A stretch of 64,000 nt of DNA, from positions 32,928,401 to 32,992,400 of the forward strand of contig CM120641.1 of the NCBI GenBank assembly GCA_051362555.1, given 5' to 3'. The notes under the pieces are model-generated. The model was not told the origin of the DNA. It saw nothing but the letters and a program-made list of their open reading frames with translations, and made no database searches. Shown here one piece after another: positions 1 to 64,000 of this stretch (position 1 is the first letter of the stretch; the number at the start of each line of letters is the position of its first letter). The DNA comes from Lingula anatina. Its lineage: Eukaryota; Animalia; Brachiopoda. Both the position numbers and the translations under genes were made by a program.

Positions 1-260
1 AGAATAAAAATGCAGTCCAATACATGTGTGAGTTGTACTCCAGATAAGATTTTGTGGCGGGGTTTTTGGGATTTTTTAGGGTTTCATGGTTATGCATCAT
101 AGCTGTCTGGGAGGCCTGGTACTGTAAGCGAAGTTATGGAACAAAATGTTGGGGATTCATTCTTATAATACATTATGATGACTATATTAATTTGTAATTT
201 GATGGAAAATAATGTATTTTGATTAACTCTGGGGTTTTATTATTTTTATTTGTGTTTCAG

Positions 261-2598
261 TCGTTTCCACAATACACTACTTCAATCAAATTATTTTGCA
301 GTAAATGTGTTAGCCAAAAATCAGGTAAGATATTTTTTGTTGTAATAATTTTTATCAGTGAATTTAGATTTGATAAACCATTTGTTTTTGAAATGGCTGT
401 TGAAGTGGTTGAAGTCAGTGATTGGTCCTCATACAGTATGTGCCAAAAACTCCTTAGCCAACAGGTACTAGCCCTTAATGGGACCAGTTTTTAAGAATTG
501 ACTGTTCCAATGAAGAAATGATGGTTATAGGAACTGAAAACATTTATGAAATTTTAGCAATGGAACTTTTTCCACACTAGTGTAAACATGACTAAATTCT
601 AATGTGTGTTTGTATTTGTATGTGTGAAATATAGTATTGATACATGTAAATATCATATTTTAGATCAAGCTAACCATTCATTTTCTGTATGTATGTATGT
701 ATGTATGTATGTATGTATGTATGTATGTATGTATGTATGTATGTGCATGTGTCAGTCTGTGTGTTTGTATAATAATATTGACATATATTTTATATTTCAG
801 ATCAAGCTTAGTGTTCATTTTTCAACTCCAGCAAAAGATGGTGTCGACCAGTTTGGAACAGTTATACATGAATCTGGAATCAAGGTATCACACTATACAT
901 ACTAAGAGAAGATGATAATGCAATTCAATATCAGGATGATCATGTGAAAAAATATTACAGATAATTTGTTCACAAGCAAATTATTTATGAGTTGATGTTC
1001 CTGATTAACATCCCAGAATTTATTATTAATATATCCCAAGCTGATGAATATTTGTTCTCATGTTAATTTCTTTTCTTTTTTTTTTTCGTGTGTGTGTGTG
1101 ATGGTGTGTGTGTGTGTGTGTGTGTGTGTGAGATGGTGAAGTGCACTTTGTGCAAATACATGTGCTGCACAAAGTATATTCCAGGAAACTTAGAGTTTAG
1201 GTTTAGACATGTCTCAGGTTTATTTGTTGTTTTTTAAAATTGTATTTGCTACAGGTACTTTTGTGATCTACTTCTAGGGCACTCCTCTGATAAATGGTGC
1301 ATTGGCAATCCTGCAATGTAAATTGCATTCTGTACATCAGATAGGAGATCACAATGTATTCTATGGAGAACTATTAGAAACCTCTACAAGTACAGAAATA
1401 GGAGAGCCAATGTTATATTACAGAAGGTATCAAATGTATTTATTTTGTAACATTTTGTTCCAATGAATGAAATGCACATACAGTTTAAATGGTGAGACCA
1501 CTATTACACAATGTTAATTTATGTTTTATGTGTTTTTTTAAGAAATAGATGTTATTTGAAAGTAAAAACAACATGTTAAAGGCATGTAATTTAATTTCAG
1601 AAGTAGTTTTTTTTGTAATATTAATGATAATGATACTTTTAAGTATTAAAATGCATTTCTGTTTTGTTGTGTTTGGTAATTTTTTTGACTCCAATAGACC
1701 AATCATAAGTCTCAATTCAGTTTTGGCAGCAATGTGGAGCACACACAGAGCCTGGGTCCATGGCATAATGTATAATTTGAAGTGTGAACTTTTTTATAAT
1801 TAAAGGACAAGCATTTCTCTGTTTTTTTTTTTTTTTTTTTTACTTACCCTCTCTCACCATATTAAGGAAATTATAACTTTAGATCTTCTCCTGCAATTTA
1901 CATATGATGTAACATTTTTATTTGATCTGTATTGGGGACTGTCAATGGTGCATTATATATATATATATGCCATATTACAAACTGTGCAGTGAATAGTTGG
2001 GAATCATTGATGTATCATTCATTGTTGTTAAAATGTAAATGTAGGCTCTACCCTCTACCAGGGCCACAGATTGATTTTTCACTAGATATTCACAGATGTC
2101 TTTAGATAAATAGGTGGCCATTTTGTTCTCTATGAACAGTTAGAAGACTGACCGTTTTAGTAAGAGACCTTATCTATGAATATCTAGTGAAAAATCAATT
2201 TGTGGCCCTGGTAGAGGGTAGATACCCCCTGTAGGCTGCATGGCATAAACAGATGCCTTTATTGCACTCCTGATTGGGCTGTCATATTAAGTATTGTGGG
2301 TTAATGTTATTTTTGGATACATTAATAAATGCTTTGTTGTACTCATGTGTTATTATAAATTTTTTTGGATAATAAAAATGTGTACTTTTTATAACCTAGG
2401 AAATACAGAACGATTGGAGATGAAGTATTTATGCATGCCTTTGAAGACAAGACATTACCATTTGAAGACTGGACACATGAAGCCCATTTGCGCATGGCTT
2501 GGAATTATATAAGAGAATGGGGGAAAGAAGAAGCTATTCCTCTGATAAAGTAGGTGCACGTGATATTTAATACAGGGCCTGGCATATTTTTTTTCAGG

Positions 2599-2633
<35 letters not shown>

Positions 2634-4151
2634 AAGGGGGTGGGGGTGGGGTAAAACTTAATTGCCCCCCTCAAAAAGTCACATTTTTCAAACAGGACTT
2701 GTTCAAATACTTTTTACTTAAGATATTCCAAGTTTCTGGACAGCGTTGAAGTAAAAAATAATTTAAATAATTTTGATATTTAAGTTGGAAAGTGTTTTTT
2801 TAAAAATTGCTGTTTTAGTTAACTTTGCTTTACATTACCACATGACAAGCAAGGTCCTTGTTTGGTCTTAATTGAACTATTTAACTTTACTTTTCAATTT
2901 CATTAATCTGTACTTTTTGTCCTTAACAATTATGATACATGCTAAATATTATTGTGCTTTTTTTGTAGGAAAGGTATCAAAGAGTATAATGAGAGACACA
3001 AACATTTAGTAAGTTCCACCTTAATCTGTTCATTAAATTGTTAATTAGTGTTTGTTACTTTGTAAGAATTTTGGGGACCATTGGCTTTTATGTAGAAAAT
3101 GGCCCCCATGTTTCAGCACAGCTGAGGTCCCAAATGACCTCAAAGTCAAACCCCAGGGGAATCTTTAACTAATTAATGGTATAAATTTTTTTCTTCATTT
3201 TCATTTTTATTCTGATGATTTTATTTTTCAATTATTACATCAGACTAAATAATTCATTCAAGGCAAACGATCAAATTTTTTCAGCCAGAAGTGCCCCATT
3301 AACACAGATTTTTGTGCATTTCTGATACTTTACCGTACTTAGAACAATGTCCATTTACCCTATATGAAGCACTCTGTATAAAGGCACTTTTCTGATCATT
3401 ACCTTGTCATGTCACTATTAGCCTCCGTGCTTGGCCTTATTTTTTCTCAGCTATTGAATTTCATATGTTTCAGACATGGCATGCTAATTTGCAAGTTGCA
3501 TAAGTTATAAACCACTACCATTTTAATATAAATACAGGCATTTGCCACAAATATCTTGAAAGATGTCCTCTTTTCATCAGGTGTAGATTATTTCACATAT
3601 TATGGCAATATTTTTAATTATTTGATTAATTTTTTTCAGATTTCAAGAGGTTACCATGAAACTATTACCATGTTCTATATCAACATGATTAGTCATGCTA
3701 TGGAACAGAGCAGGGAAACAGAAACTACATTTGAAGATTTTATACATCAACATCAGTATCTCACAGACAAGAACCTTTTGTTTGAATATTATTCAGAACA
3801 GTTGCTCTATACAGAAGATGCTGCACAAAGGTAGGTATTTCATAATCCTTCAAAGGACCTTTTCTTTGATAATAGCCTGTACGTACTGGTATGTAAGCCC
3901 AAAAGAAATTACGAATAATGTTCCACCAAATGTTAAATATTAAATAAATAAATAAAAACTAACAAACAAACAAACAAGCAATGACTCTAAAGTCTACATT
4001 AAACCAGGATATAAAGTTATTTTAGTCGTCTTTTTCACCTTGAAAGTAAACAGTGGTCTTTTCTTTTTTTAAGATCAATTTCAATTATTATTTTTCTCAT
4101 ATTTTAAATTTCAGATTCAAAATACCAGACAAATGTAGACTTCCCACTTGA
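261..4151 (+). CDS. Flavin reductase-like domain fused to an uncharacterised His-rich helical domain; 5' end lies outside the window. Exons 261-324, 801-884, 1278-1426, 2400-2549, 2969-3008, 3640-3830, 4115-4151
   Basis: GT-AG exons splice in frame: ..FAVNVLAKNQ/IKLSVHFS..DQF../GTPLINGALAILQC..IGDHNVFYGEL..PMLYY (flavin reductase FAVNVL, GDH and PLLY-like motifs), then FEDKTLPFEDWTHEAHLRMAWNYI..YHETITMFY..LLFEYYS..FKIPDKCRLPT*; AATAAA near 4288. Confidence 0.8.
688..743. repeat. (TATG)n microsatellite
   Basis: Tandem GTAT units; explains the MYVC-repeat ORFs. Confidence 0.95.
2049..2220. mobile_element. MITE family A (non-autonomous DNA transposon)
   Basis: Terminal inverted repeats TACCCTCTACCAGGGCCACAGATTGATTTTT ... 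AAAAATCAATTTGTGGCCCTGGTAGAGGGTA; related copies at ~47493-47618 and partial at ~51640-51701. Confidence 0.8.
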
Positions 4152-5157
4152 TACAGTTTTGCAAGATTAGAATGCCAACATGGAGAATGACATTTTAGCC
4201 AAGAGGATGAAGTAATGACTGTGCCAGACAAGACACTTTTCTGTACCATATACAATGTAGGAATTCCTGCCTATGGAGGATAAAGACAATAAAAAACTAA
4301 TTTAATGACCAAAAATAAGAAGTTGAAATGGGTGTCACAGGAAGTAAAATATTTAGTGTAAAGACTGACGTTTTCCATATTTATTTGCATAAGCCACTGT
4401 TCTAGAGCCTTTTGAATGGAAGAGATTCTATAGAAAAATGCCAGTTTAGATATATTGTTCTAAAACGGGAATTCAATTGTGGTTGTATATTTACAGTGCT
4501 CAAGTTTTTAAAGTCAAGTTCAGTGAAGAATTTGATGCCAATTATTGTAAGAGTTAAAATTTTTAATCCACATGCACACACAACAATCCCTCCATTTTTT
4601 CTAATTATTTTTATTAATAGCTTAAACTGACAAATTACACCGTTGATCAGTAAGCAGTTGCAACACTTGCAAACAAAATAACATCAATAATTGTCCCCAA
4701 TTTCACAAGCCAATATACGTTATTCTGTGTACCTGCCAGTACATCAAATTGTTTACTGCAGAACTAGTCCCGTTCAGTATCGATCTTTTCATAGCCAATC
4801 TCCTAACCTGACGAGAAAGTACATCAAAGATTTGCTTCTAGCATGATTTTTCTGCTATACAAGTCCATTTCACGTCCTTTATCAGTAGAATAAGTATCAA
4901 TTGCTTAAGACAATTCTTGTTTTACCATAAAACCTTACACATTCAAATATACGCTGTCATGAATGTGAAGATAAATATACGACAGTTGATCAATATCTTA
5001 ATAAGTTGTTATAAACCTAGAAGCTTATTATCTTGCAGAATTATGCACCTAACACATCTAATATGCTCTCATGACAAATTCAAATTTACTGTGGTTAAAA
5101 TCAGTGACCATCTAATTTAACATTAATATCTCAGAGATTCGACATTTTGTTCACAAG

Positions 5158-8100
5158 TCAGTCTTTAACTGTTTCCAGTGCAGTGCTGCGTTCTTCTTGG
5201 AGCTCCTTCATGGTCTTATCCATCTTATCTCTGGAGAAGTCGTCAATGGGAAGGCCCTCAACAATCTTCCAATTGCGACCTTTATCTATTGTGACTGGGA
5301 AGCTGTAGATCAGCTCAGGTTCAATTCCATAGGCACCACTAGAGGAGACTCCCATGGACACCCATTTGCCCTAAAAACAAAAATAAGTTAAATTTGGATT
5401 CCTACACAAAATTTTGTTTATACCATTTTAACAGAGTAACACAGGGGAAAAAGGGAAAATTGTTTTGTTTTGACATCAGTGTTTGACTCAACATTGTTAC
5501 ACATGTTACCAACCAGAAAAGCATTTCTTGGTTTAAGATTCCTCAAATGTTAACAGTTACACAAAGACAATTAAGATCAATTCATTGCCATCCGTGTGAT
5601 GCATATTAGAACTTCACAAAAAAAAAAAAAAAAAAAAAATCACCTCTGGAGTTCCATGCCACCAGTCTCTCATGTGATCACAAATGGCATTGGCAGCCGA
5701 CATTGCACTGGACAGCTTGCGTGCCTTTATTACTGCAGCACCACGTGTCTGGACAGTCTGGAGAGAGTGAAAACATGGATGTCAAACTTTCAGAGCAACT
5801 TTTTTCATTCATGCAATCCATGGTGGACATATATTAAAGATACAAAACATTGGTCTGCATAGATTCTAAATATTGTTTTATAATACATTTTTCTGATAAA
5901 TAAAAAACATTGTTAAAAAAATGTAAATAACACTTCAGCAATTGCTTAAGGATGTTGTAACCCTTTATCATCATCGAAATACCAAAAATGAGTTTTTGCT
6001 GCATCTAATTATTCAATAACGCATCTTACTTTGTGCTGATTTAAAACAACTAAAAAAAACCCTTAAAAAAATAAAATATTGGCATTTATATTTTTTTGTG
6101 CAATGTATAAGCATGGGCGTCTCAAAGCTGTAATCCTCGATTTAACATTTTTATTTTGAGGTGAGATAGCAATTGGTATGGGGCATAACTCCATCCCTGA
6201 ACAAGATTTTGTCACGAAAATTGGTATAGTGGACCGCAAGTGTATGAGCTACAATCCTATGCCAGCATTTTGGTTTAAAGGCTTTTGTCTTGGAGTTATG
6301 AACCTCTAAATACAGATTTTGATTGAACAAAGGCATTATTTTGCTTTATCAACAATAAAATCTGTACTAAGACTTTTGAGGAAATTGCTGGCAGGGCTTC
6401 GTAGTACTAACTGGTGTCATTAAAAATAGTGATCATGGGTGCTCAGGTAAAAGAGAAATTTGTGAAACTGATTATTCAGTTTTTACCCCACAACCACAAT
6501 TATGATGTCACCCATAAGATGAAACATGTAAACATAAATTAATTTAGTCACTTAACACTGAAGATTTATTTATTACCCAAAAGAATGTATGTAAGGCAGT
6601 AAACAAGGAGTTTTGGGTGAAGCGTAACAATATCCTTAAAATTGTCAAAATTTATAGATGGGTATTATTGCCTTTCTCTACCATTTATTGCCATAACTAA
6701 AAGAACATTTTTGTACCTTGATGAATTCATTCTTCAGCCAACTGTCATCCTTGACGGCATCCTGAACACCAATTTGCTGCCCATCCTTCGAGATGACAGC
6801 ATGGCGGACATCAGGGTACTGAGTAGAAGAGTGGTTCCCCCATATAACAACCCTGCTCACATCCTGAGCAGCAACACCCTCCACTCGAGCTGCAATCTGT
6901 AAATCACATAAATAAAACCTATTAAAAAATCTCTACTTTAAACGACAAGGTGTGGCATGATAAGCTGATAAGGTGTCAGTTTAAGTCTGTGTAGAATAAC
7001 TTAATTTGGTATAATGTTAAAAAATTGTCATTAATCGTAATAACCTGTGCCTGAGCTCGACTTTGGTCCAACCTGGTAAGACATGAGAAGTTCTCACGCG
7101 GAATGGAAGGAGCAAACTTTGCACAAACAAAGCAGTTGGTATTGGCCGGATTACCAACTACCACAACCTGGAAAAGATGTGAAACAAATTCAAGAAAATG
7201 AGGCAAATTTCTAGATGACTGAAACATATCTTTATTTCAAGCCAAATTTTAAGACTTCTGAACATTCCTACATACATCTTATCTTAACATATAGCTATCA
7301 ATTGTGCATGTCCACATTTACTTAGCATCTTGTACATTTCTTGTGAACCAAATAAAAGTTATATACCTGACTCATCTCTATACCAAATTTCAAAATGAAT
7401 ATAACACTGATGACTATGAAAAGGAAGATTCTATGCTATGGGTAAAATAAACCCCACATCATTAAAAAAACATACCTTGACAGTTTTCTTGGCAAATTTA
7501 TCAAGAGCAAGACCCTGGGATTTGAAAATCTTGACATTAGCAGCTAGAAGGTCCTTTCTTTCCATTCCCTCACGGCGTGGCATAGCACCAACCAACAATG
7601 CCACATCCACATCTTTGAATGCTACGCTTTCATCATCAGTTGCAACAACCTCTGCAATAGATTAAATTCGGCCATTATTCAAGTCTAGAGGTTCAAATGA
7701 AGGTAATTTATTTAATTTTGCAAAACACCTTTAACTGCATCCTTTACTGGTTACAATTCCCCATACTACTTACCTCTGAGTAAAGGCAATGCGCAGTCTG
7801 TGAGTTCCATCACGACCCCGTTAAGCACAGCCATCATTGGGGTTATGTCCAATAGCACAAGTTTAACGGGCTAAAATATGCAAAAACAGAAAAACTTATA
7901 CAAATAGAAATTAAAACATTATGAAGTCTTACAGTCCATTAATAAAGAATATGTATTTATATCTCATATTGGACACTCACTTATAGCATGTGTCCAATAA
8001 TATGAGATTAAATATAAATTCCATTCTTAATCATACTGATTGAAATAACTACTAGATGAATCAACATATGCTATTTGACCTGCAGTCCTATATTTCATTA

Positions 8101-10133
8101 GATTTTTTTTTTACTAATTTTACATATTGATTAACTGTGTATTACTCACCAGTATAACAGCTGTTTACATTATTCTCCACAAAGTATATATCTATCTCCA
8201 TATTAAAATGGAAAATATCTGTGTATTTTAATATGAATTAATTCAATTTATAATAAGAATTCATTAAAATTTATTTATTAGCTAATACTATATAATGCTT
8301 GCCTTGTCTCTACCAAAGACATCTCCCTTAGCTATTGGGAGCAGAAGGGAATATGCAATCTGGCCTGCAGCACCAGTAACAAGTACTGTAATAACCTGCA
8401 AGAAATGAAACCTTTAATTATAATATATATTTTAAATGACCTCAAGTTAAACCTCAATTATGTATTCCCTGTGCAGGGGTTCATAACTCTGATAGTGCCA
8501 ATGGGGCTGGGGGGGGGGGGGGCATAGCAGGCCATGTGCCTCCCCCTTTTTACACACACACACACACTTTTAACTCCTTCCCCAAGCCAGCCAAACTTTT
8601 TTTTTTGCTCTGTAAGACAATATATTCAAACATCTTGATCAGTGTGTTTCATTTATTCAGACAATGACCAACTGTTTTTACTGAACCATTTTAACTTCCA
8701 CTAATACATGATAATGCTCATCAACAATATAAAAATATTCAACATAAAAAAAGTTGAAGAAAGTTCAGTACATTTGGTAAATGACCCAAAAATCTGCATT
8801 GTGTTGTGATATCTTTTTCAGTATTGGATTTATGTATTTTAAGGAATTCTCAATAAGAATATACATTCATGAGCACTTTATACAAAGGTCACCAATAGAA
8901 TGATATGACCATGTGGCATACAAGGTCACATTGCTAGAGCGTGTTATCCTACAAATGCCCTTGACCAATCTCCAACTAAGTTAATGTTTTAAGTATACTT
9001 CACTGGCATTTACTCACACATAATGGTTTTTATGACCCTTGGGAGCCAATCCATATCAATAATTTCGATTTCACCCTGATCACTCCTTTAAAGGTGTCAA
9101 AATATTACAGCATTTTATCAGGGGCGGATTTAGGCCATCTTCTGGGTCTTCCGGAAGACGGTCAGATTTTAAAGTTTACATTGACGGGTATCTAATATTT
9201 TCTGTCGGAAGACGGTCAAAAATGGAGGATGGATTAACAAAAATAATTTGGAAGACTGTCAGACAATATCTCTGGATCCGCCCCTGATTTTATAATATTT
9301 TAATTAACAGCAATAGGGTTTAAACTAATAAGGAAGTGGGGATAGTATTTTTGACAATTTCTAAATCTAGATAAATGAAATAACAAGAAATGGGATAAAT
9401 TTAATATCACCTTTGCACATCTAGAGGGAAATCCTAATGTGAAATTTGGAGGTAAAAGCATTCAAAGCTGCAAAACCTTATATAACTTTCACTTTATGTA
9501 CTGATGTGATTCAAATCATTAGACTTATCAATACCAATTGTATCAATGAGCATATATATAGTGTTAATTGTTACTGTGCATGATGTCGCATATTGCAAAA
9601 TAAATAAAAATTAAAAACTCTTGCCACGGCACATGATGACAATCAAGTTTCATAAATTATATGCATGTCTTCAACAATGCCACGTGTTTAAACTTCTGCA
9701 AAATTCAACATTTGCCGACAGCGTGCATGTGTACACGGCGAAAAATCTGTGGGTCACATTCAAAAGCTCAATGTCGGGAGTTTCAATGTCACCTCAATTT
9801 ACAAAGCGTTCGCTGGAATTTTTTCATAAGATATCTAATCAAGGAATTGTCGGTTTGTAAAGAAAATACATCTGCATCATTTAGAAGCCTATCAGACCCA
9901 TGACCATGACTCTTGCCCTCTAATTCACTAATATTCTACACTCCACAAAACTCCCCCTATCTCCAAGGACACGACAATTTCGCCGGTTGCTGAAGGTCAC
10001 TAATTTTCAACCAAAAAAATAAACGGCGAGTTTACAAATTGGCAAGATGACAGTTATATGCAGAGTTACCTTTAATGATTAATAACTGAAAATTCGTATA
10101 ATATTTTGATTAACTTACCTCTTCACTTGCCAT
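5158..10133 (-). CDS. MDH1: Cytosolic malate dehydrogenase. Exons 10119-10133, 8303-8395, 7774-7870, 7476-7651, 7045-7167, 6717-6896, 5644-5757, 5158-5370
   Basis: Spliced translation gives [102 protein letters not shown]: diagnostic MDH1 motifs. Confidence 0.97.
9119..9286. mobile_element. hAT-like MITE in MDH1 intron 1
   Basis: TIRs CAGGGGCGGAT ... ATCCGCCCCTG with ATTTTAT on both flanks; diverged copy at ~23304-23452. Confidence 0.75.
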
Positions 10134-10708
10134 TTTGTTGTTGAAGCTACGAGCAAGGTACAAGCAACAGCTCAAGGTCGAACAACTTTTGCCAAAGAGA
10201 CGACGGAGGCGACACACTGTGACCTCTTTGAGAGTACATGATACAAAAAAGTTCTTAACGACAAGTCAAAAATTAACTCATCAGAAACTCAAAACAAACA
10301 ATTTTTGGCTTTTATATGATAAACATGTCTTTTCAGAGCAAATAAAAAGTTATAGTTGATTCTATATGATATATTTAAATCCCCTAAAAAAAGAACCTGC
10401 GCGCAAGAATACAACGAGTTTACAAGCACGTAGCATGATGTTAATTTTAATCGACGCTTGTTGTTGTTAATGTTTCTACTCTTACGCTACTTCTAAAATG
10501 ATTTTTAAATTAAAATATCAGTATCATTTGAGTTTTAATTAATAAATATGATATTCGGATGCTATGTTCGTTTTCGAAAATAGGGGTGGAGCTAGCTTCG
10601 TATAGGCTGTAAACAACTTGGGTTCATTGGGCTGCCGCTTTGAAGCTTGTGAAGTAATAATACCAACAAAGTAGTATTTGAAGCCAGTGGGTACAGTTTG
10701 TTGCTATA
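10134..10708. promoter_or_regulatory. Bidirectional promoter region shared by MDH1 and WDPCP
   Basis: Only ~575 bp between divergent start codons (10133 minus, 10709 plus); locally richer in CpG than the flanking introns. Confidence 0.7.
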
Positions 10709-13700
10709 ATGGTGTCTTGTCTAGGGGAACTGTTTATATGGACTTTAAAGAATCAAACCATAATACCAGGTGATTGTAACTCTATTTGCCGTGAATGCTT
10801 GCTATTTTTGTAAAAGTTGCATGTACTTTGTTACTGGTACATGGTTGGTAGTCTCTAAATAACTGACTGAGCTCTTAGTCATTAGTATTACAGTTAATTC
10901 ACGCTCGTATGTAAAACTGCTCCAAATACAAGTAAAGTATTTTTAATTAATTTACTGCACCTATTGACAAAATTATTGAACAAAGTTTGGTTTGGGCATG
11001 GGTGAGAGTTTTCAGGATTATGTCTGATTCAAAGATTTTCAGTCTTCATTTTGATCGTTTTTTTTTTCATATGGTCTAAATGTGATGAGAAATAGCAAAT
11101 TTTGTTTTCAGGATTTTCAGTTTTTACAACTCCCACCCATGGGAGATTCCCCTTTTCAGCTTTGTCAATTTTGTCAATATTGATGCGTGCACACACACAC
11201 AAAGACACACACACACTACACTGACCTATTGCGTCTGCAACCATGCATGTAATAATTAAAGAGTCCGTCAGAATACAAGACATAAAAACTTGTTTTACAC
11301 TTTCTGGGAGAGGAGAAAACTATTCATTCAATCCATGTATAAATACATGTATATTAATATTAACGGCCTATTTATTTAGTCCATTGTCTAGCTTGAATTT
11401 TATTGAATTGTACAGGTACTGAGTAGACTACTTCAATGTCACATAGAACATTTTAGATATTGGGTTATTTCCTTCTCAGATGATGACATAGGTTGCCATA
11501 CATATCACGATAAAGCAGAAACAGGTAAGTGGCTATACTGGTAATTACGTCAAAAACAATCATCTTTCTTAATTGGTAGACATTTGTCCATTTGTTCACA
11601 GTTAAGTGTCATAACATTTTTGTCAAGAAAATTCATGATCAGAATTTTTAAATGTATTATAATAAGATAATTGTCATATTTAATCTGTTAAAAGTCAGAT
11701 ATATTCAAATAGTGAAACTTCAAAAGCAAAATTAAATTTCGTGTATTAAAATCATGAATTTTGATTAGTTGTGAGATAATTAATAATTTTTCACATCATT
11801 TAAATTTATTGTTGCAGTATCCAATATTGAACAACCGTATTATGATGAAAAGCGCCAGTATACTGAAGGTAAGCATTTCAAAATATGACTGTTCCTGTGG
11901 TAAATAATGCTCAATATTTGAATATTAGTTATATATGTTTTAAAACAGTTTCATTGATTTTTTTAACAAAACTTATGAAATAAAGTTATTTGAAGTATGT
12001 GGCATAAATCTTTGATCTATTTTTGTTATATTTATCTAATTAGACAGAGATATTACATGGACCCCAAAGAACAGAAGACCTGACAGGTTAAGAGATAGTT
12101 TAAAGGAACTAGAGGTAAAGCTATGTAGAGTTTAATTACTTATGATAGTGTTTTCTCTTTGTATACTTTTTTATGTCCTTAAGGATTTTTGATACATGAT
12201 ATACTAGATATTGTTTAAGCCAAATAGCTAAGCATTTGATACTTTCCTAATCAGACCATTGAATCTAAATGACAGAAAATAAGATAGCTTTGATGATCTT
12301 TTTTTCTTATATTTAAAATGAAAACATTAATGAGAAACTTGATGTATTTATCTTTTATGTTTTGCTGTTATTTTTTCAGGAACTATTAGCCATTAATAGA
12401 TGCATATGCTGTAAGTGGAGAAGTCAGAGACTATTGAGTGTAAGTTTACAGCATGCAATGAATGTTACACCTTTAATTAGTAAAAAAAAAATCCTGGAAA
12501 TTTCTCCATTCACCAAGGTAAACTTTATTCAAAAGTGTCAAGAAAACCACTATCTATATGTTACAGTATTGGTGAAGACAAAAACTGACAGGAATGGGTA
12601 ATGGAAAGTAATTTGATGTTGATGTGGATTATGCTGTGTATTAACATGATAACAGTGTTTCCCAGTCACTGTGATATTTTCATCATTCTTTGGGTGACTT
12701 TTATATATTTTTCACTGTGTGTCTTTTTCTGTTTTAAGGTGATCCTTAGCAATGGGGCTGTTGTTTTGTTGGTGCTTAGTACTAGTTCTGGGGATGTGGA
12801 GAAAATCTTCATCGACAAATCTTTGGTGGGGAAACTAAGCTCAGAGACAGTGACTGATGGTTAGTTTTCCAGCTTTTGGTTCATTTATTTTTTCTCAAGT
12901 GCTCCTTTTGATTTTCCACTTGCTATAACTTAAATGGCATATCGATCTTTCTCAGATCTTCTTAGTTGAAAAGTTTGGTCTGCTTGAAAACAATTTACCA
13001 AGAATGCATGTTAAGAAATATAACAGGGCTTTGATTTTGTTAAGCATTTTTTGTTAAGCAAACAATGGTTTCTTTTTCAGCTCTGTTAACTGACAATTGT
13101 ATGATAGCATCATACATGGAAAAATCAAAGCTTGACTATGTGTATTTTAGCAAGAAAATACCATCAGGCGACCCTCTCAAAAAATTTGAGAAGTTGTCTG
13201 CTTCTGAACCAAAGGTAAGTTATGGCGAACAGAATCATCTGTAATTGTTGGGGGAAAACTTTATGAAAGAAGCTATGTGATATTGTTATTCATGAAGTAT
13301 GTCATTTGATTTTTTTTGAAATATTATGTGTTTTCTTTCAGATTCTTTCTGCAGATGTTAGATTCAATTATTTTCCTTTTTTCCCCTCTGTAGATTAGCC
13401 AGGTTGACTTGCCAGGCCCAGTGGGAAGACGCCTGGAAAGAAGAATCTCATGCAATACAAATCAAGATCTGGTAAAACATCTTTCAGAAATATCCTGACT
13501 GTATGCTATAAAAGATTTTGTTTGCAGTCTTGCTATTTCACTTAATTGATATTTTTATCATATGTTACGAACTTATGGCTTGAATAGCTTGAATGAAAAC
13601 TCATGGAATACTTAAATATCTGATCGATAATGCATTGTTATTTTGTACATGTTAACAAGAGACATTTTTGACACTGTTATTATCTCTGACAACAGGTGGT

Positions 13701-16700
13701 GTTGTGGTGGCCGACGGCTAGTGAGGAGGCCTGGCCCTGGTCCCCTATGACCAGTGACAGAGACAGGGCCAACTTGGTGGTCCTTGCTATTAATGGGTAG
13801 GGTTCAATTTTTGGGAAGCAGAAAACAGTTTTAAAAAACAGTTTTAAAAGTTTTAAAACAACTTGATGATATTTACTATAAATAAGTAAGAAGTTTGAGA
13901 ATTTTGAACTACAGTAGCTGTCATTTTTAGTAACTACATATTTACAAACATTAAATAAGCTTATCAAATTAAAGTTGGATTTTATTTCTGTTTTAAATTT
14001 AAGATTTAGGCAGAAAGCAGGGTTTAAAAAATTCAAAAGAGTAAGTTTGTAAGTTGATGAGTTGTGCTTCTTTAATAATTTTTCAGCCCTCGATTGGATA
14101 TCCTGTGTTACACAAGAACAGAATGTGATCCACTGAATATTACATTTAGGTCAGTAATGGTGGGGTTCTTTTCTTCTCGGTTTTAAAATGATGTCACAGT
14201 GTTTCTGTATATTTTGTAATGTCTAAGCACAACATTCATTAGGCATTGCTCTGAACATGATTATTTTAACTGCTGGGATTGAGGTGTAATATTTGAATGA
14301 GACCTGAGAATTTAAGACTTCAGTTTCATATTTACCAACATTTTTTTTCTTAAAAGACAGCCAGCATTTGGGTATTATTTTAAATGATTCCCCCATCTAA
14401 GGTGTGAAAGAAAGAACAAGTTGGATAGTTTTATCAGGAAGTTGTTAAAGAAAGAAAGAAAGAAATATGTTTCAGAATTAACTTCAAAATAACCATTTTG
14501 GTTTTTGTTCCTAGTGGTCACCATCCATTTAAGATATTTACCATAGAGCAAGCCCCCTCATCAGGAGGAGACATGTCAATAGAACACTGTACTTATGAAA
14601 TTACCAAGAACAAGGTAGTTATGTTTGATTTGCCAGCATAAAGAGTTTTGCTATTGCTAGGTTCTTTTGAACATAAGCACACCATGCTTCAGTCATTGCA
14701 GATGCATTAGTTGTTGCTGAAACAGCAGAATAAAAGATGATGAAATATTAAGTTTATATACATTTAGTTGTTTGCAGGAATTAATTAAAAACTCAGTCAG
14801 AAGCTGTTTTTCACTAATATTTTCTGCACACTTTTTTAACCCTCAGCCATATAAGACTAATAATAACTGTAAAGTAATTACCTACCTTAAAAGTGTATGC
14901 TACATGAAGACATGAAATAAACCATATGCTTATTCATTTCAGATTCACAAAACAGCACCTGTGACAACCATTCCATTGAAAAGTAAGAATAAATTAACAG
15001 ACTGTTTTTGAATATTTGGTCTTTATTTTTAGATTATCACACTTTGTTTATAAGGACTTTGTTAAACCAAAATTAGGAATAGTGACACAAATTATTCGAT
15101 GTAAAATTGTTGCTTTAAAAAAAAAGCATATCTGCTATTCTGTGATTTATGAAAGTGAAAGAAAATGTGACTTCTTCCTGCAGATGGCGTTATATCTTAT
15201 GGCCAAAACCATGCAGAAGACAAGTTACTATTGGGATGTGGTGATGGAAGCGTAGTAAGTAATAGAAATGTGCTGAGTTGGGAGTCACTCACTCACTCTT
15301 TTTCCTTTTTGAGTAATATTTGGTTTAGTGAGTTAAATGTAAAATTATTACGTAAATTTGTAGTCTAGAAATATTGAGAAAAGTAAGTGCAATGTGGCAT
15401 AGAGAGCTTGTAAATGTAACTGAACCTGCGCATGAAAATTGGTAAAGGTTAATTGATAAACTTAACCTTGAAAAATACTGAAAATTAATTGTAAGATAAC
15501 ATTTTAAATGGTAGTACAAAACTAATAAACTAATAATTGCATTTCTCTGCTTTAGGTTTTATTTGATGAAAAAAGAAGAATCACTCAATTTGCAAAAGCG
15601 AGTGTGGTGAGTAATATGTGAAAATATAAGGAGTGATTTTATTGCAATGTTTTTTTTTATTGTAATGAAAAAAGTGCTTTCTTCTTTTGCAGTTGTAACT
15701 TGCTTACAGGTGTCTGATGATATACATTTTCTCTTTCAGAAACCATCAATATTAGCCTGGCATCCCAGTGGAACCCTTGTATTTGCAGCCAGCTCAAGGG
15801 GGGAAGTTCAGGTATTAATTTACTTAATGCTTAGACTTAAAATCCACATGATATATTTACCTCTGGCAATGAAGTCTGGTTGTTATTGGACAAGTTGTCT
15901 CAAAAAGTTTTCAGAAATTTAAAGGGTAAAAATTAATTCAGGGGGAAGAAGGTGATTACACTTTCAACTGAATCCAGGTCCCCTGATATTCTCAGAAAAA
16001 TGTTTGTTGTACAGTGATGTATATTTTGCCTAAGTTGATGGTGGTCAGCACTCTTAAGCACACTAGTTCATTCCTCCTGCATCTTCATTTTTTTTATTGA
16101 ATGAAAAATGTAAAAAATTTTAGTGAAAAAGATTACTAACTAGTTTAACCTAAATTGGTGATGCTTAGAACATTGGTAATGTTTAAATTTTATAAAGCTT
16201 AATTTTTATTAATTTTAAGGTCTTTTTGTACTTTTAGCATAATAGATTTTGCATCTTAAAACATTGTTAGTGCATATGTATTTATTTGGACATATAGTGC
16301 AGCATGCAATGCCTAACCATACATACAATTGTAGGTGTTTGATCAAGCCTTGAATCCATTGCTGGTACAGCTAGTTTCAGAGGAGATCAACCCAGTAAAA
16401 GTCTTGGAGATTGGATCATATTTCAGGTATTGAGTATATATAGTGCACTACAAGTTGGTCTGAAGAAAATTGGACTTGTTTCACAAACAATTCATTATAA
16501 TTCCAAACAACATACTATGGCTAGATGGATTCCCTTTCAATAAATACCTTTGAGTCTAATGTCCTTCTGCATCCTTCTCTGCCGTGCTTCACTGCACTGC
16601 TGGAAGGATTTTTCTGGGATACCCCTCCACTCCTTCATTCTGGCTCTCTTTATAGCCTTCTGGTTTCAAAACAAGTCCCCTTTATAAGGTGAAGAGCGGA

Positions 16701-19700
16701 GAGAAAAAAACTCACACAGAATTAATATGGAAATTGCCCAAGTATGCGGACGAACACCTGAATGTTTCTGTTGAACAATTTCAGTTTGGGTTTCTGAATG
16801 TTACAATCCTTTAAAGGGGAAACCATGTACTTTGTTGTTTGGAACTAAAATGGTTTTTTGTGATACTGTTTCAGACACACCTCTTCTGTGAGATGTGATT
16901 GTTAATCTAATGTATCATAATCGATGCTCACTATTGTTCTGGTCTTTTCTTGAGGTAGATGTAGCAATAAAAATTGTCACCTTTTTTATCAGTGTTGCTC
17001 TTCATGGTTTACATTCTCTGCAAGCAGCATCTTGAAATGAATGAAGCCAGTATTTGTTCCATATTAGTTACACTTTCACCAAAACTTTCAGCCCCAGGAA
17101 ACGGCCTGGTAACAGGTAAATGAGTGTTGTGTGTCACATGGGGTGCGTTTTGTTGGAAATAGGCACAATCTTATTATAGTGAATGCATATAAGGAGTCAA
17201 AATTTTCATTATGGGTGTTATGTTTTTTTGTTTTTTTTATTTTGGTCTGGGAGCTGTGGAGTATACTTGTGGGTAGTGTAATAGTAATTAATTTAGATTT
17301 ACTGTTTATAACTTTCTGTTCAGTTTCTTTCTTTGACAAAGGTATAAAACTTTACGTTTATTGCTAAGGATATCTGTCGTCATCTTCTGATGAAGACTTT
17401 TGGGATATTGCTTTGAATATGCTGTAGCGTCATTTGCTTTGTGAAGTCAAAATGTGTTTTTTTTATGTACAGACCCTGAGTAGTATCTGTACATATTGTC
17501 AGCTCCTGTCTGTCCATGTCACCATAGCATTTGTTTCATAATTCTTTCTTATACTTTTAGTCTTGTGTTTGTGTATTTCAGTGTTTGTGTATACCAAAGC
17601 TTTTAAGCTTTAAAAGATGGATATTTTCTTATCGTCAAACTTTTTGGTTATATACAGGGCTTAATTACAGGTGCAGTCATTTAAAGTTTTATTTTTATTA
17701 ATTATAAAATGTCTGTACATCTTTCAGCTTAAGCTGGCTTGTTTTGTTGTGTGGATGTACACTCAATCATAGATTGATAGTGATTGCAGTGAAGACAAGT
17801 TTAGTTTTGGATTTTGGAAATAGTTTTGGTCTTGTTTTTTTGAAAATGGGTAAACAGGAGGTCACAGCTTGTAGTAAACATAAATGCATGTTTCACTTAG
17901 TGCTTTCAGTGGTTATGCACTGTCAGATTTTGTTTTCATTCGTGTGGTATGATGGAAAAATAATAAATAAAATAAGTATAAAAAGCAATAAATGAAGCAT
18001 GGTGATTAGAAGTACAAATATTTTTAAATTATGGGGATGGCACATTTTTATCACATGGATCTAAATAAGCTTCAGAAAGAAATTAAGTTATAAGTTTTAA
18101 ACTGTAATATTCAGGCCAAGTTTACATTAGATTAGTTGGTTGCTAACTGATACCATTATGAGTTGATGACAATTTTTGTCAGCCTCTGATAGTACGTAAT
18201 AAGATTTTTGGGATAGTATATAAATGTATATAATCTCCCATTAAAAAAGAAAAAAAAAATCTGTGATCCTCTTTTTACTTGAATTCCTTGTAGATCTCCC
18301 CCTGTGTTGAAGAGGATGGACTGGTGCCCTAACTCATCTGAGATTACCACAGAGTCGACTACAAGTAGCTTGTTCATGGTGTTTGATAGGTTTGTTATGA
18401 CCATGATCCTGTTTTTTTAACAAAAGTCTGTAGAAAGTATAGATGAATAGCAAGAACTTTTTTTTTTTTTTTTTGCATTGAGTTTATCAGATGATAATAC
18501 TTTTTTCAAAACTTTTACATGATTACACTGGCACATGTCAAATTAAATCCTGTATTATATTATGTGAAACAAAATGTTAATTTAAAAATGTTTTTTATCT
18601 TTTTGCTCCAGAGGCCCACTAGCTGTGTTTCAATTACATTTAGGCATGAGCTGCCCTGCATCCCTCACATCAACACAGCTGCTGAATCAGTATATTAAAC
18701 ACAGGCAAATTGATGAGGTAAAGTTACCACTTGATCATTAGAATTGTTTTGGTTTGTGCCCTATGATGTAAAAACAAAACAATGGATGTACTGTCTTTGT
18801 TATTGTATATGTAGCCTAGGAGAATATGTCTCACAATTGATACTGTGGTTGTGAGGTATTTTGAACAGTATTTTTTTAATTGCCAAGTGGCATTATTTGA
18901 ATATAAAATGTATACTCAATTATACATTGCATAATGATCATTATCAAAAATAAACTTGTCAAACTTGATATCTTAAGCCAACTTTTTGCCAATGTTACAT
19001 AGATGTGTAGTGTTGTCCAAAAGATAAGTGAATTTTGCTTGGATTTTTTAAAAATGGACACTGTGCATCAGACTGCTATATTGCAAAAATAATTTTTTCC
19101 TGGAAATTTCAGCAATTTTTCATTTTTTAAGGTATACACTAGCCAAAACTGTTGAGAAAAAAATCAGATCAATATATGATCAATTTGTAAATTTCTATTT
19201 ATATTATACCATCACAAATTAAATTTCGCTAGTTTGTATATATCTATTGTAATTGTAATGACTCAAAAACTAAAAAGATACATCTTTAAAAAACAGGATT
19301 GTAGATTGTAATTCTGTAAATGTTTTTATATATGGTATAGTATACCTTAGTTTTTAACAGAAAAGAGTTGAAATTGCCAGGAAAATTACATATGGCATAT
19401 ATAAGTCATAGGTGTATTGTAAACTTAATGTTCAGTTAATGGCTCATAATGAGTTTGTTCCAGGCTGTGAATCTGCTGGGTAGCCTAGACTGGAACAGCG
19501 AAGGGCAGACATGTCTAACTTGCCTTCAAGCTTTGTTCGACCATCTTCTCAGAATGCCTCTGAATCAACAGAGAGAAGGTCAGAATTTTGTAAATAGTGT
19601 CAGTGAGTTCTCATCAGTATGATTTCATCCTCTTCCCCATTCTTAACACCCCTTTTCTATGATCTCTGTCACATCATTACTCCATCATTATCTGTCTGCT

Positions 19701-22547
19701 TTTTCCATTTCTTAAACGAAGGTTGTTAATTACATATTTATGCAATAAATTATTAACTATTACATTAGTAATGACATTTCAATTGTTTCCATCTTTCAGC
19801 TCAGTTAGAAACTGCCCTAGGAAGTTTCTATGCCCCTGCCAGGCCTCTGACAGAAGCTGCAGTGCTGGAATACAGAGACCCAATCAGTAGATATGCAAGG
19901 AGATTCTTCCATCATTTATTAAGGTATTCTGTAAGGATTGGAAACAATCAGTTTTGTTGTGACAGTGTATGTTTTGACACATACAGTTGTTAGGTGTTGT
20001 TTCAGTCAATAAGGAATGAAAATTAAATCTCACAGTAGATAAGTTTCTGATGTTTGTCCCAAACCTCATCCTGTATGTATGTGCAAGTGTCCAGCATGAA
20101 GTTTTTATTGATAAAATTTTGATTTACAGACTAAGCAATATGTTTAAAACCACAGATAGTGGGCTTGGTGTAGTGGTCTATGGTGATCAGTTCACGTACA
20201 TTTAAATCATTTCTATATGTTTTATTGGTTTAATTTTTTCAGGTACACCAGGTTTGAGAAAGCATTTTTGCTGGCTGTTGATATTGGTGCCAGGGATCTG
20301 TTCATGGTAAGTTTAAATTGTAAAATCTTTGGTGTTAAGTTATCCCCATCACCACTTCTGTTATGCCTGAATAAAGAATAAAACAAAACTGATAACCACA
20401 GAAGCAAAAACCAAAGCAGTATATGTTTACAGTTTTGTGTCGTATTTATAAACTTATATCTAATTTTAAATTGTTATGGCCTGTCATCTTCACCTGCAGT
20501 TTTTAATTAATTTGACTTAATACACATATTGAACGAGACTTATTTTTATTTCTTGATCTCAGGACATTCATTACCTGGCGTCAGACAAGGGAGAGATAGC
20601 CCTAGCAGAGGTAGCAAAAAAGAAAGCAGACCAAATTGAAGTGGAGTCTATAGGGACTGGAACAGGAACAGGTGGGTCAATACGCAAGTTCACTCCAGGA
20701 AATAAGCTTAAGTGGCTAAGATGTCTGGCACGCCTATTTAAGCTGCTAAATGATAGTTAATTACCCCCTTACAGCTTTAGTAGGCATGCCAAACATCAGA
20801 GCTGCTTAAGCTGAAAGCAATTTAGCAAGAAAACCCTTGGAGATGGATCGATCCTGTTAGATGGATCTAGGTATGTGAATGAGGTCTAAGGGTTTAGATA
20901 CTATTATGTGTAACAGATGGCATGAAAAGAGCCATAGGCCATAGTTTAAGATATACCAGAGGTGAATTGGCCTTTTGTGTGTAAAGCAGATGTGTGTTTA
21001 GAAATTGTTAAATCATTGCCCTTGTTGTGAAGTTAAAATATAGAGTTGCAGCACAGCCAGATCAACATTTGATTGGGTGTTGGTTGCAAATGTGTTTTCT
21101 TCTGCGCAAACTAGACATATTGTACATGATCATCTCCATTGATCTGGAACATTTGCTTTTCTAGATAAATTTGCTATTTTAAAGATAGTGATATATTGTT
21201 TGTACTGAACCCCAGTAGTATCTGCTGTGTCATTAACTATTATGGATTTGACATAAACAAAAAATAATGAGACCTTGATTGTTACATGTATTAGGGAAAT
21301 TGAAATTGTTTCAGACACAGCAGAGTCTGTGGAGGAGGAGGACTTATCAGGGCCAGAAAATGACTTCCCACACCAAGAGAGAGCTGGGTATATTACCAGC
21401 TTAATGGAAAGAGAACAGGTATGATTAATGTACTTGACATGAAAAGAAACAATCATGCTGATGAAGAATAATTAAAGATGTAAAAGTTTTCTCTTTGGCA
21501 AAACGGCGAGGTTTTATTAGTCAGCTAAGGAAATGGGAAATGAATATCATGGACTGGAGTTGAGTCACAGGTTTTTTGGTGTTGTATTATAAATTATATA
21601 ATTAATGCGTAAATTATTTAGATAGGTAAACATTAATGCATGGCCAAGAAGGATGTATGTTTAAAATGAATTTTCTTTGCAGAGACAACAAAGAAGTGTC
21701 CAGCAAGGACATCACACTGTCCAAGATCACAGGGCCTATTACAGGTACTAGTATGTCTTCTTTGAGGTCAGCAATTTCAGTTGATAAAGGTGTATTTCTG
21801 ATGTATTGTATCCAGCATTCATATCCTCTGAAAATTAAATAATGAGGTTCTGCTTTCTTTGGCATCAGTTTGCACGTTTGTGGACAAAATATCTCAAATA
21901 GTTTTTAAAAATTTTTGCTGGTATTTTTAAGACAATTTCCCAAGAAGAATAGAAGTATAAATACAATTTCAACTGAATCTTAGATGCCTAATATTTTTCA
22001 AAAAATTTTCAGTTTCCCACATGTATTTTTGCATTTTCCATGGGTAAGATTTAGCATGAAAATCGGGTACAGAATACATTTAAGATATTCCTTTCTTCAG
22101 TGAAACTGCCAACAGTATTCCAGCATATAGCTATGAAAATGATCCAGTTTTGAATTCTGAGATGTACAGAGAGTATGCCTCGGCTTTCATGGATCCACAA
22201 GATCACATCTCAGAAGAAGAAGAAAATGTGGTGAGGATCTTTAAAAAATTTTATTAAGCATAGATTGCACACCTCCAAACAGAATCTTTTGTATCATTCT
22301 TTACTATTTAGTCATGAGAATTAATGATAAAGCTGGATAATAATTTGAAACATGAATAGCATGATTTTTTTTTAAACATGCAGTTATTTTTCCATTTTTT
22401 TCTATGATAAAAGAAGAAAAAAGCTTTATGTCATAATCCAACAAGACTTTTGAAATGCACAAATTATAATTGAACTTATAATTTATCTTCTAGGATGGTG
22501 ATGCCACTGCCAGCACAGTGAAAGTCATCCATTTTGGCTTAGTGTAA
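10709..22547 (+). CDS. WDPCP: WD repeat-containing and planar cell polarity effector (Fritz), multi-exon
   Basis: N-terminus MVSCLGELFIWTLKN; exons WTPKNRRPDRLRDSLKELE, DVEKIFIDKSLVGKL, LPGPVGRRLERR, VVLWWPTASEEAWPWSPMTSDRDRANLVVL, LEYRDPISRYARRFFHHLLR, FEKAFLLAVDIGARDLFM; C-terminus KVIHFGLV* (TAA 22545-22547). Confidence 0.95.
16530..16880 (-). mobile_element. Decayed Tc1/mariner transposase C-terminal fragment plus terminal remnant in a WDPCP intron
   Basis: Minus strand reads approximately IKGTCF..AIKRARMKEWRGIPEKSFQQCSEARQRRMQKDIRLKG, resembling mariner C-termini; a mariner-like end (..TTTCAGACACACCTC) lies at ~16815-16883 in the opposite orientation. Confidence 0.6.
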
Positions 22548-23957
22548 GAACGTGAAGATGTAGCCTAAATAAAATGACTATTTTCAAGGGACCAAAAACT
22601 AAGCTTAGGAAAATACAGAGGGCCAAGTTTTAATGAACATAAAACTGGTACATCCTAAAAAATAACATCATAGAACTTTCTATGATAGCATATATTGTGA
22701 AGGTCAGAGGGATTAAATTTACTGTCATTGGTCTGTAGGAAAGAAATCAATTCAGATATTATTTGATATCAGTATGATATATTACTGACATGATTCAGTC
22801 TTTTTTTTTTTTTATTAGAACACATTTCATGGTTACGTGATCAACGTGTTTGCTATAACATTGATGTAGCACAAGAATTTTAGATCGCCTCTGGTCTTGA
22901 TCAGTATTTCAGTTCTGGATGAAGGATGTAGAAATGTTACATGACTATTACAATTTTATAATAAAATAACGTTTGTATCATTTCATTATATTTCAATTAT
23001 ATCAGTAACTGGTTCTGATTTATAATTACTCTGAAAAGATTAAACTTTTTTAAAGTTGAAAAGGTTAAGGCTGGTGTATGTAATCTATGCATAACCTCAG
23101 AACATGTCAAAATGTTCTTATCAGCCAAAATTTTAATTAATTGTGTACAAAAGATCTTTTTGGATAAACAAGTGTTACAGTCTTACAAACTGTTTATTTC
23201 AAATAAATTTCATTTTTTGTACTTATTTAAAACAAAACTTACAATATGTACTACTGTTCTACACATTCAAAGCACAATAGTGATTTTCAACAACATGAAT
23301 TGGGGGGTGGATTGAGGCCATCTTCTGGGTCTTCCATAAGACAGGTTTTCAAGTTCACATCGATGGGTATCTAATGTTATTCTTTCAGAAGATGGTCAAA
23401 ATTGGAGGTAGAAAGTTTGGAAGACTAAAAAAATATCTCTGAATCCGCCCCTGAGAATTTTCATACAACTATTTTCATACAACATATTAAAGATTATTAT
23501 ATAATAATTATAATAATTCATTTCTAAAAACCCACCTAAAACATGCATATAATAACTGTGAATTTTCATACAACTATTTTAATACGACATATAAAATATT
23601 ATAATGAAATAATAGTAATAATTCATTTCTTAAAACCCTGCTAAAACATGTATATAATAATAGAACACTAACTACTAAAAACTAATAAAAAAAAGTAATT
23701 TAAACTAAAAGATAAGAGTTAACCAAAATATTATTTAAATTAAGGTTTTAAAGTTCTAAATTTTATAGGAATCAGGTGTTCATTTGCTGAAATCAACCTC
23801 CTCATAGAGTACGTCTCAAACTGGAGATTCTGAATTCATCTTTACTATACATAGTGGTCACAAAAGTGAAATACAGTTTAAAAAACAAATGTGTCTACAT
23901 GTGCGTTTTTTATAGATTCTGAAGAAAAGGGAAAGAGCAACTTTACTTTTGGGTCAG

Positions 23958-26740
23958 TTAGTCCACTTCTTTCCTAATTGTTTGGTCTGCATCAGGTTTT
24001 GATGTAATTGGTTGTTCAACAGCTACTTGGGTAACAGGGTTCTTTACTTCTTCCATATTATTTCCTGTGTTCTCCTGCATTTGGATGGCGGTGTTATCAG
24101 GGCTGGCTGCAGAACTTGCTAGATTACAGTTGTCCCCATGGATCTCTTTGATGGCTTGCTTTGTGGGAGGATAGCCTGGGTTTTGGCGAGGATGGCTTAC
24201 AGCTTCTGGGCCCTGACTGCTTTCCTGTTCACTCAACTGTCGCACAGCATGTTTAGGTGGTGGATATGCTGGGTTAGTAGATGTGGGCACTGCCAGCCCT
24301 TCAGTAGACGGATCATCAGTAGTATCTACACCTGCCAGCTTGCCTGAAGGTAAGTTGGATGCTGACTGCTGGGCATCCAACTGAGAAGATTCTCCCTCTG
24401 CACTCCTGATATTTTTCTGCAGATTCTGAATATCACTTTTTGATAAGGGTTGCTCTGTGTTTTCCATTCCTATACCAGCATCCTCTCCTCTGTTGTCCCC
24501 ACAGATCTCTTTGATGGCTTGCTTTGTGGGAGGATAACCTGGGTTTTGGTGAGGATGGTTTACAGCTTCTGGACCTTGACTGCTTTCCTGTTCACTCAAC
24601 TGTCGCACAGCACGTTTAGGTGGTGGATATGCTGGGTTAGTGACTGTGGGCATTGCCAGCTCTCCAGATGATGGACCAGGGGTAGCTTCCCCACCAGGTA
24701 ACTCACCTGAAGGTAACTGAGATCCAAGCTGCAGGGAGGCCAGTTGAGGAGTTACACTCTTCCCAATTTCATTATCACTTTCAGGTGAAGGTTTCTCTGT
24801 GTTTTCAACCCCATGTATCTCAGCTCCTTTACGCAATTCAGTTAGGTCATCTGTTCTTGGAGATCCTGTGTCTGATGTTCCAACTTTTTCCAAGCCTTCT
24901 GACTCCTCTACAGAGAGACCAAGCTTGCGCTGCTTACGATCACGATCATTTTTCTGGCTTAAGACAGCATCTCCGACTAATGTAGCAGAATTTGCCTAGA
25001 AAAATATTTCATTTTTACAGACATATTTTGGGAGAATTTAAGGACTAAAGTGACTAAAATTTCTGAAGAATTGTATTGTTATATAAGAAGACTAATACTT
25101 CCAAGAAAATATATTATCAAAGAACAAGTTGGTGAATTTAATGAAAAAAAAAAAAACAACAAAATACAGTAATGTTACCTCCTCTCCTCCCCCTTCTTGT
25201 TCCTCTGAAATTGCAAAAGAAAAAAAATGTAAATTAAATGTCTTAGATTGCATCTTTATCAATGTTAAGACAAACTAACAGCGTATTATTATCATGTTTA
25301 ATGTAAAAATACCTGTAACTTACCTATATCTATAGACAATGTGACACTTAATGTCTTCTTTTTGGTTCCATCATCACAAGATTTCTCCTGAAATAAATAT
25401 TTCAGTTTTGATGAAATTCTTATAAATTGGTAATATAGCTCTGATAAATTCCGAATCTGAAATGATTGTACTTGCCCTTGACATTGTCAAGATTTTCATT
25501 TTGATTCTTGCAGAGTACAACACAGGTCAATGAAACAAATTGCTGTTTCCCTTTCAGTACAAATATGCTACTTTATCAAAAATGGAAACATTTTTTTGGA
25601 TGACCCTATAATGCAACAAAATATATCAAACTATTATAGATGATAATGAGTGACTAAAAATAAAGAACAGTTATTCTTACTACTCACAGTTACTAGTATG
25701 ATAAACTTAAAAAGTAATTCACCTGGTACTTTTCCAGCTCATTCACTGATATTTCAGTTGGTAGCATAGTTTCCATGTCTATTGCCAGGCATTTAAGAAA
25801 AAGGTCTTGGGGATGAGGGTAATTGGCATCTTTTCTCAGTTTGGCATAGTAAATGGACTTGAAAGCTTCCTTCCACTCTTCTTTGGGAATTGAGGAGCTC
25901 TTGATGCAAAGTTTGTCTCTTTTATCAGCAAAAACAAATTTCAGAGATAGCGTGCCAGGTTCTGATACTCCAAACTAGCAAAAAGATAAGGTTCAGTAAA
26001 ACACTATTGCTGTGATAAACTATGTGCTGACATTTATTGTACAATACTGGTATTAATGTTTCACTGTGGTAGCATACAGACTCAAACCTAGAGGTTGTTA
26101 TATTACTGTGAAATCTACATAAGAGATATAATTTTTCTACACTCTAGAGGGCTTTGCTGTTAAATGTTTTGGAAGATACATTATCTTTTTGTAATTTTTT
26201 TCCATCTCAAGCCTTATACAAACCTGAAAGAAAAAAGTTCCTACTTCACGAGGTGGAAGCTCCAGAAAATGAACTAAGATCTTTTTCCCTTTTACTACAG
26301 GAAAATTCTGCAATTTAATATATATGATAATCTTATAGTTGGATAAATCTATAAAATGATTTATCATCTCTGAAAGGGGAAATTCTAACATTTTGAAACA
26401 ATCACACTTATCAAACTTATGAAAAATTTATGCATAATAATAAAAATACTTGAACAATATTGGAACATACATACTATACACTGTAAATGCACTGAGAAAG
26501 TAGCTGAAAATGTTAATTGTTACCTCAGTCTTCATCGACTGTAACAGTTTGCCTGTTTCTTCAAGATAGTGTTGAAACTGTTGAGGCTGGTTGTTGAATC
26601 TTTCACAACAAATTTGAAGAAGTTGACAGCTTATCCATTGATGAGAGAGATGATTGAATTGTTGTGAGAAGTTTTCTTGGAAATGTTTTATGTGTTCCTG
26701 GCAAATAATATGTAAAATATATGAAGGTTTTAAATATTTG

Positions 26741-26775
<35 letters not shown>

Positions 26776-27307
26776 GAAAACTAAAATTTCTTTTCTTTTA
26801 AAAAGTAACTTCAAGAACCCCTACTACTTTGCTCAAGCTGAAGTATAGGAAACAATAAAGGTGTTCAATAAATACAACCAATTTACAAGTGTAACTGTTT
26901 TTTTGAAATGTTAAAATATATCTTTAGATGTATACATGTAGATAGATAATGTATTATAATAATTTATACATCTATGTATTATGTACGCTAGTACCAGTGG
27001 TATTTTATATACACAATTAATTATGATGTCCCGCCTACATGCACGTAGCTGGATGTGTAAGTTGCACATGTTCTTCATATCATAAAGCAAATCATGGTTG
27101 ATCACCTGTTATTTAACAGTACAGATAAATATATGGTCCAAGTTGTAATCATAAGCATATCATACTATGATCATGGAATCTCAAACAATGGTATTCTATC
27201 GCTACAAGATAATTTATTAAGCATGGGTAAAACAACTGCATGTGAGTATACTTTTAAATTGAACAGCATGCAGTTGTATACAGACTTACCTGGATTATTT
27301 CCTCCAT
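23958..27307 (-). CDS. Uncharacterised protein: folded-looking N-terminal region plus a long disordered tail with a 121-aa internal duplication. Exons approx. 27290-27307, 26524-26697, ~26143-26223, 25724-25975, ~25324-25387, ~25179-25204, 23958-~24996
   Basis: MEEIIQ|gtaagt, EHIKHFQENFSQQF..SMKTE, VCIRLEMEKNYKK.., FGVSEPGTLSLKFVFADKRDKLC..LEKYQ, all with GT-AG boundaries; open terminal exon >300 codons. Junctions of the small middle exons are less certain. Confidence 0.7.
24130..24815 (-). repeat. Coding tandem duplication, period 363 nt (121 aa)
   Basis: TNPAYPPPK[R/H]AVRQLSEQESSQGPEAV[N/S]HP[H/R]QNPGYPPTKQAIKEI[C/H]GDN occurs twice (offsets 24597 vs 24234 and 24504 vs 24141). Confidence 0.95.
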
Positions 27308-27798
27308 TTTGATTTGAATATTTTCAAAACGTTTTTATATTATATTTAACACAGCGCGTGGAATCTGCCATGAACCATACGAAACTGGGTTTTTTTTACG
27401 TCATGCACCTTTTGTATTGTGTTTAGTTAGGGCATTTCCACGTCACTTTTCATACTGTCTTTACTTTCGGTCTCTTGTTGTCTGCATACATGAGTGCCAC
27501 TGTCAATAAGTCATTTGAAGTCCAAAACAACAACAACATCATATTATCCTAAATATTTAGTTCTTTATTCAACACTAATTAGCAATATACTTGTTTGTAT
27601 TCCAAGAAAGTGGCCTATCCAAGAAAGGGCCCCAAAAAGAAACACCATGGGAAATTCCCAGGCTATTTATAGCACGTACCAAAGCACCCAAGCGAAGAAT
27701 AGGGTGTGTTTCACTGTGCACAAATCCTGTTCCACTTAGCACTCGGTGTGTTTTGTTGTAAGGAAGTGTAGAATCTTATCACAGATTATATTTGAAGG
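27308..27798. promoter_or_regulatory. Divergent promoter with candidate NF-kB, CRE/ATF and IRF-like sites, a TATA box and a probable non-coding first exon of the downstream gene
   Basis: GGGAAATTCCC 27649-27659 directly before TATTTATA (~27664); GGGCATTTCC 27430-27439; TTACGTCA 27396-27403; ACTTTCGGTCTC ~27463-27474; splice donor GAAG/GTAGGT at ~27798. Confidence 0.6.
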
Positions 27799-28384
27799 TA
27801 GGTCTTTTATTGTAATTCTATTACATTTACTTTTCCTATTAATTTAATTTCATGAAAGTAGGTCAATCCGGTCAATAAAATTGTAGGTTTCAACAGCTCA
27901 GGAGTGACCTACTTATAACTGCAAATAGAAGGAAGGAATGTTACGCTATTACAATTACGCTAGTAATTGGCATTGCATTATTTTAACTACTTGATCAAAA
28001 GACAACATTTTATGACCGATTTAACACTGGAAAAGACATTCAAATACAGATTGAGTTCAGAACTTTATTTGATATATAAATTAAGATAATTACCTTGATT
28101 TACATGTAGGTGATACATAAAACTGCAGGCCCTGAGGTAAAGCCAAAAATGAATTTTTAACTTCAAATTTCTCTGTAATGTTTTGGACTTCTTAATAAGC
28201 TTTGTTTCTTACAATACATGTACATATTGGTAGACCCCTATAATGTACATTTTGCTTTAGGGTGCTCCTTATCTCATGGGTATCATTTTTAACTTTGCAT
28301 GATTACAAGGCATAAATCTTCACGGTCAGTACTGTACATGTGTAGAACTTATTTTTGCATGTATACAAATAGTACAGACAAGCA

Positions 28385-31106
28385 ATGTCAGAATCGGTCC
28401 AAGTTCGCCAGCAGTTGTCTTCTGCATTGGACACACTCCGTCAGCTGATCAGCAATGGTGAGCTGATCTTGTTCCTGGGAGAACAGGCCTCATGTCTTCC
28501 ACAGCCGGCTTCCGTGAAGGACTGGTGGAAACACCTAGGGGACTTGGACAAAGAGGTAATGATTAATAAATATGTGAAAAATGAGAACAGATTTGTACTA
28601 AAATACTGATGGGCTTGAATTGTAAATTGTGTACATGTTATGGTATCAAAGCTTTTTGCTTTTATTATTATGGAATACATAACATTATGCTGTTATTAAC
28701 AATTAAAAATTGTTTGTATCATTTTATGTTCAAATTCTTTTTGTGTGTTATCATTTAAATTGAAAATAAAATTGTAAAATTTTATGTATTTTTAAAATGA
28801 ACATCTAAAATACTTGCAAAGATAAGAGAGTCAATGTTTTTTTTCAAAAGGGGAAACCTATGTATTAAGTCACAATATGATTTTAGACCCTATTATTATT
28901 ACAGGATCCAGTTAGCAAGATAGACCAGTTGGAGTCAAATATGAGAGAGAACCAGCAATGGCTGCACACCATCCTCAGAACGTTGGGCAGATTTCCCATA
29001 ATCTTCAATGTCAACCCTGACCGCCTGGTGGAGCACTACCTTATCAGACCAGGCGATAATGTCCAGACTGTTAGATTAGATAGGGTGAGCGCATGGGACA
29101 TTTCGTGGGGGAGCAATCCTTTATGGCGGATTCCAGGGGAGGGGGGCGGGATCAAGCAGACATGTGCCCCTCCTTGTAAGGTTCTGAGGTATCTCCTCAT
29201 TCTGCCCCCCCCCCCCCCCCCCCCCACACACACACACCACCTAAAAATATACTGTAATAAGCAAAATGATACAAACCCAATTTTTCCGTCCCTGTGTCTG
29301 ACTGTTAAACCCCCTTTACACCAGACGACGTCCTTTCTGCATCTTTTGTTCGACCATGAAACTGGCATGGCTGTGGTCGTAAAAAAGAGGCACAAGCATT
29401 GCTTTGGTTGCAGAATGAATGCTCAATGATCGGCCAGTTGTCAGCATGTAAAGTATTATGTTTTTTTTTACTCTCAAACAGGGCCATAATATACTACTGG
29501 ATGCAGAAAGGACATTGTCCAGTGTACGCAGGGGGCTTGAGTAAAATTTTGGCAAAATTGTGCATTCACCAGAGATTCTTGTTTGTTATAAATAGGAGTA
29601 GATATGGAATGTCTGGAAATATTTTATTTTTTTATTTCATTGTCTAGACTGTTAGATTATGTGTATACACACTTTGGAAATTATTAAATAATGATGATAT
29701 TTTTAATTGGTGTTAGAATTACTGTCTGTTATCAATGTATCAAAAATCAGTATATCAAAATTTTTCATGTCCAGGGTGAATTTTGTTCTTTTAATGGATT
29801 AAATTCTTTTAATGTCCATTGCAAAAAGAAAAATATCCATTTAACTAATGTGTCTTAATATTCTATTTTTTCTGGTTTATTTGAAAACTATGTAAATGTA
29901 TGTGAATTTAATTTTGGTTTATCTATCATTAAACAGTATTGAATAGATATTAAAATCCTGTTTTTAATGCTAGAAGTGATGGGAACATCTGAACTTAGTG
30001 TCTTGATATAATTTTACTTCTATTTTAGGTTGGAAGTCTGTCTGGTACATGGCCCAATGACCACAGAGTTCTGCTTATCAAGTGTTTTGGAGATGCTTCT
30101 TATGATGAAAAAGACAAGCTCACGGTAGGCATTTTTTACAATGAGGCTAACTTGTAGAACCTCTGTTTATTTTATGTTATTTTAAATTAAAGAAATAATT
30201 AAAAGATGTTTCATTGTAAATTAAAGTTTGTGATTTTCTGGCAAAAGTTTTCTGATCATAGTTTTACATTGAAAATATATTTTATTGTATTTTATTGTAT
30301 TTGTAATACTAGCTGGTATTTGAATTTATTGCAATTACAAATACCCCCATATGAAAATGTATGGATGAAGTAATATCTTCAAAAATTTCAGTCTGCTAGT
30401 AAGAACTACATGGAGACCTTTCACTCCATGGCATCTGAGGAAACAACATTTGTAGAAAACCTTTTCCACCAACACAGTATTCTGTTTCTTGGTTGTGAGA
30501 AAGACCACCCTCTACACAAAGCATTCATGGAAAGATTTGTGAAACATTCCAAGGTAACAATAAACTTCTTATAAAAGCTATGAAATTTGGTTTATGGGTT
30601 ATTATTGTAATAAAAAATAAACATTTGAGCTAGAAATTTCATGCAACTGATCATTATCATCACGCACACAGAAAATTAGTAAGACTCATCGTATTATGAT
30701 TCATAGACGTGTCTGGTGAATTTTGTGTGTTGATGACATTTTTTTCTTCATCCTTGGATATTAATCATATATTCCATTGATACATCAAGTTTTTCAGTTT
30801 TTCTTTGTGTATAGATTCGTCATTATACACTTATATTGAAATGATATTGAATTTTTGAGCTGAATTTACTGTAATTCAAAACAATTATTTTATTATTTTT
30901 TCTTGATTTATTTTTTAAAGGGTCAACATTATCTCTTTCAACGAGGAACCACATCAAGCTATTTCCAAGATGGCCATTTGACAACCATCCAAACAGACAT
31001 GGAAATCAATGAATTTGCCCAATATCTTACTCCAGGGAGTACAGAGTTCAAGATAAGGGCGCCTGGAGAGGTAGGCTTGAAGAGTTATTGATTTTTATAA
31101 TTTTAT

Positions 31107-31156
<50 letters not shown>

Positions 31157-34100
31157 TTGGTGTCATATTAATACGTAGCGTAAAAATGAAAATTATTCAA
31201 AATTTTATTAAGATATTCCAAATGATAAGAATATGAACAGAAGTTTAATTTTGGCACATGCATGCTTGAAGAGGGTCCTATTTGGTATTTTTGTTACCCG
31301 TGAAAGCCACCTTATATTTCCCCAAGTTGTGTGAATACAAAGAGTGATCTGTTAAGAACCCCATTCCCATCACCATTATTCTTCATTCTTGAAACAATGT
31401 CATCATACTCAGTGACCGTGATTTTCAACTGAATGATATATGAATAAAGTTTTATTTACTGTGGTTTCTGAATTGATGATTTTGGTTCCCATGAACTGTG
31501 ATCACTACCCCCCTCCCCCAAATGGGACCTTCCTTGAATGATATATATACCCTGTATCTTAAGACAAAAGCAGTCATGTTTATAGCAATCTTCAATCTCA
31601 TGATAAAGTAACTATCTGTTGTGCATTGTTGAAAATGAGTATAATTTGAAAATTTTCTTCTGTCAACAGCTAATATTGAAATAGTTTTTACCTCCAATAT
31701 TTCGATGTCTGGCAGAACATCTTCATCAGGTAATCGAAATATTAGAGGGTGGGGAGGGGGGGGGTAGAAGGATGAAAAAAATTGCCAGACCAAGCAAGTC
31801 AGATTATAGAGGAAGACACAGAGGACACTGAAAATTTTGCTGGTTTATTTAGGTTAGTTTTTTTATGGGGATTGGGGGGGGGGGGGGGGGCTGTTGCACC
31901 TCTTCCTGTGGCTCTGTCATTGTGCTTCCATAAACCAATGAAAGCTAACAATTTTTTGCAGGTGTATGAGCACTCCTACCTACCCACCCAGAGAGAGCAG
32001 TACTTAAAAGCTCAGTTAACTCTAGAAGCAGCAGCCTCTGAGATAGGATTCCATACAGCTAAAGTCACCAATGCTTTGGCCACAGATGAGGCACTAGAGG
32101 CAGAGTCAAGGGGAAACTTGGAGAAAATGTTTAAGAATGATCCCTTCAGTAAGTTATTGTTGTATCATATTTGTCTCAAAAATCTCCAACATGCATTACT
32201 TTTTTCAATTCATCCATTATAATTTTTATTATCCAGCAAACAAGTTCATCACCTCTATTATGCACCTTAAGTTAAACAGTTTAAATACTGTATATTTTTG
32301 CATGTATATATAAATGAAGTAAGTTGATTATAACCCTTCAATTTAAAGAACTTTAATCATATGTAATCTTTGTGTCCAGTACAAAAATTATGGTATATTG
32401 TTATTATATTAAATTCACAGTTGGACAATACGATGCAAGAACAGTGCAAGGAGCAATGGATGCCATGAAAGGAAGACGAGACAATTTATTGAAGGTATTT
32501 TGTATTATCATTCAATGCCAGTGACTCCCTAATGAATGCTTTAAAAGATATAACTATGCACCAGTAAAAAATTATGCCATGAAAAATGATGGCAAATCAA
32601 GTATATCTGAATTAACTTGCTGTTTATATGTTGTGCATTGTATCTAAAGGGAACTTGAAATTTATAACAAGTTATAAATTTTCATTTATCATGGTAGTAA
32701 TGAAAAATCTGCCAAAGCAATATTATAATATATCAGTAACACAGCTTTTGAATCGTATTTTTTTCCAGCTCATTCAAAATGGAGTAAGGGTGACAGCAAT
32801 CTTCAGATTTGACACTTTTGAAAAAGACATTGTTGATACCTCTACCAAAAAAGATGTCCGCCAGAGAAATGTGAGGAAATATGCCTCTGTTTTACTGCAG
32901 TCACGCTCTGTTCTAAATAACCAGAGTATGCTGGAGCTGAGAGTAGTGCAGGACATGAATGAAGAGCAGACAAAAAGAATGAAGGAACAGTATGCTGTTA
33001 TCAGATTGAAGGGTATGGGTTTTCTGTTGATTGTTTATTTGTTTAATATTTTATTCTATATCGAACAATTATATTGGTTTGTCATGAAATGAGAATGAGC
33101 AGTGCATTTGTGCATCGGTAGCATGAGGCCTGTAGCACAGTGATGGATTTAGGGGGGTGTCAGGGGGGGTCCTGACCCTCCCCCATTTGATTTCTGAAAA
33201 AAATCATACCAATGGTCCCCTCTTGAAATTAGAATTTTGACCAACTGCACCGTAGTTGTAAACCATACCAAATGGCACTGTTCACCCTCTAAAATGCCAA
33301 ATTTAAAAAAAGTATAAAAAAACATTTTCTTTTGATTTGATAACTGATTGCATTTTATATCCTATTACTTCCATTTCTTTTTAAGACAGTAATCTTATTA
33401 TTCTGACTTGTATTTTTAAGTTTCATTATTTCTTTAAGGTGCATTCAAAATAATGACTTGTCTCTACAGGAAGCTCTGATGAAGCTATTGCTTATGCCTC
33501 ACCTGCTGTTGAAGGCAAGAAAAATGTCAGCATCAATTTAATCAGTGTTAATGGTACTGAGGCAGCCAGAAAGCGTAAGATATTTGAGGAAAGCAGAGAA
33601 GCTGCGTGGGACCATGAGAAGTCCATGTTGAATCTGACCACTGCACTGCTGCAAGCTGATGAGGAACTGAAAGCCATCAGTGTATGTCATAAAAGTTCAT
33701 AAGTCATTCTTGTTCATGCATTGGTAAAGTTAGTAAGTGAATATATAACAATTTAATCACCCCAATTTAATAATTAAATAAATAAATATGGTAAGACAAT
33801 TTGACAAATGATGTATTAAGTCATGGATATCTCTTATATTTTTAGACGGAAGACAGAAATAAACTTCAAAGGCTTTACAATGTCCAGATGTTGACAAAGA
33901 CTGAGATTGAACCTGGGACATGGGAGAAGCTGGGTGAAGGAAGCTTTGGTGCAGTGTTCAAGGTACAGTGGAAAGGAAAAGAAATGGCCTACAAAGTCTT
34001 GCAGAAGATATCAAAAGCAGATGATCTGGAGGAATTTGAAGGAGAATACCAGAGCTTGAAGTAAGCTTTTGTTCAACATCCTCTTTTCTGTTTGAAAAAA

Positions 34101-37100
34101 AAAAACTAATAACTTTCAGACTTGTATTTTATTTAATTTTTCAACATGCCATAACTTGGGTTTGAAAAAATGCATGTTTTTTTCTCTTTTGCAAAAAAAA
34201 ATAAACATTTTTTTTCTATTTTCAAGGAAAATTCATCATCCTAATATCATCTCTGTAGCAGAGATGTACCGCACAGACAATCCCATACAGTTAGGTATTT
34301 TGATGGAGTACATGTCAGGAGGCAGTGTCAGGGATGTGATGAACAGGAACCCAGGTCAAGGTCAGAGCAAGGACTTTGTCTCCAGGCTAGCCATGCAAGT
34401 AGCGTGTGCTTTGGATTATCTGCATTCCCTGAAGCCAGCCATCATACACAGGGATATTAAGGCAGATAACATATTTGTAAGTTTTGTGGTTGCAGAAATG
34501 GTGCTGGGGTTCCTAGTCACAAGCTTTAATTTAATTTTTTTTCATTTTAAATATTGAAATAAACTTGGGAAATATTAAATGGAATAGATATCAATGAAAG
34601 TTACATTTGATAAAAATATGCTTATTACCACAGAGAAATAAGCATGGTGCATCGGTATATACTTAAAAAAGTGAAAACTTTGAAAGACGAAAAAGACTGG
34701 TTTTTCATTGTCTCATGTGTAAAGATATTTTTAAAATATTTTAAAAGTAACTGTAAGCTTTTTTTGCTGCGAGGGCCTTTGATGAAAGGTTGAAATGCTG
34801 TGCCTCACAGGTAAAAACATGTACATCCTCTTTGGAAATGATTTTTAAGAATTGAAAGGCAGTTGAATTGCTGTCAGGCATAAGAAGCAATCAGAAACTT
34901 GTCAAAACAATAGTTGTCCACCTGAATGTAGTGGCTACATGTAGTTTCTTGTCCACTCTGGCTGAGGCAAACCTCAGTTAGACTGACAATTTTTAATTAT
35001 TATGTAGGGATGTATGTAAAATGTATGTTGAAATTAATTCAGTCTACAATGGCTCTATGTAAAATTCCAGTAAAATGGAAGTGGATCAGTAATGTTCTGT
35101 CACTGGTTACAGTAACTGCTTCTGGTCTGAGCTAGGAGATTCTTAGACCCCATTCCCATAGATTTTAGATCGATCTATCCCTGTGAGGAGTCTCACTAGA
35201 TTACTATCAGCTCAGCCGGCTTAAGCATCTGTCCCGCCTACTTAAAGCTGTTAGGGGGTAATTAACTATGGTGCCTGCTCGGCTGACTGCAATTTAGCCT
35301 GAACCCCCAGGGAGTTAGGTCGATCTAAATCTAAATCTCTGGATCGATTTAAATCTGTGGGAATGCACCCTTAGACCCAGCTTTTGACCCTAGACCCGAA
35401 ATTTTGGCCAGTAGGATAAAAAAAGGCACCTTTTAGCTATGCTTGGTTGATATTCATTGAACAATTATTTAGAGTACATGTACAATTTGTTCCAGAATGA
35501 TGCAGAGTTCATCCTTTTTTTCCAGATGACAGCAGACAAACAGACCTTCAAGTTGGGTGACTTTGGTCTTTCAAGGATTACCTACAGTACATACCAGACT
35601 AAGACCATGGGCTGGGGCTGTTACCGCTACATGGCACCAGAGATGGGAAGAACACAAAAATATTCACCCAAAGTAGATGTATATGCTTTTGGTGAGCTTA
35701 CATTGACAAGGATTTGGATTGAATGCATATCTCTGTAGATATATTAGTTTAAAAAATAATTTAATCAATTTTACCAATTTATCTTTATTTTGATGGAGGA
35801 ATTTGACAAAAATGATTTTATTGGCAAATTAGCTTTAACAGATACTTTCATCTAGTATGTCATTCTAACTTTGGGAGCATCAAGTAAGCTGTCTGATTAA
35901 GGCCCTTTGATGAAGGGTCGAAATTTCATGCCTTACAGAACATGATAAGTCTATGTAGAAACAATTTACTTTTTCATCATTTTCATCTTGTTATCAGGTC
36001 TGCTGTTGGTGGAGGTGATTACAGGCAATATAGCATTCAGTGAAATAATGGACAACAGTGAAGTGTTCAAGAGAATAGCTGCTGGTCAGCTGCCGGTGGA
36101 AGTGCCAGTAAGTGTCATAGAAATCAACATTGTACAGACTCAATTGTGAGACAGTGGTATATATCAGATTTAGGATCTTACTAATGGGTGCAGAAGTTTT
36201 TTTTCTTTTTGTCATATAAAAGACTAAAGTGTGCTGTTTATCTTGAAATGCATTTCCTGTCTTAATAAATGCTATATTTGGTTGTTTAACCTATCCAGGA
36301 GGAATGTGAAAAAGTCCATGGTCTCCAGATGAAGGCCACCATATCTGCCTGTGTCATTGCCAATTCTAACCTGCGGCCTAAGATGGAGGATGTCATCAAG
36401 ATGTTACAGGGAAAGCTGACAAAGTTTCAGAAACATGAAGAAGTGGAGCTGCTTTGTCTGGGAACTGGAAAAGGGGCAACTGGTATTTTTTTTTCCTCGA
36501 TTAAAGTTTTTTTATATTTCAATTTTTTATTTTGGTTCTGAATGAACACACTTGCCTTAGACATTTATGAATTCACATATTGAAAGAAATGTGATTGTTC
36601 AAAATCTTCTGAAAAGGGGGATGGAGTTTAATTGATAAGAGTTTTCCAGAACAAAGAGCATCACATGATTTATACTAGTATGTCAGTCTTGCAGTTTTAT
36701 TTCTTTATGATTTCAGCTGTTCAGGATGGAGAGCCCAGTTCTTCTTTTGTCATTCTCCACAATGGCAAACCTGTACTCCTTGTTGATATAGGTTACTTGG
36801 TCATGATGCAGTACCAGCAACTTGTTGGTAAGGGAGTCAATTCTGTTTCACATCTGTTTGACAGTTGACTTTATATCATAAAAATTCCATGCCATTCAAT
36901 AACCTAATCTTAAATTAATTTTAAGACATTAAAAAGCAAATGTGAGTCCATTTATAAGAATGCCTTTATTTGAGCAAAATTTAAGAAATAAATGTAAAAT
37001 TTGTTGGGATATCTCAGTTATTTAGTATTGCAAACTGCATTGTAGGAAATTTAAAGTGATATGTATACAAAAGGTTTGACGTGTTAAAAATAGACTTTCA

Positions 37101-39145
37101 GGCACATCAGTGACATACTGATTCTAAATGTCATCTTTAAAAAAGGTAAGATTTTCCTTCTTATTTATAGGCAAAGAACCAGTTTTCAACATGTTCATTA
37201 CCCACAACCATTCAGACCATGCTGGTGAGCTGCCCGTGTCTATGTGTATATTTGTACCCACATTGATGAAACGGGGTTACACCAAAAGTCCCTTCAAGAT
37301 CTTTGCTGGATCAGAAACTATGCCAAAGCTGATAAATCACAGAATGGATGAGGCTTACTCTATGCCAGGTCTTAATGATCACGTATGTGTAACAACTTTA
37401 TAGTTGTTTTAAAAAAAGTAAATTGTTTCAACGATTCATGGTTTTATTGGTGTGATCAAGAGCCTTCTGTGAAGAATAAAATTTGCCATGCCCATGGGAC
37501 ATTTGTGTCATGGGGAATTTTCTTTTTATTACCAGTAATAGACGGTGTTTGATCTACCTTATCTAATTGGTTTTGGTGACTTTAAATTTGCAGAAAAAGA
37601 TTGCTGACTGGCGGATATGTTCCCCAGGAGAGAGGGAGACCATTGGTGATAATGGCCTGTTTTCCTTGGAGACTGTTAAAAGTCAACATTCAGAAGTTGG
37701 TTATGGTGAGTCTTTTGTTGCTCCTCTTAATGTCAAAATTTTTGGGAGTTATTGTTTATGATGAAAGTAAGTAAAATGGTCAGAAAAGACGAATGTGTAA
37801 TATTTAAGGTTATATAAGTAAATTTAAGTGTATCCAATATATTTTTGTTTAAGGCGACATTCATTAAAAATGTAAAATTTTACAAAATACATGTAGTGGC
37901 CATTCTCAATACTGATATCTGCACTGCATTCATATGTTATTTATTTAACCACATACTCAAAGACCCCATTCCCATAGACATCATTGGTCTATGTAGATTG
38001 ATCCAACTCTGTGGAGACTCTTGCTGAGTGCGATCAGCTTAACTGAATGACACGCTTTCTATTGTTTCCAATGTATTCATATAAATACCAGCTTATCTGT
38101 ATTCTACTCAATGGTAGGAGGAGGCAGTAATTCATTTAAGCTGACTGCGCTCAGCAAGAGTCCCCACAGAATGGGATCGATCTATGTAGACCTATAGTGT
38201 ATATGGGAATGGGGCCTAACTACTTCTGACACCACATTTCAGGGTTTGTGCTGTACTACAAAGGGTCTCCAATACTGGGCTACTCCGGAGACTCTGGTTT
38301 TGTCAAGGAACTCTATGACAAAATATACGAAGCTCCAACAGTGATTGTCGATGGCAGAGAAAGAGGCACTTGGGAGCATGCAGGAGTAAGTGATATTTAC
38401 TCAGAATCAAATCATACATTTTCATTGGGCCGTAGCTATGGTGTCATGGAGAAATATTAAGATAAAGATGTGCATTTCATTTTGTAAATACATGTAGCAA
38501 TTTCAGTCAGTGGTTTGGTCTCATATAAGTATGATAAGTCAATTATTACTAATTTTGCAAACATTGAAATATGGCTTATTTATGTATTTTCAGTTTGACG
38601 AAATTAAGGAATATACCAAAACTAGCAAGGTAAGGATATTCCAGAGGGCTGTTGATCATTCTTTTAAGCATCTTTTAAACTAGAAATTAACAGATTGCTT
38701 GTCTTTTTGAAAAAAAGTCACTTTATTCAAGGGTTCAATATTTAAGACTCCTCAAGTGAGAGTACACTCTAAAGAAAATTAATGAGAAACTTGTATGTTG
38801 TTTTCTTAAATAATATGTTGTTATTAACTGATATCTTTTTAATGCTGTTTTTTATTGTCATGTGACATTTTTAAAATCCTTGCTCTAAAAAATGTACATA
38901 CAATTTAGCACGAGTTTGTGTATGTTACTGGATATGGAGCACCCCGAGAGTCACCTGGTGACAAGTACCTCCCATCCATCAAACCACTTGAGATTGGTCA
39001 GCAGTACCCCTTGGTGTCAGCGGGTCAAATGGCTGATGGGCAGGGTCCAGACCCTGCTGGCCAGGGAACAGGCGACATCCACCCTGGCAGTGGACAAGAG
39101 CAATATCCTACACCTCACAAGGCAGTGCAGAGTCTGGGGCAGTGA
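28385..39145 (+). CDS. ~1,080-aa multidomain protein: SIR2-like (SIR2_2/FAM118-type) domain - unknown domain - Ser/Thr (TKL-like) kinase - MBL-fold hydrolase. Exons 28385-28555, 28905-29084, 30029-30124, 30392-30553, 30921-31070, 31962-32148, 32421-32494, 32769-33012, 33470-33681, 33846-34060, 34227-34476, 35526-35691, ~35998-36107, ~36299-36482, ~36716-36827, ~37171-37382, 37594-~37705, ~38243-38385, 38594-~38629, 38909-39145
   Basis: Phase-compatible GT-AG exons without stops. SIR2-like: ELILFLGEQAS..W, IIFNVNPDRLVE, LLIKCFGD, LFHQHSILFLGC. Kinase: LGEGSFGAV, MAYK, HPNII, MEY, HRDIKADN, DFG, YMAPE, DVYAFG, RP. MBL: LGTG, LLVDIG, THNHSDH, QHSE, YSGDSG, EH. Kinase C-terminus and MBL N-terminus lie in one exon (36329-36482 ORF). 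Confidence 0.88.
31110..31156. repeat. (AAT)n microsatellite
   Basis: Tandem AAT run. Confidence 0.95.
35146..35370. mobile_element. MITE family B (PIF/Harbinger-like)
   Basis: Ends GACCCATTCCCATAGATTT ... AAATCTGTGGGAATGCACCC with TTA flanks; internal sequence shared with ~20700-20890. Confidence 0.65.
37962..38217. mobile_element. MITE family B (PIF/Harbinger-like), long palindromic copy
   Basis: ~80-bp imperfect inverted arms GACCCCATTCCCATAGAC..GAGACTCTTGCTGAGTGCG / CGCTCAGCAAGAGTCCCC..TATGGGAATGGGGCC; fragments near 31358 and 51780-51855. Confidence 0.75.
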
Positions 39146-40924
39146 ACGTCCGAATAAGAAAGTCTTAATTGAAATTATCATATAGACAAGAGTTGAACGT
39201 TAATTCATACGAAAAGACATTCCATAAATTGATTAACTTTATTATGTGAAGTTCAGTGTTGGTCTCATCTTGGGGAACAAGCGTTTTAGTCTACTTTGAT
39301 CCAGATCCAGAATAAATCAGAAGTAGTCCACTTTAATGAACAGAAAAACAAAGGCCAATGTTTTAGCCTACTTTTTTGTCATTGGAGTGAATTGCACCGA
39401 TTTGTCCTCGTTTTTTGATGAACATTATTAGTTTTGAAGTTAGCACCAACATTTGAATTAAAGTTTTTTTGTGAAATGGGTTCTAGGATTTGTTTAGGCA
39501 AATCAACATCCCTAGGTTAACAGATTGCTCACTATATATGGGATTTATACATCTAAGGTATTTGTTGGGGTTTTTATACCCTAAGCTTCAGGTCTGATGT
39601 TGACTATGTCAATCACAAAGACATTTCAGGGTTCCATAAAAGGGTATTCATCTTTCTAAAATTTGTGATTAAGGCAGTCAAACACTACTGACATTCAAAC
39701 ATACCAGACAAGAATTTATGGACATTTGAAAATGAAAAAAATTTGCCTACTTCAGCCCTGACACTCAGGCAAGGCTTTGTGTGGCCTGGTGATGTCTATT
39801 TCTATATAGAGATTGTGTACAATGCTCCTAATTCCCTGTACTATAAAACATGTTTTTCCAGTATGTCATAACCTAAATAACTCAAAAATGTTACTAAATT
39901 ATTAAAGATAATGTTAACTTTGATTTTAATCCAAGTTGAAGAAAAGGGGAAGCAAACTATGATTATTTAATGATTAATGACAATTTCTCAAATTTTGCCA
40001 CTATTAATTATTTAATGATTAATGACAATTTCTCAAATTTTGCCACTATTTTCAGTAGATGTATGTGAGCATAATGTTTAGGTAAAAGATTTCAGTAATC
40101 ATGTGGTAATGAAATGGTCTGGTCTTTCAGTCAAAACATGTTCAAATTGAAATTTTACAGAATCCATGACATTAGAAAAGTAAATATTTGTATTATGATG
40201 ATGCACTGCAATAAAGGCCACAAATTTACGGCAAATTTCTTTCTACAAGTTTTATTGTAATTTTCATTTTGACAAGGTTTTTACATGAAGTACACAACAA
40301 AGCAGGTAAATATACAGACACTCAAAAGAAAAGGCAATTCTTTTGTGATCAACTGGTGCTTTCCACTTAACACATTAAAAGAAAATATCTAAAACGGTGT
40401 CCAATAACCCACATTTTGGATTGAATTTGTATAAAATTACAATTCTGCTATTTTAAAATTTGCATTAATTTTTGTTATTAAGCAAAATGGAATAAATTAG
40501 TTTGTCTTCCTGGATATAATTTCTTAATTATCAAAATGGTCCATTTTTGATGGGTTCTGTTTTTTGCTACCGTAAATCTATTTACATTTGGTGGATTTCT
40601 TCATATGAACACTTCAATTTAAAATTTGAACAGAAAAATATAACGAAAATATTCTTATGTAACCTTAAACCACGTTTTTATGGCACCAGTTAAAATTTGT
40701 CTAAAATGTTTATTCTGATGGCATAATGTGGATTCCTTTTTTCACTTCCTGTCTCTGAACCAAATTGAGATAAGAAGAAATAATATTTAAAATGCATTTC
40801 TGATTCCTTGACATACTGTTGTGACAAATTAAGTATTTGACAAATTTTTAAATGTAGAGTAAAAAATGCAAGTTTAGTAAATGGTAGAACGGCTAGTTTT
40901 GTGACCCTTCAAATAGAATTTTCT

Positions 40925-41390
40925 TCCCCACCTGACACCCCTCCAGAGGAATGGACTCGACCCACCTGAAGCCCCTCCAAGAAATGGACTTGCCCTACCT
41001 GACGCCCCTCCAAGGAGATGGACTCGCCCCACCTGACACCCCTCCAAGAAATGGACTTGCCCTACCTGACGCCCCTCCAAGGAGATAGACTCGCCCCACC
41101 TGACACCCCTCCAAGAAAATGGACTCAGCCCACCTGACACCCCTCCAAAGGAATGGACTCACCCCACCTGACACCCCTTCAAGGGAATGGACTCACCCCA
41201 CCTGACGCCCCCTTCCAAGGGAATGGACTAGCCCCACCTGACGCCCCTCCAAGGGAATGGACTAGCCCCACTTGACCCCCCCCTCCAAGGGAATGGACTC
41301 GCCCCACCTGACACCCCCCTCCATTGGAATGGATTAGCCCCACCTGACACCCCTCCAAGGAATGGACTAGCCCCAATTGACATCCCTCCT
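40925..41390. repeat. GC-rich minisatellite, ~35-38-bp unit, about a dozen copies
   Basis: Head-to-tail CCCCACCTGAC[A/G]CCCCTCCAAGG(G)AATGGACT[C/A]G units with no unique spacers. Confidence 0.95.
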
Positions 41391-41689
41391 GAAGAAATGT
41401 ACCCACCCTTGTACACACTTTTGAGCAGTTGTCATGGATATAAGTGGGTGTAGCTTCATACGGAACCTGACACCCGTAAAGTACTATTGACCTGTAATCG
41501 CCATTGTTGTCCACATCTTCACTTATTCACCCCTGTGTAAGCTGACCTTCCGAGCAAGGTTTTTGGAATGTACTTCTTAAAGTTAAGGTAAAACAATTCA
41601 CTAGTTCATCATTAACACCAAACAACTATCAAGATGACTTAAGGACACATAATAAATCATTTTGATAAAGTTCTTTACGGTGTTGATGG

Positions 41690-42290
41690 CTATTAGAACC
41701 TTCTTGGAAGTAACAAACACTAAGTTATCATTATTATCAATCTGCCATTCTGGCAGACTCTTACTCCGACGAAAGTCGCTTCTGAATTTCCTCCAGGCTA
41801 GATCCGCATACAAAACAGCATTGCTTTGAGCATTTTAATGTTGATGACATTTCATTTATTATTAAAATAATAATAAGAGTGGGCCTATTATACACCACCG
41901 AGGAACTCCCTGTGATATTCCAGCAGGATTAAAGATCGTACTATTAATTCCCACTGCCTGGGTATGGTCTATGGGATTTGGACTATTTTCAAATTTGTTT
42001 CTGTAGTCCTAGTATTAGTTTTTGTAACAGAATTTGGTGGTTTAACCAGTATACCTTGATATATATAACCTTGTAGGGACGTTATCAAAACGTTCTGTGC
42101 TTTCTGGATAGGTTAAACAACAGATCTAGATGAGTCGGTCGATGAAGACACAGATAGACACAGTGCTCAGAATATATTAGAACATACAATATCAGTACAT
42201 ACACCTTTAATTTCGCTGAATAATTTCTGTTTACTTTATGTTATAATACTGCATTAGATTCCGGACCAATATATCTGGAACTCCCTAGCC
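41690..42290 (-). mobile_element. Decayed LINE reverse-transcriptase fragments
   Basis: Minus strand ~41920-41800 resembles GVPQGSILGPLLF..IN....LYAD with frameshifts; a GP.IWNSL-like LINE tail on the plus strand ~42260-42287. Confidence 0.55.
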
Positions 42291-42291
42291 C

Positions 42292-42440
42292 TGGCCCCCG
42301 TTTCACAAAGAATCTTAAATCCGTAGTTGACTATCTCGAGCTGGATGACCTAGCTAGGTCGACTACGCTGCAGTCGACTAGGAGTGTTTCACAAAGAATC
42401 TAACGACTTAGCTTGGCGTGCTTACCGTAGTCGACGCACA
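42292..42440. mobile_element. Harbinger-like MITE end
   Basis: GGCCCCCGTTTCACAAAGAATCT, with GTTTCACAAAGAATCT repeated internally. Confidence 0.45.
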
Positions 42441-43198
42441 CGAGAAACTCTTCAAGAAAATTAAAATAAATTAAAAGAAATTTAAATAATATATTTGAAA
42501 GTCAATAACCACTTGATGTGTCCAATTTGCATTGCTACATGTCATTTATGTCAACTACAAGCTTTTCTAACTGTCGTGACACAACGTTGACAGACTTTAG
42601 CTCTAATGAGATCACACATAGTTAGTTAAGTTAGTTTTATTCCCATTCAATGGGAACAGCTATTATTATAATATACAGGTTTTACCAATATTTAACAAAT
42701 ATTGAGCCAAACAAAGTCTTATATATTTACATAGGCCCGAAATTCAAGCACTAGAAATGTTATTCAAATGTTAACAATATTTAATTGAAGGCTGAGACAA
42801 AACAAAGTTCACAAAATTCCCTTACATTTTTTCTAGATATAGGTACTCAAAGTGCAATGTCTTTAATTGCTATTTTAACATGTTAAAACACGCGGTTGTC
42901 AGTATGAAGCTATAACCACTCAGCTATGACAGCGCTCTGGTCATATATTTAAAATATTTTGATATGTCGATTCATTTGTTATCCATTTATTTCTTATATA
43001 TGCTACTGTCAACGTGCTATGTTATTTTTTAAAAATAAAACCAGACGATACTGATATCACGATCCTCGATACAGTCAAGATGTTTCCTTTAACGTATTTT
43101 ATTTTGCACAATGTCTATAACAACTATAATCAGTGCAAACCTGGCAACGCATCACGTTTTATCTGGTTTGGTACATAGTAAAACATGCATTATGTTAA

Positions 43199-46100
43199 CT
43201 ACAGAAATGTCATCGTGCTTGACTGAAACGTGTAAGGCCGTGCCGATCCTTCGATGCGCCGCCGTTTACAGTTCAAACTTTTTTCATGCATTTTCAGGAT
43301 TTCTTCAAGTCTTTCTTTCTCTTCCCGAAGTTTTTCTATTTCATACCTTTGGCTCTTTTCTTTACCCTCTTCACGCAGCTCTTCCTGCAATCGGAATAAC
43401 GCAAGTAGTTACAAAGTAAGGCAGGCTCGGTGCAGAAAAAGAAATTTGACAAGTTCCTGCAATATATAACGTGCGTATTAAAACCGCAATGGACAAATTT
43501 ATCCATTATTTTGATCGAGATTGATGTACTTTTCCGGCACTACTGATGTCGGAATTATTTATTTATTCAGAGATCTGCTTCAAAATTCATCTCCATATAT
43601 AATGCCATGATGAATAATGCCATGATGATCTCAAAATAACATCATTTTTGTTTGTTTTTTTAATAACTTTGAATTTATTAACATTAATCAGTCACAAACC
43701 TCGCTTCATTTCAAAGAAAAAAGGAAAGCAAATTACTTCCTTTGCTTTGACTAAAAATATATTTGAAAATACATTAACTTCACCTGCATGAGAGAGTACA
43801 TTTTTTCCTTCTGCTTCTTTCTGCACTTTTGTGCTGCCTCCTTGTTTTTAGCTCGTCTTTCTTCTAAAAATGGTCCATCTTCCTTGTTTTGCTCCAAAGC
43901 ACCCTGAAACAACATGGTAACGGTACACATTTTAACTGAGCCACAGAAAAAGATACTCAAGGAATACATGAGGAACTTCTTTCCTGAGTTTGTTTTATTG
44001 AAAATTCCTTTGAAATACGAAAATGATGGATGATAAATGAAAATAAAAGATATTGAGTAAATATCGGGGCAGTCGTGGCCGAGTGGTTAAGGCGACAGAC
44101 TAGAAATCTGTTGGGGTCTCCCCGCACAGGTTCGAATCCTGTCGACTGCGGTGCTGTTTTGTTACTTACAGAGTGCAAAGAGCCGCAGGGTATGTGCCCC
44201 CCCCCCCCCCAACATATATAAATGTCACCTTTTAAGTTTGTTTTTACTGGCGACTCCTTTAAAATACTAAATGCTGAATCAATTCGGGTTCTTTTTGCTC
44301 TAAAAAACAAAACGTCATGTAGTCAACAGAGCAGTCGGCGACAGACTAGAAATCTGTTGGAGTCTCCGCGCACAGGCTCGAGTATTGTCGTCTGTGAATT
44401 TATTGTGGATTGTACATTGGCCTATGAGCCGCGGGGGATCTGAAGGGTTAACCCTTCCCACCCACCCGCGCACACACACGCACGGACACACATACACGCA
44501 CAGTTTTCTTTCAATCTCGGCAGTCCTAAGTACAGGAAACAAGGAGTCACAGGCTGATGTTTCACTTCATATTCACAGTTACTTTTCTGGTTAAACAGTA
44601 ATATATTATGCATTATTTTGTACTAGTGAAATTTTGCCTAGAATTGACGGTATCACTCAGCTTGAAACTGGTAGACAGTGTGGGCTAAAGGCATTGTCAA
44701 CCCTTTAAAGATGAATGTATACTTCATTAAAAAAGTCAATTTACAGAGTGGTCCATAAAAAAGAACCTATTTTACTTTCCATCTCAATTTTGATACAATA
44801 AATATATTACTAACTTTCTTTTACCAAATTTTTCTACAAGGATGACCGTTTTACTCTTGCAAATTCTGCAAGAAAGTTGGAAATATCTTAATTAAATGTA
44901 TCTCAAAATTGAGATGGAAAGTAAAATAGATGCTTTTTGATGGAACACCTTTTAGATCGTGGACAGAGACCACATATGCTATCTTCATTTCTAAAGAATT
45001 GTCAACAATATGTACTGATTGTCGTCGTAAAAATAAAAATATATCATCTTATATAGCATATTGACGGACAATTTTATCGTCGTAAACGTTCAATTCAAAT
45101 AATAAAATGGAGTGTCCTGTTTGCACAAATCACTGTTTTTCTCAAATTCCTACTACGATGACCAGTCACAAAACCATTTAGAATGCGAGAAAGTTATTTT
45201 AAGTGGACTTTTAATGTTTGATTCGATTCACTTCATCTTTTTGATTTAAAGATTCAGTCTTTTTAAAAACGTAACTTAATGCTGTTGGAAACTGATTTTG
45301 TAGGCAAAATAAAACCAAATTGTTTGGTTTTAAATGCTACTGAATGGAAAGCAAGGTGAAGTAAAAAAAAAATTGACCTTTCTTATATTCTCCATCATCA
45401 CATACAAATGAAATTCATTCAAACATGCACGTATTTGCACCTCAGCATACATCTGCAGGCTGACACCCCAGTCAACCAATGCCCAAGTTCGCGATCAAGC
45501 AAAGGTAACATTTCACAAGCTATATTTCTCGTTGCATGAATGCAAGGTTTCTGGCGCGAAATGCAAAATAAATGGTTTAATAATCACTTTGTTTCCTTTC
45601 GTTTAACTTGACATTTTCTTTTCGTATTGGGTTTTTTGCTGAACTCATGCTTTTTCTGTGTTTCCAAAATGTCTATCCAGTAAGCTTCCGCATACTTGCA
45701 TTCTATTAAATATCGCGCGAGCGTTTGGGAAATTACCTGTCTCGGTCACGTGACAAAAAATTCCCCTGACTAGTTATTTTGGGGACTCTTACAATTGGTC
45801 GTCATGGCCGGGAACGTAAATCAGTACTTAAACCTTTCATGTTTTTAATGTGAGTCAATTGTGGTAACTGAAAATTTTTACTGATTTACAGAAACCAAAA
45901 TAGTTAAATACAGTATGGACGCACACAAAAAAGGTCTTTGCGAAGTAATAATTAAGTAACAATTTAACAAACTCTTTGTTATAATGCCCTAATTAAAATC
46001 CCCTTTTTAAAATTCCCCCTTCTCGAAATATCTTGGTCGAAAATCCCCCTTCAAAATGACTGTGAAATAGCTTAGAACCTCTAACAGCGCCAAGTTAAGG

Positions 46101-46330
46101 CGTAAATCAAAAAAAATTTTAAATAGCCATTTTACGCTTTGTAAGCCTCTTTAAACCATATATTTTATCTTTAGCTTCGACCACAAACATGAAATAATCA
46201 TATGTAGGCAGCATGAAAATTTTGCACACATTTAGAATTAGACCTATATGAAATGATCACAGTAGGGCCTATAATATCAAAGCGTTTTGGGGGCCCACCA
46301 AAATGTTTCGCACGTCAAAAAAAAAAAAAA

Positions 46331-46369
<39 letters not shown>

Positions 46370-46723
46370 AATAAAATAAATAAATAAATAAATGATAATA
46401 ATAAATAAATAAATAAATAAAATAAAAATTACCGTTTCAATTTTTTCCAGCACGATTGGAATAGGCCTATCTCCTTGCCCAGATGAGTACCTACGATGAA
46501 GTATGGAGAACTTCAGTTCCTCTTTGACAATTGCACTGCTATTGCCTTCTTCTAGAGCTAATACATTTGCCTCCTCAAAGTCGATGCTCGAGCTGAAAGT
46601 GGGAAGATCTGGCGTCTGTGGTGTGGTGACACTTGGTCCAGCAGGATTCCAGTCGGTTTCCGTAGCATCACTGCTGAAGGTGCTGCAATCGCTCGAGTTA
46701 CTTGCAATTTTTTTACGTGCCAT
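43199..46723 (-). CDS. ATF3/JDP2-like (AP-1 family) bZIP transcription factor. Exons 46433-46723, 43784-43903, 43199-43384
   Basis: VKEELKFSI motif (cf. ATF3 VKEELRFAI), basic region RRAKNKEAAQKCRKKQKEK with the invariant Asn and Arg, zipper ending L..L..H; phase-0 GT-AG introns. Confidence 0.85.
44069..44150 (+). tRNA. tRNA-Ser (anticodon AGA)
   Basis: 82 nt; acceptor stem GCAGTCG/CGACTGC, A box TGGCCGAGTGG, anticodon stem ACAGA/TCTGT with loop CTAGAAA, long variable arm, B box GGTTCGAATCC, TTTT terminator at 44157. Confidence 0.95.
44331..44396 (+). pseudogene. tRNA-Ser(AGA) pseudogene lacking the D arm
   Basis: GCAGTCG joined directly to GCGACAGACTAGAAATCTGTTGG; A box deleted and B box mutated (GGCTCGAGTAT). 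Confidence 0.85.
46330..46425. repeat. (TAAA)n microsatellite
   Basis: Tandem AAAT run at the start of bZIP intron 1. Confidence 0.95.
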
Positions 46724-47118
46724 GGCACGGCGTTCTCATGTGGTGTCTCTATTCGCAGTTCTAAATATAAGATGCAGCGTGTCGTATGACGATCGGCTGG
46801 GCGATCACTATGTAATGTTGACAAAGCTGGTTACATGTGGCCACGGTTGACACTCAAATGACCGGCTGCTAGAAGGTTATAAGATCACAGTATTTGAAAA
46901 ACCGATCGTTTATACAGGTAAAACTATCTCATTCTCATATGCAAAGTGAATTAGTTGGACCTCCGCCTAGGAATATAATCGAATAATGACACGCCAGTTG
47001 AGGGTCTATTTTTAGAAAGGGGCTTTCCATAGTTTTGTTTATTTTGTTTGTTACGAAGTTAAAGGAGCCACTTAGACACATATTAATTATATTTAATCTA
47101 TACTTTGACATCCATAAA

Positions 47119-47120
<2 letters not shown>

Positions 47121-47178
<58 letters not shown>
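47121..47178. repeat. (TA)n microsatellite
   Basis: Dinucleotide run upstream of the bZIP gene. Confidence 0.95.
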
Positions 47179-47184
<6 letters not shown>

Positions 47185-47492
47185 ACCTAGAATCCACTTA
47201 TAATTGTGCCTAGTGTCAACACATAGGATTTAGGATTTCCGAGATGACGTCGTTTATTGTTCGCGAGCCAAAGGAAAACACCGCCGCGTTTAATTTTGGC
47301 AAAACTTCAAATTTGTGAGAACGACCAATATTCTTCTTCTTCCTCATTGGCATTTGGTGTGTTTATGGGCACTAATATAACTCTGTAGTTGGTCGCTCAA
47401 TGTCTCCAAAATGATTGAATGAATACTTAATGAATAAATAAAATATAAAAATATTTAACGATCTTCTACCAGACAACCACGTGGCAAATGGC

Positions 47493-47618
47493 TACCCTCT
47501 ACCAGGGTGACAGATATAAGCAAATTTTCCAAAAAGCCAGAGAATCGAATGACTTTCTCTTTATCTAAAAACAAATCTGTGTGTGTGAAAAATCAATCTG
47601 TGGCCCTGGCAGAGGGTA
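47493..47618. mobile_element. MITE family A copy
   Basis: TACCCTCTACCAGGG ... CCCTGGCAGAGGGTA termini, same as 2049-2220. Confidence 0.75.
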
Positions 47619-50600
47619 GCGATTGGCCGGTGAGCGTCAGTTCCATTTTTAACGCATCAGATAAAATTAAAAAAAAAAAAAATGGGTTATGGTGCGTGAA
47701 TGGAATGGTCGCGGAGCAGTGTTGATTATCAGGATGAATATAAATTAATAGTTTACTTTTTATGAGTCATTTTTTTTAGATTTCCTGGAAATAAATTTAA
47801 TCAATCTTTTTATAACCATTCACTTTTCAAATCCAAACCCAATAAAACAAATAAATAACCATTTCATGCATTTTGTCTATTTTAATCAAGCATTATTATT
47901 TTGCGTTAGGACAGTCCCAGTTTTGAGATTCGTTTCAGCAAAAATTTTACGTTTTTGTAAGCTCAGCAATTTTAATAAAAACTTGATTGTTTGGCAAGTG
48001 CTACCAGTCTTGCAGAAATAAGCAATGCCGTCCTTGATAAACAAGTGTTAAGTGTATATATTTTTTGAGACTTGAAATGAGCCCTATTTATTTTATCAGT
48101 TTTCTAGTTTTATACATAAAACAGGGGGGATTGTAAGAGTTTCCTTTAAAAAACTTTTTTCTTGAGGTAAACGGTATTTTTCTCAACCCAACCTATTTTC
48201 CCTCTTTATTACTCTCTCCATAACTCTGTAACCATCTGGAAAAAATTTAATTCAAATAATTAAAGGGATGAGAACTCTTCATATGAGATCCAAACTTTAC
48301 AATGAATACCTTGTAAACCACCCACAGAAATATAATCAATTTTATTTTACCACAAAGACGGCTGTTATCACAATTATTCTGGAATCTTTGCTTGCCATCG
48401 AACCACATGAACTCCATAGATGGCTACCTTCTCGTCCTTCTGTTATCTCTTAAGAGATTATGACAAAAAAAAAAAAAAAAGCAGGGAGTAAGTTTGAAGT
48501 TGAAATGGATTCATTAGCCATTGGTTAGTATGGGAAAATTGTTTCTACCCCAGGAAAATCCATTTTTTTTGCCTAAATGAACTTATTACTTTAATTATTA
48601 GACAAGAACAGGATTATCAAACAGGAGGACTGTTGTTTCATCTCAGTCTTTATTGCCAAGCATCACAGACTGGCAATTCACATAAATGATACAAGGCAAT
48701 TAATTCCGAATTTGAAGAGTCAAACATATTAAAATATCAATTACTATCAAATCCATTTATCACTCACTACCTGGTCATTTTATAACCAAAGTCAGGGCAA
48801 GGATTTGTTGAATTATTACAATCATAACAAATTGCACCCAACATTTTGTTCAAAAGACATATTTTTCATTATGAATTATGAGCAGAAGTACAAAATTGCA
48901 ACAAAATAATCCTTTTTCACAATATCCGCAAGTCAAGCAGTCAAGAAAGAATCGATGAGAAAAAGTTTATTTACACACGTCACTAATACATTTATCTGCT
49001 CAAAAAGAAAAAAAAAAAAAAAAACTGGACTGAAATCCAAGTTAATATACTTTTTATTAAGGTCCACCGTGATCAGGCAATTACATAGCACATGTTCACA
49101 CACTGTGTAAAGAATCTCTTCTTAAAGTTGAAAACAGATGTTTGCAAATCATTTAATTGATAAATAACTTTATATGAAATACCACTCTTTGTCTAACCTA
49201 ATCACATGGGAGACACGTAATTCAAAGAATGCATCTTGGTTAACAGTTTTTTCAACAGTTTCTTTCAAAACGCTGTCAAGACTTTGATATTCGTGGATCC
49301 TTTAAATCTTTCTCATGAACCTTTCCCAGTTTTATTTTGGCTTCATCCAGTTTCTTTTTCCTCTGCTTGTCAAAGTATTCTCTCTATAAAGAATAATAAA
49401 ATGTAATACACAATGAGAACTGGACTGCTTTATAGAAACATATTTGTGATTTGGGGAGAAATAAGTGAAAGAATATTCTTGATGTTCATCACTAGTTTGA
49501 AACAAAGGGAAACCAAAAACTCTTTTTAAAACAATTTTACAATTAACCAATCTAAAATAGATAATGTACATAACAAATTTTATGGAGATGGAGCTTTTAC
49601 TGTTTTATTTTATAGAGACATTTGTGCCCCAAAATTGTTCAATAAACTGTCTTTTCATATTAGAGCTGAAAGTAATCAACGCAGTTTTAAAAACTCTTTG
49701 AAAACTGATCTTTGTAAAAGTTTATAAGATTAATGTTTCTAAACTTTTAGAGTAAGCCTGCAATTAGTCAAGCTTTAATTCTTAAGTATTTTTATATTTT
49801 AATTGTAAAGTGCACTGTAATGTAAAAAATGGAATGCCCCAAATAAAAAATATATTATTTTTTTTTATTATATTATTTTTTATTATATATTATAAACTCT
49901 ACTTACCCACACTCCTGGACAATTTTCCATGTAGTCTTTTTTTAAATTTTCACATTTACTTCCATCACTGTTTTCATTTAAACAGTTGTGGTAGAGATCT
50001 CTTGAATCCCAACATTTCTTCCTCTGTTCTTTGTTCTGTATTGGCATATTTATACAATAAATTGTGTTTACACATACCTGTAAAGATAAGAAGGAACAAT
50101 TGTAGTGTTTTTGTAGAATATCTTCACCGTATTTTCAGACATTATATAGTAAAAAAAACTTGTTTTGCTCCTGGCTGTACCTATTGAAATACACCATATA
50201 CCAACCACAAGATTTATGTTCGATGCGTTTTGGGTTTGTGAAGGGGGGCATGTAATTGTGTCATGCCACAATAGATATGCCTGGCAAAATACTGGATAAC
50301 ACATGCAGACTCAGAGTGTCTCAAGTTTTAGATGTTGGGCATGGGGTCTGAATATTTTAATTAAAATGGCTACTTGGTATACGATTCATGTGATAAATTG
50401 AAAGTATTGTTATCATATAATAAAAAGGCTATGAATAAGGAAACATGAATATTTACAAATACTCACGAAAATTCAGTGATAACATTAGATGCAAGCTAAC
50501 CAGTCCTAGTTATCTAACACGTTATGCCTTTAAAGGAAGACGACCTGTTAGCTACCCGGAAGATACGACCCAGTCTCGAAATAATAGTTCCTTATTGTAG

Positions 50601-50885
50601 TATTAAGTATCGAATGGATATGAAATGATGCCATTAAAAACCTTACATCATGGTTTTCAAATTGATGTTGAAATGTACCAAGACAAACTAACATGCTTTT
50701 ATGACGAATCTTTTTTTATTTTTGCGTAATAATACATGTACACATCGCGCATGCGTGACCAACAACATGGTGGACATGGAGAGATTTCAAAGGAAGCCAG
50801 TTTGATCAACTCTTAGAAACAAAATCTTAACGGTGGTCAAGGAAAAATCAAAGACAAGACGTTACTCCCTATACCAGCATAGAAG

Positions 50886-52803
50886 ATGGATAGTCCTACT
50901 GAAGGAAGTTTAGTTTTAGGAACAACAAAAAAACATTGCACTTTGTCAAAGGAGGAGGCCGAATATAGCGGTCATCTTCCTGGAAAAACGAAAGAGAATT
51001 CAGGTTTGAATGGCTATATAAAACACTCTTCAGATATGCCATTGCATTCAGAACCAGCAGCCAGAAATGGCACAGAAGATATAAGTGATATTTCAACGGG
51101 CCCACATACTTGCATCAGTTGTGGAGCAGGAACAGAAGATTCTCCAGATGTTGAGAAACTATCCAAATCTGAAGGTCACAGTTGCTCAGGGGAACACAGC
51201 ATCCAATGTTCGTGCACAGACGTTTCCCAACACCTCCAAAGACTCAGTATTGGGGGATTACCTACCCACCAAAGTGCCAACACAGGCAATCAAGTTATTG
51301 AAGGAATTCACTATGTTATTTATGAATCTGAGCTCCAGATGCCTGACATTATGAGACTAATAACGAAAGACTTATCAGAGCCTTATTCTATATACACTTA
51401 CAGATACTTCATTCATAACTGGCCAAAGCTTTGTTTCTTGGTGAGTGTTTGAGTTGGATAAATGTGTTTAGAAAAAACAACCACGTCGCTGTGCTGTAAA
51501 GATCAAATCACGTTTCAAGTAACATCATTCATGTGGTAGTTCAATTGACCCTGAACTGGCAGAAAAGGTATACCTCGGTGTCAAAAAATAAACCTTAGGG
51601 AAATTTTGGATCTAAGACTTAGAACCAAAATTACCATCTATCTATCTAGAGACATATCTGTGGATATCCAAAAAATCTATCTGTTGCCCTGGTAGAGGGT
51701 AATGAAAAGTAGAGGTTGAGATAACTGTAACACTGGCATATGCAATATAAATTCTACTTAATGCCAGGAGAAGGCGTAATAAGCTGATGGGACTTAGCAG
51801 GAGTCCTCGCAGAGTTGGGTCAATCCACTTATGCCAGTGTCTATGGGAATGGTCCTTTAGTAACTAATCAGCTTGTAGGGACTATGTTTAAACAGTAAGC
51901 AGCTAAGTGAACTTTTTCTATAGTCTGTAATTTGTGTAAGTACTTTGAAACAATTTTTCTTATGCAGGCACTAGATGAAGGGAAGTGCATTGGAGCCATT
52001 GTGTGCAAGTTGGACATGCATAAAAAGATGGTTAGAAGAGGTTACATAGCAATGTTAGCTGTAGATCAGGAGTATAGGAGGAAGAAAATAGGTATGATAT
52101 GGTGTAACCTTTAAAGAAAAGGTTGTGTACCTTATAAACTTTGACTGAACTGTCATGACATTTTTTCTGAAAAGACAAACCTAAAATATATTATGTACAA
52201 AGGAATGGATTCCATTGCAAATAAGTACAATTGAATGTGTAAACCCAGATAGATTGTTCACAAAATTATCATCATGATATTGGTCAAAATAGTTGATGTC
52301 AGTGCAGAAATTTGGTTTTTGGGTTGTTTTTTACTTTAACTTCCATTGCTGTTGTAGGTTCAAATCTGGTGCTCAAAGCAATCCATGCAATGATGGCAGA
52401 TGACTGTGATGAGGTGAGTTGAACTTCAGTTAACAACCAGCAGGCTAATTTAAAGCATATGCTGTGGATGGCGAGTGATCTACTATAGACTTTTTATTTT
52501 AATTTTATTTCCATTTTAGGGAATTTGGGGGGGGGGGGGGGGGCACAGTAATTGACAGAGTTGACATGTTTTTTTATTTGTTGGTCAACTCATGGTCTTC
52601 ATGAATATCATGATTTTAAAGCTGTTTGTCATGCAGAAATTCATTGCTTATGTTTTAATTTGCAGGTTGTTTTAGAGACAGAAATAACCAATAAAGCTGC
52701 ACTACGGCTATACGAAAACCTTGGTTTTGTACGTGACAAAAGACTCTTCCGCTATTATTTAAATGGAGTTGATGCACTACGGCTCAAGTTGTGGCTGAGA
52801 TGA
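50886..52803 (+). CDS. NAA30: N-alpha-acetyltransferase 30 (NatC catalytic subunit, MAK3). Exons 50886-51440, 51968-52091, 52358-52413, 52666-52803
   Basis: [105 protein letters not shown]. Confidence 0.97.
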
Positions 52804-55800
52804 ACTAAAGGGTTTTAAGTCGTCACACTTTTTTGATTTTTAAAAAATCAACTGTCAATTTCATAAATGATAAATAAACTGCTTAAATTGATAATTGATG
52901 GATACTGCAAAAGCAAATTTCTTAAATTGGTTTCTGTTATAGGCTTGTGTAATTGTGTGAGAAGTTGAATATAGTTGGCTCTGTAGTGGAATACTTGTTG
53001 AATTGTCTGTTACATTTTTAAGGCATTTGTTGAATATTTTTGGAAAAAAGTTTGGTTAAACAGTTTTAAACTGTGGTTACACATTAACTATCATTGTTTT
53101 TTTACAAAGAAAAAAATATGACTTAGTATCCTACAATTCCTACCTGAAACCTAGAGTGGTCTTTGTCAACTGTAAGGCAGTTTGTTATTTTAAAAATAAC
53201 AAACATGATTCTCCTTTCGAGTCTTCCTAATACATTCTTATTGTATTAGTGGTAATGAGGTGGCTGTTTGAATAGATTACCTGTAGCTGTTGGAGACATT
53301 TATTAATACAGAGAATCACTTAAAAGATGCATATGAAGTCAAATCTTGGCCACCAAGCTTGCCCAAATGCCATCACATAGTTTTAAAAAGCATAACTTGA
53401 AGAAATGCCAAAAGGTATGGTCTCACACTCCCAAAAAAACAATATTTGAACAGAAGATATCTGTTTTCTGTTGTTTCCACCAGTCATATGAATATTGGTG
53501 CTATTGCCTGCATAGCAGTAATGCATCATACTTTTATGAACTGGAGGGATGGATAAATAGGTCAAGCTTCTGACCAGAAATTAGAATAAGGTGCAGTTTT
53601 CAGGGTATTTTTTGGCTGACTGGGAGATAAAATTGATTTATCTTTTGGCATGTCATCTTAATAAGAATCTAGAAGAAGTGATTGATATGTGTTACCGGGA
53701 ATCTACATTTGCTTCATATGTAACTTTAATTCTGATAGAATCTATGCAAATATAAGTAAGTGGCATATTCATGTCACCACTTTGAATTCTTCGCAGCCAA
53801 TGTAAGTCCAATTTTTACATCATTTCCTCAGATTTCCCTAGATTTTTAATATGCTACCAGGGCATAATCAAGGATTCAAAAAACATGACAAAGATAACTG
53901 TAGTTACTGCTAGCTTCAATGCCTCTTTTTGCTTTTTTTTAGCCAGACTGATTGGACTACATTGTGCACATTTGCTTTTACAATTACTGCTTCTGAAATA
54001 AGTATCAAAAATATTCTGAGTGTGGGTGGGATGAAAATGAGTATCATAAAGGAATTTAAAGGAAGCATTAGAATCTGTTAATACATGGCACAATGTTTTT
54101 CCTCTTCAGTAAATTGTTTATAACTTTACAGATTTTTAATTTTTTGTCTTGGTTGATGTATTAGCTTCCACTTAACTAAAAGAAACATTCTTGATTTTTT
54201 TCGTTCTAAGAAAGATCATATATAAGTGTGACTCAGTAACAAGTTATGTAAAATGCTATCTGTTATGAACTTGAATTTACATTGTGTTCCATCTCCCATT
54301 GAGTACTCTCTGATTTTCTGAAGTGTGTGGAAAAAAAAGAAGAAAAAAAAATGTTTGTTTTATGAGAATTTTTAGCATTGTTGTAAACATAATCCAACAA
54401 CATGTTGAACCCGCGGAAATGCTGTTATAGGCAAATTGTTCTCCTCAAATTAAAGTGAAAAATTACAGATTTTCTTGAAATTTCAAAAGAATGTGTGAAA
54501 AAATTACTGTGATGTATATAAACCCAAGGGCATCTCAATTGGCAACATTCATACTAAACCTTTTTTTTTTTAAACAAAACTGATCCCCTTTTATGAGAAC
54601 TTTATATTAGAGAAAAACAGAAAAGAAAGCCCTCCTATAAAATGCCCGACTCCTGTAAAATAGAGTTTAAGGTCTATTTTTCAACAGCATGACACAATCA
54701 AATGCATTTCAAAGAAGGTACCGTGGTCCGTTCTCCATTACAGTACTTTGTACAGGTGTCATTAGTCCCATATACTAACCCCAATACTAAACATAGCCTG
54801 TACTAATCATATGAAACCGTGGACCCATTCTTAGGGCTACCTTTCCTATCACAGCGGTTTCATTGCAAATTCTGTTCACATAAAAAAGAGAGGAGAGAGC
54901 AGTTGTCGTTATTTAACAATTCCACCCAAACCTCTAGAATGAATACATAATGAGAAATTATTTTGAAAAAGAACCTGGAGAAGTTTATCACAACATCCCT
55001 TCTCAACATTGATATGGAAAGGACTGAAGAGCAATTGATCTTTCTGCATTATCTCTTTATTACTGAAATTTCACAACAGAACGTGAATTAGCCTATGTCC
55101 TTGCTATCCAGTTTTTACAATGCATTGACGGTGGGCAAATACATGAAAACTTGGCACAAGTCCGTTTAAATTCAAGTTTTTCCTTTTGACCCATCTCTCG
55201 AATATCACTGTTTAAGAGAGGGTAGCATGACCTCTTTCAAAGTAGGGGAAAATGGAGAGAGTCATAGAAAGTTTATATGTGAATGCTTCAAGATGTGGTC
55301 TCAACTAACGCACTTAAGCTTGTTATATCTGCCGTCTTATAAAAAGAAGCCAATATCTCAAATTCGGTTAGTTTGACTTAATTGCCAATCCCATAGGTGT
55401 TAAGCCTTGGCAATAAGGGTGAATGTTTGCTTGTATGGCAATAAATGAACTGTCAGTCATCGCGGGGTCGTTTAAACGGTAAACCCAAAATTGTTTCAGT
55501 TTGATAGTCGAATTAAATTTCTCTTGCAAAGACATTTTCTTACATAATTTGACTCATCTATACATTTCACCTTTCTTGTCATAATTCTACCCATTAACCC
55601 TCCTTTATAGAAAAAAAAAAACTCATATGTTCGGTTTCTTAGATTAATGCTTATTTAATCCATCTTCCATAGAAACGCTTGCCGTGCATTGAATAGGTGA
55701 TTATCGATAGAGATATAATACAAACAGAAATACTAGACTTGAAAAGGATTGCTGTGTTTGGAGAAATAAGAGGCGTACTTGCAAAATGCAAACTTAGCCG

Positions 55801-57031
55801 ACTTAACATTGAGCATTTTGTTTCATTGCGCTGGTAGATTTTGTGAGGTCATGTTCATCTACTTGCCGTTCTTCGCAGTGTTTGCATAGCAGGGAGGATT
55901 TACATTAAGGTTTAGTAATGTATACGCAGCGACGGCAGAAACAAAGCTTAGAAGTCAATGGCATTCCCACAAGTTTCGTTGGGAAATCATTAACAAATTA
56001 GAGCTAAGGCATACGAGAGAAAGAGAGAGAAACTGTGGCAGTAGGCCGTTTGCGTGCGTTTTAGTCGGACGACAGCATGGCGATGCTTTCAAGAGTTGCA
56101 ATCAACGGATAAATCACATAACAGCGAATTAGAGAACTGGAAATGCCGACCATCTTTGCATGGTCAGAATGTTGCTGTTCAACAACACTATACCGGGAAA
56201 CAACAGACCAACATCGGACAATTTAAGCATTATGACATCGCTTGGTCGGGGAAACCAGCGCAGTGATTTTGCTGTGGAAAGTTTGTTGAATGAAAACCGT
56301 AAGTAGGCTACAAATGATGCTTTTTCCAATGAGTAGGCCTATGTAGGCCTATCACTTTGCGGAATCTCACTCTAAAAATAAGGATGACAGGGAGCGTTTT
56401 TCCGGATACCGCCTCTTCTGTTTACGGTTGTATTTAGAAAACAACACTTTTGTTTCTTTGATTTTTTTGTGAAGATTGCTATTACAAGTTTAAGGGGTTT
56501 GGCAATGTGTAGGGCTTACGCTCCCTGCCCCCCCCCCCCCCTTCTTGTTCAAATGGTTGACCCACAAGGCAGTGCCACTTATTCTAGATCATTTAACGGT
56601 GTGATATTTTAGAATGCTTAAAAGGTGTCTTTAGAACGATGTTTTTTTTTACGAAATTAATTATAGGTCACTCTCTATATATTTTCTAGACGTAAGCAGT
56701 AAACGAATTTTGAATCTTTACACTACTACTACTTTTTTTGTTTTATTGTTAGTACTCTTTATGTATGACTTATCGATATTTAACACTGGTGTATTGTAGT
56801 GAACTGTTTGGGACGTGGATTATAAAATCACTTAAAATATCAACACATAACGGCATAAGCATTTAAATTGCCTTTAAAACTACAAACAATTCCTGGGGAT
56901 TGGGCCTAGGCCTATGGCATAAATTCGCGCAAAAGTAACGCCATTTAATATGTTTTACTTTATTTTTTTATTTTTTTTTTTTTAAACAGATTTATTTCTA
57001 CAATCAAGATATACAAAAAAATACATTCAGA

Positions 57032-57070
57032 GCAGGCGGCACGTCGCCACAGCATTATGGGCTCGCCTGC
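57032..57070 (-). other. LINE 3'-terminal stem-loop
   Basis: GCAGGCG ... CGCCTGC 7-bp stem just upstream of the poly(A) signal, the usual position of the RT-recognition hairpin in L2/CR1 elements. Confidence 0.65.
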
Positions 57071-57278
57071 GTTAATGTAATTCTAGTAACAAAATGACTT
57101 GATTATGATTATATATAGGTAATGATAATAGTTATGATAACACTAAATAGTACTTATTGTTGTGAAGGAGAGCAACAGGGAAGGGCACTACAGGGAAAGG
57201 CACGGGCGATATATGCGGGAAGTGATATATTAGTTGATCAAGAGAAGGAGGGTCGGGAGGGTGAACTTATAAAAGCAA

Positions 57279-60200
57279 TTAAGCATTATCAATTAAAAAC
57301 GTCGAGACAATATCGAATATTTTATCATTCTGTCCAGTTGTTAAAGTTTTGTGGCCGTGTAGAAACAAAGAAATCTTATCAAGCTGCGTTCTAAAATTTG
57401 TATTGTTAGCGCCCAGGACATTCTGAATAGACAAATGAAAATCACGATACTTCAACTGCCTCCGTGGGCACTGGAAGAAAAAATGGCGTATAGTCTCAGG
57501 TTTCCCACAAGAGCAGTTCGGAGAATTTACCGAGTCCCAGTTGTGGTTATATAATTGGGATTTGAACAATAGATCTACACGCGCACGGTTTAGATATTTT
57601 TCATTCTTTCTTTCTAACTTTAGGGTGGTAGTAGATAACGAACCAGAAAATAGTTCGGATTTCAGAGAATGCTTGAATAACGCGATATTTGGGGTATACT
57701 TTTGTTCGAGACTGAGACTATTCCATGAAGACACGAGTAAGTATTCAGGACCCTGAAATGTAAACTTAGCTGGGATGATGTAATCTCTATACGAGGACTC
57801 TCTTGTTTGCGGGGTTATTAGATTTTTAAAAGACAGGAAATCTTTAATAATATATGTAGGAGCCATATTGTGATAGATAGTGAACATAACCTTTTTTGCA
57901 TGCATTATTCTACGGTTTTCCAAAGTAGCCCAGTTCAGCTCTCTAAGCACTTTGATTGTGTTCGAACCGGGCAGAGCACCTAAAACAAGCAGACCAGCTT
58001 GATAGTGAATAGAAGAAAGTTTGGAAAGATTCCTTTTAGTTGCTGAGTGATATAGGATGTCGCAGTAATCAAGCAGAGACAGAACGTAAGCGTTATATAG
58101 TATATTCAAGTGCCTAGATCTGAGCCTGTGGGACAGGGACTTAAGAGGATTCAGGGCCTTTTGGGCCTTAGTAGCTAGATAACTTATATGCTCGGCACAA
58201 GACAGTTTTGAATCTAGTACGAATCCGAGATGTTTGTGGAATGATTTCCGGGGTATCGTTAAATCACATAATATTAGATTTCTGTATTTATTCGCTGTAA
58301 CCTTAGTAGAGAATATAACCTCACAACTCTTATTGGGTTTGAACTCCAGTTTCCATCTGTTAGACCATTCCTCGAGCTTTGAGAGGTCGGATTGAAGTGC
58401 ATCGTGCGACTGGCTGTCAGAAGGAATAGAAGATTGAAAAATAGACGTGTCGTCAGCATATAGAAAACAATCTGAAGAAAGGTTGTCTGCTAAATCATTT
58501 ATATATAAAAGAAAAAGAAGAGGACCGAGAATGCTGCCTTGTGGAACACTAGTGTTGATGTAAGATTCGTTGGAAGATTCAGATAACGTGCCGTTGATAC
58601 GGACTTTAACTTTTCTATCGCTCAAATAAGAGGATAATAGTGACAGTAGGTTACCTTTAATACCATAGGCTGACAGCTTGATTAATAGTAAACTATGCGG
58701 AACTTTATCAAAAGCGGCTGAAATATCAAGAAATATTCCTCTTACATCTCGGCCCTTTCTAAAGTTAGATCTAATCAAATTTTGAATTGCCAGTAATTGG
58801 TGTTCAGTGCTATGACCCTTAAGAAACCCGGATTGTTTTTCAAACAATAAATTATTGTTAACGACATGATTAATCATCCTTTTATAAATAATTTTTTCCA
58901 AAAGTTTTGATAAGACGCTCAAAAGTGACACTGGTCTATAGTTAATTATGCAACTTCTGTCACCTTTCTTATAAATCGGGCAAATAAACGCCATTTTCCA
59001 CAGGTCAGGGTAGGTGTTAGATTGAATAATATAATTAAATAAAATACATAATGGTTTCACAACAACATCTTTGCTTAGTTTTAACATTTTTATCGTCACC
59101 GAGTCCGGACCACTTGCCTTAGATGCATCCATATCATCGATTATTACTTTGATCTCAGTGTCATTAAAATCAATTTCTGACAAAATTGCATTTGTTTTAT
59201 CAGGGAAGTTAACTAATGCTGTGGAAGTCACTACATCGGAATGATACCTTTCTGAAAAATAATCTAGGAATACTTTGGCCTTCTCTGAATCCGTAATCGC
59301 AATTTGGCCAGTCGAATGGTTTAAAAGGGTTGGAATTGACGTAATGTATTTTGAACCGATAAGGTTTTTAATAGTCGGCCAAAATAATTTACGACCATTG
59401 CCAGGTTTTTCATCAAGGCTTTCAATTAAGCTATTAAAGTAGGATTCCTTCGTATCCCTTATAAGTTCCTTAACAAGCACAGACTGAGTATCATAACAGA
59501 GTATATTGCCCGGAGTAGGATTGGTTTTCATTTTAGCATAAAGTTTCTTTTTTTTATTTATTTCATGTTTTAGTCTATCAGAAAACCAAGGTTTATCATT
59601 CCTTTTAATAATTCTTACTTTTTGCGGAATATGCTTTTTAAAGATAAGGAGTAATCTTTCAGTAAAATTTCTAGTCATTTCGTGTATATTATTTTGAGAT
59701 TGAAAAAAGGTATCCCAATCAAAGCTTATAATATCATTGTTTAGACCATGAATATTAGCTTGATCATATTTCCAGATTATTTTCTTATATGGCTTATATT
59801 TAAGCAGAAAAACATCAAATGAGGACACGAGAGTGCTATGATCGGTCGATCCAATGGGAGCCTCAACTGACACATTTGTAACCAACCCTGGGATATCAGT
59901 AACTGTCAAGTCAATGCACGAGGATGAATCACCTTGTATTCTGGTTGGTTCTCTTACTAGCTGGTCCAGACCATGGGTTGAGAACAGATCATGTAGCAAT
60001 TCACCTGCAACATCATCCCTTCCACCCAGGTACCAGTTCCGTGAGTGGGCGTTAAAGTCCCCGTTGATGATTATTCCGTCAGGTCTGGATAATTTAGCTC
60101 TATAGAGACAATCAGATAATTGACTTATAAATTGGTTTCTTTCATTTGCAGTTTGGCTTGGAGATCTGTAAAAAATACCATACAGAAGCTTTTTATATTT

Positions 60201-60962
60201 AAGCTGTAATTCAATCCAAAGGCAATCCAACTCCGTGTTACACAAGTCCTCTCTTATTTTATATATCATGTCATTTCCCACATAAATTATAAAGCCACGT
60301 CCCTTTTCCGAGTATAAAGGATTATGATAGCCATCGATGTAATATTTACTAGTCAGATAATGCTCAGGAATTTTCCCCGCTTCACACAGACCGATTATAT
60401 AAATTTCCAATTGTTTAGCGCGAATGGATAGAGCGTCAAACCTTAGCCCGTTTTCGGCCCCAAGGCTACGTATATTCGAAAAAAGTATTTTTAAGTCATT
60501 TTCAGGTTTAAGCCTAGGCCCTGGGTTGGGATGTACGTCACCGGCGAGAAGAAGTTTGAATCCTGACAGACTTATATATTGAAATGTCGACGTCGTTTGG
60601 AAGAGAGTTAAATAAAATGCAAGTAGTTCAGCCGCAATAAGTATATAGGTTTTCACATAATATGATTTAGCGAATAATTGCGATATGCAACAAAGTAACA
60701 GTAGTGAGGACAGATTGCCGCCAGCGACACACGCAAAGGAGAATGGAGTAACCGGCCGATCTTTATGATCTTGGGTTACACTTATAGGATATACCAAGTA
60801 AAGGCACAAAGTTACAATGATAAAGAGGAAGATGAGAGCTGTTAACGGTTTCATATAAATTAAATAAGGGAACTTAAGGTGTGTTTCCCTTTTCTTAGCC
60901 ATACCTTTGAGACAGCAGAAACAACCAACCGTCACCCTCCACTGCATCAAGCTAATCCCCAT
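57279..60962 (-). CDS. LINE ORF2: hydrophobic leader - 2A-like peptide - AP endonuclease - reverse transcriptase - C-terminal Cys/His motif (1227 aa)
   Basis: NIRSL, GDFNAH, TDH (APE); YRPVSLLS, FLDISAAFDKV, VPQGSILGPLLF, YADDT (RT); CSCGKPETIRHFFFQC. Confidence 0.97.
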   Translation of the reverse strand: MGISLMQWRVTVGCFCCLKGMAKKRETHLKFPYLIYMKPLTALIFLFIIVTLCLYLVYPISVTQDHKDRPVTPFSFACVAGGNLSSLLLLCCISQLFAKSYYVKTYILIAAELLAFYLTLFQTTSTFQYISLSGFKLLLAGDVHPNPGPRLKPENDLKILFSNIRSLGAENGLRFDALSIRAKQLEIYIIGLCEAGKIPEHYLTSKYYIDGYHNPLYSEKGRGFIIYVGNDMIYKIREDLCNTELDCLWIELQLKYKKLLYGIFYRSPSQTANERNQFISQLSDCLYRAKLSRPDGIIINGDFNAHSRNWYLGGRDDVAGELLHDLFSTHGLDQLVREPTRIQGDSSSCIDLTVTDIPGLVTNVSVEAPIGSTDHSTLVSSFDVFLLKYKPYKKIIWKYDQANIHGLNNDIISFDWDTFFQSQNNIHEMTRNFTERLLLIFKKHIPQKVRIIKRNDKPWFSDRLKHEINKKKKLYAKMKTNPTPGNILCYDTQSVLVKELIRDTKESYFNSLIESLDEKPGNGRKLFWPTIKNLIGSKYITSIPTLLNHSTGQIAITDSEKAKVFLDYFSERYHSDVVTSTALVNFPDKTNAILSEIDFNDTEIKVIIDDMDASKASGPDSVTIKMLKLSKDVVVKPLCILFNYIIQSNTYPDLWKMAFICPIYKKGDRSCIINYRPVSLLSVLSKLLEKIIYKRMINHVVNNNLLFEKQSGFLKGHSTEHQLLAIQNLIRSNFRKGRDVRGIFLDISAAFDKVPHSLLLIKLSAYGIKGNLLSLLSSYLSDRKVKVRINGTLSESSNESYINTSVPQGSILGPLLFLLYINDLADNLSSDCFLYADDTSIFQSSIPSDSQSHDALQSDLSKLEEWSNRWKLEFKPNKSCEVIFSTKVTANKYRNLILCDLTIPRKSFHKHLGFVLDSKLSCAEHISYLATKAQKALNPLKSLSHRLRSRHLNILYNAYVLSLLDYCDILYHSATKRNLSKLSSIHYQAGLLVLGALPGSNTIKVLRELNWATLENRRIMHAKKVMFTIYHNMAPTYIIKDFLSFKNLITPQTRESSYRDYIIPAKFTFQGPEYLLVSSWNSLSLEQKYTPNIALFKHSLKSELFSGSLSTTTLKLERKNEKYLNRARVDLLFKSQLYNHNWDSVNSPNCSCGKPETIRHFFFQCPRRQLKYRDFHLSIQNVLGANNTNFRTQLDKISLFLHGHKTLTTGQNDKIFDIVSTFLIDNA

Positions 60963-61798
60963 TTAGATGGTACACCTCCCACGATACATCCCCCCTGATC
61001 CCCATGCCAAGTCCCTCCTCCGGCTCCCCTTCACAACATATAAAACAGTTAAAGAACATGATTATATAAATGGGAAAGAACAAAACAGAATAGATAATAC
61101 TCTTGACAGGTCGTATAGTGTAGATTGAGATGGCACGGTGAAAAGAAAAGGCAAGGTTTGGGATGGCTTCGGAATTAAATACGGCTGTAAGTTTTCTACC
61201 AATCTCCATTAGTAAGGTCATTGATGTGCAAGGCTTGCATGTGCTTACTTATGTCATCTGGACCAGTTATTGATTACTATTTCGTCCATCATAAAACAGA
61301 TAATGGTCATCAGAAGTTGATAACAGTAAGTCATCCATCTTAACCATCGTTTGGTGTCTCATCCATTATGAACCAGGTATCGTGTAATTAAATTGACATT
61401 TTTCTAGTTACACACCAGCTTAAATATGCATTTATCCATTGATTAATAGAGACATGACTCTAAAACCTACGTAAAATCAAACTAAAGCTCATCGAGGATT
61501 ATCACCAATAAATGTTTGGTCAGTTACACCTCAGATTAAAATTTAGTATTTTCTGACTGGCTATATAGAGAGACAACTCCATAGTTACATTCTCCATGTG
61601 GTAACAAGATAACCGACCAGTCGTGTAGATGTTTACATGCTTGACTAAAAAGATGTGATATAGCTGACTAACTTGGCTGTTCTTTAGTGACAAATGGAAG
61701 CACACAAGCTTGACTAAGTAGTGATGTTGTATAGCTAGCTACGTTGACTGTTGTTCAGTGGCAAATTGAAAGCACACAAAAAACTGCACGACGGCTAC

Positions 61799-62614
61799 TC
61801 ACACCACTTGCTTGCGTGGTTTACGAATTACGGGTGGTTTGGCAGGGGCATTTTCCATGTCGGTGATAATATTGTCAATGTCGTCAGTTACTTGGAAGAC
61901 ACGAATGACTCCGTTTTTGGTTTTCCCAAGAATTTTCCCTCTGTCTGACCAACAATTAGAGATCGAACCGTGATCCGTCAGTCTTCTTAAAAGACCACGA
62001 TTCATTGGGCTTAAATCTTCATAGACACGGATCCCGGTCCCTTTCAACAGAAATCTATTTCCAATAAAGTCATCACGGACAGCTTTAGACTTCAGCCTAA
62101 TTATAATTTGGCTTTGATCTGCCCTCTTATGTTGAGGTAGCCTATGCGCCGTTTCTATATCATCGCTGACAAGTTTTGGATGAATCGGTGTGTCAGATAA
62201 AGTTTTCACCAAGCTGGAGATGCAATGCTTCACATTGAAAGGCTCTTTTTTCTCCATTTCACTTAAGGGGACCCCGGAAAATCTTAGCTGTAAGCGTCTC
62301 GAATACTGAGAGTTCTGATTAGCAAGAAGTGTTACTTGATTTAGATCCTCTTTTATTTTCAGATTTTCTGCTCGTAACAAGCTAAGTTCGTCCTGCAGCT
62401 CCGCATTAATTTCGGCAAGCTCGGATTTGATGGGAGCTATTTTAGATGTAATGGCCTCATTTATTGCCGCTCGAATTTTCACATCGACAGATTTCATTTT
62501 CTCATCCAAATGTTTCTCGAAATCAGTGAGCATGTCTTTCATACGTGATTCAAACTGGCTTAGAAAGTTAAGAAGATTCGGGTCGGGATCATTAGAAAAG
62601 GCATCAGAAGACAC
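61799..62614 (-). CDS. LINE ORF1 (coiled coil plus RRM-like/CTD nucleic-acid chaperone); opens at GTG, first ATG ~62541
   Basis: Heptad-rich N-terminal half, then QYSRRLQLRFSGVP, DIETAHRL, IIIRL, IRVYEDLS, CWSDRGKI typical of CR1/L2 ORF1p. Confidence 0.88.
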   Translation of the reverse strand: MSSDAFSNDPDPNLLNFLSQFESRMKDMLTDFEKHLDEKMKSVDVKIRAAINEAITSKIAPIKSELAEINAELQDELSLLRAENLKIKEDLNQVTLLANQNSQYSRRLQLRFSGVPLSEMEKKEPFNVKHCISSLVKTLSDTPIHPKLVSDDIETAHRLPQHKRADQSQIIIRLKSKAVRDDFIGNRFLLKGTGIRVYEDLSPMNRGLLRRLTDHGSISNCWSDRGKILGKTKNGVIRVFQVTDDIDNIITDMENAPAKPPVIRKPRKQVV

Positions 62615-64000
62615 GTTTTACTTTATGAAGAATGAAAAGACATTAAAAGCACTAAGTTAGAATCAAATGAGTCCCGTTTAGAATGTGCAAAGGGGTTAAT
62701 TGGCATTAGGCTTTTTTTCTGATGAAAACCCAAAGGGCCTTTTGTCCAGGGTCTATAGGGCCTAATTTCTTTCTAGTGAGCCTTCTCCAAATTTTTAAAT
62801 TAAATTAATCAATTTGCTATAGTTGTCATTTTAATTGATCTAGGGGATAAATAAAGCACAGTTCTTTGGTAATACTTTCGGTTCTTTGAGTTCCATAAAC
62901 AGTTGCTTGGGAGATTTGTGTAATAAAACCCTGGGTCTTTATTCAAGCAAAGCGTAACTTATAGTTCCACGTCTCATTTATCGTTATCACAAAAGGGTTT
63001 CGTACTTACGGCGCAAATGATACAAAAACCGCACAAACAACACCGAGTTTGTCTTCCGCACGGTCTACTTAATCAAACAAACTAAAATGTACCATGCAGA
63101 ATCACTTTACTTCTCACCACCCGCTCTTTGTGTACAATCACTATGGTAACTTATTGTCCCCATTGAGGCTTTACCGCAGCGCACGTCCTACATTGTACTA
63201 AACATCGTACGCATTAAAGTAGGCCTCATGTAAAATATGTAAAAATAAAAATAAAACCAAGATTACGTCCAACGTTACATCTCCATGTCATATCAAATTG
63301 GAAATTCGTTTCTATTTGATAATTTGTTGTCAAAATGAGCGGCTATGAAATTTGAGCAAGCGCTATGATATCCGGGTTTCCCTTCCTGCAAGTAGTTCGT
63401 GGCCCCATGTGTGATAATCCTTTGAGATAAACAACGTCAGATAACGTCAGGATACCTCTGAAAATCTTCAGTGTATGTCCTCTTGTGGGCGTTACTTAGA
63501 TGTCAGGGGGTTCCTAGAATGGTCACTTTAAAGCTGGGCAGATGAACCTTGTAATGCAGAGTAAGTATGCATTTGAGAATCAGGGGATATTTGACTTTCG
63601 ACTGAGGTCTCTAAGTTAAACCAAGTTTATCGGGTTCAAGATCGATTATCAGATTACAATATTCCCAGATCAATGATAGCAACAGAGGTGCATTTAGCAT
63701 TCATTAGGCCAATTAAGGACGACTCCCGTGTGTCAGAAAAGTTACGCTGTTGGAGGGAGTATGTAATGGAGCATTAAATGATGCTTCTTAAGTTATTACT
63801 AGTAATATCTCAAGGGATTTGGAATAGACTGCGCCGCTTGATTTAAAATGGTTGCAGTGAATGTATTGGTATATGGGTTGTAACGTTATTAAAACTACAG
63901 TGCAAAAATGCAGCTAGAAGAAGATATTAAATGATATACGTAACATGATCCACTTCCCAACCTTTTATGCCGATATTATCTCAGACATGTTTGCAGAGGG

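Follow-up and report, generated by a model that had tools for sequence, protein, structure and literature searches.

The window analyzed here, a stretch of 64,000 nucleotides from the brachiopod Lingula anatina (GCA_051362555.1, contig CM120641.1, positions 32,928,401 to 32,992,400 of the forward strand), contains one spliced, expressed animal gene whose product has four domains: a degenerate SIR2 domain, a PLD-fold domain without the HKD motif, a Ser/Thr-type protein kinase, and a short metallo-beta-lactamase-fold (MBL) hydrolase. Because relatives of the parts that flank the kinase adjoin one another in one bacterium, the protein is probably a bacterial defense switch rewired to kinase signalling.

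Results

Gene model and expression

The gene model runs from 28385 to 39145 on the + strand: 20 coding exons, separated by GT..AG introns, give 3,252 nt that encode 1,083 amino acids and a stop codon, in good agreement with the original prediction of a single open reading frame of about 1,080 amino acids built from 20 phase-compatible exons. At least 16 of the 19 introns were seen among the RNA matches listed (six runs carrying the same species label), and all introns from the N-terminus into the kinase are covered. Introns 1 through 10 are represented by read joints (that of intron 3 with one differing base) and intron 11 by a loose read end that runs into exon 12. Introns 13, 15, 16 (one differing base), 18, and 19 are likewise supported; introns 12, 14, and 17 were absent among the RNA matches listed. 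The reads are short and attest to individual joints rather than to one full-length transcript. For X1, X2, and X4, which are stranded, the first mate of exon reads falls on the - strand, hence the RNA is that of the + strand. Expression of the gene is low in all six runs, and the neighboring genes, named from their motifs, are presumably of the housekeeping type.

A non-coding exon lies upstream (Table 1): the loose ends of 28 reads before 28381 start with the nine bases of 27789..27797, and the leader after splicing has an in-frame stop ahead of the ATG at 28385. Reads splice from 31070 to 31962, which rules out a candidate exon of 60 bases at 31670-31729. The kinase and the MBL had been predicted to meet inside a single exon, and so they do, in exon 14. 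Among the 36 exonic variants listed from RNA, those changing an amino acid make up 12 of 20 in the SIR2 part vs 3 of 16 elsewhere (Fisher p 0.019); the higher variation fits relaxed constraint as well as it fits a new role.

Table 1. Positions within the window of the gene's domains, exons, and diagnostic residues
Feature	Position	Strand	Remarks
Upstream non-coding exon, 3' end	27789..27797	+	Donor GT 27798 spliced to acceptor 28373
Degenerate SIR2_2 (SIRim) domain, aa ~15-240	28385..31070	+	Exons 1-5: 28385-28555, 28905-29084, 30029-30124, 30392-30553, 30921-31070
Gly-rich loop G32-E33-Q34 (G-A-G in bacterial relatives)	28478..28486	+	From alignment
Phe137 at catalytic His position of SIRim NADases	30086..30088	+	From alignment; KomC H146, FAM118B H206, ThsA H152
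PLD/Nuc-fold domain without HKD, aa ~250-480	31059..33645	+	End of exon 5 and exons 6-9: 31962-32148, 32421-32494, 32769-33012, 33470-33681
Ser/Thr-type protein kinase, aa ~515-778	33912..36415	+	Pfam Pkinase; exons 10-14: 33846-34060, 34227-34476, 35526-35691, 35998-36107, 36299-36482
Exon 14	36299-36482	+	aa 740-800; kinase end and first MBL strand in one exon
Short MBL-fold hydrolase, aa ~786-1035	36437..38998	+	Exons 14-20: 36299-36482, 36717-36827, 37171-37382, 37594-37705, 38243-38385, 38594-38629, from 38909
HxHxDH metal motif H849-H854	37203..37220	+	Kept in 25/25 family rows listed
Gly1013 at Apyc1 final His position ('MHYG')	38930..38932	+	From alignment
Low-complexity Gly/Pro/Gln tail and stop codon	38999..39145	+	Not conserved in orthologues

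Orthologues in other animals

Full-length orthologues were found in a sponge and in a hemichordate (an acorn worm), and a partial one in a crinoid. Identity is 37-41% end to end and 38-50% per domain, the PLD-fold domain being the best conserved against the hemichordate orthologue (50%). Such patchy presence, in animals that have been thinly sampled, fits what is seen with loss-prone defense genes. No publication on this four-domain architecture came up in literature searches. With exon 16 as the query, a word-based protein search gave no match, and the top HMMER match (P0008) was dismissed as a repeat artefact.

The SIR2-like and PLD-fold domains

That the N-terminus is SIR2_2-like, as originally predicted, is borne out by profile comparison and by its orthologues, which match Pfam SIR2_2 at 52 bits (hemichordate) and 43 bits (sponge), both above the cut-off of 24.5. 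Run singly against Pfam, exons 1-5 of the window gave no match, while a profile of bacterial relatives scored 20.9 bits against the window's N-terminus (best of 500 shuffles, 4.0). The catalytic site, on the other hand, is degenerate. Where the bacterial proteins have K[VI]HGD (7/7), the three animal species all have KCFGD, with Phe in place of the catalytic His. The glycine-rich loop that follows strand 1 (GAG or GTG in SIRim NADases) is GEQ, GEG, or GEE in the three animals, as opposed to GAG in all six bacterial proteins that extend this far, and the small helical subdomain has lost some 40 residues. The catalytic Asn is retained (N94, at the position of FAM118B N163 and ThsA N112), as are D96, G138-D139, and FLGC. 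In FAM118B/SIRanc, the mutation H206A abolishes NADase activity (10.1101/2024.09.18.613514). As the three animals all lack the catalytic His and have GE where the bacterial relatives have GAG, the animal domain is probably not an NADase. Nor is the protein of the FAM118 type: FAM118A/B are recognized by having just one SIR2 domain, in which H206 and D255 are present, but the lingulid protein has four domains and no such His, and its second, PLD-fold domain is shared with a different bacterial family.

The second domain occupies what had been a region of about 240 amino acids with no domain assigned, now placed in the PLD/Nuc fold by profile, by a model of the bacterial copy, and by fold searches. 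A profile of its bacterial relatives gave 57.1 bits over the region (best of 500 shuffles, 3.2). The fold was read from the model of the bacterial copy (pLDDT 89.7, animal rows being included in the alignment), which matches TrmB, FAM83, and the DUF5753 of XRE regulators (Z 10-12, rmsd 3-3.5 over 130-155 residues). FAM83B DUF1669 stands third (Z 11.1, rmsd 3.5 over 147 residues), and the Atlas TM to DUF5753 is 0.71. A Pfam sequence search with the domain gave no match. The HxKxxxxD motif appears in none of 14 sequences, and judging from these sequences the domain is probably catalytically inactive. A set of polar residues is nonetheless kept from bacteria to animals: R264, Y267, Q271, E275, T285, T289, N290, R334, N337, and N449.

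The kinase and MBL domains

The kinase was said to possess all catalytic motifs, and this is so in all four animals. The Gly loop, VAIK Lys, alphaC Glu, HRDxKxxN, DFG, and APE of a Hanks-type kinase are intact, the residues in the lingulid protein being K542, E559, HRDIKADN (638-645), DFG (659-661), APE686, D698, and R765. The best solved match (MLK/TKL) scores 98 bits, and MLK, NEK7, STK25, CDK-like, RAF, and bacterial StkP chains all fall between 88 and 98 bits, so that no close subfamily emerges among solved structures. As a possible source of the kinase, bacterial genome G001 offered 30 generic kinase matches, the best at 93 bits, none outstanding.

For the MBL, the best solved matches of the family profile are Apyc1 (three chains) and YhfI-like chains (E 1e-11 to 1e-5); one structure, 7T28, bears the title 'putative metal-dependent hydrolase', and we take it to be Apyc1. 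RNase Z and RNase ZS1 are also among the solved relatives, and the original placement among enzymes of the RNase Z/PhnP/Apyc1 type therefore stands as regards nearness to Apyc1 and RNase Z. The metal ligands had been predicted to be HxHxDH followed by His, Asp, and His. Most of these are confirmed by the Apyc1 pattern (H849, H851, D853, H854, H940, and D962). The last is not: H991 aligns with an earlier His of Apyc1 (that of 'HAS'), and at the final His, presumably a ligand of the second metal in Apyc1, there is Gly1013. Over the 25 rows listed, this position reads GHG in 14, GYG in the four animals and in 3 more, and HY in 4. Apyc1's E74 is also not kept at the aligned position of the animal MBL, and the NCBIfam model of cyclic-nucleotide phosphodiesterases (NF041851) gives five of the proteins 25-39 bits, against a cut-off of 400. 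Apyc1 hydrolyzes cyclic mononucleotides (PMC9117128). By its sequence likeness to Apyc1 and YhfI, the animal MBL is likely a nucleotide-degrading enzyme.

Relatives in bacteria

A rare bacterial protein with both SIR2 and PLD-like parts aligns to aa 52-474 (pairwise E 3.7e-18, profile 77 bits), each half of the match being significant against 500 shuffles. Its SIR2 catalytic residues are intact (GAG, TSNYD, and HG kept), and the closest solved relatives of its SIR2 domain are KomC, FAM118B, and ThsA. The gene lies directly beside two MBL genes of the animal MBL's family, whose products are 43-46% identical to it. This low-GC island, seen in one genome, has a GC fraction of 0.47-0.54, and its flanks have 0.59-0.71. 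The SIR2+PLD and MBL genes face each other and do not form one operon. One of the two island MBLs opens with what looks by eye like a signal peptide. When the bacterial SIR2+PLD protein and the first MBL were modelled as a complex, the score was 0.00, which was counted neither for nor against. No signal synthase was seen beside either locus, and PADLOC returned generic SIR2 and kinase matches only, leaving the MBLs unmatched.

The linkage was seen once, at a single locus, on the one contig read among those of the SIR2+PLD proteins. The MBL family is likewise rare, with 21 strong loci in the genome collection, and the SIR2+PLD gene is near the MBL at one of them (five loci have short flanks). 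A single genome out of 301 from the phylum has the PLD-like half, and a single one out of 401 from the class to which G001 belongs has the MBL family. None of five other MBL-bearing genomes contained the SIR2+PLD protein, and scans for more such loci returned only the same contig. Plasmids gave SIR2-only matches in 39 records, which end by residue 341 and of which none covers 80%; no MBL of the animal family was found on plasmids, and the viral contigs scanned gave none.

A bacterial origin was to be sought in trees of the domains. The MBL tree (27 rows, one of them labelled P0013 in place of P0018, with four of the 21 strong loci left out: L003, L034, L035, and L039) resolves the animal rows neither as one clade nor as sister to the island MBLs, the only animal grouping being hemichordate with crinoid. 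The SIR2 tree, with two outgroup rows and no FAM118 row, is too thin to root. The link to parts of the bacterial-defense type is stronger than could originally be seen.

Discussion

We tentatively favor the reading that the protein works as a ligand-gated kinase, descended from a bacterial SIR2+PLD/MBL module. On this view, the PLD-fold domain would act as the receptor for a small signal that carries phosphate, and the role of the SIR2-like domain would be to bring subunits together rather than to cut NAD; the clustered kinases would then activate one another, and the signal would likely be degraded by the MBL. In KomBC, which is a filament, the SIR2 NADase is turned on by a partner that binds nucleotides (PMC13454610). 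In the bacterial ancestor, the SIR2+PLD-like protein would have been an NADase effector and the MBL its neighboring regulator; in the animal lineage, a kinase would have been inserted and the NADase site left to decay. Such descent would run from bacteria to animals, and a role in immunity may have come with it. Weighing against a ligand-gated kinase are the missing final His of the MBL in all four animals, the lost segment of the SIR2 domain, and the single bacterial locus. A bolder version, somewhat unlikely as we see it, is that a previously undescribed bacterial system (SIR2 NADase, HKD-less PLD-fold sensor, and Apyc1-like hydrolase) was captured whole before the split of sponges and bilaterians, and that animals retained its sensor and its signal-degrading enzyme, put the NADase out of action, and added the kinase by insertion, to give a single-chain immune receptor for a second messenger common to bacteria and animals.

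Other readings assign the active part elsewhere. The original prediction, of a sensor joined to a kinase and an MBL effector, survives as to the fusion and the intact kinase, but an MBL effector is now only one option, because the canonical His is absent and the closest likeness is to signal-degrading enzymes. In such a protein, made after the manner of RNase L, the N-terminal half would sense, the kinase relay, and the MBL, turned on when the kinase dimerizes, act as a nuclease or hydrolase. The direct joining of kinase to MBL within one exon would suit this, as would the RNases Z among the MBL's solved relatives, a Chloroflexota locus where a kinase-ATPase-TPR gene lies directly upstream of a member of the MBL family, and antiphage systems such as HamMAB, in which MBL domains act (PMC13069673). 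But the best matches are short cNMP phosphodiesterases, not RNases, the final His is missing, and most bacterial MBLs of the family do without a kinase (found at 1 of 23 loci). The kinase of RNase L, moreover, is a pseudokinase, while the one here is complete. All told, we think it unlikely. Perhaps instead both dead domains are protein-binding surfaces, with the PLD-fold domain docking or restraining the kinase in ordinary signalling or metabolism rather than immunity. FAM83 pseudo-PLD domains bind and dock CK1 kinases (PMC6008594), FAM83B is the third-best fold match, and low expression in every run and housekeeping-type neighbors agree with such a role. We doubt it, however: the PLD-fold domain has a sequence homologue in bacteria that is joined to an intact SIR2 but to no kinase, and the domain's conserved residues therefore predate the kinase. 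The patchy presence of the gene in animals, thin sampling allowed for, also speaks for defense.

The SIR2 domain itself might be the sensor, holding NAD+ or ADP-ribose uncut and reporting NAD depletion to the kinase. The residues it has kept (N94, D96, G138-D139, and FLGC) could serve this end, and the identical change of His to Phe in three distant animals suggests selection. Nevertheless, the loop's Glu for Ala in all three would presumably repel the phosphates of NAD, and with part of the small subdomain missing, we rate the idea quite unlikely. Very unlikely indeed is that the domain still cuts NAD by some changed mechanism, which would make the protein an ordinary SIRim effector with extra domains: the orthologues do pass Pfam SIR2_2 and the Asn is kept, but the residue whose loss abolishes the NADase activity of FAM118B/SIRanc is Phe in all three animal species.

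To our knowledge, the known animal heirs of bacterial SIR2 defense proteins retain the NADase. This family seems to have gone the other way, keeping the flanking modules, losing the catalytic His alike from sponge to hemichordate, and gaining a kinase. If so, it would be a clear case of a bacterial effector turned signalling receptor, and would suggest that the HKD-less PLD fold is a new sensor domain and that there is a signal for it. The bacterial island of three genes offers a small system in which to find ligand and function.

How does the protein compare with known systems? KomC, ThsA, and FAM118B have the fold nearest to that of its N-terminus. As in Thoeris ThsA (SIR2 with SLOG or Macro) and Kongming KomBC (a HAM1-like sensor with the SIR2 protein KomC), an enzyme-fold domain without a catalytic motif follows the animal SIR2, but it is a PLD fold rather than SLOG, Macro, or HAM1, the SIR2 lacks its catalytic His, and kinase and MBL are fused behind. 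With FAM118A/B (SIRanc/SIRal, of animal SIRim clade A) it shares an animal SIR2_2-family domain in which the TTN-like and FLGC motifs align, yet FAM118B is a single-domain NADase in need of H206, where the lingulid protein has Phe and three further domains. The fusion partners, insofar as the source section names them, are NACHT or NB-ARC with repeats, and Macro. The MBL resembles Apyc1 and YhfI, class II cNMP phosphodiesterases of short MBL fold, in its HxHxDH, His, Asp, and 'HAS' motifs, and differs in falling far under the NCBIfam cut-off, in having Gly for the final His, in not keeping E74, and in its fusion to a kinase. The PLD-fold domain has the fold, without HKD, of the TrmB effector-binding domain, FAM83 DUF1669, and DUF5753, but it matches no Pfam family by sequence and is joined to SIR2 instead of a helix-turn-helix. 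RNase L and IRE1 consist of a sensor, a kinase, and a KEN ribonuclease. The order of sensor region, kinase, and C-terminal hydrolase on one chain recalls them in layout only, as the lingulid protein has no ankyrin or lumenal sensor and carries an MBL in place of KEN.

A single transcribed gene

When its twenty exons are joined, the gene gives a product of 1,083 amino acids with no internal stop and with GT..AG borders at all introns, in keeping with the original prediction of one reading frame of about 1,080 residues. The boundary between the kinase and the metallo-beta-lactamase (MBL) domain falls, also as predicted, within a single exon, exon 14. Raw RNA reads from six runs bearing the same species label, mapped to the gene region, account for at least 16 of the 19 introns among the matches listed: introns 1-10 as read joints, intron 11 as a loose end (31 reads running on into exon 12), and introns 13, 15, 16, 18, and 19; introns 12, 14, and 17 are not among the matches listed. 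The joints and the intron-11 reads therefore make an unbroken chain of short reads, neighboring exon to neighboring exon, from the N-terminal exons to the kinase; reads this short fall short of proof of one full-length transcript. Exon reads of the stranded runs indicate + strand RNA, and a non-coding exon spliced upstream of the coding part supplies an in-frame stop, so the ATG at 28385 is the start. RNA coverage is shallow, from a few reads to about 20, and the runs show many differences from the window's sequence and thus come from other individuals or populations. Of at least 36 exonic variants, those listed change a residue in 12 of 20 cases in the SIR2 part (28385-31070) versus 3 of 16 elsewhere (31059-37382; Fisher p 0.019).

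Other features of the window are collected in the table. The gene on the - strand has no significant match in Pfam and belongs to no known family. The inverted-repeat element, likely a MITE, has a read depth of several hundred, which comes from other copies. The head-to-head arrangement of the putative malate dehydrogenase and WDPCP exons is known also from vertebrates.

Coordinates of features in the window and at bacterial loci (L-numbers) holding MBLs of the same family
Location	Strand	Feature
about 5100-20000	-/+	Exons we take, from motifs, to be cytosolic malate dehydrogenase-like (-), head-to-head with WDPCP/fritz-like (+)
about 23958-27310	-	Gene head-to-head with the four-domain gene, ~450 bases away from the latter's non-coding exon; several small exons and a last exon of 345 codons containing a twofold internal repeat
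27797 (end)	+	Non-coding exon
28385-39145	+	Four-domain gene
35146-35368		Short inverted-repeat element (intron 11)
about 37970-38210		Related copy of the element (intron 17)
43000-62700		Presumably bZIP (ATF3/Fos-like), COA6-like, and NAA30-like exons, and a presumed LINE element whose endonuclease-reverse transcriptase frame is 1,227 aa long
L004:3594-4238		Conserved protein of ~215 aa after the MBL
L009:3507-4163		Conserved protein of ~215 aa after the MBL
L022:2112-3681		Two tandem MBL paralogs, one with and one without a signal-peptide-like N-terminus
L040:4632-8720		Gene for a 1,089-aa kinase-ATPase-TPR protein (Chloroflexota), 43 bases upstream of a family MBL

Animal orthologs

A HMMER search with exon 16 found a crinoid protein (P0009; Anneissia japonica, XP_033107533.1, 713 aa), 39% identical to the window's protein along a 707-residue stretch that takes in the middle region, the kinase, and the MBL. 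With the MBL of P0009 as query, 861 candidates of 392-1,248 aa yielded three proteins: P0009 itself, one from the hemichordate Ptychodera flava (P0020; XP_070571493.1, 1,078 aa), and one from the sponge Corticium candelabrum (P0021/P0022; XP_062509470.1/XP_062509469.1, 1,061/1,131 aa). The latter two both match Pfam SIR2_2, kinase, and MBL, and their identities to the window's protein (hemichordate/sponge) are 40/38% for SIR2, 50/41% for the middle domain, 43/38% for the kinase, and 43/40% for the MBL. Orthologs in a hemichordate and a sponge would make the architecture old, if it was inherited vertically. The search was word-limited, and the distribution among animals is a lower bound. Databases call these proteins "uncharacterized protein" or "CSK-like".

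Bacterial relatives of both ends

With exon 16 as query, a genome collection yielded bacterial MBLs some 230-290 aa long, and at 14 of 16 loci the alignment covers most of the domain. The best match, at 46% identity to the window's MBL, comes from L001, in a Thermoanaerobaculia genome. Its gene is faced, with a 24-base overlap, by a gene whose product (P0001, 534 aa) has a SIR2_2 domain. P0001 aligns to residues 52-474 of the animal protein (440 residues, 24% identity; phmmer E 3.7e-18), and so covers the "unknown" region as well as the SIR2 domain, with a score reached by none of 1,000 shuffles of the N-terminus. Metagenomes supplied six further members, and against the profile of all seven the animal model scores 77 bits; the SIR2 half scores 20.9 and the PLD-like half 57.1, the best of 500 shuffles reaching 4.0 and 3.2, respectively. 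Of four other SIR2_2 loci in the P0001 genome, one matches weakly (E 0.003) and three do not match. Immediately upstream of the first MBL gene is a second one of the family, which has a ribosome-binding site of its own. The N-terminus of the downstream MBL resembles a signal peptide, and the three-gene stretch is low in GC and near a contig end.

Because both families are rare, it is very unlikely, by our estimate rather than by computation, that relatives of the two ends of one animal protein lie side by side by chance. The adjacency is seen at one locus, where the genes face each other; the SIR2 gene is nearby in 1 of 21 strong MBL loci, and a SIR2+PLD gene occurs in none of five other MBL-bearing genomes.

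The ~215-aa protein, which has no Pfam match, follows the MBL in Thiomicrorhabdus and Rhodobacteraceae (with equivalents at L002, L006, L008, L010, L012, and L013) and constitutes a second conserved context of the MBL family. L040 is an independent kinase-MBL pairing, its ATPase label resting on a Walker A motif. Upstream of the tandem pair in L022 is what we take to be a recombinase-like remnant. P0012 and P0015-P0017, fragments about the size of an exon, belong to a related MBL subfamily with large clusters (155 and 18 members) and apparently come from intron-containing genes.

What the domains retain

The middle region of ~240 aa, unknown in the original prediction, can be assigned a PLD/Nuc fold through its bacterial copy. 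Folded with 15 alignment rows, animal sequences included, this copy gave a model (pLDDT 89.7, pTM 0.87) whose highest-ranking matches in a wide structural search are chains of the PLD/Nuc fold: SauUSI (Z 12.4, rmsd 3.1, 155 aligned), NucT (11.6), FAM83B DUF1669 (11.1), TrmBL2 and Nuc (each 10.9), and TrmB (10.3). With fold membership judged by title, the first row that we do not take to be PLD-fold is at rank 29 (Z 4.2). Foldseek also supports the fold, and the ESM Atlas gives as neighbor DUF5753 of XRE regulators (TM 0.71), for which the available parts of PMC10364602 and PMC8939145 give no function. The HxKxxxxD motif is absent from all 14 middle-domain sequences, and a set of polar residues is invariant from bacteria to animals.

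The P0001 model (pLDDT 63) best matches ThsA (Z 11.3), KomBC (10.1), and FAM118B (9.7), with rmsd 4.5-5.3 over 223-249 residues; by sequence profile of the bacterial SIR2, KomC and FAM118B rank first. Profile alignment puts bacterial KVHGD onto KomC H146 and the HIHG motif of FAM118B. H206A abolishes the NADase activity of FAM118B/SIRanc (10.1101/2024.09.18.613514), and the NAD site of FAM118B includes H206, N163, and W65 (PMC12700824). K[VI]HGD is present in all seven bacterial proteins and KCFGD in all three animal species. In the loop that follows strand 1, the six bacterial proteins extending that far have GAG and the three animals GE; these animals also lack ~40 residues of the small helical subdomain. 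The predicted SIR2_2/FAM118-like N-terminus belongs to the SIR2_2 family by the seven-member bacterial profile and the orthologs' Pfam matches, but Phe replaces its catalytic His. We infer a probable pseudo-enzyme, fixed early. Since the site is intact in bacteria and decayed in animals, bacteria-to-animal would be the simpler direction of descent; the MBL and SIR2 trees do not resolve the direction.

The best matches of a seven-member MBL profile are 7T28, BA1088, and a pair of chains with Apyc1 in their titles; RNase ZS1, PNGM-1, and RNase Z come next. Apyc1, a class II phosphodiesterase acting on cNMPs as a homodimer, binds two zinc ions via HxHxDH and requires E74 and Y112 (PMC9117128). 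The window's MBL shares HxHxDH with Apyc1 (H849, H851, D853, H854) and retains H940, D962, and H991, but at the position of Apyc1's final His ("MHYG") it has Gly1013, so that of the ligands predicted downstream, H and D stand and the last His does not. That position reads GYG in 7 of 25 family rows (all four animals among them), HY in 4, and GHG in 14. The family, far below the cut-off of the Apyc1-type NCBIfam model, may bind the second metal differently or be weaker, and we would class it as a subfamily of its own, one of likely phosphodiesterases.

The kinase, predicted to have all catalytic motifs, has them complete in all four animals. It has no close solved relative (MLK, NEK7, STK25, RAF, and bacterial StkP score alike), and in the P0001 genome no source kinase stands out.

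Rival readings and known systems

The TrmB domain binds sugars, hence a reading of the middle domain as sensor. FAM83 domains bind CK1 (PMC6008594), hence a reading as scaffold, which we consider unlikely. Equally doubtful is an RNase L-like module with the MBL as effector, the reading originally proposed; it would agree with the RNase Z matches, which come behind Apyc1. An active SIR2 NADase, suggested by family membership, is highly improbable given KCFGD, and a SIR2 domain serving as NAD sensor is improbable, though less so.

Neither the four-domain architecture nor the SIR2+PLD-like protein is described in the full-text literature searched, whose scope leaves out most subscription papers. 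A survey of eukaryotic SIRim proteins names, in the section consulted, NACHT/NB-ARC and Macro fusions (its supplement may include the present proteins), and passages of two defense-discovery papers (PMC13069673, 10.1101/2025.09.30.679545) do not mention the architecture. We rate it, tentatively, as a sensor-gated SIRim module, rewired.

ThsA works like KomBC. In KomBC, a partner with an enzyme fold binds a nucleotide, which remodels the filament and so switches on the NADase of the SIR2 protein (PMC13454610). By analogy with these two systems, the SIR2+PLD protein of bacteria would act as an NADase gated by a ligand, and the bacterial MBL as a regulator removing the signal. The animal fusion has lost the NADase site, and the kinase would act in its place as output. 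We put this mechanism forward as a whole only tentatively: a module gated by ligand as in KomBC and ThsA, with the signal removed by the MBL and a kinase where those systems have their NADase.

Follow-up and report, generated by a model that had tools for sequence, protein, structure and literature searches.

A CR1-like element with a long spacer upstream of ORF2

The 64-kb window analysed here, the whole stretch of Lingula anatina DNA, contains a retrotransposon in its minus strand (Table 1), and no second copy of it was found within the window. The intact ORF2, identified from its reading frame and Pfam profiles, encodes a hydrophobic N-terminal extension, a 2A-like motif, an APE endonuclease domain (PF14529) and a reverse transcriptase (RT; PF00078), in that order, and both Pfam domains score over the cut-off in this single frame. 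The copy ends in a poly(A) tail and is flanked by a 12 bp target-site duplication. Its 5' junction, at 62614, is also visible in contigs from sequencing run X4, and read depth declines toward the 5' end of the element, as expected of 5'-truncated copies. These features identify an APE-type non-LTR retrotransposon. We provisionally call it CR1-like, in line with PMC3708506; the RT tree includes no named references.

Table 1. Coordinates of features in and around the element
Feature	Position	Strand	Remarks
Target-site duplication, 12 bp	56952..56963	+	second copy at 62615-62626
Poly(A) tail	56964..56983	-	adjoins the duplication
3'-terminal stem-loop	57032..57070	-	outside the duplex; z -2.84; 2/200 shuffles equally good
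3' arm	57158..57224	-	54-121 nt past ORF2 stop; ~175 nt before poly(A) tail
ORF2	57279..60962	-	1227 aa
2A-like motif GDVHPNPGP	60516..60542	-	aa 141-149; His where Glu is usual
Weaker predicted duplex extension	60935..60956	-	with 57229-57252; past the AUG; cofold pair probabilities 0.55-1.0
Hidden ORF	60952..61221	-	89 codons from first AUG; hydrophobic stretch
ORF1-ORF2 spacer	60963..61798	-	836 nt, 25 AUGs
5' arm	60973..61038	-	purine-rich; ends 10 nt before ORF2 AUG; within last 30 codons of hidden ORF
Pyrimidine-rich tract	61039..61100	-	directly upstream of 5' arm; contains nearest in-frame AUG (61059)
ORF1	61799..62614	-	interrupted at 5' junction of this copy

The 2A-like motif lies before the APE domain, a position that fits the D(V/I)ExNPGP motif of 2A-bearing LINEs, but has His in place of Glu; any ribosome skipping is only putative. 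2A-bearing CR1 elements of marine invertebrates likewise have an APE-RT ORF2 with an N-terminal extension that ends in a 2A-like motif variable at Glu (PMC3708506, PMC3894237). However, most of those were reported without ORF1, which is present here and in four full-length relatives, where homologous ORF1 frames are 321-372 codons. In these five elements ORF1 lies 0.8-5.9 kb upstream of ORF2, and spacers in the clade contain 25-133 AUGs. A comparison of ORF1 with PDB gave no match; L1-type RNA-binding look-alikes were returned from Atlas, as a lead only.

Among the runs listed, nine contain at least half of the element's words, and none of the indexed runs listed that contain the element is RNA. 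RNA reads placed on the element numbered 20, 4 and 141, too few to show a sense full-length transcript. Rfam covariance models gave no matches over 56900-62800 at E values up to 0.1, and a search of viral contigs returned nothing useful.

Complementary arms bracket ORF2

The sequence-only reading had described the segment just before ORF2 as an imperfect inverted repeat of the 3' UTR. Both segments are where it placed them, ~3.7 kb apart on either side of ORF2. Aligned with the reverse complement of the 3' arm, the 5' arm is identical in 41/68 columns, with two good blocks flanking a poor middle. The middle of the 3' arm (57175-57203) is a 15 nt tandem duplication in which indels distinguish copies. 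As nine listed runs contain at least half of the element's words, and contigs of run X4 continue through one arm to the other without showing a joint, the inverted repeat is not an assembly artefact.

The RNAduplex energy of the arms is -86.3 kcal/mol, compared with -51.9 +/- 4.8 for dinucleotide shuffles, none of 3000 being as low, so the predicted pairing passed the shuffled control that the reading had called for. When the 3' arm was paired with 11,626 tiles of 66 nt from both strands of the window, excluding tiles that overlap the arm itself, the 5' arm was its best partner (-84.3; best unrelated tile, -59.9). The duplex is also present in the predicted minimum-energy fold of 4311 nt of element RNA, and with its predicted extension an internal loop would hold a small hairpin containing the ORF2 AUG. 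The upstream part of the spacer (in the 60963..61798 spacer of this element) folds no better than shuffles.

The comparison with the antisense orientation was less clear-cut. While the sense duplex is stronger (-86.3 versus -61.6), about half of this gap is compositional, as shuffles of the two orientations differ by 12.5 kcal/mol. Cofolding larger zones gave a gain of -56.4 for sense and -50.6 for antisense. The claim that differences between the arms favour G:U pairs in the element RNA held when both classes were scored alike, with 15 G:U to 3 A:C in this copy.

Complementarity is partner-specific within one clade

The arms were compared in 21 CR1-like elements forming a clade in a FastTree tree of the RT region, a set that leaves out the nearest relatives, P0003-P0011 (38-42% identity), and in 43 outside elements, six further elements, the usable ones of ten candidates, having been counted as outside without tree placement. 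Most relatives came from three assemblies; when 201 family genomes were searched, just two more had matches (best E values 1e-108 to 1e-110, weaker than those of the clade).

In 13 of the 21 clade members, an element's own 3' UTR was the top partner of its own pre-ORF2 zone, where chance predicts about one (0/100,000 permutations). Across the whole element, the best match to the 3' UTR lay directly before ORF2 in 15/21 members, with 1.5 expected by length, and mismatched 3' UTRs had their best match just before ORF2 in 57/420 pairings. Cofold energies agree: matched arms gave -21.9 and mismatched arms -11.1, and the element's own partner ranked first in 9/20 elements and in 7/13 lineage representatives (0/200,000 permutations). 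The two arm locations are constant across lineages with 36-73% RT identity, while the letters of the arms differ; between lineages the arms are unalignable and vary in length and place. No duplex was found in L005, L006 or L083, the last of which has just 133 nt of 3' flank.

Outside the clade, an element's own 3' UTR ranked first in only 4/43 cases, so the duplex belongs to this clade rather than to CR1/L2 elements at large. A general property of two-ORF LINEs was also rejected, as the same ranking was seen in only 3/29 of the outside elements that have a long upstream ORF. The high score of L076 is an artefact of poly(A) facing poly(U).

When G:U and A:C were scored symmetrically over the whole clade, 122 G:U and 49 A:C were found, where arm composition predicts 104/171 G:U (p 0.005), and the G:U share in mismatched controls was 51%. 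Between L164 and L178, 47 pairs could be followed, of which 17 were the same, 6 had changed on one side and 6 on both, 11 were broken and 7 fell in gaps, the double-sided changes being counted in structure-blind alignments. Partner-specific matching, the G:U excess and double-sided changes thus support the proposed selection on RNA pairing, as far as comparison of sequences can indicate it. From the partner specificity and double-sided changes, the complementarity is kept across the clade by what appear to be compensatory changes. Within species, pairing is kept at 4/4 variable paired sites, yet 36/45 possible transitions would keep it, which makes these variants uninformative. A-to-I editing was rejected as the origin of the G:U pairs, as it would give A to G, while in RNA terms the variants at paired sites are C to U.

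A hidden ORF ends at the ORF2 start codon

The 5' arm lies inside a short ORF, here called the hidden ORF, which the sequence-only reading had overlooked. Counted from the A of the ORF2 AUG, its UAG lies 8 nt further on. Its frame is open from 61248, with further in-frame AUGs at 61209 and 61059. An unannotated hidden ORF encloses the 5' arm in all 18 clade elements with a called arm. A Met-initiated ORF of at least 40 codons ending within 11 nt of an ORF2 AUG was found in 17/21 clade members, where it has 44-107 codons, but at only 3/164 internal Mets and in 5/43 outside elements, and shuffling the upstream sequence predicts 1.6/17. The stop-start overlaps are mostly AUGA, UAAUG or UGAUG; in L084, L088 and L089 the hidden-ORF stop overlaps GUG or AUA at the aligned position. 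Upstream of the arm, the hidden-ORF frame is open for 49 codons on average versus 22 in the other frames (p 0.003), and the nearest AUG upstream of the arm shares it in 12/17.

The hidden ORF shows weak constraint at the protein level, with 110/82/115 differences at the three codon positions (p 0.045). In one run X4 contig, at a depth of 153 out of 687, 4 nt are missing at 61063, a loss that, read by hand, ends the 89-codon ORF early but leaves a 35-codon ORF from 61059. As the hidden ORF ends at the ORF2 start and encloses the 5' arm, a role for the pairing in ORF2 translation is supported indirectly.

Comparison with known systems

In Tombusviridae, a readthrough element pairs over a distance of 3.5 kb with a site close to the 3' terminus (Cimino 2011, cited in PMC3542737). 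In both cases the pairing, predicted here, spans ~3.5 kb around the polymerase coding region and involves the place where polymerase translation is decided. However, this is a retrotransposon, with an imperfect duplex of 35-115 nt rather than a short stem-loop contact and with a stop-start junction rather than readthrough, and the function here is only predicted. The TURBS of caliciviruses and influenza B virus (PMC5972666) resemble the arrangement in having an upstream stop a few nt from the downstream start (17/21 within 11 nt here), structure tens of nt before the stop, and near-cognate starts, calicivirus reinitiation tolerating GUG or AUA (PMC5972666). In contrast to TURBS, motif 1 (UGGGA) is not conserved, occurring in 3/20 elements (at -27, -44 and -66), the partner strand is the 3' UTR, and the upstream ORF is small and internal and must first be reached.

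Among LINEs, SART1 uses UAAUG coupling and L1 reinitiates at ORF2 (PMC5972666), and megabat L1 has a 445 nt spacer whose AUGs aid retrotransposition (PMC4072516). The present clade would be like these in coupling a LINE ORF2 to an upstream stop, with spacer AUGs that matter. In SART1, by contrast, ORF1 itself is the coupling ORF, with a local structure downstream; spacers in the present clade reach 5.9 kb. The sections of PMC5972666 and PMC4072516 that we consulted do not mention 3' UTR pairing for these elements, and the words UTR and IRES are absent from the consulted main text of PMC3708506. Our literature search found no description of this arrangement of duplex and hidden ORF.

Possible role in ORF2 translation

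The clade has complementary, partner-specific arms with a G:U bias, a hidden ORF, a stop-start overlap, and spacers of 0.8-5.9 kb containing 25-133 AUGs. The reading that we tentatively prefer, at somewhat below an even chance, is that the arms pair in the RNA and bring the poly(A) end to the junction of the hidden ORF and ORF2, which is translated via internal entry followed by termination-reinitiation. The duplex would form in cells, and PABP bound to poly(A), with eIF4G and eIF3, would load 40S subunits on the U-rich tract at the hidden-ORF AUG or retain them at its stop. A ribosome translating the hidden ORF would melt the 5' arm, terminate and restart at ORF2, which would be translated inside the loop with the arms free to re-pair, so that only RNAs with an intact 3' end would make ORF2p, across a distance that scanning would not bridge. 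The duplex depends on nothing beyond an intact 3' end and the final 100-170 nt of the spacer, and so has no means of sensing the 5' end. Against this explanation, a large number of the mapped pairs are lost or displaced from one relative to another, and the arm-to-stop distance ranges from 18 to 105 nt.

It is unlikely that the duplex instead acts after translation, independently of the hidden ORF, by compacting the RNA or by keeping its 3' end close to where synthesis of ORF2p starts, for RNP assembly, cis preference or a switch from translation to reverse transcription. The 3' arm does lie past the ORF2 stop and short of the terminal stem-loop, L005 has the stop-start junction without the duplex, and long-distance pairing in tombusvirids has been proposed to couple polymerase translation with replication (PMC3542737). 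However, nascent ORF2p would end at the 3' end regardless, so a bridge to the start codon should add little cis preference, and the 5' arm falls within the hidden ORF in every element with a called arm.

We consider it rather improbable that ORF2 is translated from a shorter RNA, spliced or made from a spacer promoter, with the duplex controlling a splice acceptor or damping scanning into ORF2. The pyrimidine fraction in the 45 nt before the arm is 0.53-0.82 in nearly all clade members, YAG occurs at the arm start in 6/18 (including L084 and L089), and spacers of 5-6 kb could house a promoter. However, YAG is no more frequent there than in the background (48/191), so a splice acceptor at the arm start was rejected; the hidden-ORF frame stays open upstream of the arm; and no joint of the spliced type links ORF1 with the arm in run X4, the RNA reads being sparse.

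It is quite improbable that the duplex serves as a naturally occurring poly(A) fold-back shielding the RNA from nonsense-mediated decay after upstream ORFs terminate. Engineered 26 nt fold-backs suppress this decay in human cells, and the element RNA carries stops 4-10 kb from its tail. However, the engineered paired site was downstream of the stop, with protection fading with distance (PMC2689704), while here the arm is upstream of the hidden-ORF stop and ~0.8-5.8 kb downstream of the ORF1 stop. Neutral DNA-level origins of the inverted repeats, by template switching or gene conversion and with no RNA function, would suit arms that are unalignable between lineages, vary in length and place and are missing from some members, but are largely excluded by the two fixed locations, the strand-specific G:U excess and the double-sided changes.

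Translation of ORF2 from bicistronic LINE RNA has been described as unclear (PMC3708506), and long spacers inhibit L1 retrotransposition (PMC4072516), yet the spacers that this clade has to cross reach 5.9 kb and hold more than 100 AUGs. The duplex and the hidden ORF provide two conserved, mutable handles on how it does so. Our findings suggest that the reported loss of ORF1 from 2A-bearing CR1 elements may partly reflect an ORF1 situated several kilobases further upstream. They also suggest that constructs for expressing LINEs of such clades may require the native spacer end and the 3' UTR together. A broader proposal, which we regard as possible but doubtful, is that long-spacer LINEs carry a virus-like module of 3' UTR duplex, hidden third ORF and stop-start junction, with the poly(A) end taking the place of an IRES or TURBS. 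Such a module would explain how production of ORF2p is confined to RNAs capable of being reverse transcribed, and would have arisen more than once, in this clade and in the L047/L058 pair. In that pair, the arm is located in the end of ORF1.

The LINE in the window and its relatives

The window's LINE belongs to a young family with many copies. Contig depths summed to 367–1957 in bins within the element and to 62–82 in flanking bins. As a contig of sequencing run X4 runs on into other sequence at the 5' junction, the copy in the window is 5'-truncated. ORF2 has a hydrophobic N-terminal extension with a 2A-like motif at its end. The label 'CR1-like' is our own and follows PMC3708506 rather than named reference sequences.

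Features of the LINE in the window, with ORF1 of full-length relatives
Feature	Position	Strand	Remarks
LINE	56964-62614	-	bounded by 12 bp target-site duplication and poly(A) tail
ORF1	61799-62614	-	cut by 5' junction
Direct repeat, 48 nt	61652-61699 / 61723-61770		77% identical; directly past ORF1 stop
Hidden ORF	60952-61221	-	
5' arm	60973-61038		before ORF2
ORF2, intact	57279-60962	-	1227 aa; APE and RT domains
ORF2 leader	60540-60962	-	140 aa; two hydrophobic stretches and conserved N-terminal R-x-R/T-x-G pattern, common to relatives
3' arm	57158-57224		in 3' UTR
ORF1 of relatives	L243:494-1456; L244:398-1450; L245 and L248 (reverse strand)		full-length elements

The DNA of related elements was taken from two kinds of contig: metagenome contigs, and contigs of eukaryotic LINEs that had been binned with bacteria, in assemblies labelled Ca. 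Thiodiazotropha and Sedimenticola. Both are bivalve symbionts. In three such assemblies, G001, G002 and G003, intact eukaryotic LINE contigs number in the dozens (42, 38 and 152 matches), owing to host contamination. To 62 distinct elements with a closed ORF2 and sufficient flank, three full-length broken elements were added (L164, L228 and L235, placed in the clade by tblastn), and L183, in which the 5' part is absent, was dropped. The final set comprised 21 clade and 43 other elements. In an RT FastTree built without L018, L077 and L181, the window's element fell together with the high scorers in one 32-row group with a support of 94, under the starred level.

Pairing between the region before ORF2 and the 3' UTR

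The sequence-only reading had described the segment before ORF2 as an inverted repeat of the 3' UTR, and this was confirmed. The arms form a duplex of -86.3 kcal/mol, and none of 3000 shuffles was as low (-51.9 ± 4.8). The arm duplex is weaker in antisense (-61.6 kcal/mol; shuffles -39.4 ± 4.3), but when 261 and 311 nt segments were cofolded the gain in sense (-56.4) was only modestly better than in antisense (-50.6). In that cofold, most pairs in the two end blocks had probabilities near 1, and the helix is retained in the minimum-energy fold of a 4311 nt stretch of element RNA.

For each element, a 220 nt segment from the start of the 3' UTR was aligned for pairing with the whole element, using an ad hoc score. 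The best match lay directly before ORF2 in 15 of the 21 clade members, where 1.5 would be expected from length, and in 12 of the 43 other elements, where 3.7 would be expected. Mismatched 3' UTRs hit this zone in 57/420 and 46/462 cases, respectively. L171, a clade member scored as a miss, has the top score, with its match just within its open frame. An element's own 3' UTR was the top partner of its pre-ORF2 zone in 13 clade members (0/100,000 permutations) and in 4/43 others (p = 7e-5), one of these four being a homopolymer artefact. Because the score was ad hoc, the partner test was redone with cofold energies for those 20 members that have a stop of the hidden ORF. The energy was -21.9 for matched and -11.1 ± 6.2 for mismatched pairs, the own partner ranked first in 9/20 and in 7/13 lineage representatives (0/200,000 permutations), and sense was better than antisense in 15/20.

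The proposed bias towards G:U also held: with G:U and A:C scored alike, clade pairs contained 122 G:U and 49 A:C, versus 1493 and 1422 in mismatched pairs. Structure-blind alignments of four subfamilies revealed double-sided changes in L178/L164, L084/L089 and L155/L166, and many pairs broken or shifted as well. Own-partner matching, the G:U excess and the double-sided changes support the suggested selection on RNA pairing, and the arms very probably act as functional RNA. The duplex was not seen in all 21 clade elements; L005, L006 and L083 show none.

In L047 and L058, two elements from another branch, ORF1 ends at the ORF2 start and contains, in its last 100 nt, a match to the element's own 3' UTR, which ranks first of 49 in each. 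This junction match is possibly of independent origin.

A hidden ORF ends at the ORF2 start

In the window, the 5' arm lies in an unannotated reading frame that is open over 98 codons (89 if counted from the AUG at 61221) and stops 8 nt beyond the A of the ORF2 start codon. The two remaining frames stop there too, one at a UAA directly before the AUG and one at a UGA overlapping Met 6. A Met-initiated ORF of 44–107 codons ending ≤11 nt from an early ORF2 AUG was found in 17 of the 21 clade members, compared with 3/164 internal ORF2 Mets and 5/43 outside elements; shuffling the upstream 330 nt with the junction kept gave an expectation of 1.6/17. In 12/17, the closest AUG upstream of the arm shares the frame of the hidden ORF. 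In L084 and L089 the hidden ORF ends, at the aligned position, on a GUG or an AUA, and the ORF2 starts of L084, L088 and L089 are likely non-AUG (GUG, AUA), overlapping the hidden-ORF stop. In L171 the hidden ORF ends 14 nt upstream of a later Met; in L006 no hidden ORF ends at the ORF2 start. Wherever a 5' arm was called, in 18 members, it falls within the hidden ORF, and the inner end of the arm is 18–105 nt before the stop.

The predicted products are hydrophobic, which U-rich sequence alone may cause, and differences between codon positions point to weak constraint (p = 0.045). In the L088 alignment, apparent compensating indels keep the stop and alter the peptide. The open frame and its stop appear to be more important than the peptide itself. 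As counter-evidence, a 4 nt deletion in one X4 contig (depth 153 of 687) shortens the hidden ORF.

How ORF2 might be translated

ORF1 homologs occur in four full-length relatives (E values 6e-14 to 8e-8), where they are separated from ORF2 by 1960, 5372, 5520 and 5892 nt with 63–133 intervening AUGs; the window's spacer is 836 nt with 25 AUGs. Full-length 2A-bearing relatives are 8–12 kb long, with ORF1 2–5.9 kb upstream of ORF2. PMC3708506 and PMC3894237 report that most 2A-bearing CR1 elements are without ORF1; this may partly reflect distant ORF1s that were overlooked. Scanning from ORF1 to ORF2 appears implausible, and ORF2 would therefore need internal entry or a shorter RNA.

The reading we tentatively prefer, though it falls short of an even chance, is that ORF2 is expressed by translation of the hidden ORF and reinitiation. 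The duplex would keep the poly(A) end, approximately 175 nt from the 3' arm, next to the hidden ORF, where tail-bound factors might load a 40S or keep one in place. While translating the hidden ORF, the ribosome would melt the arm; it would then terminate at the hidden ORF's stop and reinitiate at ORF2. The sequence-only reading, which had proposed a 5'-3' bridge, was right in its observation; its interpretation is supported in part and is extended here by the hidden ORF.

The duplex could instead act in assembling the RNP or in switching to reverse transcription, which we consider unlikely. Production of ORF2 from a shorter RNA is slightly less likely again; splice acceptors were not enriched at the arm start (6/18 versus 48/191). 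Escape from decay is a still weaker candidate, and neutral repeats are very improbable.

Under the preferred reinitiation reading, the arm duplex resembles the long-distance pairing of tombusvirids (PMC3542737) joined with termination-reinitiation (PMC5972666). The clade's junction is not a TURBS, the termination-reinitiation element of caliciviruses and influenza B described in the latter; motif 1 (UGGGA) occurs in 3/20 clade members. PMC3708506, PMC3894237, PMC5972666, PMC2689704, PMC4120745, PMC4072516 and PMC3542737 served for comparison. In literature searches with little coverage of subscription journals and Repbase notes, no title or abstract opening described pairing between a LINE pre-ORF2 region and 3' UTR, or a CR1 element in which a third ORF is coupled to ORF2. 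An earlier description of the layout is possible; the supplements of PMC3708506 contain the element list.

Other observations

Run X18 contains approximately 140 RNA reads from the 3' end of a diverged subfamily (57119-57747), and many of these reads switch to other sequence at 57747; they probably represent a truncated LINE copy within a host transcript. Elsewhere, the window includes a 345-codon open frame (23958-24995, minus strand) with no Pfam match and a 34 bp minisatellite of 13.6 copies (40926-41389).
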